Shown piece by piece: positions 1 through 64,000 of a DNA stretch of 64,000 bases. Within the stretch, counting starts at the first letter, position 1; the number at the start of each line of letters is the position of its first letter. The stretch comes from Minisyncoccota bacterium (GTDB lineage: Bacteria > Patescibacteriota > Minisyncoccia > Phycocordibacterales > DATDWN01). The notes under the pieces are model-generated. The model made no database searches. It was not told where the DNA came from and saw only the letters and a list, made by a program, of their open reading frames with translations. Made by a program: the position numbers and the translations under genes. The stretch lies in the NCBI GenBank assembly GCA_041658985.1, contig JBAZZC010000004.1, positions 20,221 through 84,220 on the forward strand. Direction: 5' to 3'.

Positions 1-1260
1 ATAAAATTAATTAAGGGTTCAAAAGATACAACCGAGGCACACAAAAACTTAATGGCTAAATTCAAGTTCTCTAGTATTCAGGCTACGGCTATTTTGGAAA
101 TGAAACTGTCTCGTCTTGCTGGGCTTGAGAGGAAGAAGATTGAAGACGAGCTAAAAACGATTCAGGAATTTATAGAGAAATGTAAAATAATCCTAGCTAA
201 TCCAAAGAAAATTCTCGGAATAATAAAAGATGAATGTAAAGAAATTAAAGAAAAGTATGGTGATGAGCGAAGAACAAGAATAATAAAAGGTGGAGTTCAG
301 GTTTTGTCGGTAGAAGATTTAATTCCGGATGAAGAAAACGCTTTGGTTTTGACTGCTGGTGGATATATTAAGCGCACAAATCCAGACGAATTTAGAAAAC
401 AAAAAAGAGGAGGTGTTGGAGTGGTTGATATGGACACAAAGGAAGAGGATTTTGTGACAAATCTTTTAATTACTTCAACACACAGCGATTTGCTTTTCTT
501 TACTGATAAAGGCAAGGCTTATCAAACAAAAATGTATGATATTCCAGAGGGACGTAGGGCTACTCGAGGTAAGTCGGTTATGAATTTCTTGCCCCTTTCA
601 GAGGGAGAGAAAATTACATCTATTTTGCCAATGCCAAAAGAGGTTAAGAAATCAGAAAGTTCTCTCATGATGGTTACAAAGCACGGCATTGCTAAAAAAG
701 TAGCTACAGCTAGTTTTCACGACGTTCGTATTTCAGGAATTATTGCCATAAAACTTGATGACGGTGATGCTCTCATTTCTGCAGGATTTACACACAAAAA
801 AGATACAGTAATTGTTATTACAGCCAAGGGACAATCAATACATTTCAAGGAATCAGATATTCGTGAGATGGGCAGAACAGCCATGGGAGTAAGAGGAATA
901 AAGCTTGGTAAAGGGGATGAGGTTATCACTGCCGAAACTGTCTCCCATGAATTGGATAATGGGACACTTATGGTTATTTCGGAAAACGGATATGGTAAGA
1001 GAACAGATATAGATGAGTACAAAGTCCAAAATAGAGGAGGAAGTGGAATAAAAACAGCTAAGGTGACACCAAAGACAGGTAAACTTATTTCGGCCAAACT
1101 TTTTGCTGGTGAAGATGCCGAGGTTGTAGCAATTTCTAAAAAATCTCAAGTCATCCGAGTAGACGCAAAAGAAATTTCCGTACTTGGTCGCCAGACTCAG
1201 GGTGTCCGAGTGATGAAGCTCCGCGAAGGGGATAGTATCGCCTCTCTCATCTGTCTCTAA
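1..1260 (+). CDS. gyrA: DNA gyrase subunit A, C-terminal part (5' end lies upstream of the window)
   Basis: Frame is open from nt 1. Motif FSSIQATAILEMKLSRLAGLERKKIEDEL is the classic GyrA QAxAILdMrLxrLTgLE segment, followed by beta-pinwheel repeats. Confidence 0.9.
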   Translation: MKLIKGSKDTTEAHKNLMAKFKFSSIQATAILEMKLSRLAGLERKKIEDELKTIQEFIEKCKIILANPKKILGIIKDECKEIKEKYGDERRTRIIKGGVQVLSVEDLIPDEENALVLTAGGYIKRTNPDEFRKQKRGGVGVVDMDTKEEDFVTNLLITSTHSDLLFFTDKGKAYQTKMYDIPEGRRATRGKSVMNFLPLSEGEKITSILPMPKEVKKSESSLMMVTKHGIAKKVATASFHDVRISGIIAIKLDDGDALISAGFTHKKDTVIVITAKGQSIHFKESDIREMGRTAMGVRGIKLGKGDEVITAETVSHELDNGTLMVISENGYGKRTDIDEYKVQNRGGSGIKTAKVTPKTGKLISAKLFAGEDAEVVAISKKSQVIRVDAKEISVLGRQTQGVRVMKLREGDSIASLICL

Positions 1261-1272
1261 TCAAAAATTTAT

Positions 1273-2151
1273 ATGAGTCTATCCGAAAATGGTTTAGCTA
1301 AGATCTTTAAACCAGATGACGATAAGAATCTGGGAAAACAGCGTACAGTCTATAATGTGGAAGGTCGTGAGGGTGTAGATTTTATAGTGAAAGAAAAACA
1401 GTCAGACGAAGAACTGTTAATTTTAAGATTCTTATCAGAATCTGGAATAACAGAAAGACTTCTTGCTTATGATGATAAAACTTTAGTTATTGAAAAAATA
1501 AAGGGTGAATTAATCTCAGATTATCTAAGGGGATTAATACAGAACCATTCTAAAAAGATTACTATCACCGAAAATGGAGAACCTAGTGAAGCTCACTCTA
1601 GATTTAGGATCGATTCTGTTGAACACAACTATTTACCAGAGGAAATTCTAGTAGAAGATTCTAAGATTAGAGAATTTTATGTGGATTATGTCTCTAAACT
1701 TATTTCTATGGCTCTTTTAGGAATTCACCATAATGATATTAAGTCCGACCATATTTTTTGTGAAAACGAAACAGGCAAAACTCGATTTATAGATTTTGGC
1801 CAGAGTTACACTGTAGGAGATAATCAGTACCAACCACTAGATAATTATGTCGAGTGGGGAGTTTATAATATTGCTCAAGGATTTATGCTTTTACAGCACC
1901 TAAGCCCATCCTATAGACAAATTTCTGAAAATATTCGAAGTAATAAATCTATAGAAAAATTGATAAAAGATTTATACGAACAGTTTATTGTTTTAAATAT
2001 GGATCTAAAAAGTAGGCTTATTTTTATATCTACTTGGATTCAAGGGGGTAATCTCTCGAGATTACTTATGGAGTGTTCTGTCCCGCCAGTGTTAGTTCCA
2101 GAGATTAGTTCTAGTATAGATACACTAATCTCTAAGATTCAGGCATCATAA
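1273..2151 (+). CDS. protein-kinase-like fold protein (atypical Ser/Thr kinase / Kdo-APH-like)
   Basis: Catalytic-loop-like HHNDIKSDHIF (HxDxKxxN) and DFG-like IDFGQS motifs. Family assignment is inference. Confidence 0.45.
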   Translation: MSLSENGLAKIFKPDDDKNLGKQRTVYNVEGREGVDFIVKEKQSDEELLILRFLSESGITERLLAYDDKTLVIEKIKGELISDYLRGLIQNHSKKITITENGEPSEAHSRFRIDSVEHNYLPEEILVEDSKIREFYVDYVSKLISMALLGIHHNDIKSDHIFCENETGKTRFIDFGQSYTVGDNQYQPLDNYVEWGVYNIAQGFMLLQHLSPSYRQISENIRSNKSIEKLIKDLYEQFIVLNMDLKSRLIFISTWIQGGNLSRLLMECSVPPVLVPEISSSIDTLISKIQAS

Positions 2152-2813
2152 TCGATGTCAAAACCTACTCTTGACATAAAATCGGATTCTTCAAAATCAT
2201 CTTTTTTGTTGTAATTTAATGTTTCCTCTTTGAATACATTTTTGTCTCCGAATAAATCCAACAATAAATCCTTTGTAACGATTGGTAGATTTCTTTCCTC
2301 CACATAGTCATTGTAGCTACTCCATTTATACTTTTCTGGGGATTTTACGATCCCATCCTTAACTGGATTCATGTGTATATATGCTGATGTCCACATGAGC
2401 TGAGCATCGTCTTCAATTATATTTGATTTAAATCTGTCCTGAAATAAATGTCCAACACGTTTATATTTTTTATTTATATACATCGAATAACTTATACAAA
2501 TACTGGACATTAATTTTGATAATGATTTGTCTTTACATTGTTCCACTATTAGATGAAAATGATTTGGCATTAAACAGAAAGAATGAATTTTAAAAGTGTT
2601 TATTCTACTAGGCTCTACTCTGATCCTTGAGTATGGCATGGTCAACATTTCGTTTTTCAATTCTTCCTGATTATATCCCAAAACTAAGGCAATTCTAAAA
2701 AGAAAAGCTTTATAATCTTGTTCATCAAAAAATATCCTTTCTTTGTTGTTTCCTCTGTTGTAAATATGAACAAATGATCCCTCTGCAAATTCTTTATATT
2801 TTTTATTATCCAT
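2139..2813 (-). CDS. IS200/IS605-family Y1 (HuH) transposase, REP-associated tyrosine transposase (RAYT)-like
   Basis: HuH motif FCLMPNHFHLIV and catalytic-Tyr region YIHMNPVKDGIV (Y..NPVxAGLV signature of PF01797). A perfect hairpin lies immediately 5' of the start codon. Confidence 0.8.
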   Translation of the reverse strand: MDNKKYKEFAEGSFVHIYNRGNNKERIFFDEQDYKAFLFRIALVLGYNQEELKNEMLTMPYSRIRVEPSRINTFKIHSFCLMPNHFHLIVEQCKDKSLSKLMSSICISYSMYINKKYKRVGHLFQDRFKSNIIEDDAQLMWTSAYIHMNPVKDGIVKSPEKYKWSSYNDYVEERNLPIVTKDLLLDLFGDKNVFKEETLNYNKKDDFEESDFMSRVGFDIDYDA

Positions 2814-2836
2814 TTTTTGTAAATATATTGATTGTA

Positions 2837-2888
2837 GCTGTCAAGTCGCGTTCTTGACATGATTATGTCAAGAACGCGACTTGACAGC
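2837..2888. repeat. perfect 24-bp-stem palindrome (GCTGTCAAGTCGCGTTCTTGACAT / loop GATT / ATGTCAAGAACGCGACTTGACAGC), REP-like hairpin next to the RAYT gene
   Basis: Read directly: 2837-2860 is the exact reverse complement of 2865-2888. Confidence 0.9.
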
Positions 2889-2924
2889 AAGGGGAATTGT
2901 CCACAGGTTTAATAATAAAATGTT

Positions 2925-3470
2925 TTGTACTATAATATAGTTATGTTTTCTGACCCAGTAAAAAATGTGGAGCAGTGTGGAATACAAGCGGGTATGGAGA
3001 TTGCTGATTTTGGTAGTGGCTCTGGACATTACAGTTTAGCGGCTGGCAAGGCCCTTATATCTACAGGCAGAGTTTATGCTGTTGATATTCAAAAGGATTT
3101 ATTGACTAAACTAAAAAATACAGCAACCCACGAGGGGGTTTATAATATAGAAGTTATTTGGGGCGATATAGAAAAGGTTGGTGGAACCAAACTTCGAGAC
3201 AATAGCATTGATTTAATATTTCTTTCTAACATTCTTTTTCAGGTTGACAGCAAGGAAAATGTAATTAAAGAAGTAAAACGGGTACTTAGGCAGAGTGGTC
3301 GGGTTTTAGTTATTGACTGGACTGACTCGTTTGGTGGTCTTGGCCCTAAATCAGAGGCAGTTTTTAAAAAGGAAATGGCCATAGATTTATTTGAAAAAAA
3401 TGGTTTTCATCTTGATAGGGAGATTTTAGCGGGAGCACACCACTATGGCTTAATATATAAAAAACTATGA
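2925..3470 (+). CDS. class I SAM-dependent methyltransferase
   Basis: Motif I EIADFGSGSGHYSL and acidic motif II YAVDIQ. Confidence 0.7.
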   Translation: MYYNIVMFSDPVKNVEQCGIQAGMEIADFGSGSGHYSLAAGKALISTGRVYAVDIQKDLLTKLKNTATHEGVYNIEVIWGDIEKVGGTKLRDNSIDLIFLSNILFQVDSKENVIKEVKRVLRQSGRVLVIDWTDSFGGLGPKSEAVFKKEMAIDLFEKNGFHLDREILAGAHHYGLIYKKL

Positions 3471-3605
3471 AAAAAATTCCATATTTGGCGCATTTTTTCG
3501 TTAAAACACAAAAAATAATTTTCAATGTACCACCAAGTACACCTCAAATTCTTTTTTGTGTTTTGCCTCAAACTGCATCCAAATCTGAAATTTTAAACAA
3601 TTTAT

Positions 3606-4889
3606 ATGAGTACTTTTAAAATCGCAGTTACAACTATTTTTGCTATATCTTTTGTCGTTGGAATTATTCTTTTTGCTCTTTCCAAGGGTGGGTCATCTGG
3701 ACAAACAGCAAATCTTGTCATTTGGGGGACTATTCCAAGTGAAACTTTCGATGTGGCCTATCAGGGCTCATCTCTAAAGACAAATAAACTTATAAAAATA
3801 ACCTACATAAAGAAAGATAGTTCTACTTTTAACAATGATTTTATTGAGGCCCTAGCTGAAGGTGTCGGTCCAGACATTGTTTTATTGCGTGATGATTATA
3901 TATATAAAAATCGCAATAAATTATTTACTATACCCTATAAAAATTATACAGAGAGAAATTTTAGAGACACTTTCATTGAGGGCGGGGAAGTATTTTTAAA
4001 TGTTGATGGGGTGATTGCCTTGCCTTTTATGGTGGACCCCATGGTTATGTATTGGAACAGAGACTTGTTTTCAAATAATGCCGTTTCGAGTCCACCACAA
4101 TATTGGGACCAAATATATAGTCTGATAGAAAAAACCACTCGTCGTGATACGGACGCCAACATCCTTAAAAGTACTATAGCTTTAGGTGAATGGAGTAATA
4201 TAACAAATGCAAAGGAGATTATCACAATGCTTCTTCTTCAAGCCGGAACTCCCATAACCAGTCGCAACGGTCAAGAAGTTATTTCAGTTTTAAACTCAAA
4301 ATTTGATTACCCAGTTATTCCTAGTCAAAGTGCTATAAATTTTTATACTCAATTTTCCAATCCAACATCTCCATCTTATACGTGGAATCGCTCACTACCA
4401 TCATCATTTAATCTATTTCTTTCTGGTAATTTAGCAACTTATATTGGTTTTGCCAGTGAAATCTTTTCTATTCAACAAAAAAATTCAAACCTGAATTTTG
4501 ACGTAACATATGTTCCACAGATTCGTGATGCAACAAGGAAAACGGTTTTTGGACGAATGCATGCCCTAGCTATTGTCAAACAATCCAAACAAATTGCCGG
4601 TGCCTATCTAGCTGTGAATGGTTTGACAGAAGCGGTGGCCATAAAGGAGTTAGAGACTTTGACGAATTTACCTCCAGTTCGGAGAGATTTGTTGGCTGAT
4701 AAACCAACAGATACTTTTCGTACAGTCTTTTATAACTCTGCACTCATCTCTCGTCTATGGATTGACCCTGACTCTGTGGGTAGTGAAAAGGTTTTTCGTG
4801 ATATGATAGAATTAATAACAAGTGGACAAGGAAGAGTAAGTGATGCTTTGGACCAGGCAGATATTGGACTTGGGGAGCTACTCAAGTAA
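3606..4889 (+). CDS. extracellular solute-binding protein (ABC SBP family 1-like), N-terminal membrane anchor
   Basis: N-terminal TM helix. NLVIWGT and ALPFMVDPMVMYWNRDLF resemble the MalE-type SBP_bac_1 core. Confidence 0.55.
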   Translation: MSTFKIAVTTIFAISFVVGIILFALSKGGSSGQTANLVIWGTIPSETFDVAYQGSSLKTNKLIKITYIKKDSSTFNNDFIEALAEGVGPDIVLLRDDYIYKNRNKLFTIPYKNYTERNFRDTFIEGGEVFLNVDGVIALPFMVDPMVMYWNRDLFSNNAVSSPPQYWDQIYSLIEKTTRRDTDANILKSTIALGEWSNITNAKEIITMLLLQAGTPITSRNGQEVISVLNSKFDYPVIPSQSAINFYTQFSNPTSPSYTWNRSLPSSFNLFLSGNLATYIGFASEIFSIQQKNSNLNFDVTYVPQIRDATRKTVFGRMHALAIVKQSKQIAGAYLAVNGLTEAVAIKELETLTNLPPVRRDLLADKPTDTFRTVFYNSALISRLWIDPDSVGSEKVFRDMIELITSGQGRVSDALDQADIGLGELLK

Positions 4890-4943
4890 TAAATAGTCAA
4901 TAAAGTTTATAAAGTCTATAAAGTCCATAAAGTCGTAAAGTAG

Positions 4944-5363
4944 ATGCCAATACAAAATATTAAAAAAATAAGTGCGTTTGTTTGGGTGATATTTTTATTT
5001 ACTCTGATTGTTTTACCTGTTTTTACATATTCGGCACCAAGTGAATCAACCGCTGGTAATACTGGTCTCACATACGATTGTGGGGATGGTCCGACTGCTG
5101 GTAATTGTGATTTTAATGACCTAATGGCAGCGGTTAAGAATGTTGTTAATAAAGGTACAATAATTACTCTTTCTCTTTCGGTTATTGTAATAGCTTGGGC
5201 TGGCTTTAAATATATGACTTCTGGTGATAATCCTGGAGAAAGAAAGAAAGCAAATGAGATGCTTTTGAAAGTTGTATATGGTATAGCTTTTATTATCGCT
5301 GCCTGGCTTATTGTTTCTTTGATATTACGAGGTCTTAAAGTAACAACCCCAATAGCTTTTTAA
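4944..5363 (+). CDS. small secreted two-TM protein, VirB2/TrbC-like pilin candidate (paralog 1 of 6)
   Basis: Signal peptide, then helix-(short charged loop GDNPGERKKANE)-helix. Topology and W/F-G motif are shared with the five downstream paralogs. Confidence 0.5.
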   Translation: MPIQNIKKISAFVWVIFLFTLIVLPVFTYSAPSESTAGNTGLTYDCGDGPTAGNCDFNDLMAAVKNVVNKGTIITLSLSVIVIAWAGFKYMTSGDNPGERKKANEMLLKVVYGIAFIIAAWLIVSLILRGLKVTTPIAF

Positions 5364-5374
5364 ATAATAAATAT

Positions 5375-5761
5375 ATGAATATGAACATGAATATAAATAT
5401 GTTAAAAAAAATATCAATACATGTGTTGCTTATAAGTCTGTTTATTCTTCCAGTGTTTGTCTTTGCAGACAATACCTCAATCCCAATTCGTATTACTAAT
5501 CCTTTTAAAGGAGGTGACAGTCTTTCTGAACTTATTACGACAGTGTTGAATAATGTGGTTATGCCAATAGCTGCTGTGGTTGTGGTTATTTGGATTGTTT
5601 GGGCTGGTTTTACATTTGTTATGGCCCAAGGTAATCCTAAAAAAATAGAAGAAGCCCAGCAGAGACTTTTATGGTCTCTTATTGGGGCTGGAATACTACT
5701 TGGAGCAGCTGGTATATCAGCCGTGGTACAAAACACAGTAGGAGCACTTATAGCCCCATAA
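5375..5761 (+). CDS. VirB2/TrbC-like pilin candidate (paralog 2)
   Basis: Signal peptide; VIWIVWAGFTFVMAQGNPKKIEEAQQRLLWSLIGAGILL (helix-loop-helix). Confidence 0.5.
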   Translation: MNMNMNINMLKKISIHVLLISLFILPVFVFADNTSIPIRITNPFKGGDSLSELITTVLNNVVMPIAAVVVVIWIVWAGFTFVMAQGNPKKIEEAQQRLLWSLIGAGILLGAAGISAVVQNTVGALIAP

Positions 5762-5763
5762 AC

Positions 5764-6144
5764 ATGAGAAAATCATACAAAATTCAATATTTAACCTTAC
5801 CTATATTTTTATTTCCCACCTTTGCTTTTGCTGATTTTTCTCTTGGTGTTAATACTCCTAGTAAATTTGGAGATTTTATCATATATCTCAAAAGCATAAC
5901 CGACCTGCTTATTCCTATACTTTCTGCACTTGCTTTTATTGTTTTTTTCTGGGGAGTATCAAAATTTATTCTTAATTCCAACAAACCAGAGGAGATAAAA
6001 AACGGCAGAAATTACATGATGTGGGGGATTTTGGTTTTATTTATCTTACTCACCTTTAAAACCATTATTGGTTTAGTTTCAAATGATTTAGGAATTGGAA
6101 GTAAAACCCCGAATCCAAACAATATATTATTACCAACACCATAA
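5764..6144 (+). CDS. VirB2/TrbC-like pilin candidate (paralog 3). The ORF-track entry 5671..6144 is an upstream over-extension.
   Basis: ATG at 5764 directly follows the stop of the previous gene. N-terminus MRKSYKIQYLTLPIFLFPTFAFA is a signal peptide; FFWGVSKFILNSNKPEE is the loop motif. Confidence 0.5.
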   Translation: MRKSYKIQYLTLPIFLFPTFAFADFSLGVNTPSKFGDFIIYLKSITDLLIPILSALAFIVFFWGVSKFILNSNKPEEIKNGRNYMMWGILVLFILLTFKTIIGLVSNDLGIGSKTPNPNNILLPTP

Positions 6145-6170
6145 TTTATTAATAAAAATATAAAAAATAT

Positions 6171-6509
6171 ATGAAAAAAATAAAAAACAATTTAATATAT
6201 ACTTCTCTTGGGCTTCTTCTTGTCCCAAATGTTTCTTTTGCTGCGTTATCAGGAATAAAAAGCCTACTTGGTGAAATTAAAAACCTTTTGACGAACGATA
6301 TTAGAATAATAGTGGTATCGCTTGCTTTTATTTATTTCTTCTGGGGGGTTGGACAGTTCATATTACATTCAGATGACCAGAAAGCTCGTGAAGAAGGAAA
6401 ACAAAAAATGATATGGGGGGTTGTTGCTTTGTTTGTAATTACGGCTATTGGTGGTATTTTGATTGCAATAGGCCAAGGTTTTGATATTCCTGTTAACACC
6501 AACTATTAG
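6171..6509 (+). CDS. VirB2/TrbC-like pilin candidate (paralog 4)
   Basis: FIYFFWGVGQFILHSDDQKAREEGKQKMIWGVVALFVI. Confidence 0.5.
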   Translation: MKKIKNNLIYTSLGLLLVPNVSFAALSGIKSLLGEIKNLLTNDIRIIVVSLAFIYFFWGVGQFILHSDDQKAREEGKQKMIWGVVALFVITAIGGILIAIGQGFDIPVNTNY

Positions 6510-6613
6510 CAAAATCATTTAACCCCTTGATTTATCCACAGTTCTTTGTTTATTTTTGCTTTTTGTATTATAATTCGGTTATTATACGTAATTTAATAGT
6601 AATTTAACAAAAT

Positions 6614-6955
6614 ATGAAAAAAGTTATTTATGGGTTAATGTCTTTCACTCCAGTATTAGCACTGGCTGCGGGCTTTACTGGTATAGGTGATTTGGTTACA
6701 CAATTACAAGCAGTTTTGGCTAAGGTTGTGCCATTACTCTTTGCTCTAGCCATTGTTTATTTCTTCTGGGGAGTCATCAAGTTTATTCGTTCAGCTGGTG
6801 ACCCAAAAGCAGCCGCAGAGGGAAAAAGCATTATGATATACGGTATTATTGCTATTGCTGTTATGGCTTCTATTTATGGACTTATTGGTTGGTTACAGAC
6901 AACATTTAATGTTTCTGGTGGTGGTACAATTTCTCTTCCAATTCTTCCACAATAA
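6614..6955 (+). CDS. VirB2/TrbC-like pilin candidate (paralog 5)
   Basis: VYFFWGVIKFIRSAGDPKAAAEGKSIMIYGIIAIAVM. Confidence 0.5.
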   Translation: MKKVIYGLMSFTPVLALAAGFTGIGDLVTQLQAVLAKVVPLLFALAIVYFFWGVIKFIRSAGDPKAAAEGKSIMIYGIIAIAVMASIYGLIGWLQTTFNVSGGGTISLPILPQ

Positions 6956-6991
6956 GCTTGTTTGTGGTTTTGATTATAACTATCACGTAGT

Positions 6992-7267
6992 ATGACCATT
7001 ATCCCTTTTCTTAATAAGGTTAGTGATTTAATTCTGAATCCTCTTATCCTACTTGCTTTTGGTTTGGCCTTTGTTTATTTCACCTATGGTGTAGTTAAAT
7101 TTCTAAGTCTTGATGCTGGGGATAAAAGCAGAAAAGAAGCTCAAGATGCAATACTGTGGGGGTTGGTTGGAATGGTAATTATGTTTTCTGTTTATGGAAT
7201 AATAAAATTTGTTTTGGCCAGTTTTGGCATAACAGCTCCTGACAATGCTATTATATTTCTGAGATAG
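6992..7267 (+). CDS. VirB2/TrbC-like pilin candidate (paralog 6)
   Basis: FVYFTYGVVKFLSLDAGDKSRKEAQDAILWGLVGMVIM. Confidence 0.5.
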   Translation: MTIIPFLNKVSDLILNPLILLAFGLAFVYFTYGVVKFLSLDAGDKSRKEAQDAILWGLVGMVIMFSVYGIIKFVLASFGITAPDNAIIFLR

Positions 7268-7281
7268 TCCTAAGAAAAGTT

Positions 7282-7317
7282 AAACCGCGTGCCCTCCTCC
7301 AGGGGGCGCGCGGTTTT
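7282..7317. terminator. bidirectional rho-independent terminator between the pilin array (+) and the GC-rich island genes (-)
   Basis: AAACCGCGTGCCCTCCTCCAGGGGGCGCGCGGTTTTG: GC-rich imperfect hairpin with flanking A/T runs on both sides. Confidence 0.7.
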
Positions 7318-7334
7318 GCGTACAATGTACAGTC

Positions 7335-7823
7335 TTACCTCGAGAAGGTCACGATGACCGGTCTCGATGTTCCAGATTGGATTTCTATCCACGGTTGTTC
7401 GGGGATTTCAACCGTCATTCCTGGGCCGTCAACGTATGGTCGGCCGACTGGGTCCCAGATGAGAATGGGTCCTTGTGGCTTCCCCTTCATTCCGGCCAGG
7501 TAGGGGACTCGGCAACTCCGGCCCACAATGGGGGCTGTGACGACGTAGGTCCCATCTATCTCTGGAGTACAGAGGTTTACGATTGTAGCCGGTCCGGTCG
7601 ACCAGCTCCAGCACCCCCTAACCAGGAACACCGTCGTCAGGATGCCAACGCCGACGAGTACCCAATTGAGCCATCCACTTCTTCTGGTTGTCGTCGTGGC
7701 CGTGGTACTGGGTGGTAGTGGTCCAAACGGCCTTGGGCTATGGTGTTGTCGTGACTTGAAGACCTTGACAACAACCACGAGAACCAGAAGGACCGCCAGA
7801 ATCACAACAAGGGTGATAAGCAC
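7335..7823 (-). CDS. membrane protein downstream of the SPFH gene, NfeD-like partner candidate
   Basis: Two TM helices plus a C-terminal beta-rich domain. The operon position after an SPFH gene suggests NfeD-like (inference). GC-rich. Confidence 0.35.
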   Translation of the reverse strand: MLITLVVILAVLLVLVVVVKVFKSRQHHSPRPFGPLPPSTTATTTTRRSGWLNWVLVGVGILTTVFLVRGCWSWSTGPATIVNLCTPEIDGTYVVTAPIVGRSCRVPYLAGMKGKPQGPILIWDPVGRPYVDGPGMTVEIPEQPWIEIQSGTSRPVIVTFSR

Positions 7824-7825
7824 GT

Positions 7826-8893
7826 TTACCCACCCTTCTTCCCGTCAGTGGGCAGAGGGAGCGTGACTGGCACCTGCCCACCACCCGTGACGTCTACTCG
7901 TGTAGTCAGTCCGGGCTGTGCTCGTGCCGCCAGGATGCGCGAGACTTGCTCTGCGGCGATGTTCGGGTTGACCCCCTGCTGCACCAACTCCGCAACCATT
8001 CGTGAGAACTGGGCGGCGTCTGCTTCCGCAAGTCGTATCCCAGCCTCTTGTCTGGCTGTGCTTGAGATGGTTAGGGCAGTGGCTTCGGCCGTTGCTTGAG
8101 CGATCTGTCCAGCACCCTCTAGCTGAGCCATCTTCTTGGCCTCGATGGCTTGACGGGTCTTCTCGTCAGCCGGGTCCCACCGTGAGATGGAGATTCCAGT
8201 GATTCTGGTTCCGACCTGCCTGACGAGTTCCTTGTTGAGTGGGCTGTCGGGGTCTTTCAACCCGTCCAGAATCCCTTGGACTTCTCCCTTGTCGATGTTG
8301 ATGAAGTCGTCGATGGTCAAGTCGTTAATGATGTCACCAACTGCTCCCTGAACGATTCCTCCTGCGTTTCCAAAGAAGTCTCCCTTCAGGCGAATAATCG
8401 GTGTTCCCGGCGTTACGACCACAGACTTGGTTCTGACTAGGACGTTGACCGACATGCCGTCCTTGAGCTCCACCTTCCACATGAGGTACGAACGGGGGAA
8501 GGTCTTTCGAAGGGTGTCCGTCCACTCCACGCCGAGATCGATGATCCACTTTTCGGCGGGAGCTTGATCATCCGGGTTTTCTTTTTCCCTGTGAATCGGA
8601 AACTTCAAGACAGACGAGATGCCAGGGATTCCTACCCACCACAAGCCGAGATGCTTGTTGAGGAAGGATTTCTCTTGGTTTCCGTCGACGAACAACCCAG
8701 AGTCGGTTTCTCCGTTGTCGTCGAGGTGTTCTCCACGCGCGTCGTGGATGATTTGTGCGAGGGACTCTCCCACCATCCTGAACTTAATGTTGTCCGTCTG
8801 GATACGGGTTAGCATACCCAGTTGGACGAGGAGAATGATCCCGACCACGGCAATTGCTAGGGTCAGGATCACAGACAGCAAAAAAGTAACCAC
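7826..8893 (-). CDS. SPFH/band-7 (stomatin/prohibitin/flotillin-like) domain membrane protein
   Basis: N-terminal TM, then an SPFH-like core (IINDLTIDDFINIDKGEVQG...) and an Ala/Gln-rich coiled-coil tail. Markedly GC-rich relative to its surroundings. Confidence 0.7.
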   Translation of the reverse strand: MVTFLLSVILTLAIAVVGIILLVQLGMLTRIQTDNIKFRMVGESLAQIIHDARGEHLDDNGETDSGLFVDGNQEKSFLNKHLGLWWVGIPGISSVLKFPIHREKENPDDQAPAEKWIIDLGVEWTDTLRKTFPRSYLMWKVELKDGMSVNVLVRTKSVVVTPGTPIIRLKGDFFGNAGGIVQGAVGDIINDLTIDDFINIDKGEVQGILDGLKDPDSPLNKELVRQVGTRITGISISRWDPADEKTRQAIEAKKMAQLEGAGQIAQATAEATALTISSTARQEAGIRLAEADAAQFSRMVAELVQQGVNPNIAAEQVSRILAARAQPGLTTRVDVTGGGQVPVTLPLPTDGKKGG

Positions 8894-9051
8894 TGTTCAC
8901 GCTCCTTATCGTCTTGTCTTCCAATCTAGAATTTCAAAGAACTCCCTCGGAACACCCGAAAGTAGTCCTTTTGGTCCTGAACGGATTTTATCATATAAAT
9001 ATGTAAAAGTCAATATAAAAACGGCCCAGTATGGAGTTGTTTTTGATGTTG

Positions 9052-9133
9052 TGAGTGCGAGAGGATTTGAACCTCCAAGAGTTACCTCATACGCTCCTGA
9101 AGCGTACGCGTATACCAATTCCGCCACGCACTC
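9052..9133 (-). tRNA. tRNA-Leu(CAG), type II with long variable arm
   Basis: Cloverleaf traced by hand. Acceptor GAGTGCG/CGCACTC, anticodon loop TTCAGGA, T-loop GGTTCAAATCC. Confidence 0.8.
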
Positions 9134-9290
9134 GATTTGTTGTTGTGGGTGAGGGGAGACTCGGTCACAACTCTCGTCTTTCATGAACTCAAGACGAGGT
9201 CGCGACCCCGACTCAGCTTCACTTCTGTCTTTCTCGTCTCCTACCAATTATTAATAAATCACCCCAGAAAGAAGTGATTTATTAATAATG

Positions 9291-9372
9291 TGGGTGAGGG
9301 GAGACTCGAACTCCCAAGCCTTACGGCACTAGTTCCTAAGACTAGCGTGTCTACCAATTGCACCACTCACCC
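9291..9372 (-). tRNA. tRNA-Leu(TAG), type II
   Basis: Acceptor GGGTGAG/CTCACCC, anticodon stem CTAGT with loop CTTAGGA, T-arm GGGAGTTCGAGTCTCCC. Confidence 0.8.
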
Positions 9373-9559
9373 AAAGAATACAAGATAACATGAATGCAGA
9401 ACTACGCCCAGTAGGGAATCGACCATTACATGGTCAGTACACCTTTTCTGTTTTTTGTTTCGCAGTCTCACAAAAAACTATCAAAGGTCTTCGATCCCTG
9501 ACGAAAGCCGTACCCACGGCTTTCTCTGGATGCAAAAAAATTATTTACATAATTTTTTG

Positions 9560-9632
9560 TGCGTCCAGCAGGGATCGAACCTGCGACCTTGTCCTTAAGA
9601 GGGACCTGCTCTACCAGCTGAGCTATGGGCGC
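9560..9632 (-). tRNA. tRNA-Lys(CTT)
   Basis: D-arm GCTCAGCTGGTAGAGC, anticodon loop CTCTTAA, T-arm GCAGGTTCGATCCCTGC. One C-A mismatch in the acceptor stem. Confidence 0.75.
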
Positions 9633-9669
9633 AATTTAAACATATTATCACAAAACAAAGTTTTGTTTG

Positions 9670-9754
9670 TGCCCGAGGCCGGAATCGAACCGGCATGACT
9701 GTTGAGGTCAAGGGATTTTAAGTCCCTCGTGTCTACCAATTTCACCACTCGGGC
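9670..9754 (-). tRNA. tRNA-Leu(TAA), type II
   Basis: Acceptor GCCCGAG/CTCGGGC, anticodon stem AGGGA with loop CTTAAAA, long variable arm, T-loop GGTTCGATTCC. Confidence 0.8.
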
Positions 9755-9787
9755 AAAGGTTTGTCAATGATACACAAATTTGTGTTG

Positions 9788-9859
9788 AGGCCTGGGTGGG
9801 ATTCGCACCCACGCATAAAGATTTTGCAGATCTTCGCCTTGCTTCTTGGCTACCAGGCC
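9788..9859 (-). tRNA. tRNA-Cys(GCA)
   Basis: Acceptor GGCCTGG/CCAGGCC with U73 discriminator (typical of tRNA-Cys). Anticodon stem AAGAT with loop CTGCAAA. T-arm GTGGG-TGCGAAT-CCCAC. Confidence 0.7.
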
Positions 9860-9866
9860 TTAAATT

Positions 9867-10190
9867 TTAACCTTGATTTAACAAGGCGTCAATTTTTTGT
9901 CGGTTTTTTTCTCCAGAGTCAATCTCAAAATTTATTTGAGGAATCCTGCCCAATCTCGAGTTTTCTTTAATGAATTGCTTGAACTCACTTCTTTTTCTCT
10001 GGGCGAACTCTAGGGCTGTTTTTTCAAAATTATCTGGAAAGACCGTAAAAAGAATAGTAGCATATTTTCCATCTCTCGTTAAATTGACTCTCGTTACGGT
10101 TATTAAAGAGGATTTGTTTCCATTTAACAATAAAAAACGCGCTCCTAGGTCGTGTAATATTTCTGCTTTTCTTTCGTTTTTTGTAGACAT
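9867..10190 (-). CDS. rbfA: ribosome-binding factor A
   Basis: Lies immediately downstream of infB with a 1-nt TAATG overlap, the conserved infB-rbfA order. The sequence fits the RbfA KH-like pattern (...LITVTRVNLTRDGKYATILFTV...). Confidence 0.65.
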   Translation of the reverse strand: MSTKNERKAEILHDLGARFLLLNGNKSSLITVTRVNLTRDGKYATILFTVFPDNFEKTALEFAQRKRSEFKQFIKENSRLGRIPQINFEIDSGEKNRQKIDALLNQG

Positions 10191-11743
10191 TATTTTTCTG
10201 TGATAATAAAACTTTCTAAATAATCTCCTGGTGCTATCTCGATGTTTGCTATGATCATAGTTCCGAATTCTCCGCTATCTACCTCAGTAGTTGCTACTTT
10301 TTGTTTTTGTAACTCACGAACCTTGCCATCTCCGATCATTGCATCACGACGAGTTATTTTTACTTGTGCTCCTATTGTGAAAACACCTTTCTCAATCCTG
10401 GCCCCAAGAATTTGTTTGTCCTTGACCTTACTAAATGTTTTTAAAACCCTTGCCAAACCTAAAGATTCCTCTACTTTTATTTTCGGTGTTCGTGTTGCCA
10501 ATGTTTCTTTTAACCATTCATTCATTTTGTAAATAATATCAAATGTTTTGACTTCAATTCCATCTCTTTCTGCTAAATTTTTTGCTGGGGAGTCAATTTT
10601 CACACTGAAGCCAATTATAATAGCTCGTTCTTTACCATTAGCCAGGCGTACATCATTTTCAGATATGGTTCCGATGCCAGATGATATAACACGGGCGGAG
10701 ACTCTTTCTGTGGTCATTTTTTTTATTTCAGACACAACGGCTTCTAAACTACTACCAGTATCTGCTTTTATAATGATTGGTATAAGGTGTATTAAAGATT
10801 CACCATCAACAATACTGTTATTGAGACCAATCTGCCCCATTCCTATTTTTTCTTTAGCCAGTGTAATTTTCTCTCTGGCTTCTTCTCGCGTCTTGTGTGT
10901 CTGAAAAGTGTTTCCAACAATAGGGAGCTCATCCCAACCAATAATCTTAACTGGACTTGGGAAAGAGGCCGAATCAATAGATTTTCCTAAAAAGTTTTCC
11001 ATCATGCGTATCGGGGCGGTAGCTGTTCCAGATGTAATAAACAGACCTTTTTCTATCGTTCCGTTTTTTATAATACAAGTTGCGGAAATTCCTTTTTGAA
11101 TGTCTCTGTTGCTTTCTATGACCATTCCTTCAGCCTGGAGAGACGGGTCTCCTGTTAAGTTTTCCATTTCCGCTACTAGAACAATCATATCAAGAAGTTC
11201 TGGAATACCATCACCTGTTTTTGATGAAAGACAGACAACAGGAATATCTCCACCATAACCCTCTAGGTAGATTTCGTTTTCAGCTAAATTTTGTTTTGTT
11301 TTTTCTATATTTGCTTCTGGTTTGTCTATTTTATTTATTGCTACCACAAATGGTGTTTTAGTTTCTTTTATACACGATAAAGCCTCAAGTGTTTGTGGTT
11401 TAACACCATCCTCGGCTGAAACTACCAACACCACAACATCAGCAATAGATGCTCCACGTTGTCTTATGCCACAAAACGCTTCATGTCCAGGAGTGTCTAA
11501 AAAAGTAATACTGTGTTTTTTTCCTTCTTTTGAAACATGCTTAACTTCATAAGCTGAAATGTGTTGAGTAATACCTCCAGCTTCCATAAGATCAGGCAAG
11601 GCCTGATTTTTTAAATTAGATAGCGGGGTTTTGCTTTTTTGATTTCTTATATAATGAAGCAGGGTTGATTTTCCGTGGTCAATATGACCCATTATTGCCA
11701 CAACGGGTCCACGCTCTATAAGATTTGAGTTCTGATTTTGCAT
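10190..11743 (-). CDS. infB: translation initiation factor IF-2 (short form)
   Basis: G-domain VVAIMGHIDHGKSTLL, DTPGHEAF, NKIDK, followed by C-terminal beta-barrel domains. Confidence 0.95.
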   Translation of the reverse strand: MQNQNSNLIERGPVVAIMGHIDHGKSTLLHYIRNQKSKTPLSNLKNQALPDLMEAGGITQHISAYEVKHVSKEGKKHSITFLDTPGHEAFCGIRQRGASIADVVVLVVSAEDGVKPQTLEALSCIKETKTPFVVAINKIDKPEANIEKTKQNLAENEIYLEGYGGDIPVVCLSSKTGDGIPELLDMIVLVAEMENLTGDPSLQAEGMVIESNRDIQKGISATCIIKNGTIEKGLFITSGTATAPIRMMENFLGKSIDSASFPSPVKIIGWDELPIVGNTFQTHKTREEAREKITLAKEKIGMGQIGLNNSIVDGESLIHLIPIIIKADTGSSLEAVVSEIKKMTTERVSARVISSGIGTISENDVRLANGKERAIIIGFSVKIDSPAKNLAERDGIEVKTFDIIYKMNEWLKETLATRTPKIKVEESLGLARVLKTFSKVKDKQILGARIEKGVFTIGAQVKITRRDAMIGDGKVRELQKQKVATTEVDSGEFGTMIIANIEIAPGDYLESFIITEK

Positions 11744-11751
11744 TGTGGTTT

Positions 11752-11884
11752 ATCCGCACACCAAATCTGTCATCGTTCTGGTTTATTGTACGGTTTTTGT
11801 GGTTATTTGAGGTTGGTAATAAAAACATAATTATAGATGAACATAACACAGAACAAAAACCAATGACAGAATTGGTGTGCGGAT
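11752..11884. mobile_element. family A miniature TIR element (ATCCGCACAC ends), between infB and the 11888 gene
   Basis: ATCCGCACACCAAATCTGTCAT at 11752 vs reverse complement of ATGACAGAATTGGTGTGCGGAT at 11863-11884 (22 bp, 1 mismatch). Confidence 0.55.
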
Positions 11885-11887
11885 GAA

Positions 11888-12376
11888 TTATTTTCCTAGA
11901 TTTTTTTTGGCTCCCCCAACTACCTCTTTTTCTTCGTCGGTTAATTCAAATGTACTTTCAAACTTTATAAGTGGCTTTGAAAAAACACTAACTCTGTCTC
12001 TGGAATATAGACTTGATAAAACAACCCCATCACCATTTTCACTTAAAAATGAGGTGGAAAAACTCTGGCTTCCTCCTTCACCTGTACCTTTGAATGGATT
12101 AAAGCGGATTGTTTCAACGGCCTGTATACTACGGTTTAAACGTTTTTCTAGGCCTATAAAATATTGGATTGATTCTCTTTGGAACTCATTCAACTTGTCT
12201 AAGTTCTCGTGAGCCGAAACGATTGAATCTTCAAGAGATTTTGCGTTTTTTCCTCGCAATAGTCTACCCATCTTTATTTCAAGCCACACAATCCACCCTA
12301 CAAGTATCACAATACAAGTTACTAAACCATATGTAATAAATTGAGGATCAGAAAGCATTTGATGATTATTACACAA
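11888..12376 (-). CDS. hypothetical membrane-anchored coiled-coil protein
   Basis: One TM helix and coiled-coil-like sequence. No recognised family. Confidence 0.35.
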   Translation of the reverse strand: MCNNHQMLSDPQFITYGLVTCIVILVGWIVWLEIKMGRLLRGKNAKSLEDSIVSAHENLDKLNEFQRESIQYFIGLEKRLNRSIQAVETIRFNPFKGTGEGGSQSFSTSFLSENGDGVVLSSLYSRDRVSVFSKPLIKFESTFELTDEEKEVVGGAKKNLGK

Positions 12377-12436
12377 ATTATTGTCTTTTGCAATGAAAAA
12401 TGTATAGTAGATTATGAAATTTCATAATAATAGGAG

Positions 12437-13639
12437 ATGAAAAGAAAAAAAGATAAAAGAAGAATATTTTTAGATTATGCCTCCATTACACCCATTGATA
12501 AAAAGGTTTTGGCAAAAATGGAAAGTATTCAAAAAATGACCTTTGCAAATCCATCTGCTTTGTATAGTGAGGCAATTGTTGCAAAAAATTTAATTAAAGA
12601 GGCTAGACAAAAAATAGTCACGATTATTCATGCTCAAAAAGATGAAATTATTTTTACAAGTGGGGGAACCGAGTCAAACAACCTGGCACTTCTTGGTATT
12701 TTTGAAAGTGTTCAAAGGTCTGACCTTAAGAATTCCAAAAGTCAGATCTTTTTGGGTAAACCCCACATTATTACGACAAAAATTGAACATCCGGCAGTTT
12801 TAGAGGTTTGTAAGGAAATTGAACGGCGAGAGGGAGAAGTTACTTATTTGCCGGTATCTTCTGATGGTCTTGTTTCTATAAAAAACATTCGAGAATCAAT
12901 CAAAAAGAACACAGTTCTCATAAGCATTGGATATGCAAATAACGAAATAGGCACAATACAACCAATTCATGATATGGGTAGGGTGATAAAAGACTACAGA
13001 CAAAAAAATAATACTAAGCTTCCGTATTTCCATACTGACGCTTGTCAGGCGGGGTTGTATTTGTCTCTTGATGTATTAAAACTTGGGGTTGATTTAATGA
13101 CTTTAGATGGAATTAAAATGTATGGTCCAAGAAGCTCGGGTATTTTATATGTAAAATCTGGTTTAGAGTTGTCGCCGATTATTTTTGGCGGTGGACAAGA
13201 AGGGGGACTGCGAAGCGGAACAGAAAATGTTGGAGTTTGTGTTGGACTGTCAACCACGCTTGAAATTGCAGAAAAAATTAAAGAAAAAGAATCCAAACGG
13301 CTGATGGCACTTCGTGATTATGCAATTAAAAATCTTTTAAAGATTTTTCCAAATTCTACACTAAACGGGTCAAGAGAATATCGTCTACCAAACAATATAA
13401 ATATCTGTTTCCCTGGTTTGGATGCAGAATTTGCGGTTATATCACTTGATGTTTTAGGAATTTCCGCCTCATACTCATCATCTTGTAGGACTCTAAAAGA
13501 AGACTCGTCTTCTTATGTTGTTGAAAATTTAGGTAAAAAAGATTGTAGTCAGTCGAGTCTTCGATTTACTCTCGGAAGAGAAAGCAAAAAAAGTGATATT
13601 GATACTTTAGTCACTGTCCTAAGAAAAATTGTGGTATAA
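12437..13639 (+). CDS. cysteine desulfurase family protein (class V aminotransferase, NifS/IscS-like)
   Basis: SD AGGAG 4 nt upstream of the start. FTSGGTESNNLAL, HTDACQAGL, and a Gly-rich PLP region. Confidence 0.8.
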   Translation: MKRKKDKRRIFLDYASITPIDKKVLAKMESIQKMTFANPSALYSEAIVAKNLIKEARQKIVTIIHAQKDEIIFTSGGTESNNLALLGIFESVQRSDLKNSKSQIFLGKPHIITTKIEHPAVLEVCKEIERREGEVTYLPVSSDGLVSIKNIRESIKKNTVLISIGYANNEIGTIQPIHDMGRVIKDYRQKNNTKLPYFHTDACQAGLYLSLDVLKLGVDLMTLDGIKMYGPRSSGILYVKSGLELSPIIFGGGQEGGLRSGTENVGVCVGLSTTLEIAEKIKEKESKRLMALRDYAIKNLLKIFPNSTLNGSREYRLPNNINICFPGLDAEFAVISLDVLGISASYSSSCRTLKEDSSSYVVENLGKKDCSQSSLRFTLGRESKKSDIDTLVTVLRKIVV

Positions 13640-13642
13640 TAT

Positions 13643-13777
13643 ATCCGCACACTAAATTTAGTATCGTTGCCTAGTGTTTTATCTAGATATTATTTATTAG
13701 TTATGTAATCGAGATAATATTTAGTGACAAATATTTAAAAGGCAACAAAAACACAATACTAAAATTAGTGTGTGGAT
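13643..13777. mobile_element. family A miniature TIR element, between the cysteine desulfurase gene and 13780
   Basis: ATCCGCACACTAAATTTAGTAT vs reverse complement of ATACTAAAATTAGTGTGTGGAT (22 bp, 2-3 mismatches). The right end GTGTGTGGATAAATG abuts the start codon of 13780. Confidence 0.55.
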
Positions 13778-13779
13778 AA

Positions 13780-14610
13780 ATGGAAGATTTAAATAAAAAT
13801 CAAATTATTTTATTGGTGCTTCTTATTAGTTTTGTCACATCTATAGCAACTGGTATTATGACCACCTCTCTTCTTCAGGAAGCGCCTCTTGAAGTAACTA
13901 GAAACATAAATCGTATTGTAGAGAAAACCATTGAAACGGTCACAATCCCGGGAGTTACTACGCCTAGTCAAAAAGAAATCACCACCGTTATTGTAAAAGA
14001 GGAGGACATGATAGTCAGTTCTATTGATAAAAATATAAAAAGTATTGTCCGTATAAATGAAAAGGATTCGGTTACTGGACTGGTTGGTTTTTATGGATTG
14101 GGTCTGGTTATAAATAAAGATGGAATTATTGCAGCAGACAAGAAGATAACAGTTGTTGGTAATACTTACACAGTAAAAATGAGTGACGGAAAAGAGTTTA
14201 GCCTGACACCCATTGGAATGGACAAACCGACCAACTTTATTTTATTTAAAGTCGTTTTACCTGAAAAAATCTCATACGTTTTTGTACCCACAATCTTTAG
14301 TGACAAAGAATTAAAGCTTGGACAAACGCTGACAAGCTTAGGGGGTGAATCAAATAACTCTGTATCGGTTGGCCGGGTTGTGTCTTTGGACACAAAAGAA
14401 TCTGGTACTGGAACGTCAACCATAAAATATATTACGAGCATTAATACCGACATTTCCGGAGGTAATCTTCTTTCTGGCAGTCCAATATTTAATCTTTCTG
14501 GTGACATTGTTGGTGTAAAACTTTCTTTTGATGCGTCAAAATCATTCACTCCCATCTCGGTTTTGAAGAAAGAATTAGGTATTCTCTTAGAAACTACCAA
14601 AACTCAATAA
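13780..14610 (+). CDS. membrane-anchored trypsin-like (S1C/HtrA-like) peptidase-domain protein, possibly degenerate
   Basis: N-terminal TM. TDISGGNLLSGSPIFNLSGDIVGV resembles the GNSGGPL...G.ViGi active-site region of S1C peptidases. Low confidence. Confidence 0.4.
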   Translation: MEDLNKNQIILLVLLISFVTSIATGIMTTSLLQEAPLEVTRNINRIVEKTIETVTIPGVTTPSQKEITTVIVKEEDMIVSSIDKNIKSIVRINEKDSVTGLVGFYGLGLVINKDGIIAADKKITVVGNTYTVKMSDGKEFSLTPIGMDKPTNFILFKVVLPEKISYVFVPTIFSDKELKLGQTLTSLGGESNNSVSVGRVVSLDTKESGTGTSTIKYITSINTDISGGNLLSGSPIFNLSGDIVGVKLSFDASKSFTPISVLKKELGILLETTKTQ

Positions 14611-14734
14611 TTTCTGGCACAGATTTATTTGACTTAGAGTAAAAATAGCTTATAATAAAGCCATCTCGGATTAATTATATATGTCCGTATTTTCTTTATA
14701 AACTTTATAACTTTTAACTTTATAACTGATTTTT

Positions 14735-17410
14735 ATGCCACCATTTGGTCATTTTACAACAAAAGCAAAAGAAGCTATCCGAAAAGCCCATGAGCTGGCT
14801 ATTGAACGTGGTCAAAATCACGTTAACTCCCTCCACCTTTTAACTGCTCTTATTTTACAAGAAGAGGGAATTGTCACTTCAATATTAGATAAGTTACAAA
14901 TTGATACAATTCTTTTGACGGACTCTCTTATAGAAGCCATAGAAGGTGCTGATGTCGGACAAACCATTTCTGCTTCATATCAAGTTTATCTTACACCAGA
15001 TTTAGCTTCTGTTATTGAAGCTTCCGTTAAACAAACCCCAGCTCTTCATGATGATTTCGTTTCAACCGAGCATCTTTTTCTAGCCTTAATTGAAGTTCCT
15101 GGTCCTGCCAGGGATTTACTCATAAAATTTAAAATAGAAAAAGATTCAGTTCTTCGTCTTATTGAAGAAATAAGAAATACAAAAACTGCTGATACGGAGA
15201 CACCAAAGAAATTTAAGTCACTTTCAAAATACACAAGAAATCTAACAAAACTTGCTGGGATGAATAAATTAGACCCAGTTATTGGAAGAGAAGATGAAAT
15301 TTCCCGTATCATCCAGATTCTTTCCCGTCGAACAAAAAATAATCCAATCTTAATAGGTGAAGCTGGAGTAGGAAAGACAGCTATAGCTGAAGGTTTGGCC
15401 ATTAGAATATCTATGGGAGAAGTACCGGAGTCTCTCAGAGATAAAGAATTGGTTTCTCTTGATTTAGGTCTTTTAGTGGCAGGAACAAAATATCGTGGGG
15501 AATTTGAAGAAAGGTTAAAAAATATTTTGAAAGAAATAGAAAAATCGGATGGCAAAATCATTTTGTTTGTTGATGAGATACATACAATTGTCGGGGCTGG
15601 TTCGGCCGAGGGGTCATTAGACGCATCAAATATGTTAAAACCAGCTTTAGCACGCGGGGAGTTACGAGCCATTGGAGCAACCACCCTTAAAGAATATCAA
15701 AAACATATTGAAAAAGACCCAGCTCTCTCAAGACGATTTCAACCAGTCTATGTTAATGAACCAGGTATAGAAGATGCTATTACTATTCTTCGAGGATTGA
15801 AGGAAAAATATGAACTTTATCACGGGGTTCGTATAACTGATGAGGCCATAGTCGCTGCTGTTAATCTTTCTAGCAGGTATATTACTGATAGGTTTTTACC
15901 AGATAAGGCTGTTGACCTTATCGATGAATCTGCTTCATATTTAAAAATTGCCTTAGAAAATAAACCAGTAGTGCTTCAGAATGCACATTCGAAAATTATA
16001 AAGCTTCAGATTGAACACGAAGCATTAAAAAAGGAGACAGACATGAAATCAAAGACCCGCTTAAAAGAAATAGAGAAAATTATTGCTGACTTAAAAGAAG
16101 AAACAAGCGAGATTGAATTAAAATGGAACAATGAAAAAGAAACAGTCAATGATATAAAGGCAATCAAAAAACAACTTGAAGAGCTTCGTCGTGAAGCAGA
16201 GATTGCAGAAGCCAAATCTGACCTCTCTTTAGCTGCAGAAATACGGTATGGCAAAATTCCAGCTCTGGAAAAAGATCTAGACAACAAATCAAAGAGATTA
16301 AAAAAACTTCAAAGTTCTCGAAGAATTCTGAAAGAAGAAATTACTGAAAATGATATCGCTACGATTGTGTCAAAGTGGACTGGTATTCCAGTGACAAGAA
16401 TGCTTGAAGAAGAAGCGGATAAATTAAATCGCATGGAAGACGTTTTACAAAAAACAATCGTAGGTCAAAAAGAGGCCGTTCAAAAAATATCCGACACAAT
16501 CAAAAGGAGTCGTGCTGGTATAGCTGACCCTCAGAGACCAATTGGCTCTTTTCTATTCTTGGGTCCAACTGGTGTAGGTAAAACTGAACTGACAAAATCT
16601 TTGGCTCAATTTATGTTTAATGATGAAAAAGCTCTGATTCGTATTGATATGTCTGAGTTTATGGAGAAACACAGTGTCTCAAAAATACTTGGTGCTCCTC
16701 CGGGATATGTTGGACATGAAGAAGGCGGAACAATAACTGAAATGGTACGTCATAGACCATATTCTGTCATATTATTTGATGAAATTGAGAAAGCTCATCC
16801 GGAAGTGTTTAATGTTTTGCTTCAGATTTTAGATAACGGGCGACTGACCGATGCTAAGGGTAGAGTGGTTAATTTTAGAAATACTGTGATTATTCTAACC
16901 TCAAATATTGGTTCGCAGTATATAGATAAAATGGAAAAAATTGGTTTTGCTTTTGAAAAAAGTGAAAAGGCAAGTTACGAGGAAGCTAAATCAAGAGTGA
17001 TGGATGCCTTGAAGGATCATTTTCGACCAGAGTTCCTTAATCGTTTGGATGACGTTATTGTTTTTGATATTTTAAGTCGTGACGCTATCGCTGAAATCGT
17101 AAAAATCCAAGTAGAAATTGTCACAGAAAGATTGGCTCAAAAAGAAATCAGACTAATACTTTCTCCAGCCGTATTGGAACATCTAGCAAAAGAAGGATAC
17201 AGCCCACAATATGGCGCTAGACCATTAAAGCGTCTAATACAGACAAAAATTTTAACACCAATAGCTTCTTTCATGGTTAGTAAAAAAATATCGAAAGGGG
17301 GTTCTATTTCTGTTGATATGAAGGGTACCGAGCTTGTCTTTAGTGTAAAAAAAGGTAAACATGATTCGTTTGTCTCACCGACCTTTGTTAATGATGGTAT
17401 CTTGGCATAG
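14735..17410 (+). CDS. clpB: ATP-dependent chaperone ClpB (two AAA+ modules with long middle coiled-coil)
   Basis: Clp_N repeats. Walker [16 protein letters not shown] and [15 protein letters not shown]. Long M-domain coiled coil around nt 15990-16330. Confidence 0.95.
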
Positions 17411-18991
17411 AATGATTTCTTGTGATAAAGTAATCTGGTTAATAGTATATGCGCCGGTCGGATAGCGGCTATTCCAGGGGACTGTAAATCCCCGGTCCAT
17501 AGGACATCGTTGGTTCGAGTCCAACCCGGCGCACCACGTAGGAAAAGTCAAAGAGTTTTGGTTCGCCTCGCTTCGCTCGGCGACTAATTTGTATTCAATT
17601 TTGGGGGTAAAAACGAATTCCCGATTTCGCAAAATATGGTTCGAGCCGATGTTTTTCAGAAATGTTGGCAATTCGGAAAGATTATTCTCTCCAACCAATT
17701 TCGCGGCTTGATTTAAGGACTTTACGAACTCACGAGCCGGTTCGAGCCAAGACAACCCTTTTTCCTCAAAGTCGGTTATTTTCTCTATTAAAGATATTTT
17801 CTGAGATAACAGACTTTGTTTTTTGGCGGCGTATTCCTCTGTGGATAAGGCGTCCGCTAAATAGATGTCTAACAATTTTTGGAGTTTTGCCTCAACCTGT
17901 GTTACTTGCTCTTTCAAAACGCTGATTTCACTTTGTGCGTCCTCTCTCGCTTTATCCTGTTCGCTATCCAACGCCGCCAAAACTTTCTCGGTGTCTTGGC
18001 TCGACAAAGAAACTTTTTGAAGATAAGAAGTGATTTGTTCGGTTAGTGCTTCTTCTCGGAGATAATGCTTTTCTTGGCAAGGGCCTTTCTTGTGAGTACA
18101 GCGATAATAGTTATGACCCTTTTGTCTTTCGGCAGTGATTGAACAATCGCACGAAGCGCATTTGAGAAGGCCAAGAAAAGCAAAATTATTTTTGTGAGAT
18201 TCCTGTACTTTGCCACGCTTGCTCATCACTTCTTGGCAAGTATCAAAAAGTTTCTTTGAAATTAACGGCTCGTGTTGTCCCTCAAAAATTTCCCCCTTCC
18301 ATTTCATTAGTCCAAGGTAAAAGACGTTTTGTAGATTTTTTTGAATGTTTGCGATAACAAGTGGTTTTCCGAGATTACCACGCAAATCGTGTTCCTTACA
18401 CCAATTTGCGAGAGAGTGAAGCGTAAATGCTCCGGTGGCGTACATTTCAAACAACCTCTTAACTTTCGGCGCTTTCTCGCTATCAATATCAATACCGCGA
18501 GTCTTTGGGTTATTGGTGTAGCCCACCGGAGCCCAGCCGGGCCAAACGCCGTTTCTGATTTTCTGTCGTAGTCCTCGCTTCACATTCTCTCGCAAATTAT
18601 CTACAAAATATTTTGATTGACCAAAAGCAATATTGAGCATGAATAATCCCTGTGGTGTAGGCTCAAACCAGAAGGTGGGAAATTTTAGAGAACGAATCAA
18701 ACCGCGATCTACAAAATGGATAATCTTTCCGCCGTCCACACTATTTCTTGCTAATCTATCGGGGTGCCAAGAAATAATCCCATCTGCTTTTCCTGATTCA
18801 AGAATTGCCAACATTTCTGCGAATTTAATTCGCCCGGGTTCTTTTGCGGTTTTGGCTTCCTGAAAGGAAGCGACAATTTCAAGTTTTTCTTTGGCGGCAT
18901 ACTCTTGCAACTCTACGAGTTGCGCTTCAATACTTAAAACCTGTCGGTCATCTTCTTCAGTAGATTTTCTTGCGTAAAGTATGTATTTCAT
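17375..18991 (-). CDS. large serine recombinase (resolvase/invertase catalytic domain + recombinase domain + zinc ribbon). The C-terminal ~95 codons of the ORF run through IR1 and the tRNA-Tyr antisense and may not be genuine.
   Basis: N-terminal [19 protein letters not shown] (serine recombinase catalytic Ser motif), a ...R...GR... region, and zinc-ribbon CASCDCS...YYRC. Start ATG at 18991. The 3' end of the ORF overlaps IR1-L (17531-17631) and the tRNA. Confidence 0.85.
17451..17536 (+). tRNA. tRNA-Tyr(GTA), type II (copy 1)
   Basis: Acceptor GCGCCGG/CCGGCGC, anticodon stem GGGGA with loop CTGTAAA, long variable arm, T-loop GGTTCGAGTCC, encoded CCA. Its last 6 nt begin IR1. Confidence 0.85.
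17531..17631. repeat. IR1-L: 101-bp perfect inverted repeat (partner 19035-19135), beginning inside the 3' end of tRNA-Tyr
   Basis: Compared base-by-base: 17531-17631 equals the reverse complement of 19035-19135 (101/101). Confidence 0.9.
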
Positions 18992-19007
18992 AAGTTTTAG
19001 AAATTAA

Positions 19008-19035
19008 GGATTAAAAAATTTTCTTCCCCCAAAAT
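19008..19035. repeat. IR3-L: 28-bp perfect inverted repeat (partner 19280-19307), located between the recombinase start codon and IR1-R
   Basis: GGATTAAAAAATTTTCTTCCCCCAAAAT vs reverse complement at 19280-19307. Confidence 0.85.
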
Positions 19036-19135
19036 GCGAAATCGGGAATTCGTTTTTACCCCCAAAATTGAATACAAATTAGTCGCCGAGCGAAGCGAGG
19101 CGAACCAAAACTCTTTGACTTTTCCTACGTGGTGC
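19035..19135. repeat. IR1-R: inverted partner of 17531-17631
   Basis: See IR1-L. Confidence 0.9.
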
Positions 19136-19227
19136 AGTATCCTTGAATTAGTCCGAACGCATTTCGCCGCCTGCGGCGGCGAGGAAGTCCCCCCGCAAAA
19201 ATTCGGAAAGGCGGCGGAGCCGCACCG
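19132..19227. repeat. IR2-L: 96-bp perfect inverted repeat (partner 20132-20227). Overlaps the end of IR1-R by 4 nt.
   Basis: 19132-19227 equals the reverse complement of 20132-20227. Confidence 0.9.
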
Positions 19228-19527
19228 ATCAAAACCGTAAAAGAACCCGGAGAAAAACATCGGCGCGAACCATATTTTAATTTTGGGGGAAGAAAATTTT
19301 TTAATCCATTCAGAACCCTCTAAAATGGCCCCAAATAAGGGCTTTTTTGATTGTTTCGATATGGCTTGACAGAAAGGTTTGGATATGCTATACTTAATGC
19401 AGTAAATTGAAGTAAGTTCTTTATCATTTTTGGTCAGCTTTCTTGCGACACAATAGCTTAGAAACCTTGTTTTTCTTAGTTGCTGTGTCGCAAGAATCCA
19501 ACAACCCACAACCCAAAGGAGACTGAC

Positions 19528-20004
19528 ATGATGACGACGCAACCGCGACTGACCAAGGGGCTGTTCGGGCACGAGTTTCGCTCTGCCAGCACCCTGTTCG
19601 GCATCCGGTGTGGACAGTGTCGCGGTCGCGACTTCGTTCACAACGGCGGCTGGTACAACAGGGACGGCGAGAAACTCGGCTGGGGCGATCTCGCACCGGC
19701 GGACTTCCTGAAGATCTCCAACGAGTTGGAGGATGGTGAGCTCTTCATCATTCTCTACGAGTCGGACTCTTTCTGGAACTTCGTCACCCGCCCGGGCATC
19801 ATCGGCAGCATGGCCGCCGTGAAGCCCGACGTGGAGGCGCCCGGCGTCGACTTCGTAGCGGAGAAATGCTGCTACATCGTCGCCAAGCACCGACTCTACT
19901 ACGTCGACCGGAACGGCTACTCGAAAGAGAAGACGTTCGATCGAGACGGGTTGCAGTTCACGGTGCTGACGCCCGAAGCCGCGAAGCAGCTCATCGCTTC
20001 GTAG
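19528..20004 (+). CDS. hypothetical GC-rich protein carried between the IR2 copies
   Basis: TTGACA-17-TATACT promoter at 19366-19394. 11-bp-stem hairpin in the leader at 19442-19494. SD AAGGAG 8 nt before ATGATG (MMTTQPRL...). No recognisable family. Confidence 0.45.
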   Translation: MMTTQPRLTKGLFGHEFRSASTLFGIRCGQCRGRDFVHNGGWYNRDGEKLGWGDLAPADFLKISNELEDGELFIILYESDSFWNFVTRPGIIGSMAAVKPDVEAPGVDFVAEKCCYIVAKHRLYYVDRNGYSKEKTFDRDGLQFTVLTPEAAKQLIAS

Positions 20005-20131
20005 CTCCGCCCGCCGCCAACCCAAACCAAGTTCGCCACCTCTTGATAAAAGGTGGCTTTCTTTTTGTCTGATTTTTTGATAAAATAAATTCATAATTGA
20101 ATGCCGCCAAAGAAAAACTTGAAATTGTCAG

Positions 20132-20227
20132 CGGTGCGGCTCCGCCGCCTTTCCGAATTTTTGCGGGGGGACTTCCTCGCCGCCGCAGGCGGCGAAATGC
20201 GTTCGGACTAATTCAAGGATACTGCAC
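20132..20227. repeat. IR2-R: inverted partner of 19132-19227. It is immediately preceded (20101-20129) by a 29-bp inverted copy of recombinase-gene codons 31-40 (18872-18900).
   Basis: Direct comparison; see findings. Confidence 0.9.
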
Positions 20228-20348
20228 AAATAACTCCTGCAAGGGAGTTTTTGTATTTTATAAGATTGCACTTGAGTTATATTTATGATATATAAGTAAA
20301 TAGAGTGACGAGTTTAGTAGTAACCAAGTCGTCAAGGGGAAATCACAT

Positions 20349-21620
20349 ATGTCAACAATCCACGAAGAGTTAAAGGCCCGGGGCTTTGTCCAGCAGGAAA
20401 CTGCACCGGTGCAGGTCTTTCATCCAACAACTCACGAGTTGCTGGAGACTTTGTCGCTGAAGAATCTACTCAACAATAGTAGGATTACCTACTATGTCGG
20501 TTTTGACCCGACAGCGGACAGTTTGCACATCGGCCATCTTTTGCCGATCATGGCCATGACTCATCTGCAGAGAGCCGGCCACACGCCGATCGCTATCATT
20601 GGTGGCGGGACCACTATGATTGGTGACCCGAGTGGTAAGACTGAGACAAGGCAAATGCTCTCGAAAGAGGTCATTGCCTCAAACGGACAACGGCTTTTGG
20701 CACAGCTGAAACACTACCTTGACTTCGGTCAGGGCAAGGGATTGTTCGTTAACAATGCTGAGTGGCTTTTGCCACTTAACTACATTGAATTTCTCCGCGA
20801 CATCGGGAAACACTTCCGTGTCAACGAGATGGTTCGTACAACGGCGTACGCAGAACGACTTGCACGTGAGGAAGGATTGTCCTTCATCGAGTTCAACTAC
20901 CAACTGCTTCAAGCGTACGACTTTCTCGTTCTGTACGAAAAGTACGGATGCACGGTGCAGATGGGGGGGGACGACCAGTGGAGTAACATCCTTGCCGGAA
21001 TTGACCTCATCCGGAAGGTCAAACAAGGAAACGCCCACGCCTTGACATTCCCGCTTCTTACCACGGCGAGTGGCAAGAAGATGGGAAAGACCGAATCGGG
21101 GGCCGTTTGGCTTGATTCGGCCAAGACCTCACCCTACGAGTACTACCAGTACTGGATTAACACCGAGGACGGAGATGTTGAAAAGTTCCTGAAACTCTTC
21201 ACCTTTCTGCCCTTGGAGAAAATCACGGAACTGTGTGCTCGTGGAGGTCAACACCTCCGTACCGCCAAAGAAGCCCTTGCCTTTGAGACGACGAAGATCA
21301 CCCATGGCGAGGTAGAGGCAATCAAGGCCCAGAATGTTTCAAGGGAGTTGTTCAGTGGTAAGGGGAGTGAAGCATCTCACCTTCCGAGCACGGCCATCTC
21401 CCAGACCGAAGTGGACAAACTCCGACTCGTTGAAGTTCTTGTTAGGGTGGGCTTAAGCTCTTCAAAGACCGAGGCGGGGAAGCTCATCACTAGTGGTGGG
21501 GTCTATGCCAATGGTGAGAGGGTAATCGACGCCAAAGTCATGCTGTCCGAACTTCTCGTGGACGGCACAGTTCTTTTGCGGAAGGGACAGAAAACCTTTC
21601 ACAAAGTAGTCGTTGGGTAA
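20349..21620 (+). CDS. tyrS: tyrosine--tRNA ligase
   Basis: Class I HIGH motif (DPTADSLHIGHLLPIMAM) and KMSKS-type KMGKT. C-terminal S4-like domain. GC-richer than surrounding AT-rich genes. Confidence 0.95.
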   Translation: MSTIHEELKARGFVQQETAPVQVFHPTTHELLETLSLKNLLNNSRITYYVGFDPTADSLHIGHLLPIMAMTHLQRAGHTPIAIIGGGTTMIGDPSGKTETRQMLSKEVIASNGQRLLAQLKHYLDFGQGKGLFVNNAEWLLPLNYIEFLRDIGKHFRVNEMVRTTAYAERLAREEGLSFIEFNYQLLQAYDFLVLYEKYGCTVQMGGDDQWSNILAGIDLIRKVKQGNAHALTFPLLTTASGKKMGKTESGAVWLDSAKTSPYEYYQYWINTEDGDVEKFLKLFTFLPLEKITELCARGGQHLRTAKEALAFETTKITHGEVEAIKAQNVSRELFSGKGSEASHLPSTAISQTEVDKLRLVEVLVRVGLSSSKTEAGKLITSGGVYANGERVIDAKVMLSELLVDGTVLLRKGQKTFHKVVVG

Positions 21621-21626
21621 CGAAGT

Positions 21627-21712
21627 GGGTAGGTGCCCGAGCGGTCAAAGGGGACTGTCTGTAAAACAGTTGGCCTAGGCCTACAGAGGTTCAAATCCTC
21701 TCCTACCCACCA
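21627..21712 (+). tRNA. tRNA-Tyr(GTA), type II (copy 2), 6 nt after the tyrS stop
   Basis: Acceptor GGGTAGG/CCTACCC, anticodon stem ACTGT with loop CTGTAAA, long variable arm GGCCTAGGCC, T-loop GGTTCAAATCC, encoded CCA. Confidence 0.85.
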
Positions 21713-21750
21713 ACTTCCAAAGACTACTAACGAAGTAAGTCTCGAGGACG

Positions 21751-21795
21751 GGAGGACAGAATCATCGCGCGAGCGATGGGGATGTCCTCCTTTTT
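21751..21795 (+). terminator. rho-independent terminator after tRNA-Tyr copy 2
   Basis: GGAGGACA ... TGTCCTCC stem followed by TTTTT. Confidence 0.6.
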
Positions 21796-21908
21796 AGTAA
21801 AAATATTTAATACACCTTATTTATATATGATTGTTAGATGTTATAATCTTTCTGTATATTAATAGTTCAACAATCTCTTAGATATTATCAAAACAAAAGA
21901 GAATTACT

Positions 21909-22517
21909 ATGAAAAAGAAAATGTTTATTCTTGACATTGCTACCTTTGGACATGAAGCGGCTCTTATGTTTATACAAAGACAAGGATGGTTATTGAAAGA
22001 TGTCGAGATTGTTTTTTGTGGGTCACACGGGAGTCTACTTGAACGTTTTGTCACAGAACCATTCTCCTATGCAACTGTACCACTCCGAAACTCTTCCGCT
22101 GGTGAGTATACGGAGGTAACAATTCCTCTTGCAAAATTTCGAGGGGAGGGACATAAACTACTAGAACGAGATCAATTTGATCTCCCAATCAATCTTTTTC
22201 TTCTAGTTTCTCCTAGTGTTAATCAAGTCGATGAACTTGAATGTGTTATGTCACATGAGAAAGCGCTCAAAGAGTGTGGTCAATATCTTGATTCTATCGG
22301 CATTACACAGGATAAGCGCTCAGAGGTTAAGTCAACCGGCGAGTCTGCAAGACTTGTGTCTGAACTCGGCCTTGGTGCATTAGTGGGGGCTGTTGCACCA
22401 AAGATAGCCACCAAGGTTTATAATCTCAAAGTTTTAGCTGAAAACATTCAAGACGACCCGAACAACAAGACCATATTTGTACTTCTCCAGAACCAATTGA
22501 CTATGAAACTAAAATAG
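21909..22517 (+). CDS. prephenate dehydratase (PDT) domain protein, without ACT domain
   Basis: SHEKALKECGQYL (PDT sHpQAlaQC signature) and GALVGAVAPKIATKVYNLKVLAENIQDDPNNKTIFVLL (AAIas...yGL.iL...IqD..nN.TRF). Confidence 0.65.
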   Translation: MKKKMFILDIATFGHEAALMFIQRQGWLLKDVEIVFCGSHGSLLERFVTEPFSYATVPLRNSSAGEYTEVTIPLAKFRGEGHKLLERDQFDLPINLFLLVSPSVNQVDELECVMSHEKALKECGQYLDSIGITQDKRSEVKSTGESARLVSELGLGALVGAVAPKIATKVYNLKVLAENIQDDPNNKTIFVLLQNQLTMKLK

Positions 22518-22572
22518 AATAAGCTCTAAATAGAGCCGAAACCCTCGGCCAAGAACCAGACAGGAGTGTATT

Positions 22573-23136
22573 ATGAAACTGGCGGTACTGTTAGCTGGTC
22601 TACCTGGGTCGGGTAAGACAACGATCTGTCGGCACATGGCTGAAATGCCCAAGGTGTGTCATGTTGATGTTGACCACTATAAGAGGCACAGAGCTGATCC
22701 AAAGAAAGTGACAAAAGAAGTGGACTCGCCGGAACTCCGACTGCTCTACTGTCGGGATGCTCTGAACGAGGCCTTCTGTCACTTTGATGCTGGGGCATCG
22801 GCTGTTGTGATGGATGAAGTATATCCCTACCACTCAGTTCGTGCTCAATTGGAAGCGCTCTGTGCGGAAAGGCAAGTGCAAGTGTTGTGGGTTGAGGTAC
22901 GGTCCTTGTGTGGTACGGCGGTGAAACGTCTTTCTACACCAAGACCAGGACACCTCCTCACACCAGAGTGTGCCGCGGAGATTCACCGCATGTGTGCGGC
23001 TATCTTCGAGGCGTTTCCTGCCGGTTGTCAGAATCACGTCATTATCAACAACGAAGATGGTGCCGACATCAATCGGTTGGTGACTGGTCTCATGGGGGTT
23101 GTCAACAAAAACCCTCAAGTCATCAGTTGTGGCTAG
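22573..23136 (+). CDS. P-loop NTPase/kinase (AAA_33 / zeta-toxin-like small kinase), GC-rich
   Basis: Walker A GLPGSGKTT near the N-terminus, ~185 aa. SD CAGGAG upstream. Confidence 0.55.
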   Translation: MKLAVLLAGLPGSGKTTICRHMAEMPKVCHVDVDHYKRHRADPKKVTKEVDSPELRLLYCRDALNEAFCHFDAGASAVVMDEVYPYHSVRAQLEALCAERQVQVLWVEVRSLCGTAVKRLSTPRPGHLLTPECAAEIHRMCAAIFEAFPAGCQNHVIINNEDGADINRLVTGLMGVVNKNPQVISCG

Positions 23137-23158
23137 GGAAGAAGTCTTGGGGCACGTT

Positions 23159-23190
23159 GTAACAGACGTGCCCCTCTTTTGTTGTCTGTA
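23159..23190 (+). terminator. rho-independent terminator closing the GC-rich block
   Basis: GGGGCACG ttgtaacaga CGTGCCCC + TCTTTT. Confidence 0.65.
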
Positions 23191-23242
23191 TCTTATGTAG
23201 TATTATACGGTATAATAAATGCTTATTTAATAAACACTACCC

Positions 23243-24025
23243 ATGACTAAAAACAATTTAATAGTTAAAATTATGATTCAGTCTGCACGGAAGGCTGGAA
23301 AAATACTGAAATTAGCGTTTGAAAGTAGCTCTTCAAAAGAAGTAAATAAGGGCAAGGGCAATTACGACGTGTTTTCTAAGGCAGACACCGATTCTGAAAA
23401 TATAATTATTAAAATTTTGACCTCCAAATTACCAAAGATAAGTATTTTAAGTGAGGAAAGGGGGTTTATTGATCGTAAATCGTCCGATACAATTATAATT
23501 GACCCACTTGATGGCAGTAGTAATTTTTTGCTGGGCATACCTCACTTTTCCGTATCATTAGTTTATATTAGTGGTGGCGAAATTGTTTCTTCGGTAGTTT
23601 ATAATCCAATCTTAGACAAAATGTATTTTGCAGAAAAAGAAAATGGGGCTTTTCTTAATAGTAAAAAATTGAAGATACAAACTAAAAGAGATTCGTCATA
23701 TATCACAGTGAATTTTAGCCATAATACCAAATGGAAAGAAAAAAGAAAGTTTTTTGATTGGGCCTATAAATCTGGTTTTAGTCGCGTTATGAACAATTGG
23801 TCACCTAACTTAGATTTTTGTTTACTTGCTGAAAGTAAGGTTGATGCGGTTGTATCGCTTGGTAGTTTAATCTATGATTTTGCCCCAGGTTATTTGATTG
23901 CCAAAGAGAGTGGTTGTATTGAATTTCCATCAATAAAAAAGATTAAAGTAACTGCCGATGGCACCAAACAGTTTGTCATTGCTAATAAGAAATCGCTATT
24001 GGCAAAAATACAGGTTATGGTATAA
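23243..24025 (+). CDS. inositol monophosphatase family protein (SuhB/IMPase-like)
   Basis: IIDPLDGSSNFLLGIPHFSVSLV (DPLDGT.NF..G.P.F.VSIA motif). Confidence 0.8.
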   Translation: MTKNNLIVKIMIQSARKAGKILKLAFESSSSKEVNKGKGNYDVFSKADTDSENIIIKILTSKLPKISILSEERGFIDRKSSDTIIIDPLDGSSNFLLGIPHFSVSLVYISGGEIVSSVVYNPILDKMYFAEKENGAFLNSKKLKIQTKRDSSYITVNFSHNTKWKEKRKFFDWAYKSGFSRVMNNWSPNLDFCLLAESKVDAVVSLGSLIYDFAPGYLIAKESGCIEFPSIKKIKVTADGTKQFVIANKKSLLAKIQVMV

Positions 24026-24055
24026 TATATTTAGTTATAAAATCTAACCACTAAC

Positions 24056-24964
24056 ATGACAAAACAAACTAAAAGTTATTTATCAATAGTTGGTCTTTTG
24101 TATTGTTCAGTTATTCTTGGAACTCACTATATTGTAACCAAACAAATATCCTCATATGTTGATGCTTCAATGCTGACTGCCTATAGATTTTTGATTGCGG
24201 CAATACCTTTGTATATTTATATACTTTATATCAAAAAAAATCCTTTCCAGAACATAAAGCCCGGAGTAATCCTGGGCTTTTTCCTTTGGTTAGTATTTAT
24301 TTTGATAGTAACGGGTTTAAAATATACATCGGCAATTAACACTGGGTTCATCAGTGGGATGTTTTTTGTCTTTGTGCCTCTCGTAAACTATCTGGCATTT
24401 AAAAAGCATCTTAAGTTATTTCTGATGCCGGTGATTATTCTTTCTATTATAGGTTTATATCTTTTGACGGGGGGATTGAGCGCTCTTGGTTTGGGTGACA
24501 TACTAATTCTTTTTTCAGCAGTCTTTACCGCCATTCACTTAGTTCTAGTTGGGCATTATTCAAAGGAAGGTCTTGACCCTGTAGTTGTTTGTTTTCAACA
24601 GTTTGCGGTAGTAGCCTTGCTTAGTGTCGTGTTTGCTTTTTTGACAAATAAATTTGATATCTTTGTTCCGGTTTCCCAAATTGGACCACTGTTATTTTTG
24701 GGGATATTACCTACACTTTCTGTGTTTTTTGTCCAAATGGTTTCTCTAAAATATGCATCTGAAATTACAGGGGCTGTATTATTGTCTCTTCAACCAGGTT
24801 TTGCAGCATTCTTTTCTTATTGGCTGGGAGGAGAGAGATTTACAACGCTTCAATTATTGGGAGGAGTCTTATTGTTTTTTTCTGCGATTATATACTCTTT
24901 TTTGACACAAGGAAAAAAGAACATTGAAAAGTCAGATGGTCAAAAAATAGACAGTATAGATTAA
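24056..24964 (+). CDS. EamA/DMT-family 10-TM transporter
   Basis: Two repeated ~5-TM halves rich in Gly/Leu/Phe. Family assignment by topology only. Confidence 0.55.
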   Translation: MTKQTKSYLSIVGLLYCSVILGTHYIVTKQISSYVDASMLTAYRFLIAAIPLYIYILYIKKNPFQNIKPGVILGFFLWLVFILIVTGLKYTSAINTGFISGMFFVFVPLVNYLAFKKHLKLFLMPVIILSIIGLYLLTGGLSALGLGDILILFSAVFTAIHLVLVGHYSKEGLDPVVVCFQQFAVVALLSVVFAFLTNKFDIFVPVSQIGPLLFLGILPTLSVFFVQMVSLKYASEITGAVLLSLQPGFAAFFSYWLGGERFTTLQLLGGVLLFFSAIIYSFLTQGKKNIEKSDGQKIDSID

Positions 24965-24992
24965 AATATAATTCTGTAACCCACCAAATCCA

Positions 24993-26492
24993 ATGACAAC
25001 AATCACTTTTAAGATTCCAGGGTTATCTAAAAAATTTATTTTTAAATCTCCTAGAGTAACATCTCCCTTTTATAAAAAAAAGTGTCGTTTAGAAATTGCC
25101 AAGCATCTTCCACCTACACATTTAGCCTTACACGCTTGTTTGTTGAGAAAAAATAATAAAGGAACTCTTTTAATTGGTCCTACGCAATCTGGTAAATCTA
25201 CAATGGCAAAGTTATTAGTTGATGTTGGTTATCAAATTATAGCGAATGATTTTGTTGCGGTGACTTATAAAAAAGGTCAATTATGGGCGAGTGATATCAA
25301 TTATGAAATAAATAATAAATTTCTATTACCTATAAGTGTGGATTATATTTTTACTCTTGATCCAAAAAATAAACTGGATATTAGTCGTATGACGAAGTCT
25401 GAGTTTGATAAGTTTTATACTAGGACGTTATCCCCAATACCCGAAAAATTTACAAAGTTGTTAATAGAAAAACCTGTCTATCATCATCTTTTTAGAAGAC
25501 ACGTTTGCTTGGGTAATAGAAAAGATCCAGAAAAATGGATGAGGAGTATTAAATATGTATTGTCTATTCATCTTGGTAATCGTGTGGGAATTTTTGGACT
25601 AGGTGCTATTGGTCAAGGTGTTGCTAATTTATTAATTGACCATCCCGGTTTAACAGAGTTACATTTATACACTCGCGATAAATCTAAACTTTCTTCTTTT
25701 GTTTTAGATCTAAAAAGTGCTAATCCTAAAATGACAGTTGTTGGTCACAACACGACGGAAGAATTTTTTGCTAATTGTGACATTGTCATTCTTTGTTTTA
25801 GAGACAGCGGGTCGTTAACAAGTGTTTCTGGAACCGAGGAACGTGTGGCAAGATTATTTCCACATGCTCGTATTGTTTGGGATATCAGTCGTGTCATTCG
25901 GAAATGTGCTTTTTCTGGAGTATTTTTAATGGTTTCTAATCCTGTAGATATTCTAAGTTCGGCTTTGTATGAATTTTCTTGGCTTGATGACAGTGGAAAG
26001 AAGGATAATAACGGGATATTTTCGAATCAAATATATGGTGTTGGTCTAGGACTTGACTATAATCGTCTTTTAGTTATCAAGACAGGGGTTAAATATGAAG
26101 TAGTTGGACCACATGGTGATAATCTTCAATTGGCTAAAATTAATAATGGTGTTCTTGTTCCTGCAATTGATAAAGAATTGCTTTCTTCTGTTTTGGATTA
26201 TTCAAAAAAGATTCGTGTTGGATGTTCTCGTACAATTGAGGGGCCAACTCATGAAATACAAAAAATTATATCTGTGCTTATATCTGGTAAGGGAATATTA
26301 CGGGCATCAGGATTATATTCATCTGACATGTTTCTTGGTAATATCTGGAATATCAAAAAATTAATTCCTGAAGTTAAATTTTCATTTAATAAAAAATTAA
26401 AAGATACTTTAGATTCAGTATCAATAAAACAAACAGATATATTATATTTAACGGAAAAGGAATTACTCAATGATGTATTTAAACGGAAATAA
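24993..26492 (+). CDS. fusion protein: N-terminal HPr-kinase-like P-loop domain + C-terminal L-lactate/malate dehydrogenase-like domain
   Basis: N-terminus GTLLIGPTQSGKSTMAKLLVDVGYQIIANDFVAV (HprK C-domain pattern G..G.SG.GKS..AL.Li..G..lvADD.V). C-terminus VGIFGLGAIGQGVANLL (Rossmann), NPVDILS, GVGLGLDYNR, VVGPHGDN (LDH/MDH signatures). Confidence 0.6.
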   Translation: MTTITFKIPGLSKKFIFKSPRVTSPFYKKKCRLEIAKHLPPTHLALHACLLRKNNKGTLLIGPTQSGKSTMAKLLVDVGYQIIANDFVAVTYKKGQLWASDINYEINNKFLLPISVDYIFTLDPKNKLDISRMTKSEFDKFYTRTLSPIPEKFTKLLIEKPVYHHLFRRHVCLGNRKDPEKWMRSIKYVLSIHLGNRVGIFGLGAIGQGVANLLIDHPGLTELHLYTRDKSKLSSFVLDLKSANPKMTVVGHNTTEEFFANCDIVILCFRDSGSLTSVSGTEERVARLFPHARIVWDISRVIRKCAFSGVFLMVSNPVDILSSALYEFSWLDDSGKKDNNGIFSNQIYGVGLGLDYNRLLVIKTGVKYEVVGPHGDNLQLAKINNGVLVPAIDKELLSSVLDYSKKIRVGCSRTIEGPTHEIQKIISVLISGKGILRASGLYSSDMFLGNIWNIKKLIPEVKFSFNKKLKDTLDSVSIKQTDILYLTEKELLNDVFKRK

Positions 26493-26506
26493 TAATTTTA
26501 GTTTTT

Positions 26507-27703
26507 GTGTGTTATTATGTTTTTATGCAGAAAGATATAAACAGAAAAGGATTACGAACTTGGATAGAAATAGACAAAAAAGCTTTAAAATATAATTACG
26601 GAGTATTACAGGGTATGTTACCAAAAAATGTAAAGCTCATGTCCGTGGTTAAATCCAATGCTTATGGTCACGGTCTTGTTGATTTTTCTCTTGAAGCTCA
26701 ACAACTTGGTATAGATTGGTTTGGTGTAGACTCAATTGTTGAGGCAATTGCTTTGCGGGAGGCAGGTATTACAAAACCTATACTTGTGTTGGGATATACG
26801 CTTCCGGAGATGCTAATAAGGGCCGTAAAACACAATATTAGTATCACTGTTTCAACATTTGAGTTACTTGAAAATATTTCTAAAATGTCTTTTTCAACTA
26901 AAATTAAAGTTCATATAAAAGTTGATACGGGGATGCACAGACAGGGTTTTCAAGAGGACGAAATTGAGAAGGTGGTTGTGAGACTTAAAGAACTTAAATC
27001 GAAGGTTGAAGTTGAGGGTTTGTTTACACATTTTGCTGGTGTAAAAAACTCTAAATTTTCAGAACTTACAAATAAACAACTCCAATCTTTTAAGCTTTGG
27101 GTAGATAAATTTAAAAAAGAAAAATTTACCCCAATTATTCATGCTGGAGCATCAAGTGTGGTTTTCATATTTCCGGAGGCCTATTTTGATATGGTTAGAG
27201 TTGGGATTGCTCAATATGGATTGTGGCCGTCTAAAGATGTAAAAAGACTCACAAAACAAAAAACGAAGTCCCGTAGTGAGCTTTGCTCTACTACTGGGAT
27301 AAAACTGAAGCCAATATTACAATGGAAAACTCTTGTTGGAGAAATAAAAAAAGTACCAAAGGGTAACCGAGTTGGTTATGACTTTACCGAAGAGTTTAAG
27401 AAAAATTCTACTATCGCTGTTTGTCCTATTGGTTATTGGCATGGATATCCAAGAAGTCTTTCCAGTGTTGGTAATGTGCTTGTGAGAGGTAAACGGGCCA
27501 AGGTGTTGGGTAGGGTTTCAATGGACATGATTGTTGTAGATGTTTCAAATATTTCAAAAGTTAAAGTGAGGGATGAAGTCACCTTGATTGGCTCCGGTGG
27601 TAAGGGGATTGTTTCGGCCGAAGAAGTGGCAGATTTGGCCGGTGCATCTCTCTACGAGATAGTTACACGTATTAACCCCCTCATAAAAAGGGTATACTTT
27701 TAA
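26507..27703 (+). CDS. alr: alanine racemase
   Basis: PLP-lysine motif VVKSNAYGHG and two-domain length. The likely true start is the internal Met at ~26522. Confidence 0.9.
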   Translation: MCYYVFMQKDINRKGLRTWIEIDKKALKYNYGVLQGMLPKNVKLMSVVKSNAYGHGLVDFSLEAQQLGIDWFGVDSIVEAIALREAGITKPILVLGYTLPEMLIRAVKHNISITVSTFELLENISKMSFSTKIKVHIKVDTGMHRQGFQEDEIEKVVVRLKELKSKVEVEGLFTHFAGVKNSKFSELTNKQLQSFKLWVDKFKKEKFTPIIHAGASSVVFIFPEAYFDMVRVGIAQYGLWPSKDVKRLTKQKTKSRSELCSTTGIKLKPILQWKTLVGEIKKVPKGNRVGYDFTEEFKKNSTIAVCPIGYWHGYPRSLSSVGNVLVRGKRAKVLGRVSMDMIVVDVSNISKVKVRDEVTLIGSGGKGIVSAEEVADLAGASLYEIVTRINPLIKRVYF

Positions 27704-27705
27704 GG

Positions 27706-27897
27706 TTGCAACATTTATACTTTTCAAGTATAGTATTGCCTATGTCACAAGATAGATTAATACAGCTAAAAAACAAGGAGTCCAAGGAGGTTTATTGGAC
27801 GTCAAAAAACAAAAAGAAAGTTGAGCGTAAAATAGAGCTCAAGAAATATAGTAAAAAACTTCGAAAGAGGGTTACGTTCAAAGAAGCTAAAAAATAA
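27706..27897 (+). CDS. small basic hypothetical protein
   Basis: 63-aa Lys-rich ORF followed by terminator 27910-27930. Confidence 0.3.
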   Translation: MQHLYFSSIVLPMSQDRLIQLKNKESKEVYWTSKNKKKVERKIELKKYSKKLRKRVTFKEAKK

Positions 27898-27909
27898 TAA
27901 ACAAAAATT

Positions 27910-27930
27910 CGCCAGATGGGCGATTTTTTG
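27910..27930 (+). terminator. rho-independent terminator
   Basis: CGCCAGATGGGCG + ATTTTTTG. Confidence 0.6.
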
Positions 27931-27947
27931 ATATATTTGTTTTTATT

Positions 27948-28018
27948 GGGCCTATAGTTCAGTGGTAGAATTTTCCTCTCCAAAAGGAAAGACCGGGGTT
28001 CGAATCCTCGTGGGCCCG
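27948..28018 (+). tRNA. tRNA-Trp(CCA)
   Basis: Acceptor GGGCCTA/TGGGCCC, anticodon stem TTCCT with loop CTCCAAA, T-loop GGTTCGAATCC. Confidence 0.8.
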
Positions 28019-28926
28019 CAAAAGACACCAACTTCTTTATCTATATTCTTTGTTTTGTTTGGTGTGAACCACTTAATTTTTTTATCTCTCTTGAACCAAG
28101 TCATTTGGCGTTTTGCATAGTGCCAAATTTCTACTTCTAATCGTGTAAAGAATTCCTTTTTTGTTAACTTTTTTTGTAGAAGAAATGCTAAATATCTATA
28201 TTCCAATCCAAGCTCACACATTCTTTTCCACGACAAGCCGTTTTTATGTAAACTTATCGCTTCTCGTATCATCCCAGCATTTACACGAGCAATCAGACGG
28301 TTGTGAATTTTCTCCCTTAATTTTTTATCTGGTAATACTAACCCAATTTGAAGTATGTCAAAGATGCCCTTTGACACAGATTTTAAAGGCGGGACAGAAC
28401 CAATAGCCGTGGCTATTTCTATTGCTCGTATTAGTCTTGCTCTGTTTTTTATGTCTATGTTTGAAAACCGTCTTAGGTCTAGCTTTGCTAATATTTTTTG
28501 TAGATTTTCCAAACTGTTTTTTCCTAGCTTTTTTCGCAGTATTTTGTTTGGTGGTACTTCTGGTAAAACCACACTTTCTACTATTGATTGTATATAAAAT
28601 CCTGTGCCACCACATATAATTGGCAGTTTACCTTGCTCATGGATTTCTTTAATTATTTTCTCGGTTTGTTCTTTCCACTCTGCGATTGTAAAAGTTTTTT
28701 TGGGAGAAACCACATCAAGCATGTGGTGGGGAATACCCAGCATTTCTTTTTTTGTGATTTTACCTGTTCCAAGGTCTAATCTCTTATAAACCTGTCTTGA
28801 ATCAGCAGAAACAACCTCACCATTAAATTTTTTAGCAAGTTTGACCGCTAGACCACTTTTTCCTGTAGCAGTAGGCCCGAGGATTACCAAGATTTTATTA
28901 CGTTTTTTTGTTGATTTTTGAGTCAT
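27952..28926 (-). CDS. miaA: tRNA dimethylallyltransferase
   Basis: ILVILGPTATGKS P-loop, DSRQVYKRLDLGTGK. The C-terminal ORF extension overlaps tRNA-Trp on the opposite strand, so the true stop may be earlier. Confidence 0.85.
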   Translation of the reverse strand: MTQKSTKKRNKILVILGPTATGKSGLAVKLAKKFNGEVVSADSRQVYKRLDLGTGKITKKEMLGIPHHMLDVVSPKKTFTIAEWKEQTEKIIKEIHEQGKLPIICGGTGFYIQSIVESVVLPEVPPNKILRKKLGKNSLENLQKILAKLDLRRFSNIDIKNRARLIRAIEIATAIGSVPPLKSVSKGIFDILQIGLVLPDKKLREKIHNRLIARVNAGMIREAISLHKNGLSWKRMCELGLEYRYLAFLLQKKLTKKEFFTRLEVEIWHYAKRQMTWFKRDKKIKWFTPNKTKNIDKEVGVFCGPTRIRTPVFPFGEENSTTEL

Positions 28927-28948
28927 TTTCAGTTACTATAACACACAA

Positions 28949-29035
28949 GCCGAGGTGATGAAATTGGTATACATGCGACACTCAAAATGTCGTGGGCGCA
29001 AGTCCGTGAGGGTTCAAGTCCCTCCCTCGGCACCA
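28949..29035 (+). tRNA. tRNA-Leu(CAA), type II
   Basis: Acceptor GCCGAGG/CCTCGGC, anticodon stem CGACA with loop CTCAAAA, long variable arm, T-loop GGTTCAAGTCC, encoded CCA. Confidence 0.8.
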
Positions 29036-29613
29036 TGCTAAAAAGAGTAAGTAGTGATAAAAAGCTACATGCTTATATTGTTGGTTTGGTTCTCGGTGAC
29101 GGAAATTTGTCTAATCCAAATGGTCGTGCAGTGAGACTTAGAATCACTTGTGACAAAAAGTATCCTGAACTTCACCGATATATTCTTTCTTCTTTGCAAA
29201 AATTTTTGCCAGACAACAAGGTCTTTATATCTTACCGTAAAAATTGTTTAGATGTAACATGCTACTCAAATATGTTAGAAAAATTGCTTGGCTGGAAAGC
29301 AAAAGGTGGTTCAAAGTATGCTCAAATGGTTGAGATTCCAAAATGGATTTTGAGAAATAAAATATATACAAAAGAATGTCTAAGAGGAATTATTCAGACA
29401 GATGGTTCTATTTATAAAGACAGAGGTTATTTAATGGTAAATATCACTAGCAGTATCCCTTCTCTTGCTGAAAGTGTTGTTTTAGGAATAAAAAGTATTG
29501 GTTATAAACCAAATATACAACCCCATCAAGATCCTAGAAAAATTAAATACACAATAAGAATTTCAAAAAACACTCAAAAGTTTATTGATGACATTGGGGT
29601 GTGGAAAAGATAG
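29036..29613 (+). CDS. LAGLIDADG homing endonuclease (two-motif), starting at the first nt after tRNA-Leu(CAA)
   Basis: Motifs YIVGLVLGDGNLS and LRGIIQTDGSIY. ATG at 29036 directly abuts the tRNA CCA end. The ORF-track entry 28987.. is an upstream extension through the tRNA. Confidence 0.7.
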
Positions 29614-29624
29614 TTTTATTTTAC

Positions 29625-31079
29625 CTAAAAATCAATTTTTAAATTTTTTCTTAACTCTTCTCCATCAGAATAATGAATCTGATATCCGTCCATAATTTGA
29701 TATTGTTCAGGACCTTTTCCGGCCAATAACACAATATCATTAGGTCTAGCCATAGCGCAGGCTTTAGCCACTGCTTTTTCCCGGTCAGCGATACATTGAT
29801 AATTTTTTTGAGGCAGGTCTTTTACAATGTCTTGTAAAATATGTTCTGGGTCTTCGCTTCTGGGATTATCGGATGAAAAGAAAACGTAGTCGGATAAAGA
29901 ACAAGCAATAGAGCCCATGGGTTCTCTTTTTGTTAAATCACGCTCACCTCCACATCCAACTACCGTAATAATTTTTCCATTTTTTGTTTTTATCTTAATA
30001 AGTGTTTCTAAAACATTTTGTAGGGCGTCTGGTGTATGAGCATAATCAATCACACCGTAAACGCCAGAATTTGATTTTAAAAATTCTAACCTTCCAGCTG
30101 GAGCAGAAAGTGAAGAAATTAAGGGTATAATCTTATCAACTGATATTCCAAGAAGAACGGCTGATTCAAATATCCCTAAAAAATTAGATGCATTATATTT
30201 TCCAATAAGTTTGGTGTGCACTTCTTTCCCGTTTATTAAAATTGTTTGACCATTGATAGATTGGGCCATTATTTTACCAACAAAATCAGCATCAGATTTT
30301 TCTTTCAAGGAGAAAAAATATTTTTTTGCCAAAGTATTACGAAGTAGGTACTGAGCTCTTTCATCATCGCCGTTTCCAAGAGCAAAAGCCGTTTCTGGCA
30401 ATCTATCAAAAAATTGTTTTTTTGCTTTAGCATATTCATCCAAGGTTTTGTGATAATCAAGGTGGTCATGTGTAAGATTTGTAAATATAGCACCAGCAAA
30501 ATGTAAGCCGTCTATACGTCTCTGGTTTATGGCGTGCGAGGAACATTCCATAAAGGTGTAAGTGCAACCTTTTGATACGGCAGAGGCTAAAAGTGAGGCA
30601 ATACTAACCGGGTCCGGGGTTGTTTGAAAGGTCTCATAAATCTCATCATCAATCTTGTTTTCAATTGTGGAGATTAGTGCACAGTGAAATCCTAATTGAC
30701 GAAATAAATTAAAAAGTAGAGTGGCTATGGTAGTTTTCCCGTTTGTTCCAGTTACTCCTACTAAACGTAATTTTTGTGACGGGTTGTCGTAAAAGTTATT
30801 AGCCATTATCGCCAGAGCGGAACGAGCATTTTTGACGTGTATATAAACAATTCCAGTTTTTTTGTTCTTGTGTTCCGTTTCGTGAACAATAGCTATGGCT
30901 CCTTTTTGTATGGCCTCATCTATAAACTGATTGCCGTCTTTCGTGGTTCCTTTGATGGCCACAAAAAGAGATTGATCTAATGTTTTTCGTGAATTAAAAT
31001 TAATTGAAAAGACAGAAGTTGTGTTGTCCCCGATAATATTTACTATCTCCACACCAACAAGTAATTTCGAGATTTCCAT
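29625..31079 (-). CDS. murE: UDP-N-acetylmuramoyl-L-alanyl-D-glutamate--2,6-diaminopimelate ligase
   Basis: Mur ligase VGVTGTNGKTTIATLL and DYAHTPDAL. Confidence 0.85.
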   Translation of the reverse strand: MEISKLLVGVEIVNIIGDNTTSVFSINFNSRKTLDQSLFVAIKGTTKDGNQFIDEAIQKGAIAIVHETEHKNKKTGIVYIHVKNARSALAIMANNFYDNPSQKLRLVGVTGTNGKTTIATLLFNLFRQLGFHCALISTIENKIDDEIYETFQTTPDPVSIASLLASAVSKGCTYTFMECSSHAINQRRIDGLHFAGAIFTNLTHDHLDYHKTLDEYAKAKKQFFDRLPETAFALGNGDDERAQYLLRNTLAKKYFFSLKEKSDADFVGKIMAQSINGQTILINGKEVHTKLIGKYNASNFLGIFESAVLLGISVDKIIPLISSLSAPAGRLEFLKSNSGVYGVIDYAHTPDALQNVLETLIKIKTKNGKIITVVGCGGERDLTKREPMGSIACSLSDYVFFSSDNPRSEDPEHILQDIVKDLPQKNYQCIADREKAVAKACAMARPNDIVLLAGKGPEQYQIMDGYQIHYSDGEELRKNLKIDF

Positions 31080-31080
31080 C

Positions 31081-32412
31081 TTAAGAATTATTAAGTAAAG
31101 TTACATCCGCCCCAATAGTATTTAGTCTTTTGGCTATGTTTTCATAACCGCGATTAATTGAATAAACATTTCGCAAAATTGATGTGCCCTTAGCTCCTAA
31201 CATTGCTACGAGAACAATCGTGGCTGGGCGCAGAGCTGGTGGACAAATAACCTGGTTTCCTTTTAATTCAGTTGGACCAGTAACCAAGACCCTGTGTTGG
31301 TCAGCTAGAACAATATTTGCTCCAAGTCGATTAAGCTCTGTGAAATAAATTGCTCGGTTTTCCCACATCCAATCATGAATAAGTGTTGTGCCTTTTGCTT
31401 GGGTAGTTATTGGCACAAAGAACGGCAGATTGTCCGAATTTATTCCTGGGTATGCTGACGCATGCACCTTGTCATTTAAGGCATTCAATTTAGACGGATA
31501 GGCCGTGATATCACACAGTCTGGTATGCTTATTTTTAGCTAAGTATATTTTTGATTTATGGTATTTTAGGCCCATTTTTTCTAGTTTTAATAACTCAAGA
31601 GAAAGAAAATCAATTGGGCATCTTGTGATTAATAATTTGGAGTTTGTGACAATAGCCGATGCAATAAACATCATGGATTCAGTAGGGTCTTCACTGTTGT
31701 AATATTCAACTGGTGTATTTATTTCTTTTACTCCATGTATTACAAGTGTAGAGGTGCCAATACCATCTATTTTTACTCCACATTTTTCCAAGAAAAAACA
31801 GACCTCTTGGACTTGATAGTTGGGTGGGGTGAACCGAAGTGTGGTAATGCCTGGAATCAATGCTGAAGCGATTAATAGGTTTTCTGTGGCCGTATCGCTG
31901 GCCTCATACAAAACAATATCAGCTGGTTTTAATTTTTTGCACTTAATTTGATGAACTGCTTCTTTGGTAACAATTTTTACACCAAAAGATTCAAGTCCGT
32001 ATCTGTGAGCGGCAATAGTTCTCTGTCCCATTTTGCATCCACCGGCATGTGGAAGCTCAAAACTATTTTTAAAATGTATTAAAGCTCCAATCATCATTAA
32101 GACAGAGCGAATACGAGAAGAAGAGTTATTGTCCATCTTTTTTAGATTGAATTTTTTAGGTGGTATAATTTTTACCGAGTTATGTTTTATCCATTCAACT
32201 TTTACGCCAATACTTTCAAATATCTCAATAATTCGGGATATTTCTTCTATCCGAGGAATTCCATGAAGTACTGTAATTTGTTTATTTAAAAGAGATGCGC
32301 AGAATAGACCAAGAGCACCGTTTTTAGATGTGTTTGTTTGTATGGTACCGGAAAGTTTTCTACCACCCACTATTTTGAAATCGTCAGTATCGTTTTTTGG
32401 TTTACTTTTCAT
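31081..32412 (-). CDS. murA: UDP-N-acetylglucosamine 1-carboxyvinyltransferase
   Basis: EPSP-synthase fold. KISGTIQ..KNGALGLFCASLL, and the active-site loop HAGGCKMGQRTIAAH containing the MurA Cys. Confidence 0.9.
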   Translation of the reverse strand: MKSKPKNDTDDFKIVGGRKLSGTIQTNTSKNGALGLFCASLLNKQITVLHGIPRIEEISRIIEIFESIGVKVEWIKHNSVKIIPPKKFNLKKMDNNSSSRIRSVLMMIGALIHFKNSFELPHAGGCKMGQRTIAAHRYGLESFGVKIVTKEAVHQIKCKKLKPADIVLYEASDTATENLLIASALIPGITTLRFTPPNYQVQEVCFFLEKCGVKIDGIGTSTLVIHGVKEINTPVEYYNSEDPTESMMFIASAIVTNSKLLITRCPIDFLSLELLKLEKMGLKYHKSKIYLAKNKHTRLCDITAYPSKLNALNDKVHASAYPGINSDNLPFFVPITTQAKGTTLIHDWMWENRAIYFTELNRLGANIVLADQHRVLVTGPTELKGNQVICPPALRPATIVLVAMLGAKGTSILRNVYSINRGYENIAKRLNTIGADVTLLNNS

Positions 32413-32520
32413 AGTGGGATTATAACATATTTTATGTTTATCAAATTTGTGATAAACTAGAGATGTCGTTCTTGTATTTTCTTTATAACTTTTTACCTTA
32501 TAACTTTATAACTAATTTTC

Positions 32521-33564
32521 ATGTCACAGTTTTATAATGATTCAATTTTTTGGATTGATGTAGAAAAAATACACCCGAACCCTTTTCAACCAAGAAGGGA
32601 ATTTGACCAGGCCCAACTTCAAAGTCTGTCTGATTCAATTCGCCAATACGGAGTGCTTCAGGCCCTCGTTGTTACCCGCAAAGAAGTTCCTAAAGAGGAC
32701 GGTGGTCTTGCCGTTGAATATGAATTAATAGCAGGAGAGAGACGTCTACGAGCGGCTAAGATGGCTGGTCTTTCACAGGTGCCAGTTCTTATAAAAGTTG
32801 GTGATGAGGAAAACGATTTGATGAAACTAGAGCTTGCTATTATAGAAAACATTCAACGTGAAGATTTAAATCCAGTAGATCGCTCTCGTGCTTTTCAGCG
32901 TTTGATAGATGAGTTTGGTTTTAAACACGTAGAAATTGCAAAAAAAGTTGGCAAGAGCCGGGAGTACGTTTCTAACTCAGTTCGTCTGCTATCTTTACCT
33001 TCGGAAATCTTAGACGCATTATCACAGGGTAAAATTTCTGAGGGTCATGCAAGACCTCTCATGATGCTTGGTGACAGGTTGGATGAGCAGATGACTTTGT
33101 TTAAAGAAATAATGTTTAAAAAATTGACGGTGCGAGAAGCCGAAGCTATTGGTCGTCGCGTTGCCTATGATAAAATTCGCAAAAAGGGAGCCACTCTTGA
33201 CCCAGAAACCCAAGAATTAGAGGAAAAACTAACAGAAACATTAGGTACAAGAGTTTCCATAGAAAAACGAGAAAACGGTGGGAAGATTTTAATAGATTTT
33301 TTCTCTGCAGATGATTTACGGGACATTCTTACACTTCTTGAAACTAACAAGGCGAAATCTCCAACCGAAAGATTGGACAAACATATAGAGAAAAATCCCG
33401 TTCCACCAAAAAATGAATTTATTCCTAATTATGTCAGAGACCCAGGGTTAGCAGATTTGACCGTAGAGGATCTGAATGGTTTAGACGACAGAACTCCAGA
33501 ACAAAAAAATCAGGATGAAAATAGCGAGGAGGAAATTTACTCAATCAAAAACTTCAGTATCTAG
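32521..33564 (+). CDS. parB: ParB/Spo0J-family partition protein
   Basis: ParB N-domain IHPNPFQPRREF, GERRLRAAKMAGL, and an HTH region. Confidence 0.85.
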   Translation: MSQFYNDSIFWIDVEKIHPNPFQPRREFDQAQLQSLSDSIRQYGVLQALVVTRKEVPKEDGGLAVEYELIAGERRLRAAKMAGLSQVPVLIKVGDEENDLMKLELAIIENIQREDLNPVDRSRAFQRLIDEFGFKHVEIAKKVGKSREYVSNSVRLLSLPSEILDALSQGKISEGHARPLMMLGDRLDEQMTLFKEIMFKKLTVREAEAIGRRVAYDKIRKKGATLDPETQELEEKLTETLGTRVSIEKRENGGKILIDFFSADDLRDILTLLETNKAKSPTERLDKHIEKNPVPPKNEFIPNYVRDPGLADLTVEDLNGLDDRTPEQKNQDENSEEEIYSIKNFSI

Positions 33565-33566
33565 CT

Positions 33567-35081
33567 TTATTTTTTGTTTCTTTCTAGAAAATTATTAATT
33601 CTTCTTCTTGCTATAGTTGTTTTACAGTCCTCAAGCCATTTGATACTTGGCTTTGAATTTTTCTTAGTCTCTATCTCTACTCGGTCTCCATTCTGGAGAA
33701 TCGTTTCGATTGAAACAAACTTGCCGTTTACTTTAGCGCCAGACATGTGATCACCTACATCTGTGTGTATTGCATATGCAAAATCAATAACTGAAGAATT
33801 TTTTGGCAAATCTATAACATCTCCGATTGGTGTGAAGACAAAAATCCTTTCCTCAAAAAAGTCACTTTTTACCTCCTCAATAAAACGTTCGCCGGCTTCT
33901 TTTTGGTACTCAACAAGCTCTTTTACCCAGTTTGGAACATCATCCGAAATATTATGGTTGTTTGGGTTTTTACTATTACTTTTCTGTGGCAGAATTTTTG
34001 TGACCCACAAAAGATTTGGATTGGTTACCTTTTTTACACTTTCCTTATATGACAAATGAGAAGCAATACCATACTCCGCTTCTTTATGCATCTCTTCTGT
34101 TCTAATCTGAACCTCAATAATACCTCCATCGCCAGAAAATATGGTTGTGTGTAATGATCTATACCCGTTTATTTTTGGGGAAGCGATATAGTCTTTTATT
34201 CTCTCTGGTAGCGGTCTCCAAGCACCATGAATTATTCCAAGAACCCTATAACAATCAGAGACTTCTGGTACAGTTATACGCATAGCTGAAATATCGTAAA
34301 TAGTTTCGACATTACCTTTGTATTTTTGTAATTTTTTATATAGTGAATACAACCCCTTTACTCTATGGTCAATTTTAAAACTTGTTATATTATTTTTGGC
34401 TAATTCTTTTTTAACTAGTTTCTCAAATTTTTCTAAATATCTTTCCTGCTCTTCTCTTTTTGCATTAAGTAGCTCTTTGGTTTTTTTGTGGTCTTCTTTA
34501 TAAACATAAGCAAAAGCCAAATCTTCCAATTCTCTTTGGAGTTTTTTTATACCAAGACGACTGGCGATAGAGGCGTATATTTCTAAAGTTTCTATTGCTA
34601 TTCTTAATTGTTTTTCTTGTGAGACATATTCCAATGTTTGCATATTGTGTAATCTGTCACAGAGCTTGACGATAAGCACTCTAATATCCTGCGACATTGC
34701 AATGAACAGTTTACGCAAACTCTCGTTGTATCTTTGGGTACCACGATATTTTATTTCTCCAAGTTTTGTTACTCCGTCTACCAGAAACAATATTTCTTCG
34801 CCAAATTCCTTTTTTATTTCCTCTGGTTGTGTCTTGGTGTCTTCTAGTAAATCATGCAAAAAGCCGACCGAGATGGTAGTTGCGGTCATTCCAAGCTCGG
34901 CGATATTTTTTGCTGTGGCAAATAGGTGAGTTATATATTCGTCCCCACTATTTCTCTTTTGTCCTCTGTGAGCATTCTCGGCGAAACTGTAGGCTTTCTG
35001 TATAAGCCCGATGTCAGCCTCCGTTGGGTTCTGCATGAGGGAAATTATCTCTTTTATGTCCTTCATATTCGGATTATACAT
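33567..35081 (-). CDS. bifunctional (p)ppGpp synthetase/hydrolase, RelA/SpoT family
   Basis: HD domain HRGQKRNSGDEYITHL...HDLLEDT. Synthetase domain with YRSLHTTI. Confidence 0.9.
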   Translation of the reverse strand: MYNPNMKDIKEIISLMQNPTEADIGLIQKAYSFAENAHRGQKRNSGDEYITHLFATAKNIAELGMTATTISVGFLHDLLEDTKTQPEEIKKEFGEEILFLVDGVTKLGEIKYRGTQRYNESLRKLFIAMSQDIRVLIVKLCDRLHNMQTLEYVSQEKQLRIAIETLEIYASIASRLGIKKLQRELEDLAFAYVYKEDHKKTKELLNAKREEQERYLEKFEKLVKKELAKNNITSFKIDHRVKGLYSLYKKLQKYKGNVETIYDISAMRITVPEVSDCYRVLGIIHGAWRPLPERIKDYIASPKINGYRSLHTTIFSGDGGIIEVQIRTEEMHKEAEYGIASHLSYKESVKKVTNPNLLWVTKILPQKSNSKNPNNHNISDDVPNWVKELVEYQKEAGERFIEEVKSDFFEERIFVFTPIGDVIDLPKNSSVIDFAYAIHTDVGDHMSGAKVNGKFVSIETILQNGDRVEIETKKNSKPSIKWLEDCKTTIARRRINNFLERNKK

Positions 35082-35175
35082 TAAAACACATTAAAGTGAA
35101 GATGTTGTTGACTTTTTGTTTAAATTACATTATTACTTTGTTTAGAGGGCAGGGTTTTGCCCGGGGAGGTTTCCA

Positions 35176-35442
35176 GTGTTATTGTTAGAAGATTACACAA
35201 CCCTACTCAGATGGACCCTCTTGGTTAAGGGTGTTATCTGGATGGTCGTTTTCACGGCCATCATCATGGTTTGCGTCGGCTGGAGGCCGTGGCACAGGTG
35301 TGTTCACTGCCAGAGTCGGCTCGTCTTTTGGCGGGACAAGATGACCACCATCATGACGTGTAGTGTTATTGAATACCACCAAAGAGGTTGGTGGAGGTGT
35401 CTTTGGTGCTGGAAACGAGAAATCAACTTCCGGCCCCAATGA
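35176..35442 (+). CDS. GC-rich small Cys/Trp-rich hypothetical protein. It is uncertain which strand is coding; the minus-strand ORF 35203..35445 is Pro-rich.
   Basis: ~360-bp GC-rich block between rel and topA. The plus-strand ORF is followed by an 11-bp-stem hairpin plus T-run at 35451-35517. Confidence 0.25.
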   Translation: MLLLEDYTTLLRWTLLVKGVIWMVVFTAIIMVCVGWRPWHRCVHCQSRLVFWRDKMTTIMTCSVIEYHQRGWWRCLWCWKREINFRPQ

Positions 35443-35515
35443 CACTCCCAGGCCTCAACAGAAAAGAACTTCGCGCTTCGTGCACGGGGTCCTCATACTG
35501 TTGAGGCCTTTTCTG

Positions 35516-37831
35516 TTACTTATTAATTTTTCCCGCCTCATCGGCGGGTCGCCGAGGAGGCGACTTCTTAAACCCACGTTTCTTTTTTTCTTGAGCAAAA
35601 ATTTCTAATGCACGGGGGAGTTCTATCGTATAAACATCATCTTCTTTTAACGAGCGAAAATCTTTTTGGTGGACAATATATGGTCCAAACATTCCGATAT
35701 TAGCTGTTATCTTTTCTCCAGTATCTGGATGAACACCTAATACTCGGGGAAGTGTAAGATAGGTCAAAGCATCTTGGAGGGTTACGGTAGAGAGATCTTT
35801 TCCTTTTGGAATCGAAGCCATTTTAGGTTTAACGGCTTTAGTTGAACCTTTTCTCCCAGTACCAGAGCGAAGCTCGGTACGGGACTTCGCTTTAGCTCTT
35901 TCTCCCACTTGAACATATGGTCCGTATTTTCCAATCAAAATGTAAATAGGTAATCCGGTTTCTGGGTCTGTTCCGATTGGTTCTTCCTTTTTTATTTCCT
36001 GTCCATCCATAGTCAGTGCTCCCTGACATTCTGGATATTTAGCACAAGACAAGAATTTTCCTCCACGAGAAAGTTTAATTATCATAGGTCCCTGACAGAC
36101 AGGACATTTCATTTTTGCGTCTGCATCACCAAGATTATTTACTTTATCTATTTTGTCTTTGCTTTTTACATCAGCTAAGAATGGTTTATAAAAAGTCTTT
36201 AGGGTTTTTACATATTCTTCTTTTCCGTTGGCGATGAGGTCAAGCTTGTCTTCCATTTCAGCAGTGAAACTATCACTTATATAGTTAGCAAAATTGGCTT
36301 CAAGAAAACTTGAAACCACATCACCAGTATCGGTTGGTACTAGGGCTTTATTTATTTTGTCTACATAACCCCTGTCTTCCAGAGTTCCAATAATAGAAGC
36401 ATATGTACTAGGTCTTCCGATTCCTCTCTTTTCTAATTCTTTAACAAGCCCTGCCTCAGAATATCTTCCTGGAGGTTCGGTTTGTTTTTCTTCGGTTGAA
36501 ACTTTCTTGAGCCCCAATTTCTCACCGACAGAGACTTTTGGTAATTCAACATCATCTCCTCGAGAGGCGGGGTCACCCAAAAGCCACCCAGGAAATTTTA
36601 TTTGTGAACCAGTTATAGAAAAATCTGGCATATCACTACCTTTAACGTTTGTGGTGATTTTTGTGCGTAATGTCATCGCATCCTTCATTTGTGATGATAC
36701 TGTTCGTCTCCAAATTAATTCATAAAGTTTTTTTTGTTCGTCATTTATTCCAGCATGCTCAACATTAAAATGGGTAGGGCGAATAGCTTCGTGGGCTTCC
36801 TGGGCATTTTTGCTTTTTGTCGCAAATTTTCTAATTTGTAAAAATTCTTTTCCGTATTTACTTTCAACAACTTGTGCTATTTGAGCTATAGCCACAGCGC
36901 TTAAATTTGTTGAATCTGTACGCATGTACGTAATATATCCTGCTTCATATAGTTTTTGGGCAATACCCATAGTTCTTGAAGGTGAAAATCCAAGGCGAGA
37001 ACTAGCGGTTTGTTGAAGTGTTGAGGTAATAAAGGGTGCTCTGGGAGATTTCTTTACGTCCATTTCTTTAACATCTTTTACGAACCATTTATTTTCTTTT
37101 CCACCTTTTTCGGCAGTTTCAACAATCTGCTCAACCTCTTTTTTGTCTGTAGGTTCAACCTCGCAGACCACCGTAAATTGACCAGACCCGCCTCCTTGGC
37201 GGGTCGCCGAAGAGGCGACATCTGCCGAGATAACCCAAAAAGCATGAGATTTAAAAGCACGAATTTCCCTTTCTCTCTCCATTATGATTCGGAGAGCGGG
37301 GGACTGAACTCTGCCTGCAGAAAGTCCATATCGAATTTTTTTCCAGATAAGTCCGGATAAATCATATCCAACAAGTCGGTCCAATACACGTCGCGCTTCC
37401 TGTGCTTGTCTCAAATTCTGATCTATGTCTCTGGGATGTTCTAATGCTTCCCGTATTGCTTCTTCTGTAATTTCAACATATGAAACCCTCTTCACTTTCG
37501 ACTTTCGACTTTCGACTTTCGACTTGCCGAAATCATTACCTATGATTTCGGCAATGTGCCAAGCGATAGCTTCACCCTCACGGTCGGGGTCGGTAGCAAG
37601 TAGTATTTCATCTGCCTTTTTTGAAAGAGATTTAATTTCATTAACCACCTTTTCTTTTCCTTTTGATATTTCGTAATGGGGAATAAAACCACCATCTATA
37701 TCAATGGCTTTTTTGTTCGATTTTGGTAAATCACGAATATGACCAACAGAAGCAACAACGGTGTACTCACCATCAAGATATTTTGAAATTGTCTTTGCTT
37801 TTGCTGGAGACTCTACAATAAGTAACTTCAT
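35516..37831 (-). CDS. topA: DNA topoisomerase I
   Basis: Toprim MKLLIVESPAKAKTI, catalytic-Tyr region, C-terminal zinc ribbons (CPVCQGPM...). Contains two in-frame GC-rich palindromic insertions and a 7-bp x4 tandem repeat. Confidence 0.95.
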   Translation of the reverse strand: MKLLIVESPAKAKTISKYLDGEYTVVASVGHIRDLPKSNKKAIDIDGGFIPHYEISKGKEKVVNEIKSLSKKADEILLATDPDREGEAIAWHIAEIIGNDFGKSKVESRKSKVKRVSYVEITEEAIREALEHPRDIDQNLRQAQEARRVLDRLVGYDLSGLIWKKIRYGLSAGRVQSPALRIIMEREREIRAFKSHAFWVISADVASSATRQGGGSGQFTVVCEVEPTDKKEVEQIVETAEKGGKENKWFVKDVKEMDVKKSPRAPFITSTLQQTASSRLGFSPSRTMGIAQKLYEAGYITYMRTDSTNLSAVAIAQIAQVVESKYGKEFLQIRKFATKSKNAQEAHEAIRPTHFNVEHAGINDEQKKLYELIWRRTVSSQMKDAMTLRTKITTNVKGSDMPDFSITGSQIKFPGWLLGDPASRGDDVELPKVSVGEKLGLKKVSTEEKQTEPPGRYSEAGLVKELEKRGIGRPSTYASIIGTLEDRGYVDKINKALVPTDTGDVVSSFLEANFANYISDSFTAEMEDKLDLIANGKEEYVKTLKTFYKPFLADVKSKDKIDKVNNLGDADAKMKCPVCQGPMIIKLSRGGKFLSCAKYPECQGALTMDGQEIKKEEPIGTDPETGLPIYILIGKYGPYVQVGERAKAKSRTELRSGTGRKGSTKAVKPKMASIPKGKDLSTVTLQDALTYLTLPRVLGVHPDTGEKITANIGMFGPYIVHQKDFRSLKEDDVYTIELPRALEIFAQEKKKRGFKKSPPRRPADEAGKINK

Positions 37832-37985
37832 TTGAATTTAATATACGAATATACGAATAATACGAATTTACGAATGGCTACGAATAAAATCATAACATAA
37901 TTACATTATTCGCATACATTTGTATCATTCGTACGATGTTCGTATCCGTAGTATTACCTCAAAAAATAATTTTGTCCAATTTTAA

Positions 37986-38030
37986 TAAAAACGAAATCCG
38001 CCGAGCGCGACGAATCTCGTCGGTCGGCGG
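37986..38030 (-). terminator. rho-independent terminator for the GC-rich gene 38043..38324
   Basis: Minus strand: CCGCCGACCGACGAGATTCGTCGCGCTCGGCGG followed by ATTTCGTTTTT. Confidence 0.65.
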
Positions 38031-38042
38031 GGCTTACCACTT

Positions 38043-38324
38043 TCAGTGAATTGTGTCTGGTGGGGACGGAATCTCGGCGTCGTCGATGATGATTGCCGAA
38101 CACGTCCAACTGTTGGGGTTCACATCACTTTCCAGGATGTAGAACTCCTTACCTTTGAACGTTAACGGCAGAGCCTTGAGAACCCTGTGGTCATAGCCAC
38201 ATTCCTCAGGTTCCCTCGTCTCGACAACCGTTCCCGCAGACAGACTGAGCTCCGTGTGGTGTAGGAGCTGGGTTCCTTCTCGTCTCTTGAGAACCCGAAG
38301 TCTCTTGTTGACCCTGATTTTCAT
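38043..38324 (-). CDS. hypothetical GC-rich small protein (93 aa)
   Basis: SD AGGAGGT 6 nt before the ATG. Own terminator. GC content clearly above the flanks. Confidence 0.45.
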   Translation of the reverse strand: MKIRVNKRLRVLKRREGTQLLHHTELSLSAGTVVETREPEECGYDHRVLKALPLTFKGKEFYILESDVNPNSWTCSAIIIDDAEIPSPPDTIH

Positions 38325-38380
38325 TCGTACCTCCTGTTTTTAAGTTATCACTTTTTTCTAATTTTGCAACCATTCATGGC

Positions 38381-39235
38381 TCATTTCAAATGTATTTCTC
38401 CCATAACTTCCTCAATAAGATTTTTTATTTCCATCGTGGCGATAATTGTTTGTGTTACATAAACCGGTTTGCCAAGTCGGCGAATTATTTCGTCCCGAGA
38501 AAGTGGTTCATTTAATATATTTATAACTTCATGTTCGTCGCTTGAACACTGCGAGTAATCTCTTTTTTGAAATAGGTCTTCGTGCGGATTGAGTCCAAGT
38601 GCTGAAACGATATCACTTGATTGTGTTATGGGCGTTGCACCAAGACGTAGAAGCATATGTGGTCCTTCGGATGTTTTAGAAAAAATGGAATTAGGAACTG
38701 TGAAAACATCACGATTGTATTCCGTGGCGTATTTTGATGTGATGAGTGTTCCAGACTGAAGCCCAGCTTCAATTACAAGAGTTGCATTACTCATTCCTGC
38801 AATGATTCTGTTTCGTTGAGGTGGACTCCATGGTGTTGTTATAAAATCATCCTTGAATTCAGAAATCAATGCGCCACCTTTTTCAATTATTTGTTTTCCG
38901 AGTTCGCGATTGGTTGACGGATATAAAACTTTTTCTCCAAGTCCAGACGGTAATACTGCGACAGTTGGGAGTCCGGTACGCAAGGCTGAATGGTGTCCGA
39001 TCGCATCCATACCAAGTGCTAACCCAGATACAATAGTAATGGAATATCCTCGCAGACCCTCAATAAGTTTTTCACAAACCGCTTTTCCATACTCACTGTA
39101 TTTTCGCGAACCCACAACGGCGAGATATTTCTCTGTCTGTGGCAATTCACCAATAATCCGCATTGATTCCGGCGGGTCGTTTATTTCAAGTAGTAGAGGA
39201 GGAAAATCTTTCTTTTTCAAATCTTGAATTTGCAT
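38381..39235 (-). CDS. dprA: DNA-processing protein DprA (SMF family)
   Basis: LAVVGSRKYSEYGK ... IVSGLALGMDAIGHHSAL Rossmann-like DprA core. Confidence 0.85.
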   Translation of the reverse strand: MQIQDLKKKDFPPLLLEINDPPESMRIIGELPQTEKYLAVVGSRKYSEYGKAVCEKLIEGLRGYSITIVSGLALGMDAIGHHSALRTGLPTVAVLPSGLGEKVLYPSTNRELGKQIIEKGGALISEFKDDFITTPWSPPQRNRIIAGMSNATLVIEAGLQSGTLITSKYATEYNRDVFTVPNSIFSKTSEGPHMLLRLGATPITQSSDIVSALGLNPHEDLFQKRDYSQCSSDEHEVINILNEPLSRDEIIRRLGKPVYVTQTIIATMEIKNLIEEVMGEIHLK

Positions 39236-39354
39236 TATTTTAGTATATCAATATGTATGTAATTTGTAATGGATTGTGATTGACAATTTATGCAACAAGT
39301 ATAATCTAAAAAAAGATTTATGTTTTTTGGCCACCTGTAACTCGGAGGTTTCTA

Positions 39355-39698
39355 TGAAAATGGTTCTTGTGTGCGTGCTCGCTCTTTGCTTTGTTGCTTG
39401 TGAACATCACAGTGTGACGACATTCAATGCTGTGATTTCCGACCTCCGGGTAACGGGGTCGTTGGCCTTAGGAGAAACGGTGGAAACTGTAAGTGCATGC
39501 GGGTTTTCTGCCAAGGGTGAGGGTCGCACACTCATCTTCAGAACTACCAACTACGCGTTGGAGTGTTCTCTTTTGAAGAATGGGGACATGATACAAATCA
39601 CGAAGGTGGTAACAACTTCGCCTGGGGGTGAAGGTGTTCGTTACCACTGGTATGTGGGGGAGAAGCACGACAGTCTCTATCCGGAGACGGTTCGTTGA
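39355..39698 (+). CDS. GC-rich small lipoprotein (lipobox LCFVAC)
   Basis: SD GGAGG 7 nt before ATG at 39355. Signal peptide MKMVLVCVLALCFVAC. Terminator at 39724-39768. Confidence 0.45.
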
Positions 39699-39789
39699 CT
39701 TTCTCGGCGTGTGTTTGGGTTTTCGGCCATGGATTAGCAGTCCGTGGCCGTTTCTTTTCATATTATATTGATTTTGATACTATATATAC

Positions 39790-41061
39790 ATGTTAGACAT
39801 AAAATTTATTCGAGAGAATAAGGATCTCATATCTGCTGGAGCAGAGAAAAAACATATTAAATTTGATGTTAATGCTTTACTTACTGCTGACGATAAACGC
39901 AAGGAACTTTTAGTGACTATTGAGAACAAAAGAGCAGAACAGAATGTGGTTAGTGAGAAAATGGTCAGAACAAATAACCAATCAGAAAAAGACCAAATGA
40001 TTTTGGAGATGAAAGGACTTAAAGAAGAACTACAGAAGGAAGAAGAAGAATTAAAAAAGGTGATGCACGAATGGCAAACCCTAATGATTTCAGTGCCAAA
40101 CATTCCAGATATGTCTGTGCCAGATGGAAACAGTGATAAAGATAATAAGGAAGTAAAAGTTTGGGGAGAAATTCCAAAATTTGATTTTAATCCCAAGGAC
40201 CACATTGAACTTATGCAAGACTTAGGAATGCGTGATATTGAGCGTGGAGTCAAAGTTGCTGGGTTTAGAGGGTATATTCTGAAAGGAGATGGGGCGAGGT
40301 TACAATTTGCTCTCTGGCGATTTGTTCAAGATTTTTTTATGAAAAAAGGAGGATTTACTCCAATGATTGTACCTTCACTTATAAAACGAGAGGCGTTTTT
40401 AGGAACAGGATATATTCCACAGGGAGAGGAGGACTTGTATAAAACACAAGATGGGGAGTATCTTTCTGGTACTGCAGAGGTTGCAATGATGTCGTATTAC
40501 ATGGGAGAGGTTTTAGAAAAAAAAGATTTACCAATAAAAATGTTAGGGTTTTCTTCCGCCTTTCGTCGTGAGGCAGGAGCACACGGAAAAGATACGCGGG
40601 GTATTTTGAGAGTTCATGAGTTTTATAAATTTGAGCAGGTAGTATTATGTGAAGCCTCTCATACTGAATCAGTAAAATATCATGAAGAAATAGAGAGGAA
40701 CACAGAGGAGATTATGGAAACACTAGGTTTGCCTTACCACGTTGTTATTAATTGTGCTGGAGATTTGGGCCTTGGGCAGGTTAAAAAATATGATATTGAG
40801 GCGTGGCTTCCATCAGAAAATACATATCGTGAGACTGGTTCGGCTTCTTATTTTCATGATTTTCAAACACGCAGACTTAATATTCGTTATAGGGACAACG
40901 ATGGTAAAATGAAATTTGTTCACTCGCTTAATAACACCGCTCTCTCTGGTCGTCCTCTTATTATGATAGTAGAAAACTATCAAAATGAAGATGGAAGTAT
41001 ACGAATTCCGGACGTACTTCAGCCCTACATGGGAGGACAGCAAATTATTTCGAAGAAATAA
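39790..41061 (+). CDS. serS: serine--tRNA ligase
   Basis: N-terminal coiled-coil arm (MLDIKFIRENKDLI...) and class II motifs (FRREAGAHGKDTRGILRVHEF, GSASYFHDFQ). Confidence 0.95.
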   Translation: MLDIKFIRENKDLISAGAEKKHIKFDVNALLTADDKRKELLVTIENKRAEQNVVSEKMVRTNNQSEKDQMILEMKGLKEELQKEEEELKKVMHEWQTLMISVPNIPDMSVPDGNSDKDNKEVKVWGEIPKFDFNPKDHIELMQDLGMRDIERGVKVAGFRGYILKGDGARLQFALWRFVQDFFMKKGGFTPMIVPSLIKREAFLGTGYIPQGEEDLYKTQDGEYLSGTAEVAMMSYYMGEVLEKKDLPIKMLGFSSAFRREAGAHGKDTRGILRVHEFYKFEQVVLCEASHTESVKYHEEIERNTEEIMETLGLPYHVVINCAGDLGLGQVKKYDIEAWLPSENTYRETGSASYFHDFQTRRLNIRYRDNDGKMKFVHSLNNTALSGRPLIMIVENYQNEDGSIRIPDVLQPYMGGQQIISKK

Positions 41062-41183
41062 TTTGAATTTCTAATTTTTAATTCCTAATTTCTAAATAAG
41101 CACCAATAAACAATGAATGAGTTGGGGATTGGGTTTTGGAATTTAATTAGTAATTAGAAATTAGGTCAATTAGAAATTTTTAT
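41062..41183. mobile_element. miniature inverted-repeat element, family B (AATTTCTAATT-type TIRs), no ORF
   Basis: Left arm GAATTTCTAATTTTTAATTCCTAATTTCTAAATAAG. Right arm AATTAGTAATTAGAAATTAGGTCAATTAGAAATTTTT (approximate reverse complement). Related copy at 42043-42495. Confidence 0.5.
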
Positions 41184-41184
41184 T

Positions 41185-42042
41185 ATGATTGTCACCAAGT
41201 CTCTTTCACACGGAGAGTATTTAAGAAAAAGGAGAAATAAAAAACTCTGGAAGTTTAGTATTGCTCTTTTTTTAGTCATTTTAATTATCGGGCTTACTTC
41301 ATATCTTTCACACAGGTCAGAGGTTCGTATCTCAAAAGTTGAATTAAACGGTGGAATTTTGGTAACACAAGCCGATTTAGAATCTAAAACCCTTGAATAC
41401 ATGTACGGTTCACATTTTTGGTTATTTCCAAGAAACAATGCTTTTTGGTATCCACATGGTGGTCTAGAGAAATATTTAAAGGAGACCTTTAAAAGAATTG
41501 ATGCTATAGATATCAGTCGGAAAGGTTTGCAGACTTTGGTGATAGACATCAAGGAACGAAAGCCGTTTGCTCTTTGGTGTAATAGTCCTTCAGTCTCTAC
41601 AACTACTCCAATCACGGAGAATGGTGCGGAGGATTGTTATTTCCTAGACCAAAATAGTACTATTTTTGCCAAAGCCCCGACCTTTTCAGGTGACGCATAT
41701 TTTAAATATTATGGAATCTTATCAGAATCGGAGTTGTCACCTATAGGCAAGGAATATATGGCAAGCACTACCGAATTTACTGCAATTTCAAATTTTGTTT
41801 CAAGTGTAAAAGAGCTCTCAATAAGGCCGTTATATTTGATAGCAAAAAGTGATGATGAATTTTCTCTTGTTGTCTCTGGTAAGGGTGAGATTTATTTTAA
41901 TTTAAAGGAGCCTTTATCTATTACCAGCCAGAATCTTAAAGCACTTTTACGTACCCCAACTTTTGCCAGTACGACGGGTGATTTGCCGGTGGAGTATATA
42001 GACCTTCGCTATGGCAATAAGTTGTTTTATAAACTCAAATAG
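41185..42042 (+). CDS. FtsQ/DivIB-like cell-division protein (TM + POTRA-like domain)
   Basis: Single N-terminal TM, then ISKVELNGGILVTQADLES (POTRA-like). Family assignment tentative. Confidence 0.5.
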   Translation: MIVTKSLSHGEYLRKRRNKKLWKFSIALFLVILIIGLTSYLSHRSEVRISKVELNGGILVTQADLESKTLEYMYGSHFWLFPRNNAFWYPHGGLEKYLKETFKRIDAIDISRKGLQTLVIDIKERKPFALWCNSPSVSTTTPITENGAEDCYFLDQNSTIFAKAPTFSGDAYFKYYGILSESELSPIGKEYMASTTEFTAISNFVSSVKELSIRPLYLIAKSDDEFSLVVSGKGEIYFNLKEPLSITSQNLKALLRTPTFASTTGDLPVEYIDLRYGNKLFYKLK

Positions 42043-42495
42043 AATTTCTAATTACTAATTTCTAATTACTAAATAAATCCCAATGATCAAAAACCAAAAG
42101 TTTGATTTGGAAGAACGAAGTGCAAAATTTGGGGAGGATGTAATTAAATTTTGTAGAGACTTGCCGAAAGATGAAATAACAAGACCAATAATTAATCAAC
42201 TGGTAAAATGTAGTACGAGTGTTGGGGCTAATTATTGTGAAGCAGATGATGCTGAATCTAAGAAGGATTTTAAACACAAGATTGGTATTTGTAAGAAAGA
42301 AGCAAGAGAATCAAAACATTTTTTGAGAATGTCTGTAATTGCAGTACCCGAAGTTAAGGAAAGAGCAAAAATTTTGTGGGTTGAGGCAAAAGAGCTAAAT
42401 TTGATATTTAATGCTATATATAATAAGTGTTGACTTGGTAATTGGTGCTTGGTTATTGTTTAGAAATTAGGTCAATTAGTAATTAGAAATTTTTA
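42043..42495. mobile_element. family B TIR element carrying a four-helix-bundle (23S rRNA IVS protein family) gene
   Basis: Left arm GAATTTCTAATTACTAATTTCTAATTACTAAATAA. Right arm TAGAAATTAGGTCAATTAGTAATTAGAAATTTTTA (approximate reverse complement). Encloses ORF 42083..42433. Confidence 0.5.
42083..42433 (+). CDS. four-helix-bundle protein (TIGR02436 / 23S rRNA intervening-sequence protein family)
   Basis: KCSTSVGANYCEADDAESKKDFKHKIGICKKEARESKHFLRM matches the rSatSIpANIAEG...kdf...l.iA.GS..E family pattern. Confidence 0.7.
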   Translation: MIKNQKFDLEERSAKFGEDVIKFCRDLPKDEITRPIINQLVKCSTSVGANYCEADDAESKKDFKHKIGICKKEARESKHFLRMSVIAVPEVKERAKILWVEAKELNLIFNAIYNKC

Positions 42496-42515
42496 CGTAT
42501 TCGTATATTAACTTT

Positions 42516-43541
42516 ATGACTTTTTGGAATAAGTTAAAAAAACCATTTTTTGTTCTTGCACCCATGGCAGATGTAACTGACCCAGCCTTTCGGCGTATTA
42601 TTGCCAAGTATGGAAAACCAGATGTTTTGTGGACGGAGTTTGTTTCGGCTGATGGTTTGTTTATGGGGGGATATGATGCATTAGTCAAAGATCTGGCTTT
42701 TAGTGAAGAAGAGAGACCAATCGTGGCACAATTTTTTACTTCAAAACCAGAAATAATGGAGAGGGCGGCCAAACTTGCAGTGGAGCTTGGGTTTGATGGT
42801 ATTGATATAAATATGGGCTGTCCCGACAAGAGTATAGAAAAGCAAAGTGCTGGGGCAAAACTTATGACCAACCCAAAGCTAGCTCAAGAAATTATTTTGT
42901 CTGCCATGAAGGGGGCGGGGGATTTGCCTGTTAGTGTAAAGACACGAATTGGTTGGAATAAAAATGAACTTGAGACTTGGTTGCCTGCTCTTTTAGAAAC
43001 AAATCCTGCTGCTATTACTGTCCACGCACGGACCCGCAAGGAACTGTCTCTTGTGCCGGCAAGATGGGAACATGTGAAGCGAGCTGTTGAGATTAGAGAT
43101 AATTTTATTAATTCACAGGGAGAAAAAAGTAAGACTTTAATTATTGGAAATGGTGATGTAAAAGATTTAGATGATGCAAAAGCTAAAGCCGAGGAGACTG
43201 GTTGTGATGGAGTTATGCTTGGACGTGCTATTTTTGGTAATCCATGGTTATTTGCCAATTTGTCCCATGCGAAGCATGGTAGACAAATTGAGCATCCCGC
43301 CGAAGCCTTGGCGAAGGTGGATATTTCCATTGAAGATAAATTAAAAGTGCTGGTAGAACATACAAAATTATTTGAAAAATTACTTCCGCAAAAAAGTTTT
43401 GCGGTTATGAAAAAACATTACAAAGCGTATGTGACAGGATGGCATACAGCAAAAGAATTACGAATGAAATTGATGGAAGCAGGAAATACAAACGAAGTTG
43501 AGCAGGTTGTGGATAACTATTTAGAAAATAGCTTAAAATAA
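42516..43541 (+). CDS. tRNA-dihydrouridine synthase
   Basis: FVLAPMADVTDPAFRRIIAKYG (Dus lAPMaGvTD..FR), TIM-barrel FMN-binding motifs, catalytic Cys region NMGCP. Confidence 0.9.
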   Translation: MTFWNKLKKPFFVLAPMADVTDPAFRRIIAKYGKPDVLWTEFVSADGLFMGGYDALVKDLAFSEEERPIVAQFFTSKPEIMERAAKLAVELGFDGIDINMGCPDKSIEKQSAGAKLMTNPKLAQEIILSAMKGAGDLPVSVKTRIGWNKNELETWLPALLETNPAAITVHARTRKELSLVPARWEHVKRAVEIRDNFINSQGEKSKTLIIGNGDVKDLDDAKAKAEETGCDGVMLGRAIFGNPWLFANLSHAKHGRQIEHPAEALAKVDISIEDKLKVLVEHTKLFEKLLPQKSFAVMKKHYKAYVTGWHTAKELRMKLMEAGNTNEVEQVVDNYLENSLK

Positions 43542-43580
43542 GGATATTTTCATATTAAAAAATAAGGCATATTTTATTGC

Positions 43581-43972
43581 TTGACTTATCCTATGGTTAT
43601 GCTATACTTAGCCTCGGAACCCTGGGGCGTCGAGTCGGAGAGTTGAGGTTGGCCAAAGGGCCGAGTTTCTCCGCGCGAATGAACGCGCCGGGCTTCCATG
43701 TGGTATACTTAATTCATCGATGGCCGGGCCGCTGCGACGACAATGCAACGACCTGGCAAAGCGGACCAACTCTGGCGGTTGCCAGAAAGGAGGAGTGCCT
43801 ACGCACCCGAGAAGAATGCATTGATACACCCCGCCAAGGGAAGTCCAGTGCAGGTCCTCGGGCTAGAACACACCAAGCTCTTTTATGGCCCGCGGTGGCC
43901 TAGAGCCACCGCGGGTTACCATAACGCCCTTGGACGTAAGACGCAGATTTGCGCAGTCGTAGGGCGTTTTTT
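43581..43972 (+). ncRNA. GC-rich putative structured RNA 1 (~360 nt), identity unknown
   Basis: TTGACT-16-TATACT promoter at 43581-43608. Strongly GC-rich body with no SD or coherent ORF. 3' stem ACGCCCT...AGGGCGT + TTTTTT at 43925-43972. Confidence 0.45.
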
Positions 43973-44010
43973 CATATCTAAAAAGAAAAAGTGAAAACTT
44001 TTTAAAATGC

Positions 44011-44270
44011 TTGACATATTTTGGTAGTATGATAACTTACTTATTAGACGACGAAGCTCGAGAGGGGTTGAAGTGGTATAACCCATAGACCCATCTCTGG
44101 CCTTTGCGAGGGGCTCACGCCATGACGACGCCGGACTAAAAAGGCGCACCACGGCGGGTGGACCATCCAAACAAATGAATCTCGGTTTATTCCGAGCTTC
44201 AGCACACTGAGTTGGATGGCCACCCCCCAAGCCAAGCACCGAGGTCCACCTGCGGACCGAGGTGTTTTTT
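44011..44270 (+). ncRNA. GC-rich putative structured RNA 2 (~225 nt), identity unknown, immediately upstream of dnaX
   Basis: TTGACA -35 box at 44011. GC-rich body. Terminal hairpin GGTCC-acctgc-GGACC region + TTTTTT at 44240-44270. Confidence 0.4.
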
Positions 44271-44312
44271 CGTATACAAAAAGAAAACGAAATAAGTTAT
44301 ACTGTTATAACT

Positions 44313-45383
44313 ATGAGCGAGACACTATATAGAAAATACCGTCCCCACAAATTCTCCGACGTAATCGGGCAAGACCATATCGTTAAAGTTCTAGAAGCAG
44401 AGGTGAAATCTGGCGACATTTCTCACGCCTATCTTTTTGCAGGAACTCGCGGGACGGGGAAAACTTCTGTGGCAAGAATTTTTGCATCTGGCATTGGCAC
44501 ATCCGCAAATGATATTTATGAAATTGATGCCGCATCAAATACAAGTGTAGATGATGTTCGGGCATTGAACGAATCAGTTTTTACTCTACCTTTTGAATCA
44601 AAATATAAAGTTTACATTTTGGACGAAGTCCACATGCTCTCCAAGTCTGCTTCAAACGCCCTGCTCAAGACTTTGGAAGAACCACCGGCACATGTTGTTT
44701 TTATTCTTGCCACAACAGAGACACACAAGATACCACAGACTGTTTTGTCTCGCTGTGAAGTCTACACATTTAAAAAACCAAGTCAGGAGGTCTTGAAAAA
44801 AATGTCTCAAACTGTGGCAAAGAAGGAAGGATTTGTGCTAGACGACTCATCGGCAGAACTAGTTGCAATTTTGGGTGACGGCTCCTTCCGTGATACACAA
44901 GGGATTGTCCAAAAAGTGCTTGCGTATTCAAAAGACCCCAGTACTAGAGCAGAGCTCAGTACGGGGCACAGCAAGAAAATTTCTGAAGACGAGGTTCGTC
45001 TCGTTACGGGTGCGCCATCGGTGGAGCTTGTTCATGGTGTTGTTTCAGCCATGGCTGAAAAGGATTTGACCAAAGGTCTGGAAAATGTAAAAAAGGCAGT
45101 TGAACAAAATATAGACATGTCTGTCTTTCTGAAATTAATCTTGCACACAGTCAGAGCGGTCTTGCTTGTTAGATTCGGGGCAGGGCATTTGGTCAAAGAC
45201 GAACTATCAGAAAAAGAATTTGCTTTTGTAAGTGATTTTGCTCTAAATCCCGAAGTTGGTGAAGTCTTCTCATCCCAGACACTCATTGAACTTCTGACTG
45301 CCTACGAGAAAACAACTGGGGCGTATATACCGCAGTTACCACTTGAATTGGCTCTAGTAAAGCTTATTGGTGAAAACAAATAA
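44313..45383 (+). CDS. dnaX: DNA polymerase III subunit gamma/tau (short form)
   Basis: YRKYRPHKFSDVIGQDHIVKVLEAEV, Walker A AGTRGTGKTS, SRC sensor motif SRCEVYTF. Start taken at the Met of MSETLYRKY; the ORF track starts at 44262 inside the RNA-2 terminator. Confidence 0.85.
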   Translation: MSETLYRKYRPHKFSDVIGQDHIVKVLEAEVKSGDISHAYLFAGTRGTGKTSVARIFASGIGTSANDIYEIDAASNTSVDDVRALNESVFTLPFESKYKVYILDEVHMLSKSASNALLKTLEEPPAHVVFILATTETHKIPQTVLSRCEVYTFKKPSQEVLKKMSQTVAKKEGFVLDDSSAELVAILGDGSFRDTQGIVQKVLAYSKDPSTRAELSTGHSKKISEDEVRLVTGAPSVELVHGVVSAMAEKDLTKGLENVKKAVEQNIDMSVFLKLILHTVRAVLLVRFGAGHLVKDELSEKEFAFVSDFALNPEVGEVFSSQTLIELLTAYEKTTGAYIPQLPLELALVKLIGENK

Positions 45384-45389
45384 AACAAA

Positions 45390-45827
45390 ATGTTCTTTGT
45401 TAAAGATTTTACAAGAAATTCTTGGGTGGTAAAAGTCTGGAAAGAAGGGAGGCATTTTGATTTATGGCACGTTAACCATTTTCTGGCCGGTATTTTATTG
45501 GGTTGTTTGGTTATATTTTTAAAATTAGAATTCTGGATAGGTTTTGTTGCGTCAGTTGTTTTGATGTTGGCCTGGGAGGTGTTTGAGCTTGTCACAGAAA
45601 TAGAGGAAACGAGGTTTAATATGGTCTTTGATGTTGTTTTCAGTGTTTTTTCTTATTTCTTGACTCTTTTCTTGGCAAAAAATTATTTATCATCATTAAG
45701 TCTTCTCGTCTTGTTTTACGTGTCACTCATTATGTTTGCTATTCTTGAACTCTGGGGTTATTGGGCTTATAAAAATAGAGGTTTAAATAGAATAAAAAAT
45801 AAAAGAGAAACTGTTAGTAGGGAATAA
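45390..45827 (+). CDS. hypothetical 4-TM membrane protein
   Basis: Hydrophobic segments only. Confidence 0.35.
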   Translation: MFFVKDFTRNSWVVKVWKEGRHFDLWHVNHFLAGILLGCLVIFLKLEFWIGFVASVVLMLAWEVFELVTEIEETRFNMVFDVVFSVFSYFLTLFLAKNYLSSLSLLVLFYVSLIMFAILELWGYWAYKNRGLNRIKNKRETVSRE

Positions 45828-45884
45828 CCAAAGTTGTCCACATCATGTCGAACATAGGTTATGATATAATTATCTATATAATCT

Positions 45885-46574
45885 ATGTTCTCAAACAATA
45901 TTAAAAAAGAAAAGGCCGTTACTCTCCGAAAAGAAGGTAAGTCGTACTCGGAGATTTTAAAAGAAGTCTCTGTCGCAAAGTCTACACTTTCAGAATGGTT
46001 ACATAGTGTAGGTTTATCTAAAAAGCAATTTCAAAGATTAACTGCCAAGAAATTGGAAGCGTCCAAACGTGGTGGTTTGGTAAAACATCAACAGAGACTA
46101 CAAAGAGTACAAAAAATACATGAGGTGGCGTTAAAAGATATAACAAATATTTCAAAACGCGAGTTATGGCTTATTGGAATAGCGTTGTACTGGGCAGAAG
46201 GAACAAAAGAAAAGGATTCACACCCGGGACCAGGTATTAGTTTCAACAATTCTGACCCCAGAATGATTAAAGTATTTATTAAATGGTTAGTAGAATCATG
46301 TCGAGTTAATAAAGACAGAATTGGTTGTGAGATATATATTCATGAAAATAGTAAAAACGGTGTTGATGAAGTAAGAAAATACTGGTCTAAAATAACAGGT
46401 TTTCATGTAAAAAAATTTAACAAAGTCTATTTTAAAACAAATAAGTTAAAAACTAACAGAAAAAATATTGGGAGCTTGTATTATGGGCTATTACGGGTTA
46501 AAGTAAGTGCTAGTTCTAGTTTACTTCGGCAAATAGCTGGGTGGACAGAAGCAATAGTTAGAGGTATTAAATGA
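45885..46574 (+). CDS. HTH + degenerate LAGLIDADG-like endonuclease-domain protein (putative), ending 6 nt before tRNA-Gln
   Basis: N-terminal HTH (GKSYSEILKEVSVAKSTLSEWL). WLIGIALYWAEGTK resembles a single LAGLIDADG motif. Low confidence. Confidence 0.3.
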   Translation: MFSNNIKKEKAVTLRKEGKSYSEILKEVSVAKSTLSEWLHSVGLSKKQFQRLTAKKLEASKRGGLVKHQQRLQRVQKIHEVALKDITNISKRELWLIGIALYWAEGTKEKDSHPGPGISFNNSDPRMIKVFIKWLVESCRVNKDRIGCEIYIHENSKNGVDEVRKYWSKITGFHVKKFNKVYFKTNKLKTNRKNIGSLYYGLLRVKVSASSSLLRQIAGWTEAIVRGIK

Positions 46575-46580
46575 AATATT

Positions 46581-46654
46581 TGGGGGATCGTCTAATGGTA
46601 GGACATTTGGTTTTGGTCCAAAGAATCGGGGTTCGAGCCCCTGTCCCCCAGCCA
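46581..46654 (+). tRNA. tRNA-Gln(TTG)
   Basis: Acceptor TGGGGGA/TCCCCCA, anticodon stem TTTGG with loop TTTTGGT, T-loop GGTTCGAGCCC, encoded CCA. Confidence 0.75.
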
Positions 46655-46742
46655 ACTCGTGCGTCGCTCGAGTCGCGTCAGTGCTACTAAACCAATAGTT
46701 TGCATAGAGCGATATTTTAGCAACGGCGATATAATTAACAAT

Positions 46743-47027
46743 ATGAAAAATATAATAGGTATTGTAGTTGTGGTGGCTCTTATTTTTGGAGTTTATATTT
46801 TCTTGAAAGGAGATGAATATATTGGGTTTTATTATCCGGATGCAAATAACTTAACAAATGATATACAAAGTAATACCGTTTTTAATTCTTTAGAATCTTG
46901 TCGTGACTGGGTGGGTGAACAAATGTCTAAATACAATCCAAATGGTTCTGGATATGATTACGAATGTGGGAAGAATTGTGACACATCTGGTGGAAAACCT
47001 TATATTTGCGAGGAAACATTAGAGTAG
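46743..47027 (+). CDS. small membrane-anchored Cys-containing hypothetical protein
   Basis: MKNIIGIVVVVALIFGVYIF signal-anchor. The ORF-track start 46659 runs through upstream debris. Confidence 0.3.
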   Translation: MKNIIGIVVVVALIFGVYIFLKGDEYIGFYYPDANNLTNDIQSNTVFNSLESCRDWVGEQMSKYNPNGSGYDYECGKNCDTSGGKPYICEETLE

Positions 47028-47046
47028 AATATTTTTACAGACCAAA

Positions 47047-47736
47047 ATGGGAACTACAACTTCACCAATATTAACTTCTATAACAATTAGTGATTGGGTA
47101 CTAATATTTACAACAATATTACTTGCCTCGGTTGCTTTTATTGCTCCATATGTTATAGAGAGATGGAAGTATACATTTTACTCGGCTAAATTAAGGTTTA
47201 GATTTAATCATTTTCCGCCAGATTGCCACAAGACAGAGATGAGGGGAACTGGTATAAGTTATCCTGTTTATTATTTCAGATTTAGAATAGAAAATATTGG
47301 AAAAATTCAAGCAGAACAATGTGAGGCTGTTTTAGAAAGAATTTGGAAAGAAAATAGTGCTGGTGATTTAAAAGAATGGGCTGGATTTTCCCCAGTATCG
47401 TTAAAGTGGAGTGGTACTGCTGATAGTAAATATTTCACGGTTCAACCTGGGAGAGAATTTTTCTGTGACATTGGTCATATTTCTCAACCATCTCATGAGC
47501 CGGAATCGATATATTATGCGATTAAGGAAGAACAAAAACAACAAAACAAATTCTTTTTTGAGTTGCCGACAAGACATTACTCTCAATGGGATTGTTTAAT
47601 TCCAGGGAAGTATCAAGTGCAAATATCAATGTATAGTAAAAATGCTAAAAAGGTCAGTAAAAAGTTTGGAATAGTATGGTCTGGAGTGTGGAAAAACGAA
47701 GAACTAGAAATGCTTAATGAATTAGTAATTTCTTAA
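47047..47736 (+). CDS. hypothetical membrane-anchored protein
   Basis: N-terminal TM. No family recognised. Confidence 0.3.
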   Translation: MGTTTSPILTSITISDWVLIFTTILLASVAFIAPYVIERWKYTFYSAKLRFRFNHFPPDCHKTEMRGTGISYPVYYFRFRIENIGKIQAEQCEAVLERIWKENSAGDLKEWAGFSPVSLKWSGTADSKYFTVQPGREFFCDIGHISQPSHEPESIYYAIKEEQKQQNKFFFELPTRHYSQWDCLIPGKYQVQISMYSKNAKKVSKKFGIVWSGVWKNEELEMLNELVIS

Positions 47737-47856
47737 GTGCTCGAGTGCCGTCGGACATACTTTCCAAAAAGTGTTAAAATGACCTTATAGAGCAATGCCA
47801 ACCACGGTTCTAACTCGAGTCGGGCAGCTTAATAATTGATGATTTAGTAAATAATA

Positions 47857-48417
47857 ATGACTAATTACTCAAATAGGTTAGTTCAAAAGGTCCAAAGTGC
47901 TTTAACTAAGAGTATTAGTGAAGGGTCTGTTTTGTATACCCTTGTCATGCTAAGTAAGGCAATTCAAGATTCCTGCGATGATCATACTATTAAATTTCCA
48001 GTCATTTATTTCTATCGAGATTGGATTGTTCATACAAGTCTTGATTATAATAAACAATTAAAAAAATTTTTTGAAAAGTGGGACAATATAATTGAGGGCA
48101 TAAAAAATGGTGGTGATAAACAAAATTTCACTGGGGCCAGTTTAAACTCTCTTGAGATTTCAAAACTATTTACTGAGATGGAAACTTTAGGAATCACCAT
48201 TGGCTTTGAACAAAAAGGGGAATTTGTGATTGCTTTAGTTAATAATCTTATTGATGCGCCACTTCGTTGGAAGGGGAAACATATTAAAGAGTTTAGGTTT
48301 ACTTATGATGTAGAAAGGAAGAAATCTTCCTCGTCCTACATTTGTCACATGCAAATACAACACATAACCAATCTATGGTTCAATGGACCAGAGTTACATT
48401 TTTTGACTTCTCAATAG
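47857..48417 (+). CDS. hypothetical protein
   Basis: No family recognised. Confidence 0.3.
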   Translation: MTNYSNRLVQKVQSALTKSISEGSVLYTLVMLSKAIQDSCDDHTIKFPVIYFYRDWIVHTSLDYNKQLKKFFEKWDNIIEGIKNGGDKQNFTGASLNSLEISKLFTEMETLGITIGFEQKGEFVIALVNNLIDAPLRWKGKHIKEFRFTYDVERKKSSSSYICHMQIQHITNLWFNGPELHFLTSQ

Positions 48418-48481
48418 TGCTTGTTCCAAGGTCATACCAGACGGCCAGCAAATTTAATTTTAGATTTGATATAATAAAGTT

Positions 48482-48853
48482 ATGACCATTGAATGGAATA
48501 AAGTAACAAGACTTTCGCAGATTGTGGCAATTATACTTTTTGTTGCGGTATTTTTCTGTGGATTTTTAATCGGGAGAAAATTTGAAAATAAATCTGTTTT
48601 AGGGGAAGCAATAAATAACGTAAAGTTTGCTTGTGTAGACGACAAAACGATATCTGCCAGCTTTTATAAAAATTTCGTGCACATTAAAACAGACGAACTA
48701 GGTTCGGTTTATCTACCGCAGACAATTTCTGCTTCAGGCGCTCGGTATGCAAATTCCAACGAGTCTATAGTTTTTTGGAATAAAGCTGATACAGCCTTCA
48801 TTACCGAGGGTGACCCCAATACTCCTACCTACGAGGATTGTGTGATTATTTAA
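48482..48853 (+). CDS. MliC-like (membrane-bound lysozyme inhibitor of C-type lysozyme) domain protein
   Basis: N-terminal TM, paired Cys (FACVDD ... EDCVII) and the family-typical SASGARY motif. Confidence 0.5.
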   Translation: MTIEWNKVTRLSQIVAIILFVAVFFCGFLIGRKFENKSVLGEAINNVKFACVDDKTISASFYKNFVHIKTDELGSVYLPQTISASGARYANSNESIVFWNKADTAFITEGDPNTPTYEDCVII

Positions 48854-49779
48854 TAAAAATGAATACAGTAGTAGTAACTAGTTATACGGAACCAGACCTT
48901 GATGGCTACTCATGTGCAGTGGCCTATACAGAATTTTTAAATAAAACTGGTACTCCAGCAGTTATGCGAATATTTGGAGAACCCCATATTGAAGCAACTT
49001 ATTTGGTTAAAAAATTTGGATTGAAAATAGAAGAAGACAAAACAGCTGATTTGGAAAAAATAATTCTAGTAGATGCCAGTGAATTACGTGACCTAGATAA
49101 ATTTGTTCGGCCTGAAAATGTTATTGAGGTTATAGACCACAGGAAAGTAAACGATGCCGAGCTTTTCACAAACGCAAAGATTCAAATTGAATTTGTTGGT
49201 TCTGCTGCTACGCTAATTGCAGAGAAGTTTTATAAACAAAACATTAATATTTCGGTTTCTTCCGCCACATTACTTTATGGAGCGATTGTGTCAAACACCC
49301 TTAACTTTCGAGCAAAAGTCACGACTGACCGTGATAGACAAATGGCAGAATGGCTCAACCAAAAACTAGGACTCACCCAGGAATTTATTGATGATATGTT
49401 CCGTGCAAAATCAGATGTCTCTGGAGAAAAATTAGCCCAAAGAATTGAGGCTGATTTTGCTTGGTTTAAATTCGGAAAACATAAGATTGGCTGTGCTCAA
49501 CTAGAGATAATAGACGTGAAGTCGTTGGTTAATAGTCGTAAAGCAAAGATTCTTCAGATACTAGAGGACCTCAAGGCAAAAGATGGATTAGATATGATAT
49601 TTATGTCATTTATAGACCTCGGCGAAGGATTTAACGCTTTCATTACGGGAGACCTAGAAATGCAGCGAGTTTTAAGTGAAATTTTAAATATTCAATTTAA
49701 AGATGATTTGGCATTCAGACCAAGCCTTATTATGCGAAAAGAAATAGCCCCATTACTAAAAGAAAAATTACAACAATAA
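48838..49779 (+). CDS. DHH-family phosphoesterase, family-II (Mn-dependent) inorganic pyrophosphatase-like
   Basis: N-terminal VVVTSYTEPDLDGYSCAVAY, DHH-like VIEVIDHRKV, ~310 aa as in PpaC. Confidence 0.6.
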   Translation: MCDYLIKMNTVVVTSYTEPDLDGYSCAVAYTEFLNKTGTPAVMRIFGEPHIEATYLVKKFGLKIEEDKTADLEKIILVDASELRDLDKFVRPENVIEVIDHRKVNDAELFTNAKIQIEFVGSAATLIAEKFYKQNINISVSSATLLYGAIVSNTLNFRAKVTTDRDRQMAEWLNQKLGLTQEFIDDMFRAKSDVSGEKLAQRIEADFAWFKFGKHKIGCAQLEIIDVKSLVNSRKAKILQILEDLKAKDGLDMIFMSFIDLGEGFNAFITGDLEMQRVLSEILNIQFKDDLAFRPSLIMRKEIAPLLKEKLQQ

Positions 49780-50023
49780 ATGATTATTCGGAATTTTAAA
49801 AAAGAGGACAGGGAAGGGGTAAAAACATGAAAAAATTAAATTTTACAAATCTTGCAGTTTTTGTTCTCTTTTTTGGTATAGCTCTTATTGAGGCCATCCA
49901 AAAAAGCAACTGGCTAGAAGCTTCACTTTTTGCTGCTCTCGGAGTTTTATCTCTCTGGGTTGATTTTCAAAAGAAGTAGAGAGTCCATACAAGTTCGTGA
50001 TTTTTTGCTATAATTAAGAACAA

Positions 50024-50590
50024 ATGCAAAAAGATGACGAACAACTTATTTCAGCCTACCTAGAAGGAGACGACCATGCTCTCACCGTACTTGTCGACCG
50101 CTATCTCAAAGATGCATATAATTTTGCTCTTAAACTCACAAATGATAAGCATATCGCTGAAGATATTACCCAAGAGTCTTTTATGAAAGCTTGGAAGAAT
50201 ATACGAAAGTTTATTTCCGGCAACAGTTTTCGTGGCTGGCTTTTCCGTATCATTTACAATACATCAATTGATTACCTTAGAAAAACAAAAGAGTTGCCAT
50301 TTTCTAATTTTGAAAACTCTGAAGGTCACAATCTATTAGTAGAGACTCTCACTGACAAGGAACCTCTTCAAGATGAACTCTTGGCACAGGCAGAAAATGT
50401 AAGATATCTAGAAAATTTTTTAAGTCAACTTAATCCTCGATATCGCGAGGTATTAACACTCCGACATACGAGCAATATGACTTTTGATGAAATAGGAAAA
50501 GTACTTAAAAAACCGATTCATACGGTAAAAAGTCAATATCGCAGAGGTCTGGCTTCTTTACGACGATTGCTAGATATTCAGACGGCATAA
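50024..50590 (+). CDS. ECF-type sigma-70 family RNA polymerase sigma factor
   Basis: Region 2 (ITQESFMKAWKNIRKF...) and region 4 HTH (LTLRHTSNMTFDEIGKVLKKPIHTVKSQYRRGL). Confidence 0.85.
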   Translation: MQKDDEQLISAYLEGDDHALTVLVDRYLKDAYNFALKLTNDKHIAEDITQESFMKAWKNIRKFISGNSFRGWLFRIIYNTSIDYLRKTKELPFSNFENSEGHNLLVETLTDKEPLQDELLAQAENVRYLENFLSQLNPRYREVLTLRHTSNMTFDEIGKVLKKPIHTVKSQYRRGLASLRRLLDIQTA

Positions 50591-50608
50591 TTAAAACATT
50601 ACGAAAGC

Positions 50609-50640
50609 AATAGGGTGCACCAAAATGCACCCTATTTTCG
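50609..50640 (+). terminator. rho-independent terminator after the sigma factor gene
   Basis: AATAGGGTGCA ccaaaa TGCACCCTATT + TTCG/T-rich. Confidence 0.6.
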
Positions 50641-51028
50641 TATATATGTTATGGATAAACTGAGACCATCAAGAGAACTTAGAGAAAAAATACTTTTTTC
50701 AATTAAAAAAGAGGAAGTTTATCGTGCAAAAATGTATTTTTTTATGTCTATTACCATAGGACTTGCTTCTATTTTTGGTTTGTTTTTCTCGGTCAGATAT
50801 ATGGTTCAGGAATTTTACCAGTCTAGTTTTGGAAGTTTTATATCTATCATTTTCTCTGACCCTAATATGGCAATTTACTACTGGAAGGAATTATCCCTGT
50901 CTCTATTAGAAACATTACCAATATTGGGAATAACGGTCTCATTAATAGCAATGTATACTCTTCTGGTTTCTGTCCGAACATTAGTAAAAAACATAAGAGG
51001 AGGGTTAATTTTGTCTTTTAACAATTAA
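50615..51028 (+). CDS. putative membrane anti-sigma factor (by position)
   Basis: Small protein with TM segments directly after the ECF sigma gene. Inference from gene order. Confidence 0.35.
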   Translation: MHQNAPYFRIYVMDKLRPSRELREKILFSIKKEEVYRAKMYFFMSITIGLASIFGLFFSVRYMVQEFYQSSFGSFISIIFSDPNMAIYYWKELSLSLLETLPILGITVSLIAMYTLLVSVRTLVKNIRGGLILSFNN

Positions 51029-51033
51029 ATAAT

Positions 51034-51164
51034 ATGAATCCCGTTAGAAATCACCAGGTTTGTTTATGAGAATAATGAATTATCATGAAATACTTAATTA
51101 TTAACAAATATTATTAAATAACTACGGAAAGGCTTTAGCAAAAAGCTTTCCTATTTCTAACGGG
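51034..51164 (+). promoter_or_regulatory. conserved stem-forming 5' leader, copy 1 (arms ATGAATCCCGTTAGAAAT / ATTTCTAACGGG abutting the start codon)
   Basis: The 12-nt arms are perfectly complementary. The same arms occur at 55408-55514. A third copy at 58048-58153 carries a compensatory change. Confidence 0.55.
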
Positions 51165-51635
51165 ATGAATATAAAAAATTTTATACAATCGAGAGTCTTT
51201 CGGGGTATCCTAATCGGTCTTGTAATAGCAATTGTTGCTCTTGTTATCTTCCAAGCAGGTATTGCTGTGGGATATAGAAAAGCGACGTTTGGTCATCGTT
51301 TGGGTGATAATTTTGAGCGAAATTTTAAAGACCCAAGAGGGGGAAATTTTGGCTTTAGGGGTGTTCCAGGAGGAATGGATATGCCGAGCGGTTATGGGGC
51401 TACCGGAAAAATAGTAAGTATTGCATTGCCACTTATTGTTGTCGCTGGACCAGATAATCTTGAAAAGACGTTGGTAATAAATGAAGATACTGAAATTCGT
51501 GAATTTCGCAATAGTATAACAAAGGATAAACTCCAGGTCGGGAATTTTATTGTTGTTTTGGGTACTCCGAATGATAAAGGACAAATAGAGGCTAAGCTTA
51601 TTCGTTTGGCTCCGATGCCAAAAAATGATTTATAG
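51165..51635 (+). CDS. small membrane-anchored Gly-rich protein with C-terminal beta domain (paralog A)
   Basis: N-terminal TM, GGNFGFRGVPGG, C-terminal beta-rich domain. Paralogous architecture to 55515..55952. Confidence 0.45.
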   Translation: MNIKNFIQSRVFRGILIGLVIAIVALVIFQAGIAVGYRKATFGHRLGDNFERNFKDPRGGNFGFRGVPGGMDMPSGYGATGKIVSIALPLIVVAGPDNLEKTLVINEDTEIREFRNSITKDKLQVGNFIVVLGTPNDKGQIEAKLIRLAPMPKNDL

Positions 51636-51652
51636 TCTAATACAAAAACATA

Positions 51653-53419
51653 ATGAAAAATTTTATTTCACACATAAGTTTCAAAAAAGTTTCTGCTTAT
51701 GCAAAATTACACAAAATTATAAGTATTATCATTATCCTCGTAATCGTTGGGGGTGGTTACTTAATTTACAAAACATTTACATCTTCTAGTGCTAGTGTGA
51801 GTTATGTTCTAGGCACAGTAGAGAAAACAACCATTGTTTCTTCTGTGTCTGCAAGCGGTCAAGTTTCGACCGTAAATCAGATTGATATTAAACCAAAAGC
51901 CTCGGGGGATGTTACTTGGGTTGGTGTAAAAGCCGGAGACGCGGTTCGTGCTGGTCAAGCACTGGCATATATTGATGCCACGAATGCCAAACAAACTATT
52001 GCTGATGCGGAAAGCTCGCTTGCAGAAGCAAAATTACAATATCAAAAAGATTCTGCCCAAGCACCGATTGATTATGAAAAATCGCTTGAAGCACTTGATG
52101 ATGCAAAAAAAAGTCTAGACACTACTTACAACGATACATACAATACTGTTTCTAATGCCTATCTTGATTTGCCGGGGGTGGTTACTGGTATGCAAAATAT
52201 TTTATATGGGTATACTCTAAGTGGTCAGGGTCAATGGAATATTGATGTACTTAAGAATACTGGTTCAAACAACTTAAATTCAGGGATACAAACATTTGCA
52301 GATATTGCCGAAAGAGATTATAAAATAGCTCGCACAAAATACGACCAAGCGGTATTGGATTTTAAAGTATTAACTCGCTATTCACCCACTTCCGGCCTCG
52401 AAAAGTTATTGAATTCATCTGTTGATACCACCACAGCTATAGCACAAGCATTGCAGAGTGAATTAAATGTTTTAGACGCAGTAGTTGATGATGCAACAAT
52501 ACGTAACATAATGGTGAACTCATTGATCACGACTATGCGCACAAATGCTCGCAGTTACCTTTCAACAGTTAACAGTAATTTAAGTGCATTACTTAATCAA
52601 CAAAAGTCACTTGATACTACAAAAAAGACTATTCGTGACAGTGAACGTAATATAGAGATATATAAAATTGGTAATGAAAGTGGAAGTAATCCTATAAGTC
52701 TTCAATCAAGTGCGGGGTCAATAGCAAATCAAGAACGTAATTTGCAAGAGCTCAAAAATAATCTTTCATATTACACAGTCACTGCGCCTTTCGCTGGTAC
52801 AATTGCATCCGTGAATCTTAAAAAGTTTGATACCGTTTCAACTGGAAGTAACGTAGTAACACTTATTACTACTCAAAAGATTGCTCAACTCTCTCTTAAT
52901 GAAGTAGATGCAACAAAAATTAGCCTAGGAGACAAGGCTACACTTACATTTGATGCTATAGAAAATTTTACTCTGACTGGTGAGGTTATTGAAATTGATG
53001 CGGTAGGAACAGTCAGTCAGGGGGTTGTGTCATACAAAGTGAAAATTGGATTTGATAGTCAGGATGAACGTATTAAATCTGGTATGACCGTAAACAGTTC
53101 TATTCAAACTGATGTTAAACAGGATGTCTTAGCGGTTTCATCAAGTAGTATAAAAACACAAAACGGCGTAACTTATGTTCAGGTATTCAATCCAGCATTA
53201 GCAGAGACCGGAGGGACAACGGGGGTGGTTTCTACTATTTCACCAACACAGATTGAGGTAAAAACTGGTATATCTGATGACACAAAAGTGGAAATTTTGG
53301 AAGGATTGAAAGAGGGAGAACAAATTGTGACACGTACTATTTCAGGGACAGCAACAGCAAACACAACGACTTCTGGTAACGCAAGAACCGGACTTGGTGG
53401 AACAGGAATTCGTTTCTAA
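51653..53419 (+). CDS. HlyD/MacA-family periplasmic adaptor (membrane fusion protein)
   Basis: N-terminal TM, biotinyl-lipoyl-like hairpin (VSASGQV...IDIKPKASGDV), long coiled coil, beta-barrel C-terminus. Confidence 0.65.
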   Translation: MKNFISHISFKKVSAYAKLHKIISIIIILVIVGGGYLIYKTFTSSSASVSYVLGTVEKTTIVSSVSASGQVSTVNQIDIKPKASGDVTWVGVKAGDAVRAGQALAYIDATNAKQTIADAESSLAEAKLQYQKDSAQAPIDYEKSLEALDDAKKSLDTTYNDTYNTVSNAYLDLPGVVTGMQNILYGYTLSGQGQWNIDVLKNTGSNNLNSGIQTFADIAERDYKIARTKYDQAVLDFKVLTRYSPTSGLEKLLNSSVDTTTAIAQALQSELNVLDAVVDDATIRNIMVNSLITTMRTNARSYLSTVNSNLSALLNQQKSLDTTKKTIRDSERNIEIYKIGNESGSNPISLQSSAGSIANQERNLQELKNNLSYYTVTAPFAGTIASVNLKKFDTVSTGSNVVTLITTQKIAQLSLNEVDATKISLGDKATLTFDAIENFTLTGEVIEIDAVGTVSQGVVSYKVKIGFDSQDERIKSGMTVNSSIQTDVKQDVLAVSSSSIKTQNGVTYVQVFNPALAETGGTTGVVSTISPTQIEVKTGISDDTKVEILEGLKEGEQIVTRTISGTATANTTTSGNARTGLGGTGIRF

Positions 53420-53431
53420 ATTTTCTATAGC

Positions 53432-54145
53432 ATGATTGAAATTAAAGATATAACAAAAACATATGGTTCTGGTGATGCAAAGCTTCAGGCTCTAAAAGGA
53501 GTTACTTTTACTATTGAGGATGGTGAATTTGTGGCAATTATGGGACCATCGGGTTCTGGTAAATCAACTCTCATGCATATTCTCGGTTGTCTTGATACAC
53601 CAACCTTGGGAACATATTTTCTTGATAGTAAAGATGTGTCTGTTCAAACGGACGAAGAGTTGGCTGAAATTCATCGACTTCATATTGGTTTTGTTTTTCA
53701 ATCTTTTAATTTGTTACCACGTACGACTGTTATGCGTAATGTGATGTTACCTCTTGTCTATGCAGGTGTAGACGAAGAAGAAAGAGAAAATAGGTCAATA
53801 AAAGCACTATTGGCATCTGGAATGACAGAATCACATTTTGCCCATATGAGTAATGAGTTATCTGGTGGACAGATTCAGCGTGTTGCTATTGCGAGAGCAC
53901 TTGTGAACGACCCCTCACTTATTCTTGCTGATGAGCCTACGGGAAATCTGGATACGAAGACTGGAGAAATTGTTCTCGGCACTTTTCAAAAACTAAACAA
54001 AGAACATGGTCGTACTGTTATTTTAATTACACATGAGCATGAAGTGGCCGAGTATGCTGAACGCATTATTACGATACGGGATGGTGTCATAGTCTCCGAC
54101 TCTAAATCACATTCACGTAAACATTATAAACACGATGAAATTTAA
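53432..54145 (+). CDS. ABC transporter ATP-binding protein (MacB/LolD/FtsE-like)
   Basis: Walker A GPSGSGKST, signature LSGGQIQR, Walker B ILADEPTGNLD. Confidence 0.9.
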   Translation: MIEIKDITKTYGSGDAKLQALKGVTFTIEDGEFVAIMGPSGSGKSTLMHILGCLDTPTLGTYFLDSKDVSVQTDEELAEIHRLHIGFVFQSFNLLPRTTVMRNVMLPLVYAGVDEEERENRSIKALLASGMTESHFAHMSNELSGGQIQRVAIARALVNDPSLILADEPTGNLDTKTGEIVLGTFQKLNKEHGRTVILITHEHEVAEYAERIITIRDGVIVSDSKSHSRKHYKHDEI

Positions 54146-55358
54146 AGATATCATTCAGGAAACATATTCAGCATTATCTGCCAACAAAGTTCGGTCTGGG
54201 TTAACCATGCTCGGTATTATAATAGGTATTTCATCAGTAATTGCCATGGTTAGTATTGGTACTGGTGCATCTAAAACAATATCATCTTCAATTGAGTCAC
54301 TTGGCTCAAATTTAATTCAAGTGACACCTGGAGCACAGCGTCAACAGGGTTTTGGTGCAAGTGGTGGCCGTGGGAATGCTAAAACTTTGACCAATGAAGA
54401 TGCCGATGCTATTGCAACACAAATTACAGATGTAGAGGCCGTTGCTTCTCAAGTTTCTGGTCGGTATCAGATTACGGCAAAGGGTACAAATACCAATACA
54501 ACGGTAAACGGTGTCACATCAAATTATCCTCAAATTCGTAATATAGAAATAGCCGACGGGTCGTTCATTTCTGATACCCAAAATAATTCAGCGTCAAAAG
54601 TGGCAGTACTTGGGCCTACGACACTTATTGATTTATTTGGAGAGGGGACAAGTGCTGTAGGACAGTCAATTCGCATTAACGGAATGGAATTCAAAGTTAT
54701 TGGCGTTACAGTTTCAAAGGGCGGGTCGGGTTTTCAAAACCAAGATGATGTGGTTTTTATTCCAACAAAAAGTGCACAAAGATATCTCTCAGGTGACCAA
54801 TATCTCTCAACTATTGCTGTACAAGCTACAGCACCTGAGGTAATGTCACAAGTACAAGCAGATATTACTGCATTGCTTTTAAGTCGGCACAAAATCTCAG
54901 ATTCTACTTTAGCTGATTTCAGCGTGCAAAATCAAAACGATATTTTAGGAGCAGCATCTAGCATCACATCTACACTTACCTATCTTCTGGCCGCAATTGG
55001 AGGTATTTCTCTTTTGGTCGGGGGTATCGGTATTATGAATATGATGCTCACGACCGTGACAGAACGCACAAGAGAAATTGGACTACGCAAAGCGATTGGT
55101 GCGCGCAAAAAAGATATCTCAATTCAGTTTTTGGCAGAAGCGATTACCTTGACAGTTATTGGTGGAATTATAGGTATTGCATTAGGTTGGTTGATTTCAT
55201 TTGTCGTGAATTGGACGGGTCTTGTGACAACAAGTGTTTCACTTTCGTCAGTTGTTCTTGCTTTTGGGGTGTCAGCCGTTGTTGGTATCGTGTTTGGGTA
55301 TTACCCCGCACGTCGTGCATCAATGCTTAACCCTATTGAGGCATTAAGGTACGAATAG
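54135..55358 (+). CDS. ABC transporter permease, FtsX/MacB-type (TM1 - periplasmic domain - 3 TM)
   Basis: MacB_PCD-like periplasmic domain and C-terminal FtsX domain (ERTREIGLRKAIGARK motif). Confidence 0.85.
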   Translation: MKFKDIIQETYSALSANKVRSGLTMLGIIIGISSVIAMVSIGTGASKTISSSIESLGSNLIQVTPGAQRQQGFGASGGRGNAKTLTNEDADAIATQITDVEAVASQVSGRYQITAKGTNTNTTVNGVTSNYPQIRNIEIADGSFISDTQNNSASKVAVLGPTTLIDLFGEGTSAVGQSIRINGMEFKVIGVTVSKGGSGFQNQDDVVFIPTKSAQRYLSGDQYLSTIAVQATAPEVMSQVQADITALLLSRHKISDSTLADFSVQNQNDILGAASSITSTLTYLLAAIGGISLLVGGIGIMNMMLTTVTERTREIGLRKAIGARKKDISIQFLAEAITLTVIGGIIGIALGWLISFVVNWTGLVTTSVSLSSVVLAFGVSAVVGIVFGYYPARRASMLNPIEALRYE

Positions 55359-55407
55359 GAAGTTAGTTATAAAGTTTATAAAGTAAATTACAAAAATAAT
55401 TAAAAAA

Positions 55408-55514
55408 ATGAATCCCGTTAGAAATAACGGAGATCAAAAGTGCCATTATCAGATACATTAAATAATTAAATGTAGGAATCAAAACAAAATAATGATCTCC
55501 TATTTCTAAACGGG
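55408..55514 (+). promoter_or_regulatory. conserved stem-forming 5' leader, copy 2
   Basis: Arms ATGAATCCCGTTAGAAAT ... ATTTCTAAACGGG, then ATG of 55515. The internal hairpin GGAGATCA...TGATCTCC differs from copy 1's GGAAAGGCTTT...AAGCTTTCC. Confidence 0.55.
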
Positions 55515-55952
55515 ATGAAGAATAAAACAACAATAGTTGTCGTAGTATTAATTTTAATTGGGGCATCATTTTATGGTGGAGTGGTGTATGGCAAAAGGAC
55601 TCTTCCTACTCGAGGACAATTTACTAACAGTCAATTTACGGGAAATGTAAGTGGTGCAAGAGGTACTGGTATGAGAGGAAATATAAATGGTGGATTTACG
55701 GCAGGTGAAATTATTTCTAAAGACGCCACAAGTATAACTATAAAAATGCAAGACGGTAGTACTAAAATTGTTTTAGTTGCTACTAGTACACAAGTAATGA
55801 AATCATCAGCCGGTTCTTTGGGGGACCTAACGACCGGTACAAATGTAACTATTACCGGTACTGCAAACAGTGACGGAAGTCTTACTGCTCAAAATGTGCA
55901 AATTCGTCCTGCAGGGCTTGCACCAATTGGCGGTATGAGAGCAACTCGATAA
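55515..55952 (+). CDS. small membrane-anchored Gly-rich protein with C-terminal beta domain (paralog B)
   Basis: N-terminal TM, Gly-rich linker, beta-rich C-terminus. Confidence 0.45.
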   Translation: MKNKTTIVVVVLILIGASFYGGVVYGKRTLPTRGQFTNSQFTGNVSGARGTGMRGNINGGFTAGEIISKDATSITIKMQDGSTKIVLVATSTQVMKSSAGSLGDLTTGTNVTITGTANSDGSLTAQNVQIRPAGLAPIGGMRATR

Positions 55953-56056
55953 ACTTATAAAGAACAGTAGTTGACCCACAATATCAACTTGACTTATTTT
56001 TAATATTGTGTAACAATATCGTTTGGTAAATCCGCCACAGCAGAAGGAGATTCGTC

Positions 56057-56509
56057 ATGCGTATCGCCACAGTGTTCGTCGCTCTCGCCCTGCTCGTCGG
56101 TTTGGTTGGGTTTGTTAGTGCTCAGCCACCGACGACGATGGTCGTCGGATACGAGGCCGAGCTGGTCAACCTGACCTCACTCGGCCTTATCTGGCCTGGC
56201 GTTGATGAGCCTTGTGGGCCATACTTTCGGTTCAATGGTGTTCCGAAGGGAGCTGGTAAGATTGGAACGTTGGTTCTCGTCGCATCGTCCATCGGCAAGG
56301 ACGGTATGAGGGAGGCCCTGGTTCCCATGTTGGGGACGGACAAGTTCCAGCTCCGGATGACTACGGGGCTTAAGGTCCCGAGGATCAAGATTCTCCGGCG
56401 TGGAGGCCCGGTGCTTCCATGGATTGAAATTTCCATCAGTCCGGCAGACTATAGACAGGCGCCGTGCCTGTCCCACGTGGCGGTCTTGGGCAGTGTCCCT
56501 GCCCACTGA
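56057..56509 (+). CDS. GC-rich secreted hypothetical protein
   Basis: SD GAAGGAG 8 nt upstream. Signal peptide MRIATVFVALALLVGLVGFVSA. GC-rich hairpin/T-rich region after the stop. Confidence 0.45.
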   Translation: MRIATVFVALALLVGLVGFVSAQPPTTMVVGYEAELVNLTSLGLIWPGVDEPCGPYFRFNGVPKGAGKIGTLVLVASSIGKDGMREALVPMLGTDKFQLRMTTGLKVPRIKILRRGGPVLPWIEISISPADYRQAPCLSHVAVLGSVPAH

Positions 56510-56615
56510 CGACCCGTTCGTTCGTGTTCCAGGCCCTGGGGGTTCGCTCCCCGGGGTCTTTCGTTTATAAATTTTCAACTCAACAGGTCTTTTGATTTGT
56601 GATATTATTTAATAC

Positions 56616-56903
56616 ATGAAAGATGAAAATGAAAAACAGGTGGGCCTAGATATTCTCAAACATATTGAAGAACTGTCTAACCAAATAAACAATTTTATGT
56701 CTATTAGGACGAGGTCAGTTTTTAGGCGATATCCTCTGACTTTTATGCTTCTAATTCTTGTCGGGGTAGTGGCTGTGAGCGAAGGCTTGAAAGATATAAT
56801 CACTCACATTTCCTTTTTTGCTGGTCATCCCTGGAAGTTATTTTTTGTGGGACTTATCATCCTCGTTATCACTGGAACTCTTTATAAAAAATTAGATAAA
56901 TAA
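56616..56903 (+). CDS. small 2-TM membrane protein
   Basis: Hydrophobicity only. Confidence 0.3.
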   Translation: MKDENEKQVGLDILKHIEELSNQINNFMSIRTRSVFRRYPLTFMLLILVGVVAVSEGLKDIITHISFFAGHPWKLFFVGLIILVITGTLYKKLDK

Positions 56904-56909
56904 ATTATT

Positions 56910-57227
56910 ATGAAAAACTTAATCATAAAAAATGCTTTTATGAACGCTGTCATGACAATTGGCTATATCGTAATCGTATCTTTGTTTTTATTTTATGTGC
57001 CAAAATCTTTTGACTCAGCGGGCGACAACGTGATACTTGTTCCAATCTTAATGTTGTCTCTTTTGGTATTTTCAGTCGCTATAGTTGGCGTATCTATTTT
57101 TGGTCGGCCTATTATATGGTATTTAGATGGTAAAAGGACAGAAGCTGTTCACCTGCTTGCCTATACATTAGGAATATTTTTTATTATAGCAATTCTCTTA
57201 TTTCTGACACTATTTTTTATTTTATGA
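56910..57227 (+). CDS. small 3-TM membrane protein
   Basis: Hydrophobicity only. Confidence 0.3.
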   Translation: MKNLIIKNAFMNAVMTIGYIVIVSLFLFYVPKSFDSAGDNVILVPILMLSLLVFSVAIVGVSIFGRPIIWYLDGKRTEAVHLLAYTLGIFFIIAILLFLTLFFIL

Positions 57228-57880
57228 AACTACTGTTAACATCTGGAGGAATTACAAATAAATCAATTACTGACGCACTATTTGAATTGGTAGGTAAAAG
57301 GCCAGAGGATACTTCACTTGTTTTTGTTCCTACTGCTTCAAATGTAGAAATGGGAGACAAGGGGTGGCTTATAAATGATTTAATTAATTTGAAAAAATTA
57401 AACTTGAAGTCAATAAATATTGCTGACATTTCTGCTGTGGGTAAGGATGTTTGGTTGCCACAATTTGAAGAAGCTGACATTTTGTTCTTTGAAGGTGGAG
57501 ACGAATATACTCTTATGGAATGGATAAATAAGTCTGGACTGAAGGAGCTATTGCCGGAATTGTTGAAAACAAAAGTCTATGTTGGTTTGAGCGCAGGCAC
57601 TATGGTGACAAATCCGGATTTATCTTTTGAAATATCACAATCCTTATATGACGAAGATTTTGATAGGTCAGAAGACATGCTAGGTCTTAATTATGTAGAT
57701 TTTTATTTTCTGCCACACCTTAACTCTCAATATTTTTCAAAATTGCGAGAGGAAAATATCAAGAAAATAGTAGAAAAAATACCAAAAAAAATTTATGCTA
57801 TGGATGATGATGGGGCCCTGAAGATTGTGGACGGTAAGGTTGAAATTATAAGTGAGGGAAAATACTTAATTTTTAATTAA
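57224..57880 (+). CDS. peptidase E-like (S51 family / class I glutamine-amidotransferase-like fold)
   Basis: MKLLLTSGGITNK (S51 lLlTSGG start). The Ser-containing motif GLSAGTMV could be the nucleophile elbow. Length ~218 aa. Confidence 0.5.
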   Translation: MKLLLTSGGITNKSITDALFELVGKRPEDTSLVFVPTASNVEMGDKGWLINDLINLKKLNLKSINIADISAVGKDVWLPQFEEADILFFEGGDEYTLMEWINKSGLKELLPELLKTKVYVGLSAGTMVTNPDLSFEISQSLYDEDFDRSEDMLGLNYVDFYFLPHLNSQYFSKLREENIKKIVEKIPKKIYAMDDDGALKIVDGKVEIISEGKYLIFN

Positions 57881-58047
57881 AAAACATGCTATCAAAAGTC
57901 TCTAATCTGACACCTATAGAATCGGAGTTTATAAGAATTACCCAAACTCATTTGATAAAGAGATAAAATTGATAGAACTAAATAAATAAAAAATAGTATG
58001 ACAGCTTTCCGTTTTAGTGGTATTAGTATATACTTTTACATACCTGT

Positions 58048-58153
58048 CCCGTTAGAAGTTGTAGAGAGTTAATAGGGATAGGTATTCATTATAAAAATAA
58101 TTTAAGTAATTTATCACAAGGTATATTATTTTGTGAATTTTACTTCTAATGGG
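58048..58153 (+). promoter_or_regulatory. conserved stem-forming 5' leader, copy 3 (arms CCCGTTAGAAGT / ACTTCTAATGGG)
   Basis: Relative to copies 1 and 2, A>G in the 5' arm is matched by T>C in the 3' arm, which preserves pairing. One G.U wobble. Confidence 0.5.
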
Positions 58154-58264
58154 ATGGCAAAAAGAGCAGCAACAAACACAAAAAACAAAACATCTCGTTC
58201 GCACAAGACAAAAAAGCGACTTGAAATAAAACGACTTAGACTTCTTGCAAAACGTAAGAAGTAG
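58154..58264 (+). CDS. tiny highly basic peptide (36 aa, MAKRAATNTKNKTSRSHKTKKRLEIKRLRLLAKRKK), ribosomal-protein-like composition. Not in the ORF track.
   Basis: ATG directly after the leader's 3' arm. 37 codons. Composition resembles small r-proteins, but no family assigned. Confidence 0.3.
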   Translation: MAKRAATNTKNKTSRSHKTKKRLEIKRLRLLAKRKK

Positions 58265-58307
58265 TAGCCTTTAAAGATGTCTTTTAGAATGATATAATAT
58301 TGGCATT

Positions 58308-58499
58308 ATGAATAACAAAACAATCGTTCTCTTTTTATTAATATTAATAGTTCTTTTAGGGGCATTTTATCTGTATCGCAAAACCCTAGCACCAACTGGG
58401 CCTGTAGCTTGTACACAAGAAGCAAAAATTTGTCCTGACGGTTCTGCGGTTGGACGCACGGGTCCAAATTGCGAGTTTGCCCCATGTCCTAGTATATAA
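58308..58499 (+). CDS. small secreted Cys-containing hypothetical protein
   Basis: Signal-anchor plus four Cys. Confidence 0.3.
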   Translation: MNNKTIVLFLLILIVLLGAFYLYRKTLAPTGPVACTQEAKICPDGSAVGRTGPNCEFAPCPSI

Positions 58500-58521
58500 A
58501 AGAAAATAAAGTTTTTGAGAC

Positions 58522-59499
58522 CTATCTCTTAAAATGGGTTTTTATGTATTCCTCGGTTTCACTCATGGAAAATGGTTGAGTGGAATTACCAATACGAGCA
58601 AAAAACTCTTCTCTTTTGTCGCCATTTTTTAAGTATGCTGGTTTATGTCCATTCTGAACAGAGACAATACAAACATCTTTTTCATTTACATTATCAAAGT
58701 TTATTTTTATATATTTTGTAAACTGCAAACCAATCATTGTCTTTACAAGCATAGTCAAATGATTTTCAAAACCATCACGATTTTTCTTTGGTAATACCTT
58801 ATAATCGTTTTCTAGTCCGATTACTTCTCCATCGTCATTTACTCCAATGAGAAGTGTTCCACCATCCGCATTTAAGAAACCTACAACTGACTTTACTATG
58901 ACTTTCTCCAACTCTTTATTAACCTCGTTTTTTCTTGTATCAAAACGAAGGGTTTCCTTAAACTCTAACTTATATCCCTCATCTCGTTTTAACAGAGTTT
59001 GTAAATTTAAAGGTGAGGTATTTTTAGGAGAGTTTTGGGTTATTTGTTTTATTATTTCCGTATATTCTTCAAAATTAGGTATATCTTTCAATTTTGTAAT
59101 TTTACCATCTTGATGCTCAAGTATTATAGTGGCATGTTTTATTCTACGGGCAATCGGTGATTGATGTGTTTCCACAGATATAATGTCATTAAGGTTTATA
59201 TATTTTTTGCGTTGAAATAAAATACCTGATTTTCTAATAATCTCCTTTTCTCCAATTTCAAAATATGAAAAATACCAATCAAGAAAAAGAGTAACTAGAT
59301 ATGTCAATTGAAACAAAGAAGAAACAATTAAAATAAAAAGGTCATAGCGAACATAATGGTCTATACTCAATCCTCTGAAAAGCACCTCATAATTTGCTAG
59401 ATAAGAAATAGCAATGAGAAAAATAACAGCGACAATTTCCATTAGGAAAACCTCCTTCAAAAAAGCCATAGGTCCTTGTTTGATAATAACTCTGCCCAT
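58522..59499 (-). CDS. membrane protein with bPH_2 (bacterial PH-like) domain and C-terminal AlbA_2/Schlafen-like putative DNA-binding domain
   Basis: N-terminal TM helices + YdbT-like PH region. C-terminus KETLRFDTRKNEVNKELEKVIVKSVVGFLNADGGTLLIGVNDDGEVIGL matches the AlbA_2 pattern. Confidence 0.5.
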   Translation of the reverse strand: MGRVIIKQGPMAFLKEVFLMEIVAVIFLIAISYLANYEVLFRGLSIDHYVRYDLFILIVSSLFQLTYLVTLFLDWYFSYFEIGEKEIIRKSGILFQRKKYINLNDIISVETHQSPIARRIKHATIILEHQDGKITKLKDIPNFEEYTEIIKQITQNSPKNTSPLNLQTLLKRDEGYKLEFKETLRFDTRKNEVNKELEKVIVKSVVGFLNADGGTLLIGVNDDGEVIGLENDYKVLPKKNRDGFENHLTMLVKTMIGLQFTKYIKINFDNVNEKDVCIVSVQNGHKPAYLKNGDKREEFFARIGNSTQPFSMSETEEYIKTHFKR

Positions 59500-59502
59500 T
59501 TT

Positions 59503-59734
59503 ATCCGCACACTAACTCTCATTTTGGGTTAGTGTATTTTTTATTATTAATTTTAATCTACTTCTAACTCGACTCATATATTCTAACACTTTTTTCTTTC
59601 CTTATATATCTAACCCTTTTGTTATGTTTTATAACTTTCTAATCTTGGGGGATTGAACTTATGTCGCTTATTTTAACTTTAATTTTCTATTATGTGGGTA
59701 TAAAACATAACGAAATGAGAGTTAGTGTGCGGAT
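59503..59734. mobile_element. family A miniature TIR element (non-autonomous, ~230 bp)
   Basis: ATCCGCACACTAACTCTCATTT at 59503-59524. Reverse complement AAATGAGAGTTAGTGTGCGGAT at 59713-59734. No ORF inside. Confidence 0.6.
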
Positions 59735-59794
59735 GAATTTTAACACAAAATTTTCAAGCAAGTTGACAAGATAAAAAAATGTTAAAATAGAGGA

Positions 59795-60964
59795 ATGACT
59801 CCTTTAGCTGTAAAAATTAGACCTACAAATCTCGATGATTTTGTTGGCCAGAAACATCTAGTGGGCGAAGGAAAGCCCCTACGTGTTGCCATAGAAAAGA
59901 AACATCTCTTTTCCTTTATCTTATGGGGTCCTCCTGGAGTGGGTAAAACCACTTTGGCTAGAATTTATGCCAAAGCTATTAATGCCGATTTTTACGAACT
60001 TTCGGCTGTTTCTGCCGGGAAAGATGATATAAGAAAGATATTGGTTTCAGAGAAAGAAAAAACAAAAGTTTTGTTTCTTGATGAGATTCATCGTTTTAAT
60101 AAATCACAACAGGATTTTCTTTTACCCTTTGTTGAGTCCGGTGAGATGCTTCTTGTCGGTGCTACAACAGAAAATCCGAGTTTTGAGGTTATTTCGCCTC
60201 TCCTTTCACGTTGTAGGATTTTTGTTTTAAATGATTTTTCTCCCGAAGAAATGGGGGAGATTCTTGATCGAGTACAAACCGCCTCTTCGGCGGTCCGCCG
60301 AGGAGGCGGAAAAGAAGCCAAAATAAAAATAGATAAAGAGTCAAAAGGGTGGCTTATTAGAATGGCCAACGGTGATGCTAGGCAAGCCATATCGCTTTTG
60401 GAAGCCACCATTGGTTTGTATGGAAAAATTAGTGTTGAAAATTTGAAACAAGCCCTACAATCAAAATTTTTAAGGTACGATAAGGTTGGTGATGAGCATT
60501 ACAATACTATAAGCGCCTTTATTAAAAGTATGCGTGCTAGTCAGCCTGATGCTGCGCTCTATTATATGTGCAGAATGATTGATGCTGGTGAGGACCCAAA
60601 ATTTATTGCTCGTCGTATGGTGGTTTTTGCCAGTGAGGATATTGGCCTTGCTCAGCCAACGGCTCTTGTTGTAGCTAATGCTGTTTTTCGGGCCGTGGAA
60701 ACTATAGGATTGCCTGAATGTGCCGAGAATTTGGCACACGGGGTTGTCTATTTAGCGCAGGCCAAAAAAGACCGTTCAGCTTACAATGCTTACTTGGAGG
60801 CCATGGAAGATGTAAAAAAATATGGTAACCTCCTTATACCTTTAAAAATAAGAAACGCCCCAACTAAGCTCATGAAGGATTTGGATTACGGAAAAGGCTA
60901 TGAGCAATATACCAAAGAGGATTTATTACCAGAAAAGTTAAAGAACAAAAAATACTTAAAATAA
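59795..60964 (+). CDS. rarA: replication-associated recombination protein A (MgsA/RarA AAA+ ATPase)
   Basis: LWGPPGVGKTTLARIYA, sensor motifs, C-terminal MgsA-specific helical domain. Contains the in-frame GC-rich palindrome at 60279-60309. Confidence 0.9.
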   Translation: MTPLAVKIRPTNLDDFVGQKHLVGEGKPLRVAIEKKHLFSFILWGPPGVGKTTLARIYAKAINADFYELSAVSAGKDDIRKILVSEKEKTKVLFLDEIHRFNKSQQDFLLPFVESGEMLLVGATTENPSFEVISPLLSRCRIFVLNDFSPEEMGEILDRVQTASSAVRRGGGKEAKIKIDKESKGWLIRMANGDARQAISLLEATIGLYGKISVENLKQALQSKFLRYDKVGDEHYNTISAFIKSMRASQPDAALYYMCRMIDAGEDPKFIARRMVVFASEDIGLAQPTALVVANAVFRAVETIGLPECAENLAHGVVYLAQAKKDRSAYNAYLEAMEDVKKYGNLLIPLKIRNAPTKLMKDLDYGKGYEQYTKEDLLPEKLKNKKYLK

Positions 60965-61026
60965 TTTATATTGTTGACAAAAAGGCTGTAGCTGATAATC
61001 TAATTTTGGAGCGGGAAGGAGTTTAC

Positions 61027-61275
61027 ATGCCAAAAACAAGTATGAAGGACGACAAGCCTTTCCACGAGTCCATTGTGGATGCGATTGGAGAAGCATCAAG
61101 CACTGACCTTCACTGTCTCGGTCGTCTGATCAAGGCGACAGCCATCCCAAAGGGTCATGACCAGATTCTTACAGCGTGGGAGGGACATGCCAGGCCAATC
61201 CTGGGTTCTATGGACCTCGGGGTCCCGGAAGCGCTTCGTCTTAAGAAGCGACGAGCCGAACGTGGCGACGGCTAA
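61027..61275 (+). CDS. GC-rich small hypothetical protein (~82 aa)
   Basis: SD GGAAGGAG before ATG at 61027. Terminator hairpin at 61288-61325. Confidence 0.4.
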   Translation: MPKTSMKDDKPFHESIVDAIGEASSTDLHCLGRLIKATAIPKGHDQILTAWEGHARPILGSMDLGVPEALRLKKRRAERGDG

Positions 61276-61351
61276 AGGCCTGTGGGAAAGCCCGCGATAT
61301 CATCGCGCTCCCACGGGCTTTTTCACACTCAAAAACTTTATGTTATAATTC

Positions 61352-61653
61352 ATCCGCACACTAACTCTCATTTCGTTATGTTTTATGTATATGTGATCAA
61401 AAGTAAAAAGTTTGATAATCTATACATTGGTTCTACTAATAGTCTTAGAGAAAGACTCATAAAACATAACAAAGGACTAGTTAAATCAACAAAAAAGAAT
61501 AAACCATATGTGCTAATATATTATGAAGCGTATAAGATAGAATCAGATGCGCGAAGGAGGGAAAAAATGTTAAAATATAGAGGTCAAGCAAGAAATCAAT
61601 TAAAATTAAGAATAAAAGACACACTAGCGCAAAATGAGAGTTAGTGTGCGGAT
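61352..61653. mobile_element. family A TIR element (22-bp TIR ATCCGCACACTAACTCTCATTT) carrying a GIY-YIG nuclease gene
   Basis: Left TIR 61352-61373. Right TIR 61632-61653 is an exact reverse complement. The GIY-YIG stop codon lies inside the right TIR. Confidence 0.65.
61378..61644 (+). CDS. GIY-YIG nuclease family protein (URI domain, ~88 aa)
   Basis: MFYVYVIKSKKFDNLYIGSTNSLRERLIKHN gives the GIY...YIG motifs, plus a conserved Arg and Glu downstream. Confidence 0.8.
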   Translation: MFYVYVIKSKKFDNLYIGSTNSLRERLIKHNKGLVKSTKKNKPYVLIYYEAYKIESDARRREKMLKYRGQARNQLKLRIKDTLAQNES

Positions 61654-61655
61654 AA

Positions 61656-62689
61656 ATGTGGATAAAGATATATTACAAAAATATTTTTTTATTGGATTGT
61701 TGTTTTTAGTATCTGTTCTCATATTTTTTATTTTTCTACCTTTTATAGAAGTAATAATTTTGTCAGCTATTTTTGCTGTTATTTTAAGTCCATTACATAA
61801 AAGGCTCACAAGGTTACTTGCTGGTAGAAGCGGAATCTCGGCCTTTGTTGTAATTTTACTCTTTGCCGTTATTATAATTGTTCCAGTATTTTTATTAACC
61901 GTTCAAATACTTGATGAATCAAAAAATTTGTATATACAACTAACCAGCCAAACAGAATTAAATTATGCGCATCAGATAACCTACGTAATAGAAAAACCGA
62001 TTCAAAGATTTTATCCAGGATTTTCGTTTGATATTGGAGCGGTTATTGGGGTTGGTACGGATTTAATTATAAGTCACTTAAGTTCTATTGTTTCCAGTGT
62101 GTTTAATATAGTTACAGGTATTATCCTTATGTTCATTTCGCTTTATTTCTTTTTACGAGACGGCTCAAAGTTCAAGAAAGTTCTTGTTGTTCTAAGTCCG
62201 ATGAATAATGAATATGATGAACGTATATTTAGTAAAATCAAACAAACTGTCCTCTCAACCGTAAAGGGTGTCTTATTTATTGCTATTATTCAAGGTCTTC
62301 TTGCTGGTATTGGTATGAAAATTTTTGGTGTTCCAAATGCCACTTTGTGGGGAAGTGTTTCAGCCGTTGCTTCTCTTGTGCCAGGTCTTGGGACGGCTAT
62401 CATTTTTATTCCAGCCGTATCATATATGTTTATCATCGGTAACGTTCCCTTTGCAATCGGACTATTGCTTTGGGGTATCTTGATTGTCGGTCTGGTAGAT
62501 AATTTTCTTGGGCCATATTTATATTCTCGCGGAAGTGAAATTCATCAATTAATTATGCTTTTTGCCGTACTTGGTGGCATTGGTCTTTTTGGTCCGGTAG
62601 GATTTATTTTTGGTCCGATTATTATTGCTCTGTTTTTTACTCTAATTGAAATATATCAAACTCTTATTTTGAAGAAGAATTTAGAATAA
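61656..62689 (+). CDS. AI-2E family transporter (PerM/UPF0118-like)
   Basis: 8-TM profile with GLVDNFLGPYLYSRGSEIHQLIMLFAVLGGIGLFGPVGFIFGPII, typical of the family. Start chosen at the ATG at 61656 just after the TIR. Confidence 0.7.
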
Positions 62690-62695
62690 AAAGAC

Positions 62696-62716
62696 AGGAG
62701 GGCCCTAAGGCCCCCC
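62696..62716 (-). terminator. rho-independent terminator (minus strand)
   Basis: Minus strand reads GGGGGCCTTAGGGCCC then TCCTGTCTTTTTA. Confidence 0.5.
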
Positions 62717-62734
62717 GTGAAGAAGTTGCGTGGG

Positions 62735-62839
62735 TCAGAACCTGACCCGTCCGTCCCACGTAAGTGGGCGGTTGTGCCGAACGACAGCGGCGACGGTAAT
62801 TCCGAGAATGATAGCACCGAAGAACCAGAATCGCTTCAC
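62735..62839 (-). CDS. tiny hydrophobic peptide (34 aa), GC-rich. Not in the ORF track.
   Basis: SD GAGAGGAGAAG before a GTG start. Single TM-like peptide VKRFWFFGAIILGITVAAVV... Confidence 0.25.
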   Translation of the reverse strand: MKRFWFFGAIILGITVAAVVRHNRPLTWDGRVRF

Positions 62840-63154
62840 GGCTTCTCCTCTCTCTGGTCAACCCGCACGGCTGACACAGTCTATTGTTAGTAAAACACAC
62901 ACAAGATAAATCTGTCAAAAAAAATGGGGATTAATCCGAACACCAAATTTGGCATCGTTGCATCGTGTTTTAATATGTGTAAGTTGTGTTGCTATGTGAT
63001 AGGACATGAGGTTATATAAAAATGTTTAACAAGCAACAAAAACACAATGCCAAAATTGGTGTGCGGATAAACGACGAACCGGCGGACTTGCGTCTGCCGG
63101 TGTGAAGGGGATTAACTCCCTTCATGTTTCTAGCTCGACATGTGCCGAGCCGTA

Positions 63155-63361
63155 CTAAGGGAACTTGAAGTCTGACTCGTCCGCCCACTTTCGGGTGGTG
63201 GGTGGAGTCTCGACCGCCGGCGGGTGTTCCTTCTGATATCTGGTCGCCTCGTTGATGAAGTGGCGAACAGCCACAATCCATCCGAGTGCGACCAGAATCA
63301 TAAACACGAAACCGATGACTTGGTTCCACGGAATCTCGTGAACAAATCTAATTGCGAGCAT
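63155..63361 (-). CDS. GC-rich small membrane protein (~68 aa)
   Basis: SD GAGGAAGG 7 nt before the ATG at 63361 (MLAIRFVHEIPW...). One TM helix. The ORF-track entry extends further upstream. Confidence 0.4.
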   Translation of the reverse strand: MLAIRFVHEIPWNQVIGFVFMILVALGWIVAVRHFINEATRYQKEHPPAVETPPTTRKWADESDFKFP

Positions 63362-63423
63362 GGGCACCTTCCTCTCTTCAGTAAGTAAAACACAACACGA
63401 TTTTATTTGCAAAATTTTATACG

Positions 63424-63454
63424 AAAAAGACCGGCAGGTTTTGAGGCCTGCCGG
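63424..63454 (-). terminator. rho-independent terminator (minus strand)
   Basis: Minus strand reads CCGGCAGGCCTCAAAACCTGCCGG + TCTTTTTCG. Confidence 0.6.
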
Positions 63455-63502
63455 CCGGGAGGATGACCCTCCCTACCAGATTACAGTCTGGTCACTGGTA
63501 CG

Positions 63503-63892
63503 CTACTGAACCGGAGCTGTCCACCCGCGCCACGGATTGGTCCAGAAGGACCACATGGCACGGAATGGGTAGGTGATGACCCGAACGGTCATTTCCCCGA
63601 TTCCCATCGGTGCGGTTGGCGAGGTGGCCGACGGAGCCGGCGTGGTTGTGGGTGGCGCTGGATTCGGCTGCAAGACAACGGTAATCTTGTTGGCCAGCAA
63701 CAAACTGATCCTGTTGATGCACCCATCCAGATACCGGGCCTCGTGCCCGCCGTTGCTCGCCCAGACCATCTGACCCTTCTCCAGCCAAACCACTTCGAAA
63801 GTGTGTCGGCTCCTGATCTCGTTTACGTACCACCCAGCCTCTACCAGCGGTTCACGGTGGACCTGGAGGAGCTTGGCATCTCGGGAGGACAT
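63503..63892 (-). CDS. GC-rich hypothetical protein (129 aa). A further minus-strand gene appears to run off the window end.
   Basis: SD GGGGGAAAG before the ATG at 63892. Pro/Thr-rich linker. No family recognised. Confidence 0.4.
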   Translation of the reverse strand: MSSRDAKLLQVHREPLVEAGWYVNEIRSRHTFEVVWLEKGQMVWASNGGHEARYLDGCINRISLLLANKITVVLQPNPAPPTTTPAPSATSPTAPMGIGEMTVRVITYPFRAMWSFWTNPWRGWTAPVQ

Positions 63893-64000
63893 CTTTCCCC
63901 CGAGTGGGGGGAAGCGCTGGATGTTGATGTAGTCTGGAACGGTCCAGACAACCCCGTTGATGACGCATCGCTCATAGCCGTAGTATGGTTCTTTGGCATC

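Follow-up and report, generated by a model that had tools for sequence, protein, structure and literature searches.

The window, ie the whole stretch of 64,000 nucleotides analysed here, carries a GC-rich block of two units in the order serS, an FtsQ-like gene, a gene of the 23S_rRNA_IVP family, dus, the block, dnaX, two small ORFs and tRNA-Gln. The upstream flank, dus (tRNA-dihydrouridine synthase; 42516-43541, + strand), is a 341-aa ORF which matches Pfam PF01207 and keeps its synteny with dnaX in some 100 relatives. The downstream flank, dnaX (356 aa; 44313-45383, + strand), starts at the ATG at 44313 and not at the GTG at 44262. The GC content of the block is 0.58-0.60 in 43600-43900 and 0.535 in 44100-44300, whereas the flanks have 0.31-0.43 and the whole window 0.383. 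GC-richness alone is no proof of an RNA gene in this genome, because the window also holds several GC-rich (53-57%) small protein genes which have a promoter, an AAGGAG Shine-Dalgarno and a terminator, laid out as in the units. The best relatives of the window's DnaX (50-87% identity) come from metagenome-assembled genomes named Candidatus Zambryskibacteria, Paceibacterota or Parcubacteria, and the host is assigned to Candidatus Zambryskibacteria, in the candidate phyla radiation (CPR). Identical sequence is also present on two Logan contigs and an ENA contig of 86 kb.

The promoter of unit 1 (TTGACT, 16 nt, TGc-TATACT; 43581-43608, + strand) matches the consensus at 10 of 12 positions, has a TG extension, and was the top promoter-like site when 43000-45000 was scanned with the consensus. 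With its start placed from the -10 box and its end at the T-run, the RNA would be about 358 nt long with 59% GC (43615-43972, + strand). Its predicted fold has a minimum free energy (MFE) of -156.7 kcal/mol (z = -3.8 against dinucleotide shuffles, none of which was as stable). Between two hairpins lies a Shine-Dalgarno-like core element, AGAAAGGAGG (43784-43793, + strand), and further on the MFE fold contains a perfect 11-bp GC-rich hairpin, CCCGCGGTGGC-CTAGA-GCCACCGCGGG (43889-43915, + strand). The intrinsic terminator (43924-43972, + strand), evident in both sequence and fold, consists of a 7-bp closing stem with an inner hairpin, in which ACGCCCT (43924-43930) pairs with AGGGCGT (43961-43967), and then T6 (43967-43972).

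Unit 2 begins with a promoter (TTGACA, 16 nt, TGa-TAACTT; 44011-44038, + strand) in which TTGACA occupies 44011-44016 and TGaTAACTT occupies 44030-44038. Its -10 box matches at only three of six positions and was hence missed by the consensus scan; its layout and spacer resemble those of unit promoters in relatives, eg L006 and L015. The RNA would be about 226 nt with 57% GC (44045-44270, + strand), and its fold (MFE -96.4 kcal/mol) is more stable than that of every shuffle (z = -5.6), with the apical loops UUUAUU and GGACUAAAAA in the prediction. The intrinsic terminator (44237-44270, + strand) is a hairpin at 44237-44264 followed by T6 at 44265-44270. The minus strands of the two units fold comparably (z = -4.6 for unit 1 and -3.5 for unit 2), so the strand of both was assigned from the promoters and terminators. 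Two tandem GC-rich units, each with a sigma-70-type promoter and a terminator, had been put forward in the preliminary description, and that arrangement was borne out by the promoters, the terminators, the folding scores of -3.8 and -5.6 and the lack of a coding signal.

The block contains ORFs only because stop codons are rare in sequence of such high GC content. They had no match in Pfam, and the 108-aa ORF which public gene callers place on unit 1 matched only itself among 5.8 billion proteins; its start codon falls inside the unit 1 promoter. In unit 1 the three codon positions hardly differ in GC (0.58/0.60/0.60), compared to 0.62/0.47/0.68 in the window's true GC-rich genes and 0.52/0.36/0.31 in core genes. 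Judged from these features, the 108-aa 'hypothetical protein' of the public assemblies is spurious. A convincing protein-coding signal had been named beforehand as an observation that would count against RNA genes; the block yielded no Pfam match and no protein relatives, and unit 1 has no GC periodicity. Of the earlier statement that the block has neither a Shine-Dalgarno nor a coherent ORF, the part concerning coding stands, whereas unit 1 does carry the perfect Shine-Dalgarno-like AGAAAGGAGG.

Immediately upstream of dnaX is a -10 box, TATACT (44298-44315, + strand), 9 nt before the ATG at 44313, and there is no Shine-Dalgarno. A TAnnnT box 6-9 nt ahead of the dnaX ATG was found in 59 of 106 relatives, including those in which dus and dnaX are separated by 0-17 nt. 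The dnaX mRNA is predicted to be leaderless, or nearly so, and to be transcribed from its own promoter.

Searches of the window and of mobile-element records complete the description of the locus. At gathering scores Rfam 15 reported only nine tRNAs in the whole window. Neither unit is repeated within the window, and searching phage and plasmid records with the units revealed no similarity. A DGR link through the neighbouring PF05635 (23S_rRNA_IVP) gene was considered and rejected, there being no unit repeats in the window and no reverse transcriptase among the scanned neighbour genes.

Related loci and the core element

Loci around dnaX were fetched from 80 genomes and 80 metagenomes (n = 160). 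Nearly every locus has dus upstream of dnaX in the same orientation, an order conserved across about 100 Paceibacteria, and the spacer between the two genes ranges from 0 to 2211 nt. The interval between dnaX and tRNA-Gln nearby is variable too. Among the 41 close relatives (DnaX identity of at least 63%) the spacer is at least 200 nt in 40, with a median of 535 nt; 27 of these 40 have a GC island of at least 55%, and 22 have TTGAC(A/T) within the first 140 nt. More distant relatives have a spacer shorter than 60 nt in 16 of 65 cases, and real ORFs of 45-110 aa are found within the spacer in that group. L004, L005, L021, L066 and others have the layout seen in the window, ie a promoter, a GC-rich body and a terminator, in one or two units. 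In the window itself the limits of the GC-rich islands coincide exactly with promoter and terminator.

The bodies of the units are not conserved in sequence at this distance. No homolog of unit 1 or unit 2 was found by nhmmer in the 160 related loci, so the structures proposed for the window's own units are thermodynamic predictions. In all-versus-all BLASTN between clades the spacer bodies do not align; alignment is essentially limited to the final 40-60 nt (the terminator tail and the dnaX promoter) and, at the 5' end of the spacer, to the promoter region. The closest relative, L084 (86% DnaX identity), has a single 150-nt unit which lacks the core element and whose only resemblance is to the 3' domain of unit 1 in L004. 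Because the closest relative has only this unit, the role of the RNAs would be dispensable or replaceable. The C-run CCACCCCC at 44220 of unit 2 recurs in L004, L005 and L034, in their second units or 3' halves, and a further short string, GACGAAGCUC, is common to unit 2 and L005. As short strings are shared, common descent of unit 2 with those units is suggested rather than proven.

Where units of relatives can be aligned, structure appears to be conserved. L025, L100, L101 and L102 form an alignable family for which RNAalifold gave 89 pairs. In the alignment 92% of cells are paired, compared to 40-48% when the partners are slid, and 15 pairs have changed on both sides, compared to 1-5 when slid, the structure in both comparisons having been derived from the same four sequences. 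Between L006 and L007 the 256 paired columns contain 10 substitutions and the rest of the alignment, which is unpaired, contains 34; homologous pairs in general have substitutions mainly in unpaired columns, and indels of 1, 2, 4 nt and similar, ie not multiples of three. In the predicted folds of relatives' units the 5' segment pairs to close the first domain, hairpins are capped by UUCG, GCAA or GUAA, and a long perfect hairpin precedes the terminator, as in unit 1; L011 and L094 differ in this hairpin by a compensatory change. Covariation, which the preliminary description had proposed as a check, is thus present as compensatory changes in the alignable units of relatives, while the window's own units have no alignable homolog. 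A weak nhmmer match of family A, the best-aligned family, in L080 lies inside a protein-coding gene and was discarded as spurious.

Besides promoter and terminator words a single 8-mer, GAAAGGAG, is enriched, occurring in 22 of 86 dus-dnaX spacers where 1.9 would be expected, usually about 190-290 nt into the spacer. It is taken to be the Shine-Dalgarno consensus of the clade because real ORFs of distant relatives use GAAAGGAGGUGA. In many unit-1-type RNAs GAAAGGAG(G) is followed, 2-24 nt on, by (A/U)(U/G)(G/C)CCACCG. The density of this composite core is 0.30 per kb on the + strand of the spacers, 0.10 per kb on their minus strand and 0.035 per kb elsewhere in the loci, ie about 9-fold lower than on the spacer + strand.

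Two readings of the core fit these sequences: it may be a hairpin in which a Shine-Dalgarno is sequestered, or a tiny Met-(x)-Pro-Pro-stop ORF. In the hairpin reading CCNCC would be the anti-Shine-Dalgarno arm, as in GGAGG...CCUCC of L004 unit 2 and GGUGGC-CAU-GCCACC of L086. Mini-ORFs consistent with the second reading are ATG CCA CCG TAG in L004 unit 1, ATG CCG CCG TAG in L023, ATG CCA CCG GGT TGA in L086, TTG CCT CCG AAC TGA in L004 unit 2, GTG GAC AGT CCA CCG GGT TAG in L066 and ATG GAC AGT CCC CCG AAG TAA in L019. Six mini-ORFs with the order Shine-Dalgarno, start, Pro-Pro and stop were counted, compared to 0.34 +/- 0.59 in shuffles and one on the reverse strand, and 8 of the 30 candidate ORFs have proline as their second codon, a frequency of about 7% in controls. 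Family A has AGU CCA CCG AAG CAC UAA with no start codon ahead of the Pro-Pro.

On this comparison unit 1 of the window carries a divergent copy of the core, in which CACCCG (43804-43809) is the counterpart of the relatives' CCACCG. A 9-codon mini-ORF, GTG CCT ACG CAC CCG AGA AGA ATG CAT TGA (43795-43824, + strand), can be read here, in which the two prolines are not adjacent; translation from 43795 is doubtful because the GTG is only 1 nt past GGAGG. The predicted accessibility of the core element is no higher than average (mean unpaired probability of 0.39, compared to 0.36 overall), and a Shine-Dalgarno mimic exposed as a single strand was rejected on that ground. Taken as a whole, the core points weakly to an interaction with the ribosome.

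Comparison with housekeeping RNAs

In Bacillus the SRP RNA gene, ffs, lies directly upstream of dnaX. Unit 2 had accordingly been nominated in the preliminary description as a candidate for ffs, and unit 1 as a candidate for RNase P RNA or tmRNA. None of the three identities was supported. With Rfam 15 no SRP RNA, RNase P RNA, tmRNA or 6S RNA was reported at the gathering score, nor at E <= 10 when 43500-44350 was scanned with lax filters; these were the families for which an Rfam search had been advised. With the same tool E. coli rnpB, used as positive control, scored 318.6 bits. The targeted scans at E <= 10 covered stretches of 851 nt (window), 396 nt (L066) and 506 nt (family A). The syntenic units of 27 relatives also gave no Rfam match to SRP RNA, RNase P RNA, tmRNA or 6S RNA; the 25 loci scanned besides the window, L066 and family A gave tRNAs only. 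The earlier failure to find the SRP and RNase P P4 motifs was reproduced, as neither unit contains the strings even with up to three mismatches allowed, and the fallback offered at that time, novel non-coding RNAs, is the reading left after the negative Rfam and ARAGORN results.

ARAGORN detected no tmRNA in the window and none in 50 relatives; as no T-arm was seen in the sequences and Rfam had no tmRNA match, tmRNA was rejected, including its permuted form. For 6S RNA (RF00013) there was no match at E <= 10, and the predicted folds of the units are multi-branched. The units resemble 6S RNA and other fast-evolving stable RNAs in being stable, abundant-looking genes with low sequence conservation and a paired 5' end, but they lack the rod with its central bubble, and nothing ties them to RNA polymerase. 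The SRP RNA (ffs/scRNA) of Bacillus and other Gram-positives is similar to unit 2 in that it adjoins dnaX on the upstream side, has its own promoter and terminator and is about 230-270 nt long. In contrast, unit 2 has no domain IV (the GNRA loop and AGCA symmetric loop), neither the window nor the 27 relatives have a match to RF00169 or RF01854, and many Paceibacteria have dus and dnaX abutting with zero spacer. Allowing three mismatches, the domain IV string GGAAGGAAGCAGC was not found in either unit, and domain IV look-alikes in unit 2 and L084 were set aside because, on inspection by eye, they have no GNRA cap.

RNase P RNA was tested specifically because divergence of this RNA in the CPR is established and the core resembles RF00010 by eye. 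In 10 of 35 closed CPR genomes detection of RNase P RNA needed lowered thresholds (PMC8172020), and the possibility was considered that both units have diverged beyond the reach of Rfam, unit 1 being an RNase P RNA of extreme divergence and unit 2 an SRP RNA placed as in the Bacillus ffs-dnaX arrangement. The sizes of the units are compatible with this, and unit 1 shares with class A RNase P RNA (RF00010) a length of about 360 nt, GC-richness, multiple hairpins and independent transcription. The core GAAAGGAGUGAAAC...UCCACCGGG/GAAGCA resembles GuAAGGGUGAAAa and CCCCacccGgaGCAA of RF00010 by eye and in the right order, and two short strings of the unit 1 family look like J12/13 and the 3' strands of P7/P5. 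However, the unit-sized stretches of the window, L066 and family A gave no match to RF00010, SRP RNA or any other model at E <= 10, whereas all CPR RNase P RNAs in the published survey were still detected by RF00010 at lowered scores (PMC8172020). The P4 strands CR-I (GAGGAAAGUCCGG) and CR-V (ACAGAAnCCGGCUUA) are absent from the units within three mismatches, and the P4 string AGGAAAGTCC occurs in none of the 160 related loci. The would-be P4 strand of family A, AGUCCGG, pairs locally with compensatory changes and for that reason is not regarded as a P4 strand, and a hidden Markov model (HMM) of the core, run at E <= 100, still misses the rnpB locus of E. coli. With three targeted Rfam scans negative, P4 unmappable and rnpB missed by the core HMM, RNase P RNA, to which the by-eye resemblance to CR-II, CR-III and P7/P5 had pointed, was rejected.

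The behaviour of the site would also argue against both identities. Between dus and dnaX the closest relative has a unit of just 150 nt, L004 has two core-bearing units in tandem, and the 17 relatives with a spacer of less than 60 nt have none. Because the content of the spacer varies in this way, an indispensable RNA fixed at the site would not be expected. The absence from unit 2 of a GNRA-capped domain IV and an AGCA loop weighs further against SRP RNA. The RNase P and SRP reading as a whole is very improbable. The units are thus regarded as distinct from SRP RNA, RNase P RNA, tmRNA and 6S RNA, the first two being unlikely identities, and by the searches made they belong to no described RNA family.

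Interpretation of the two units

The block is probably two separate + strand genes for stable, structured non-coding RNAs of about 358 and 226 nt, each with its own sigma-70-type promoter and intrinsic terminator, in a lineage-specific and fast-evolving locus of Zambryskibacteria, and possibly acting on the ribosome. The features which appear constant across the clade are the promoter, an initial hairpin domain which the transcript closes with its 5' end, the long perfect hairpin and the terminator, joined in unit-1-type RNAs by a central GAAAGGAG(G) with CCACCG 2-24 nt on, while the remaining sequence turns over. The RNAs would act in trans as stable RNAs, with unit 2 the second, shorter RNA of the unit 1 locus. 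Their action may be through the ribosome, either with a look-alike of a ribosome binding site held in a GGAGG/CCNCC hairpin or with a Met-(x)-Pro-Pro-stop ORF that pauses ribosomes, and the target would then be the 30S subunit or the translating ribosome. A more specific form of this proposal is speculative and rather unlikely as it stands: that the RNAs of the dus-dnaX spacer form a new stable-RNA class, restricted to Zambryskibacteria, which loads a ribosome at a strong Shine-Dalgarno and holds it on a Met-(x)-Pro-Pro-stop ORF of 3-6 codons as a sensor of, or sink for, ribosomes tied to EF-P or proline supply, the rest of the molecule being a nuclease-resistant, drifting scaffold.

Three other explanations start from the position and composition of the units. 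The GC-rich small accessory genes of the window (53-57% GC), with the same promoter, AAGGAG and terminator layout, raise the possibility that the units are micro-peptide mRNAs, or decayed remnants of such genes, from the same pool. The conserved motif is the Shine-Dalgarno consensus of the clade, Pro-Pro mini-ORFs follow it more often than chance would give, and more distant relatives do have real 45-110 aa ORFs in the spacer, all of which would suit that origin. However, the Shine-Dalgarno-like string lies about 170 nt into a folded leader whereas the leaders of the true small genes are 35-60 nt, GC is even across codon positions, the ORFs which follow the motif have just 2-9 codons when they are not absent or start-less, and homologous units show indels of 1, 2 and 4 nt with compensatory pair changes; a micro-peptide origin is accordingly unlikely. 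GC-rich filler with no function, or what is left of foreign or mobile DNA between two conserved genes, would account for the complete turnover of sequence between species, the 0-2211 nt range of the spacer, the variation of the dnaX-tRNA-Gln interval close by, and the return of self-matches only from searches of loci, proteins, phages and plasmids. Against this, the GC-rich part runs from the predicted transcription start to the terminator and both signals are kept across the clade, folding is far better than in shuffles, relatives' units have stable hairpins with UUCG and GNRA caps, compensatory changes are seen where homologs can be aligned, and there are neither unit repeats in the window nor phage or plasmid matches. 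Filler is for these reasons quite improbable.

The location of the units directly upstream of dnaX and on its strand would also suit a cis-acting leader or attenuator of dnaX, in which a proline-rich leader ORF controls read-through of the terminators. The order of Shine-Dalgarno, mini-ORF, hairpins and terminator is like that of leader-peptide attenuators, and leader peptides, polyproline stalling and EF-P are treated together in published work. This is countered by the conserved -10 box of dnaX and its lack of a Shine-Dalgarno, found in 59 of 106 relatives and even where there is no spacer; a read-through transcript would bury the leaderless start codon, and the stretch from the mini-ORF to dnaX in the window contains two complete terminators as well as a second promoter. 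Because dnaX appears to have its own leaderless promoter, the units are not considered its leader, and that role is very improbable.

With separate genes for stable RNAs as the favoured reading, two known systems are worth comparing. Proline-codon leader ORFs share with unit 1 and its counterparts a strong Shine-Dalgarno and a very short Pro-Pro ORF embedded in structured RNA and followed by an intrinsic terminator, but differ in that the downstream gene, dnaX, has a leaderless promoter of its own, several lineages lack the ORF or its start codon, and CCNCC may be an anti-Shine-Dalgarno arm. Tandem paralogous small RNAs are alike in being two adjacent same-strand genes with separate promoters and terminators, in one or two copies per genome; compared to typical base-pairing small RNAs, however, the units are longer (226-480 nt) and more structured, and no conserved seed or target was identified.

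The CPR has tiny genomes in which non-coding RNAs are almost uncharted. The units would represent a transcription unit that is maintained as such (promoter, terminator and GC-rich folded body) while its sequence is replaced between species, and they illustrate that GC-rich islands in AT-rich CPR genomes are not automatically the missing housekeeping RNAs. For annotation, a false lead to rnpB, ffs or ssrA is removed and the 108-aa protein is flagged as spurious. The set of RNAs described here is small and concrete and, with its one conserved element, is offered for tests of ribosome binding and stalling.

The unit 1 reading frame and the L004 terminators

In public assemblies a 108-aa 'hypothetical protein' has been called on unit 1, the first of the two putative structured RNA genes between dus and dnaX (43577-43903 (+) in the window; 4062-4388 in L001, one of the numbered dnaX loci used for comparison). 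Its start codon is a TTG that lies within the -35 box, and no relative other than itself was found among 5.8 billion proteins. For these two reasons the ORF is a gene-calling artefact. At another such locus, L004, both units finish in near-identical 60-nt terminator segments (3611-3670 and 3926-3985, 92% identity), while the bodies of the two units are unrelated, which suggests that the terminator module was duplicated or gene-converted.

Genes and intervals flanking the units

A gene just upstream of dus, at 42083-42433 (+), encodes a protein of 116 aa that belongs to PF05635 (23S_rRNA_IVP), the family that includes the Avd accessory proteins found with diversity-generating retroelements. The window contains no template/variable repeat pair in which the units take part, and the neighbouring genes that were scanned included no reverse transcriptase. 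On the other side, dnaX is preceded by a TATACT box, 6-9 nt before the ATG and conserved across Paceibacteria, and lacks a Shine-Dalgarno sequence (window 44298-44315; same position in L004-L163). Together these features imply that the dnaX mRNA would be leaderless. The interval between dnaX and tRNA-Gln(TTG) differs in length from one relative to another, between about 50 nt and 3.5 kb, and is probably a second variable hotspot. In the window (45384-46580) two ORFs lie within it: one of 145 aa that is membrane-like, and one of 229 aa that weakly matches a resolvase-type HTH.

GC-rich small genes and a repeated 12-mer

Many small genes in the window have 53-57% GC, compared to 38% for the genome, and a GC3 of 0.61-0.68, compared to 0.31-0.38 for core genes. 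They occupy stretches at 7335-8893 (-), 35230-35480 (+), 38043-38324 (-), 39300-39700 (+), 56057-56509 (+), 61022-61300 (+) and 62700-63330 (-). All of them carry a TTGAC(A/T) promoter, an AAGGAG ribosome-binding site and a terminator of their own, and the N-termini of several are signal-peptide, lipobox or membrane-like. Four were scanned against Pfam; one gave a weak SPFH match and the other three gave none. The GC-rich part begins after the AT-rich promoter, a pattern that selection at the level of the transcript would explain as well as foreign origin.

The 12-mer TTATCCGCACAC occurs nine times in the window with one mismatch allowed, against 0.13 expected. Eight copies are arranged as four inverted pairs whose partners lie 125-300 nt from each other (11750/11875, 13641/13768, 59501/59725 and 61350/61644); the last pair, spanning 61350-61655, encloses a small ORF. 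The ninth copy, at 63059, is single. Copies are also present in two relatives, at L092 2487-2498 and at L011 3987-3998, the latter immediately before dnaX. From their arrangement, the inverted pairs resemble miniature inverted-repeat elements of one family.

Follow-up and report, generated by a model that had tools for sequence, protein, structure and literature searches.

The window, as we call the whole 64-kb stretch of DNA that was analysed, contains three hairpin-ended elements on the forward strand, each of which ends at an ATG (Table 1). The gene that begins at the end of copy 1 is the first of an HlyD/MacB-type ABC efflux cluster (51653-55358), and its product has a distant paralogue in the protein encoded directly after copy 2. 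The initial annotation had placed a small-protein gene after each copy; the first two stand, and the third is an unannotated 36-codon ORF, which has no Pfam match, was not among the called genes in the independent read-run assembly L241, and for which the consecutive NCBI accessions leave no slot.

Table 1. Features of the three window copies and of the genes that follow them (positions in the window)
Feature	Position	Strand	Remarks
Copy 1	51039..51165	+	127 nt, hairpin-ended, no ORF
Copy 1, 5' arm	51039-51051	+	T-CCCGTTAGAAAT (CCCGTTAGAAAT itself 51040-51051)
Copy 1, 3' arm	51153-51165	+	ATTTCTAACGGG-A (ATTTCTAACGGG itself 51153-51164); ATG at 51165
Copy 1, sub-terminal hairpin	51126-51151	+	In the predicted fold
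Copy 1, left target-site duplication TGAA	51035..51038	+	With A51034, upstream host start (ATGAA); from direct-repeat statistics
Copy 1, right TGAA	51166..51169	+	With terminal A51165, rebuilds the host ATG
Copy 1, upstream mini-ORF	51034..51069	+	MNPVRNHQVCL, then stop; made by the insertion
Host gene after copy 1	51165..51635	+	156 aa, N-terminal TM, weak DUF5666 match
Copy 2	55413..55515	+	103 nt, no ORF
Copy 2, 5' arm	55413-55425	+	T-CCCGTTAGAAAT (CCCGTTAGAAAT itself 55414-55425)
Copy 2, 3' arm	55502-55515	+	ATTTCTAA(A)CGGG-A; ATTTCTAAACGGG = 55502-55514, extra A is a 1-nt bulge; ATG at 55515
Copy 2, stem extension	55429-55436 with 55493-55500	+	GGAGATCA with TGATCTCC; in the predicted fold
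Copy 2, left TGAA	55409..55412	+	A55408 + TG, upstream start-codon copy
Copy 2, right TGAA	55516..55519	+	
Copy 2, upstream mini-ORF	55408..55461	+	MNPVRNNGDQKCHYQIH, then stop
Host gene after copy 2	55515..55952	+	145-aa DUF5666-like TM protein
Copy 3	58047..58154	+	108 nt, no ORF; 'YYTGT / TGGG' sub-class
Copy 3, 5' arm	58047-58059	+	T-CCCGTTAGAAGT (CCCGTTAGAAGT itself 58048-58059)
Copy 3, 3' arm	58142-58154	+	ACTTCTAATGGG-A (ACTTCTAATGGG itself 58142-58153); ATG at 58154
ORF after copy 3	58154..58264	+	36 codons, lysine/arginine-rich, status uncertain; ATG is the element's terminal A + flank TG

A paired-arm pattern matched the window four times, against 0.00 matches expected from 100 dinucleotide shuffles. 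The arms were found as initially described in all three copies, including the compensated A>G / T>C change and the one G.T wobble in copy 3, although each true end is one base beyond the arm as first described (T...A). The hexamer ATGAAT, which had been taken as part of copies 1 and 2, is instead a direct repeat of the sequence that follows the element and lies outside the inverted repeat. RNA folds predicted for copies 1, 2 and 3 had energies of -33.2, -30.8 and -32.6 kcal/mol and z-scores of -4.8, -6.3 and -4.6, respectively, and the central hairpins reported for copies 1 and 2 were both present in them. The closing stem comprises 13-14 bp, with the bases just outside the arms pairing as well, including the A (and the U) of the start codon. 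No Shine-Dalgarno (SD)-like purine run was found before any of the three ATGs, in agreement with the earlier proposal of start-codon occlusion without an SD. A promoter/terminator consensus scan around the copies gave counts at chance level. Rfam returned nothing but tRNAs, either at the gathering score over the whole window or at E <= 1 between positions 50900 and 58400.

The only ORFs of the window copies are upstream ORFs (uORFs) of 11 and 17 codons, which start outside the element; that of copy 1 runs from the original start codon through the 5' arm to a stop inside the element and is not stop-free. Both reach a stop early, after 27 and 45 nt of element sequence, so that the geometry for translational coupling is absent. 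Two independent read-run assemblies (L241 and L242) contain copy 2 unchanged and with the same orientation, which makes three assemblies in all. An exact-match protein search for an empty allele of the window loci gave no record of the first host protein and, for the second, only records with the element. No recognisable target-site duplication was found at copy 3, where the TGT of the 5' flank and the downstream ATG pair through G.T wobbles only. About a dozen relatives of copy 3 likewise have no target-site duplication, and they share with it a conserved left flank YYTGT, which is left unexplained by the model proposed below.

The family and its nuclease-encoding form

Arms of the form Y-CCCGTTAGAnnT ... 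AnnTCTAACGGG-R were present in at least 240 loci in collection scans with two patterns: a genome scan for paired arms, which returned at least 120 loci from many phyla, and a scan for versions of 264-294 nt, which returned at least 120 metagenome loci. These patterns fixed most arm positions, and the proportions given here for the family describe a convenience sample among the matches listed. The 120 loci from named organisms belong mostly to Patescibacteria, and also to Omnitrophota, Deltaproteobacteria and Planctomycetia. A literature search by arm sequence gave unrelated primer matches only. The TIRs are the 13-bp termini (Y-CCCGTTAGAAnT / AnTTCTAACGGG-R), which are able to form a hairpin in single-stranded nucleic acid; the family hairpin is written as CCCGTTAGA...TCTAACGGG, and the minimal hairpin is CCCGTTAGAAGTTACTTTTCTAACGGG with TGAA flanks. 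Copies range in length from 27 to ~330 nt, and tandem and nested copies occur among the matches listed. Loci with one copy have ~32 extra copies per Mb, and the window has three in 64 kb. Two identical copies at one locus (L147) lie inside a partial segmental duplication and are thus not independent insertions. The interiors of the short copies are unrelated and occur in both orientations, and in four of these copies (L031, L051, L089 and L095) the oriented 3'-end motif TCCTAY lies beside the 5' arm rather than at the 3' end.

The outermost flank pair was Watson-Crick in 166 of 168 elements, and the second flank pair was more often G.T (34) than A.C (5) on the sense strand. Mismatches within the arms (G.T 8 vs. 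A.C 8) had no strand bias and were uninformative. At the arm positions left free in the search patterns (positions 10 and 11), ~97% of the pairs were complementary, with three to four pair types, and the stem covariation anticipated for a larger set is real. As covariation is expected equally from a mobile element that depends on its hairpin, it does not discriminate between an RNA switch and a mobile element.

The full-length form is ~275 nt long and has one gene, which encodes a single-domain GIY-YIG nuclease of 85-95 aa; a GIY-YIG-type ORF was present in 93 of 122 long copies among the matches listed. The nuclease matched Pfam PF01541 (E = 1e-17) as its sole domain and gave only a sub-threshold match in NCBIfam, and its closest solved structures are the UPF0213 proteins 1ZG2 (E = 7e-7) and 1YWL (E = 1e-4). 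It was matched by 3619 protein clusters, and the best 120 of these 3619 were mostly 95 aa long with full query coverage, so that the arm-encoded MNPVRD is spanned. A tblastn search of plasmids with the nuclease gave one weak match only. A coding partner with the same termini as the short copies exists in this form, and none lies in the window: the only GIY-YIG gene in the 64 kb (61378-61644) bears different arms, and no nuclease gene with CCCG-type arms was found there. At its 3' end, TTTCCTATTTCTAACGGG, copy 1 matches the nuclease-bearing elements at theirs, with no change of orientation (profile positions 261-283 vs. 103-125, + strand). When the full-length DNA profile was run against the short copies with nhmmer, the termini alone aligned, and an hmmsearch of their six-frame translations with the nuclease profile gave a best E of 1.8. 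Deletion was not supported as the origin of the short copies, as no similarity between their interiors and the nuclease ORF was detected in DNA or protein comparisons.

Probable insertion at start codons

Hexamers flanking the elements were identical at 3.6-3.9 of 6 positions, compared with 2.6-2.7 (sd 0.09) in permuted pairs. This identity was concentrated at flank positions 2-5, indicating a 4-bp target-site duplication, which is usually TGAA. One clean orthologous empty site was identified: locus L208 reads CAGTAAAC-element-GTAAATGC, and locus L152, which is 85.5% identical over 477 nt of flank, reads CAGTGAATGC. The window copies share with MITEs that they are short and non-coding, have TIRs and occur as multiple dispersed copies; the further MITE trait of a target duplication or empty site was found for the family and for copies 1 and 2, and not for copy 3. 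We consider it very probable that the family consists of very small hairpin-ended mobile DNA elements and that the three window structures are non-autonomous (MITE-like) members of it. The initial annotation had named a MITE whose TIR supplies the ATG as its alternative, and this is essentially right, with the last base of the element and the duplicated TG rebuilding the start. Several points speak against a mobile element. GIY-YIG enzymes are hydrolytic nucleases for which, to our knowledge, no strand-transfer activity is known. The window has no CCCG-arm nuclease gene, the short and nuclease-bearing forms share only their termini and insertion behaviour, the class of copy 3 has no duplication, and the evidence includes a single clean empty site and a convenience sample.

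Among the short copies, 77 of 126 (about 60%) adjoin an ORF of 30 or more codons that begins with ATG or GTG, compared with 1.7% per strand at random positions, and ~52% of the full-length copies adjoin a real host ORF. At these sites the terminal A or G of the element and the duplicated TG form the rebuilt host start codon. The host genes are of the housekeeping type, unrelated to one another and with Pfam domains of full length, such as ATP synthase alpha, EF-P, pyrophosphatase and a Mur ligase, and a functional relation between the preceded genes, as raised in the initial annotation, was not borne out. Copies that lack a downstream gene, which the same annotation had set against its regulatory reading, do occur: ~39% of the short copies among the matches listed have no gene start at their edge. 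A position of such copies on host stop codons was considered and rejected (1 of 39). No published description of the start-codon arrangement was found.

In the full-length copies, the nuclease ORF and the host gene were co-directional in 43 cases and reverse in two, and the nuclease stop overlapped the host start (ATGA) in 38 of the 43 co-directional copies. The stop codon lay at +2..+4 past the element in 58 of 88 copies and in the TAA of the arm in 16 of 88, and 20 of 88 nuclease ORFs shared the reading frame of the upstream ATG. Boxes resembling TATAAT at five or more of the six positions were most frequent 6 nt before this ATG, with 16 of 87 at that spacing, and SD-like motifs were present 5' of the left duplication in twelve further copies. 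The frame of the upstream ATG was stop-free in 18 of 59 short copies, compared with 6.0 +/- 2.3 in shuffles, and the other two sense frames were stop-free in 4 and 3. It was never stop-free where the uORF would fuse to the host ORF. The excess is indirect evidence that expression is coupled through translation.

Proposed mechanism and alternative readings

We propose that the family prefers host start codons, inserting between the A and the TGAA of ATGAA. The left TGAA copy would then retain the promoter or SD signal of the host together with its ATG, and the right TGAA copy would, with the last base of the element (A or G), give an ATG or GTG to the host gene. In the full-length copies, the co-directional nuclease ORF would often continue from the host's own ATG (M-N-P-V-R-D...) and end in ...LTG and a TGA sharing bases with the rebuilt start (ATGA), an overlap through which host translation could resume by coupling. 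The window copies may have lost, or may never have had, the nuclease gene, leaving a stable hairpin that would bury the rebuilt start; in copies 1 and 2 a short uORF from the original ATG lies ahead of it. Ribosomes on the uORF may unzip the 5' arm and expose the host AUG, and an added effect of the hairpin on host translation is plausible. If Ssn/NTS and IS200/IS605 are a guide, the hairpin in single-stranded DNA is presumably recognised by the nuclease, which would mobilise both full-length and short copies.

To the complete picture we give an even chance: a type of transposable element not described before, widespread among CPR bacteria and present in some neighbouring phyla, with a single gene, that for a bare ~90-aa GIY-YIG nuclease. 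It would colonise start codons specifically, express its nuclease from the promoter, leaderless 5' end or SD, and ATG of the host, and return translation via ATGA, and its gene-less derivatives would be uORF-plus-hairpin leaders tying host translation to ribosome traffic. If true, these would rank with the smallest known autonomous mobile elements (~275 bp and one ~90-aa protein), and transposon-like elements driven by a nuclease fold without known strand transfer. The start codon would be both landed on and duplicated, the first copy serving the element and the second being given back to the host, which would be one route for a parasite to inhabit extremely compact genomes without killing genes.

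The reading favoured in the initial annotation was a dedicated cis-regulatory leader RNA that occludes start codons, such as a thermosensor or a switch responding to a protein or ligand. We judge this to be very improbable as the origin of the structures, even though the stable folds (z-scores from -4.6 to -6.3) with a sequestered start-codon A or AU, the lack of an SD before the ATG, the covarying arms, the exact ending of 61% of the short copies at a gene start and the sense-strand excess of G.T at the second flank pair (34 vs. 5) all agree with it. The within-arm mismatches, at eight of each type, do not extend this strand bias. Sequence-identical arms precede unrelated genes in many phyla, 39% of the copies lie away from gene starts, and the arms enclose interiors that are unrelated, range from 27 to 330 nt in copy size and occur in both orientations in short copies, with no Rfam family even at E <= 1. 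A regulatory origin is also opposed by the target-site duplications, the empty site and the nuclease gene enclosed by the same arms. RNA thermometers and other start-occluding leaders lack a mobile-element signature and are tied to functionally related genes; the family resembles them in its stable stem that includes the initiation codon and in the absence of an SD, but both of these distinguishing traits fail here.

A mobile origin could also be combined with a host function, the elements having been kept as a uORF-plus-hairpin device for translational coupling or attenuation. The excess of stop-free uORFs that end at the arm TAA or at a TGA overlapping the host ATG (18 of 59 vs. 6.0 +/- 2.3) is consistent with such exaptation, as are the presence of copy 2 in identical form in three assemblies and the tolerance of an element at the start of essential genes (ATP synthase alpha, EF-P, pyrophosphatase and a Mur ligase). 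The same excess could equally result from selection to minimise harm, that is, tolerance and not function, and the uORFs of the window copies stop too early for coupling; we regard exaptation as unlikely. It is scarcely credible that the inverted repeats are recombinase sites between which a segment flips to switch the downstream gene. They do lie directly upstream of genes, and TCCTAY is found beside the 5' arm in the four short copies mentioned above, but the elements have no associated recombinase, promoter signals are located beyond the repeats and not between them, the full-length copies are co-directional with the host by 43 to 2, and copy 2 is oriented alike in all three independent assemblies. 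Insertion accounts for the direct-repeat flanks and the empty site; inversion does not. Two further candidates were rejected. Integron attC sites have the core order 5'-RYYYAAC ... GTTRRRY-3', which is reversed here (5'-GTTAGAA ... TTCTAAC-3'), and there is no cassette logic. A programmed bypass by ribosomes from one ATGAAT to the other, suggested by the matched codons and the hairpin, was set aside when the repeat was recognised as the target duplication.

Comparison with known systems

IS200/IS605 and REP/RAYT elements rely on HUH Y1 transposases that act on hairpins in single-stranded DNA, and IS200/IS605 has sub-terminal hairpins, no TIRs and no target duplication. Likenesses to the present family are the tiny hairpin-defined elements, the dispersed hairpin-only derivatives and the conservation of pairing over sequence at some stem positions; GIY-YIG in place of HUH/Y1, the 13-bp TIRs and the 4-bp duplication set it apart from IS200/IS605. 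The Correia elements of Neisseria are bacterial MITEs of ~100-150 bp, non-coding, with TIRs and a short target duplication, and many copies are co-transcribed with their neighbours and fold into long mRNA hairpins. Size, non-coding nature, TIRs, short duplication, many copies, co-transcription with neighbours and long mRNA hairpins are common to Correia-type MITEs and the family here, whereas their partner is a DDE transposase and ours a GIY-YIG nuclease, and an extreme start-codon preference, a rebuilt start and arms conserved across phyla are features of the present family only. GIY-YIG homing endonucleases, whether free-standing or intron-borne (I-TevI, the Seg proteins), have a separate DNA-binding domain, spread by double-strand-break repair into one cognate allele, and are without TIRs and target-site duplications. 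They, too, are encoded by selfish GIY-YIG genes that move from genome to genome and depend on the host for expression signals; in contrast to them, the domain is bare here (~90 aa) and copies occupy many unrelated sites.

The closest published system is Ssn/NTS, and membership of our nuclease in the Ssn family (CDD cd10448) is putative. Ssn proteins are single-domain GIY-YIG ssDNA nucleases that cut single-stranded DNA only, at specific sites beside the hairpin, and whose genes are flanked by many-copy hairpin repeats (NTS-SRM), an architecture that was called 'identical to insertion sequences' by the authors (Chenal et al. 2025, Nat Commun, PMC11893778). As in the full-length relatives described here (not the window copies), Ssn is a single-domain protein of ~90-100 aa, and in both systems inverted hairpin-forming repeats flank the gene on either side and also occur without it, dispersed near other genes. 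Each Ssn flank is its own ~28-nt hairpin, whereas here the arms pair together across the whole element. The SRM motif HGTCWYN(0-2)YYVSBRHN(0-5)WNVSBRGN(0-2)RNCYNB was found 0 times at the window copies, 0 times in the window and in 0 of 91 full-length elements, while the NTS control matched. Start codons, target sites and Patescibacteria are not mentioned in PMC11893778, and the 4-bp duplication, start-codon residence, host co-orientation and stop/start overlap seen here are absent from that report. If the proposed model is true, the nuclease/hairpin pairs enlarge the candidate set of site-specific ssDNA nucleases known from Ssn.

For annotation, the model would imply that the hairpins resemble conserved 'leader RNAs' in motif screens of CPR genomes and that the start sites of adjoining host genes need care. 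The arm-encoded N-terminus of the nuclease (MNPVRD) is already present in gene-caller annotations.

Hairpin-ended elements on host start codons

The three hairpin copies of the window, which derives from a 'Candidatus Paceibacterota' (Patescibacteria/CPR) MAG, were confirmed at the positions proposed in the initial annotation, and so was the compensatory A>G / T>C change with one G.T pair in copy 3. The arm pair CCCGTTAGAAnT ... AnTTCTAA had four matches in the window against 0.00 expected from shuffles; the 3' arm of copy 2 carries a one-base bulge. Predicted RNA folds of the three copy regions reached -33.2, -30.8 and -32.6 kcal/mol (z = -4.8, -6.3 and -4.6), and the closing stem of 13-14 bp reached one or two bases into the ATG, in agreement with the claimed occlusion of the start codon. 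Folding as DNA gave an identical hairpin on either strand. Copies 1 and 2 are followed by ORFs for membrane proteins of 156 and 145 aa with weak DUF5666 matches, which flank an HlyD/MacB ABC efflux cluster, one per side, while the ORF after copy 3 is a basic, unannotated one of 36 codons.

Scans with patterns fixing most arm bases, as the initial annotation had proposed for genomes, returned at least 120 loci in species-representative genomes and at least 120 in metagenomes. Among the genome matches listed, Patescibacteria predominated (Saccharibacteria, Paceibacterota, Kaiser-, Nomura- and Moranbacteria, Kazan and others), and copies with both arms intact also occurred in Omnitrophota, Deltaproteobacteria, Planctomycetia and Stahlbacteria. 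Relaxed matching in the fetched loci revealed sizes of 27 nt (bare hairpin), 46-70 nt, 90-140 nt and up to about 330 nt, with some copies of this CCCG family (ends Y-CCCG...CGGG-R) in tandem or nested arrangement; loci already holding one copy contained ~32 further copies per Mb. Dense bare-hairpin arrays were seen in metagenome contigs L128, L144, L167/L235, L169, L206/L210 and L237, the six-frame translations of which contain repeated 'NPVR', 'PLEI' and 'ISNG' peptide motifs.

An ATG or GTG opening an ORF of 30 or more codons directly adjoined 77 of 126 short copies on one strand, with zero spacer, against a background of 1.7% per strand. Sampled hosts included inorganic pyrophosphatase, Mur ligase, type II secretion F protein, EF-P, NAD-dependent epimerase, ATP synthase alpha, a glycosyltransferase and a solute-binding protein. 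Because the Pfam domains in these proteins start close to residue 1, the adjoining codons are the true starts of unrelated, often essential genes; on the question raised earlier, the preceded genes in this sample are not functionally related.

Target-site duplication and the nature of the hairpins

The hexamers on either side of the elements were direct repeats, with 3.6-3.9 of 6 bases identical, compared with 2.6-2.7 +/- 0.09 when pairs were permuted and 1.8 one hexamer further out. Identity peaked over positions 2-5 and fell off at 1 and 6, and the base immediately outside CCCG/CGGG was complementary to its partner (T-A or C-G) in 166/168 elements. The most parsimonious interpretation is that the elements, Y-CCCG...CGGG-R, are bordered by a duplicated 4-bp target site, in most cases TGAA. 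This accounts for the many cases of 5' ATGAAC ... 3' GTGAAG, in which the host ATG was kept on the upstream side and GTG serves as the rebuilt start, G being the terminal base of that sub-family. One clean orthologous empty site was present among the fetched loci: the filled locus L208 reads CAGTAAAC[126-nt element]GTAAATGC, and its empty counterpart L152 reads CAGTGAATGC, inside 477 nt of flank at 85.5% identity. The YYTGT sub-class, including copy 3, lacks the duplication and is not accounted for by this interpretation. Its left flank [CT][CT]TGT is conserved, and its 3' arm often ends in ...TAATGGG. On the sense strand, TGT pairs with the downstream ATG solely through G.T wobbles; in many cases there is also a TATAAT box 9-11 nt upstream.

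The initial annotation had preferred a cis-regulatory RNA, such as a thermosensor or switch. Stem covariation did hold in the larger set of copies, where pattern-free arm positions were ~97% complementary with three or four pair types, but covariation alone does not discriminate between an RNA switch and a hairpin-dependent DNA element. Within the arms, sense-strand mismatches were balanced (G.T 8 vs A.C 8). The second flank pair had 34 G.T vs 5 A.C, an excess that could come from single-strand pairing, in the coding strand or transcript, or from codon usage after the ATG. No Rfam family matched the elements. The choice was decided against the switch by the duplications, the empty site, the nuclease described below and the diversity of hosts. 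The three window structures are most readily interpreted as resident parasitic DNA, tolerated by host genes.

The nuclease-bearing long form

The first long copy (L095) measured ~280 nt and contained an 84-aa GIY-YIG ORF with its stop codon inside the 3' arm. The metagenome scan, run for arms spaced 240-270 nt, gave the lower bound of 120 loci stated above; among the matches listed, lengths clustered at 274-279 nt and 93/122 long elements carried a GIY-YIG-type ORF (M[FY]Y[TV]Y[VI]L.S...G..YTG.T.DLRKRF..HN...REKYLKSGMGKRYLKNRLKRFLSLTG). The protein matched PF01541 (E = 1e-17), its closest relatives of solved structure were UPF0213 proteins, and 3619 protein clusters matched it. Most of the best 120 of these were 95 aa long with full query coverage, and thus spanned the arm-encoded MNPVRD. 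No CCCG-type nuclease gene lies within the window.

Among 88 unique long elements with sufficient flanking sequence, 58 had an ORF ending in 3'-arm-encoded ...LTG with a stop at +2..+4 (xTGA/xTAA), and in 16 the TAA of the arm itself was the stop. An ATG six bases 5' of the element shared the reading frame of the ORF in 20. A co-directional host ORF followed the nuclease in 43/82 long elements with enough flank, and only 2/82 had a host start on the opposite side. Nuclease stop and host start overlapped (ATGA or GTGA) in 38 of the 43 co-directional cases.

Short and long copies have in common their 13-nt termini, target site and host-start position and often share, in the same orientation, ~10 more 3'-end bases (TCCTAY), as does window copy 1. 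The short-copy interiors had no detectable similarity to the nuclease ORF in DNA or protein. We therefore call the short copies non-autonomous partners of the long form, not proven deletion derivatives.

The closest published system is Ssn/NTS. Ssn nucleases are single-domain GIY-YIG proteins of ~94 aa that cut only ssDNA beside a hairpin repeat, which flanks their genes and is dispersed in hundreds of copies; their authors remark on the resemblance of this architecture to an IS and treat the role outside Neisseria as an open question (PMC11893778). Target duplications, start codons and Patescibacteria are not mentioned there, and 0/91 full-length CCCG-family elements matched the Ssn SRM search motif, whereas the positive control did. 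Our literature search found no description of a start-codon GIY-YIG hairpin arrangement; one paper lists GIY-YIG genes among those horizontally donated by Patescibacteria.

Start-codon residence downstream of host signals, and other repeats

For the 87 elements preceded, six bases upstream, by an ATG, the distance from TATAAT-like hexamers (5 or more of 6 matching) down to that ATG had a sharp peak at 6 nt (16/87; 7 nt, 5/87), which is the geometry of leaderless mRNAs; SD-like motifs marked twelve more. These signals stay with the upstream ATG, so the element is located between host initiation signals and host ORF. Read in frame from this ATG, the 5' arm of short copies encodes an upstream mini-ORF (uORF), M-N-P-V-R-N/S..., which was open across the element in 18/59 copies (interior shuffles, 6.0 +/- 2.3; other sense frames, 4 and 3). 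All 18 terminated at the arm TAA (length = 1 mod 3) or at a TGA overlapping the host ATG (2 mod 3); of the copies of length 0 mod 3, whose uORF would fuse to the host protein, 0/12 were open. This excess and these end positions point to selection, as read from sequence, for termination-reinitiation at the host start. Copies 1 and 2 measure 125 and 101 nt from CCCG to CGGG, which places them in the appropriate length class; their uORFs stop early, at 11 and 17 codons. Upstream of copy 3 there is no such ATG.

The elements may owe their residence at start codons to a TGAA target preference, to survival of harmless insertions only and to a gain from borrowed host expression. We hypothesize that recognition of the hairpin in ssDNA allows the nuclease to mobilise long and short copies alike, and that ribosomes on the uORF or nuclease ORF would open the 5' arm, making the host AUG accessible.

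Coordinates of repeat features in the window, with fetched loci of the YYTGT sub-class
Feature	Window position	Details
Copy 1	51039-51165	
Copy 2	55413-55515	
Copy 3, YYTGT sub-class	58047-58154	other members: L025, L035, L054:4812, L075, L118, L004, L014, L102, L119, L150, L207
Second hairpin-ended family	11749-11887, 13640-13780, 59500-59737, 62934-63071	
Second family, with ORF	61348-61657	intact 88-aa GIY-YIG ORF (61378-61644, MFA5889051.1), TAG stop in 3' arm
Inverted repeat, 101 nt	17531-17631 / 19035-19135	100% complementary
Inverted repeat, 103 nt	19132-19234 / 20125-20227	97% complementary
GC-rich double-hairpin repeat	35532-35568, 37187-37223, 60278-60314	73-89% identity to reference copy
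Four spaced units	5923-7102	318-425 nt apart
AT-rich repeats	41060-42514	direct and inverted

A second, similar family of hairpin-ended elements has other arms, (A)TCCGCACAC[T/C]AA ... TT[A/G]GTGTGCGGAT, and several of its copies have a TATAAT box on one side and a host start on the other (ATG 13781; ATG 59499, minus strand; GTG 61658). The 101- and 103-nt inverted repeats adjoin two tRNA-Tyr genes (17451-17536, 21627-21712) in a GC-richer stretch and could represent a segment that was duplicated or rearranged, or a further mobile element. The three GC-rich copies (CCCGCCTC.T.GGCGGG TCGCCGA.GAGGCGAC) form another short palindromic repeat family. The four spaced units, with a conserved block of 45-50 nt in common, look like tandem paralogous small membrane-protein genes, and the AT-rich repeats are built on AATTAGAAATT / TTTCTAATT motifs.

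Follow-up and report, generated by a model that had tools for sequence, protein, structure and literature searches.

An 88-aa GIY-YIG gene of the Slx1-like/UPF0213 type (61378-61644, + strand, stop codon included) lies near the end of the 64-kb window, the term used here for the whole stretch of DNA that was analysed. The gene is carried by a 302-bp element (61352-61653, + strand) that is bounded on both sides by perfect 22-bp inverted repeats (IRs). The left IR (61352-61373, + strand) is made up of an outer core, ATCCGCACAC, and a variable inner part, and the right IR (61632-61653, + strand) overlaps the last codons of the ORF (QNES*). The coding part starts 4 nt past the left IR and extends from 61378 to 61641, such that the TAG stop codon (61642-61644) falls inside the right IR. 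The window contains the 22-mer ATCCGCACACTAACTCTCATTT at exactly four places, which form two inverted pairs (59503-59524/59713-59734 and 61352-61373/61632-61653), a pattern for which the chance expectation is 0.01. An earlier note on this DNA had described both the perfect terminal repeats and the enclosed 88-aa ORF ending within the right repeat, and both descriptions were confirmed. The GIY-YIG domain is encoded by the sole ORF of the element; no DDE, serine, tyrosine or HUH transposase is encoded.

A promoter-like site judged to be strong (TTCACA-16-TGnTATAAT; 61322-61349, + strand) lies outside the element and ends 2 nt short of the left IR. This site belongs to an AI-2E transporter gene whose GTG start is placed at 61658 because the homologues of the transporter are 343 aa in length. 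The host promoter sequence is also found at the empty site of a relative (L173), which, together with the GTG at 61658, places the ORF element between the host promoter and the start codon of its gene. Since the element landed at this position, the GIY-YIG gene is probably read from the AI-2E promoter.

The history of this site was followed in contigs of relatives from one groundwater sample (ERZ909576), of which L173 encodes an AI-2E transporter that is 96% identical and L170 an IF-2 that is 93% identical. The site upstream of the AI-2E gene reads TGTTATAATT-TATTTAT-GTGGACAAAG in L173 and TGTTATAATT-C[302-bp element]AAAT-GTGGATAAAG in the window. Both alignment and blastn indicate that the 302-bp element is missing from L173 and that the flanks are conserved to the IR ends, and the AI-2E site of a 78% outgroup is likewise without the element. 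Similarly, a second element of the window (62934-63068) is missing from L173, again with conserved flanks. The spacer between the DUF4446 gene and infB is 21-24 nt in L170 and in L171/L172 (77% outgroups), and the window has a 133-nt element (11752-11884) at this position with flanks that are conserved up to the IR. Neither a GIY-YIG gene nor the core motif is present in L170 and L173. The IR-bounded 302-bp unit is a discrete piece of inserted, formerly mobile DNA, two or more of the short copies are likewise insertions specific to this lineage, and these filled and empty sites demonstrate the mobility of the IR-bounded units. The earlier note had weighed its view against that of a housekeeping YhbQ-type gene kept in synteny in relatives; the gene is missing at this site in both the 96% relative and the 78% outgroup.

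Additional copies of two kinds are present in the window. The first is a 232-bp copy (59503-59734, - strand) with the same perfect IRs, which is complementary to the ORF copy over 55 nt at 95% and over 95 nt at 83% and retains a residual tblastn match to residues 61-88 of the protein. The absence of an intact ORF in this copy agrees with the earlier note, and the copy is a decayed, internally deleted remnant of the ORF element. The second kind consists of short gene-less members at 11752-11884 (133 nt, + strand; empty site in L170 and L171/L172), 13643-13777 (135 nt, + strand) and 62934-63068 (135 nt, + strand; empty in L173). The 13643-13777 member fills the gap from the stop codon of a cysteine-desulfurase-like gene to the ATG of the next gene. 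All three have the outer core ATCCG[C/A]ACAC in common, and their inner IR differs from copy to copy and is complementary inside each copy. Our IR finder returned five family members in the 64-kb window versus two unrelated matches in 502,747 bp of control sequence, which consisted of 80 metagenome loci anchored on the neighbouring MgsA gene at 70-81% identity. These MgsA-anchored loci contain no GIY gene, no IR element and no conserved neighbours; they were rejected as empty sites because their neighbours are not conserved, and were kept as a negative control.

The ORF element and the short elements have only the IR and about 10-15 subterminal nt per side in common. Derivation of the approximately 135-nt copies from the ORF element by deletion was considered and rejected, as alignment of the interiors gave z below 2 against shuffles almost throughout; with interiors unrelated to the ORF, these copies are therefore not simple deletion derivatives. 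Consequently, the proposal of the earlier note that the ORF-less copies are MITE derivatives stands for the 232-bp copy only, and the 133-135-nt copies are members of a separately conserved short family that shares its termini with the ORF element. It was also observed that 17 of the 20 nt just beyond the left IR are identical between the two longer copies (59735-59754 and 61332-61351; AAAAYTTTRTGTTAWAATTC), and that 61332-61351 is host promoter DNA which is present in the empty site as well. This shared flank reflects either an extended -10-like target preference (cf. 13630-13642 and L004) or co-duplication of the flank.

The 88-aa protein matches Pfam PF01541 with E=3.7e-14 and 53.2 bits (gathering score 22.6) over model positions 1-74 of 78, and contains no domain besides GIY-YIG, leaving a catalytic core without a DNA-binding extension. 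The protein has 596 database homologues, and one in a Candidatus Paceibacterota metagenome-assembled genome is 100% identical. A profile built from 32 homologues matches the UPF0213 structures 1zg2 (2.7e-8) and 1ywl (3.3e-6) in the PDB, with weak matches to SLX1 (7wme/6seh) and no other PDB matches, and searches of defence-system and NCBIfam libraries gave no match above cutoff. The GIY-YIG superfamily is defined by its two namesake motifs (GIY and YIG) together with a central Arg and a C-terminal Glu (PMC1564403). The residues Y5 (..YVY..), Y16-I-G18, R26 and E62 are invariant among the 32 homologues and presumably serve the corresponding catalytic roles. Dunin-Horkawicz et al. (2006) describe the bacterial Slx1-like cluster, to which the protein belongs, as the domain in its minimal, free-standing form, with mostly vertical inheritance and a presumed role in repair, and SLX1 as a structure-specific nuclease (PMC1564403). 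GIY-YIG is also a classic homing-endonuclease fold; homing endonucleases bear extra DNA-binding modules, and their own DNA is not recognised (PMC1564403). The 88-aa protein is best described as a minimal predicted nuclease of the Slx1/UPF0213 type, closer by profile matching to UPF0213 and SLX1 than to the UvrC or I-TevI lineage. The dN/dS of the GIY-YIG ORF is 0.04-0.12 in nine comparisons, indicating purifying selection. Furthermore, the C-terminal ...DTLAQNES is conserved among homologues of 60-90% identity, and two N-terminally extended homologues carry an in-frame upstream HPHTN; the ...DTLAQNES* C-terminus and the upstream HPHTN are the IRs read as protein.

The family was surveyed across Patescibacteria in 80 loci, one genome per species, together with 8 contigs that encode 88-90% identical proteins. 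Flanking repeats, which the earlier note had suggested looking for around homologues elsewhere, bracket the GIY-YIG ORF in at least 56 of 90 evaluable cases; the arms are 14-26 nt in length, the bracketed units measure 284-322 bp (median 300), and about a third of the homologues have no IR at the finder threshold used. The 88-90% identical homologues are themselves found in unrelated gene neighbourhoods. Across the 88 loci the outer IR core is CC[CG]CACAC[CT], with variants such as GCCCCTCACC, and the inner part is variable and covarying. In the paralogues L056a/b and L017a/b, nucleotide similarity extends exactly from outer IR end to outer IR end with unrelated flanks, and the IR arms are identical despite an ORF dS of about 1.0-1.3. 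Identical IRs at this divergence, combined with the low dN/dS, indicate that both the protein and the IRs are under selection. The inner IR varies between copies and stays complementary within a copy, which argues that the pairing itself matters.

Depending on the filter, 36-43 gene-less IR elements were found in the surveyed loci, with lengths that group at 72-73 nt and about 127-142 nt. The gene-less elements carry the genome-specific core of the local ORF element (for example in the window, L004, L023, L026 and L033). The approximately 135-nt class has a left subterminal motif, CAT-CGTTGC, and a right subterminal motif, GCAAC-AAAAACAC-AATG, that forms an asymmetric bulge. The AT-rich centre of this class lacks conservation and has no significant similarity to the ORF. 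The 72-73-nt class (L019 1036-1107; L026, L052, L065, L066) shares its core with the longer class, and the 72-nt members fold into a stem of 24 bp that is topped by two small hairpins (z = -11.5). The same IR position repeatedly shows an A.G mismatch (CCGAACAC facing GTGTGCGG) in distant genomes, with left arms at 62934-62955 in the window and at L004 2011, L052 3262, L065 2488 and L066 2621, and also in L006 and L071. This mismatch may represent a functional asymmetry that marks one end. The earlier note had stated that GIY-YIG mini-proteins flanked by terminal repeats are not a described IS family, and no prior account of such a GIY-YIG/IR family was found in the literature searched, the coverage of which was incomplete. 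This family of tiny elements and gene-less partners is widespread in Patescibacteria/CPR and apparently undescribed.

The nature of the pairing constraint has also been probed. The IR pairs are 97% Watson-Crick, and the mismatches on the ORF strand comprise 7 G.T versus 12 A.C. With respect to the neighbouring genes, short copies were found in either orientation, and single-stranded DNA folds of the elements are far more stable than those of shuffles (z from -4.9 to -11.5). With Rfam 15, only tRNAs reach the gathering score in the window, and a search of the elements in E-value mode returned nothing but hairpin models of plant miRNAs, all of them far below threshold. The lack of a G.T excess and the occurrence of both orientations indicate that pairing is constrained at the level of DNA and not of a sense RNA, and the constraint is thus one on DNA complementarity plus a short conserved core. 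An RNA structure was rejected on the basis of these observations, namely no bias of G.U over A.C, both orientations and no Rfam match.

The junctions of the elements differ from those of classical insertion sequences. No fixed-length target-site duplication was found in the family, and none is consistent in the AT-rich subfamily of the window. At the junctions of the three insertions a few target bases were replaced, not duplicated, and about 16 nt of spacer are missing at infB. A look-alike of the right element end TGCGGATAA, namely TGTGGATA(A/G), is present in two of the three empty sites, and the element at 62934 has the target 9-mer on both sides, imperfectly. A gene end of a tRNA is overlapped by 3-7 nt in 13 of 101 elements, with about one expected by chance on a rough estimate; the tRNAs concerned are Gly, His, Ile, Ala, Lys, Ser and Phe, at the 5' or 3' end. 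Direct repeats of the tRNA terminus concerned, 7-12 bp in length, surround these elements, and such variable repeats are found only there. The outermost IR bases of the elements at tRNA ends are identical or complementary to the acceptor strand. Direct repeats of at least 8 bp flank 19% of elements compared to 2.4% in a shuffled control. The sequence TTTAC..TTTAC, present at many loci, was rejected as a target duplication, as it is the rpsG stop codon region of a shared locus. Insertion just after a -10 box (9% versus 5% in the control) and just before a start codon (26% versus 16%) was likewise rejected as a family-wide rule; the promoter/start-codon placement holds in the window genome and L004. 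The junction pattern fits two models, one in which breaks are repaired or templates switched by microhomology to the ends and another in which an intermediate with joined ends recombines with a look-alike site. The transposable unit envisaged in the earlier note is mobile, but unlike a classical TIR transposon it has no fixed duplication, its inner IR covaries, and one clade is without bracketing IRs.

In that clade, which comprises nine species (L019, L028, L052, L058, L060, L065, L066, L067 and L076), the GIY-YIG gene is located between rpsG and fusA of the str operon, on the opposite strand and outside any IR pair, at about 3001-3255 in most loci. One to three complete IR elements accompany the gene on its flanks, variable in number and in size (72, 127 or about 140 nt). 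EF-G is only about 70% identical across the nine species, and the shared location suggests long vertical persistence or domestication. This arrangement is comparable to that of a RAYT gene flanked by REPINs.

The window contains repeats and islands other than this family. An IS200/RAYT-like Y1 transposase gene (2232-2795, - strand; Pfam Y1_Tnp PF01797, E=1.1e-12) is accompanied by hairpins of its own, ATGTCAA..TTGACAT downstream (2154-2176) and a perfect 24+24-nt palindrome upstream (2837-2888). In the relatives L174/L175, a 31%-identical Y1_Tnp gene with CAAGGTGGAACCTTG-type hairpin flanks lies beside the AI-2E gene. A second repeat family consists of a GC-rich 37-nt double hairpin (CCGCCTCTTCGGCGG + CCGCCGAGGAGGCGG) at 60278-60314, 35532-35568 and 37187-37223. 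One copy of the 37-nt repeat lies in the MgsA gene, where it adds about 11 aa (TASSAVRRGGG) in frame; this insertion is missing in four relatives (76-81% identity) and is reminiscent of the intragenic palindromic elements of Rickettsia. The genome has a GC content of about 35%, and GC-rich islands (47-54%) occur at 61006-61340, 62690-62930, 7000-9500, 19000-23000 and 63000-64000. The first of these includes an 89-aa ORF (61006-61275) without a Pfam match that, together with a terminator-like hairpin, is conserved in L173 (85% nt identity), indicating that this island is older than the element insertions. Finally, long inverted repeats (17531-17631/19035-19135, 101 nt, 100%; 19132-19234/20125-20227, 103 nt, 97%) are found in or beside the GC-rich island bounded by duplicated tRNA-Tyr genes at 17451-17536 and 21627-21712, and the segment between these genes may be integrated or invertible.

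The IR-bounded family shares features with several known systems. Similar to REPIN-RAYT and IS200/IS605 systems, there is one small nuclease gene and many short, hairpin-forming, non-coding copies of genome-specific sequence, the repeats flank or enclose the gene, one clade is vertical at a fixed locus, no fixed target duplication is made, and targets are like element ends. In contrast to these systems, the enzyme is not a HUH tyrosine transposase but of the GIY-YIG (Slx1-like) type, for which neither a covalent intermediate nor strand-transfer chemistry is known. Moreover, the repeats form a single long-range IR around the gene and not a local hairpin at each end, and the Y1_Tnp gene of the window is associated with other flanking hairpins, not with the same repeats. 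Bacterial MITEs with terminal IRs are exemplified by the Correia elements of Neisseria and by ERIC/IRU. Like these, the short elements are intergenic, measure 70-140 nt, have many copies and end in IRs of about 22-26 nt; they are often beside promoters or start codons, and are present or absent between relatives. The differences are that a coding partner is identifiable here and is not a DDE transposase, that the inner IR covaries, and that there is no constant TA-type or fixed-length duplication. As in classical IS elements and MITEs, terminal IRs delimit a duplicated unit that is present or absent between conserved flanks, but the fixed target duplication and the DDE, serine, tyrosine or HUH transposase of a classical IS are absent.

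The seg genes of phage T4 are free-standing GIY-YIG homing endonuclease genes, of which segB is located in a tRNA gene cluster. The elements described here likewise place a GIY-YIG gene in the intergenic space between conserved genes, often beside tRNA genes, with a patchy distribution among relatives. Unlike in the seg type, a bare 88-aa core, bounded by IRs, duplicates within the genome and has gene-less partners, and the fusion to sequence-specific DNA-binding modules that characterises homing endonuclease genes is absent. By sequence and by minimal size the protein belongs to the Slx1-like/UPF0213 (YhbQ-type) family, from which it differs in that the gene is within an IR-bounded unit with insertion polymorphism, the family being mostly vertical (PMC1564403).

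It is proposed that these are foldback-like mobile elements, analogous to REPIN-RAYT, that use a structure-specific GIY-YIG nuclease, and this is the explanation we consider probable. The association of the gene with the elements points to mobilisation by the GIY-YIG protein; this role is inferred from the coupling of gene and IRs, the shared genome-specific cores, the selection on both and the structure-specific activity of Slx1-type enzymes. First, the IRs would fold back to form a stem-loop in single-stranded DNA, or a cruciform. Next, the 88-aa nuclease, like Slx1, would recognise the folded structure plus the conserved core and cut at the base of the structure, and it would also cut genomic sites that resemble an element end. 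Finally, host repair or replication would copy or join the element into the break, possibly primed by microhomology. Such a cut-and-repair mechanism would account for the lack of a fixed-length duplication, the end-like targets and the variable 7-12-bp repeats at tRNA ends. A stronger version is offered only tentatively: this may be the first prokaryotic transposable-element family with a minimal (84-88 aa) Slx1-like GIY-YIG nuclease as its sole enzyme, which would recognise its own foldback or cruciform plus CC[CG]CACAC, cut the ends and look-alike sites (tRNA acceptor ends and G-rich sites near starts) for host repair to paste a copy, and mobilise the 72-nt and about 135-nt partners in trans. 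To our knowledge, no GIY-YIG enzyme carries out strand transfer. The uneven junctions, the want of a consistent duplication in the AT-rich subfamily of the window, the nine syntenic loci without bracketing IRs, the interiors of the approximately 135-nt elements that are unrelated to the ORF, the third or so of homologues without an IR and the Y1 transposase encoded in the window, which might in principle act on hairpin elements, all count against this explanation.

Alternatively, the short repeats could be primary and spread by other means, with the GIY-YIG gene a homing-endonuclease parasite inside one copy that cleaves gene-less copies or similar sequences and does not mobilise them. The fold of the protein is that expected of such a parasite, and the restriction of common sequence to the IR and about 10-15 subterminal nt looks as if the ORF had replaced the interior of a short element. 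Subterminal motifs of its own are conserved in the short family, the interior of which is unrelated to the ORF, and the resemblance of targets to element ends is likewise expected from homing. The empty site in L173, however, is a plain spacer between promoter and start codon that holds no short element, and the insertion at 61352 was therefore not a homing event into a gene-less copy. Furthermore, the 88-aa protein is without the DNA-binding extension through which homing endonucleases engage long targets, both ends of the ORF lie in or beside the IRs, unlike those of a self-contained insert, and nine species have the gene outside the short elements, flanked by them. Homing is consequently regarded as an unlikely origin of the family.

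A passenger or domesticated nuclease is another explanation, wherein the elements are moved by a different enzyme, such as the Y1/RAYT-like protein encoded at 2232-2795, or are immobile now, and the GIY-YIG protein is cargo or a host factor that processes hairpins or cruciforms. A Y1_Tnp protein is indeed encoded in the window, and hairpin repeats are known substrates of RAYT and IS200 enzymes. The rpsG-fusA gene, kept across species in which EF-G is about 70% identical, also has the vertical appearance of a domesticated gene. The hairpins that flank the Y1_Tnp gene (ATGTCAAG...CTTGACAT), however, are unrelated to the IR family, and Y1_Tnp was rejected as the mobilising enzyme on this basis. 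In addition, the association of IR and ORF is positionally conserved at the at least 56 bracketed loci and the IR overlaps the coding sequence; together with the IR-to-IR duplication of ORF units, these findings indicate that the gene is part of the moving unit, and a mere passenger or domesticated nuclease seems quite improbable. The least credible explanation, a housekeeping YhbQ/Slx1-like repair gene with a 5'/3' mRNA stem for stability, processing or translational control and with structured leaders or small RNAs as the gene-less copies, would suit the promoter-like site 2 nt from the left IR, the several copies that end 0-10 nt short of a start codon and the vertical inheritance formerly attributed to bacterial Slx1-like repair enzymes (PMC1564403), but is essentially excluded by the empty sites, since the gene is missing from the syntenic site in relatives and the promoter there is that of the host gene, and it also conflicts with the evidence given above on stem mismatches, orientation and Rfam and with a promoter and start proximity that is not clearly above control.

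The IR-bounded elements lend themselves to experiment, as an 88-aa protein, 22-bp ends and both filled and empty sites are in hand, making for an easy test system. A small nuclease that is specific for structure plus sequence is also a possible tool. In CPR genomes, the repeats affect the annotation of gene starts and promoters as well as assembly. Genomes of about 1 Mb evidently tolerate active intergenic elements, at promoter-start gaps and at tRNA gene ends. If the proposed mechanism is correct, a nuclease class without a known role in IR elements would join the enzymes behind prokaryotic mobile DNA, in the stronger version as a new catalytic class alongside the DDE, HUH, serine and tyrosine enzymes, and the many stand-alone GIY-YIG (UPF0213/Slx1-like) proteins of the Candidate Phyla Radiation, uncharacterised as a group, would gain a concrete role.
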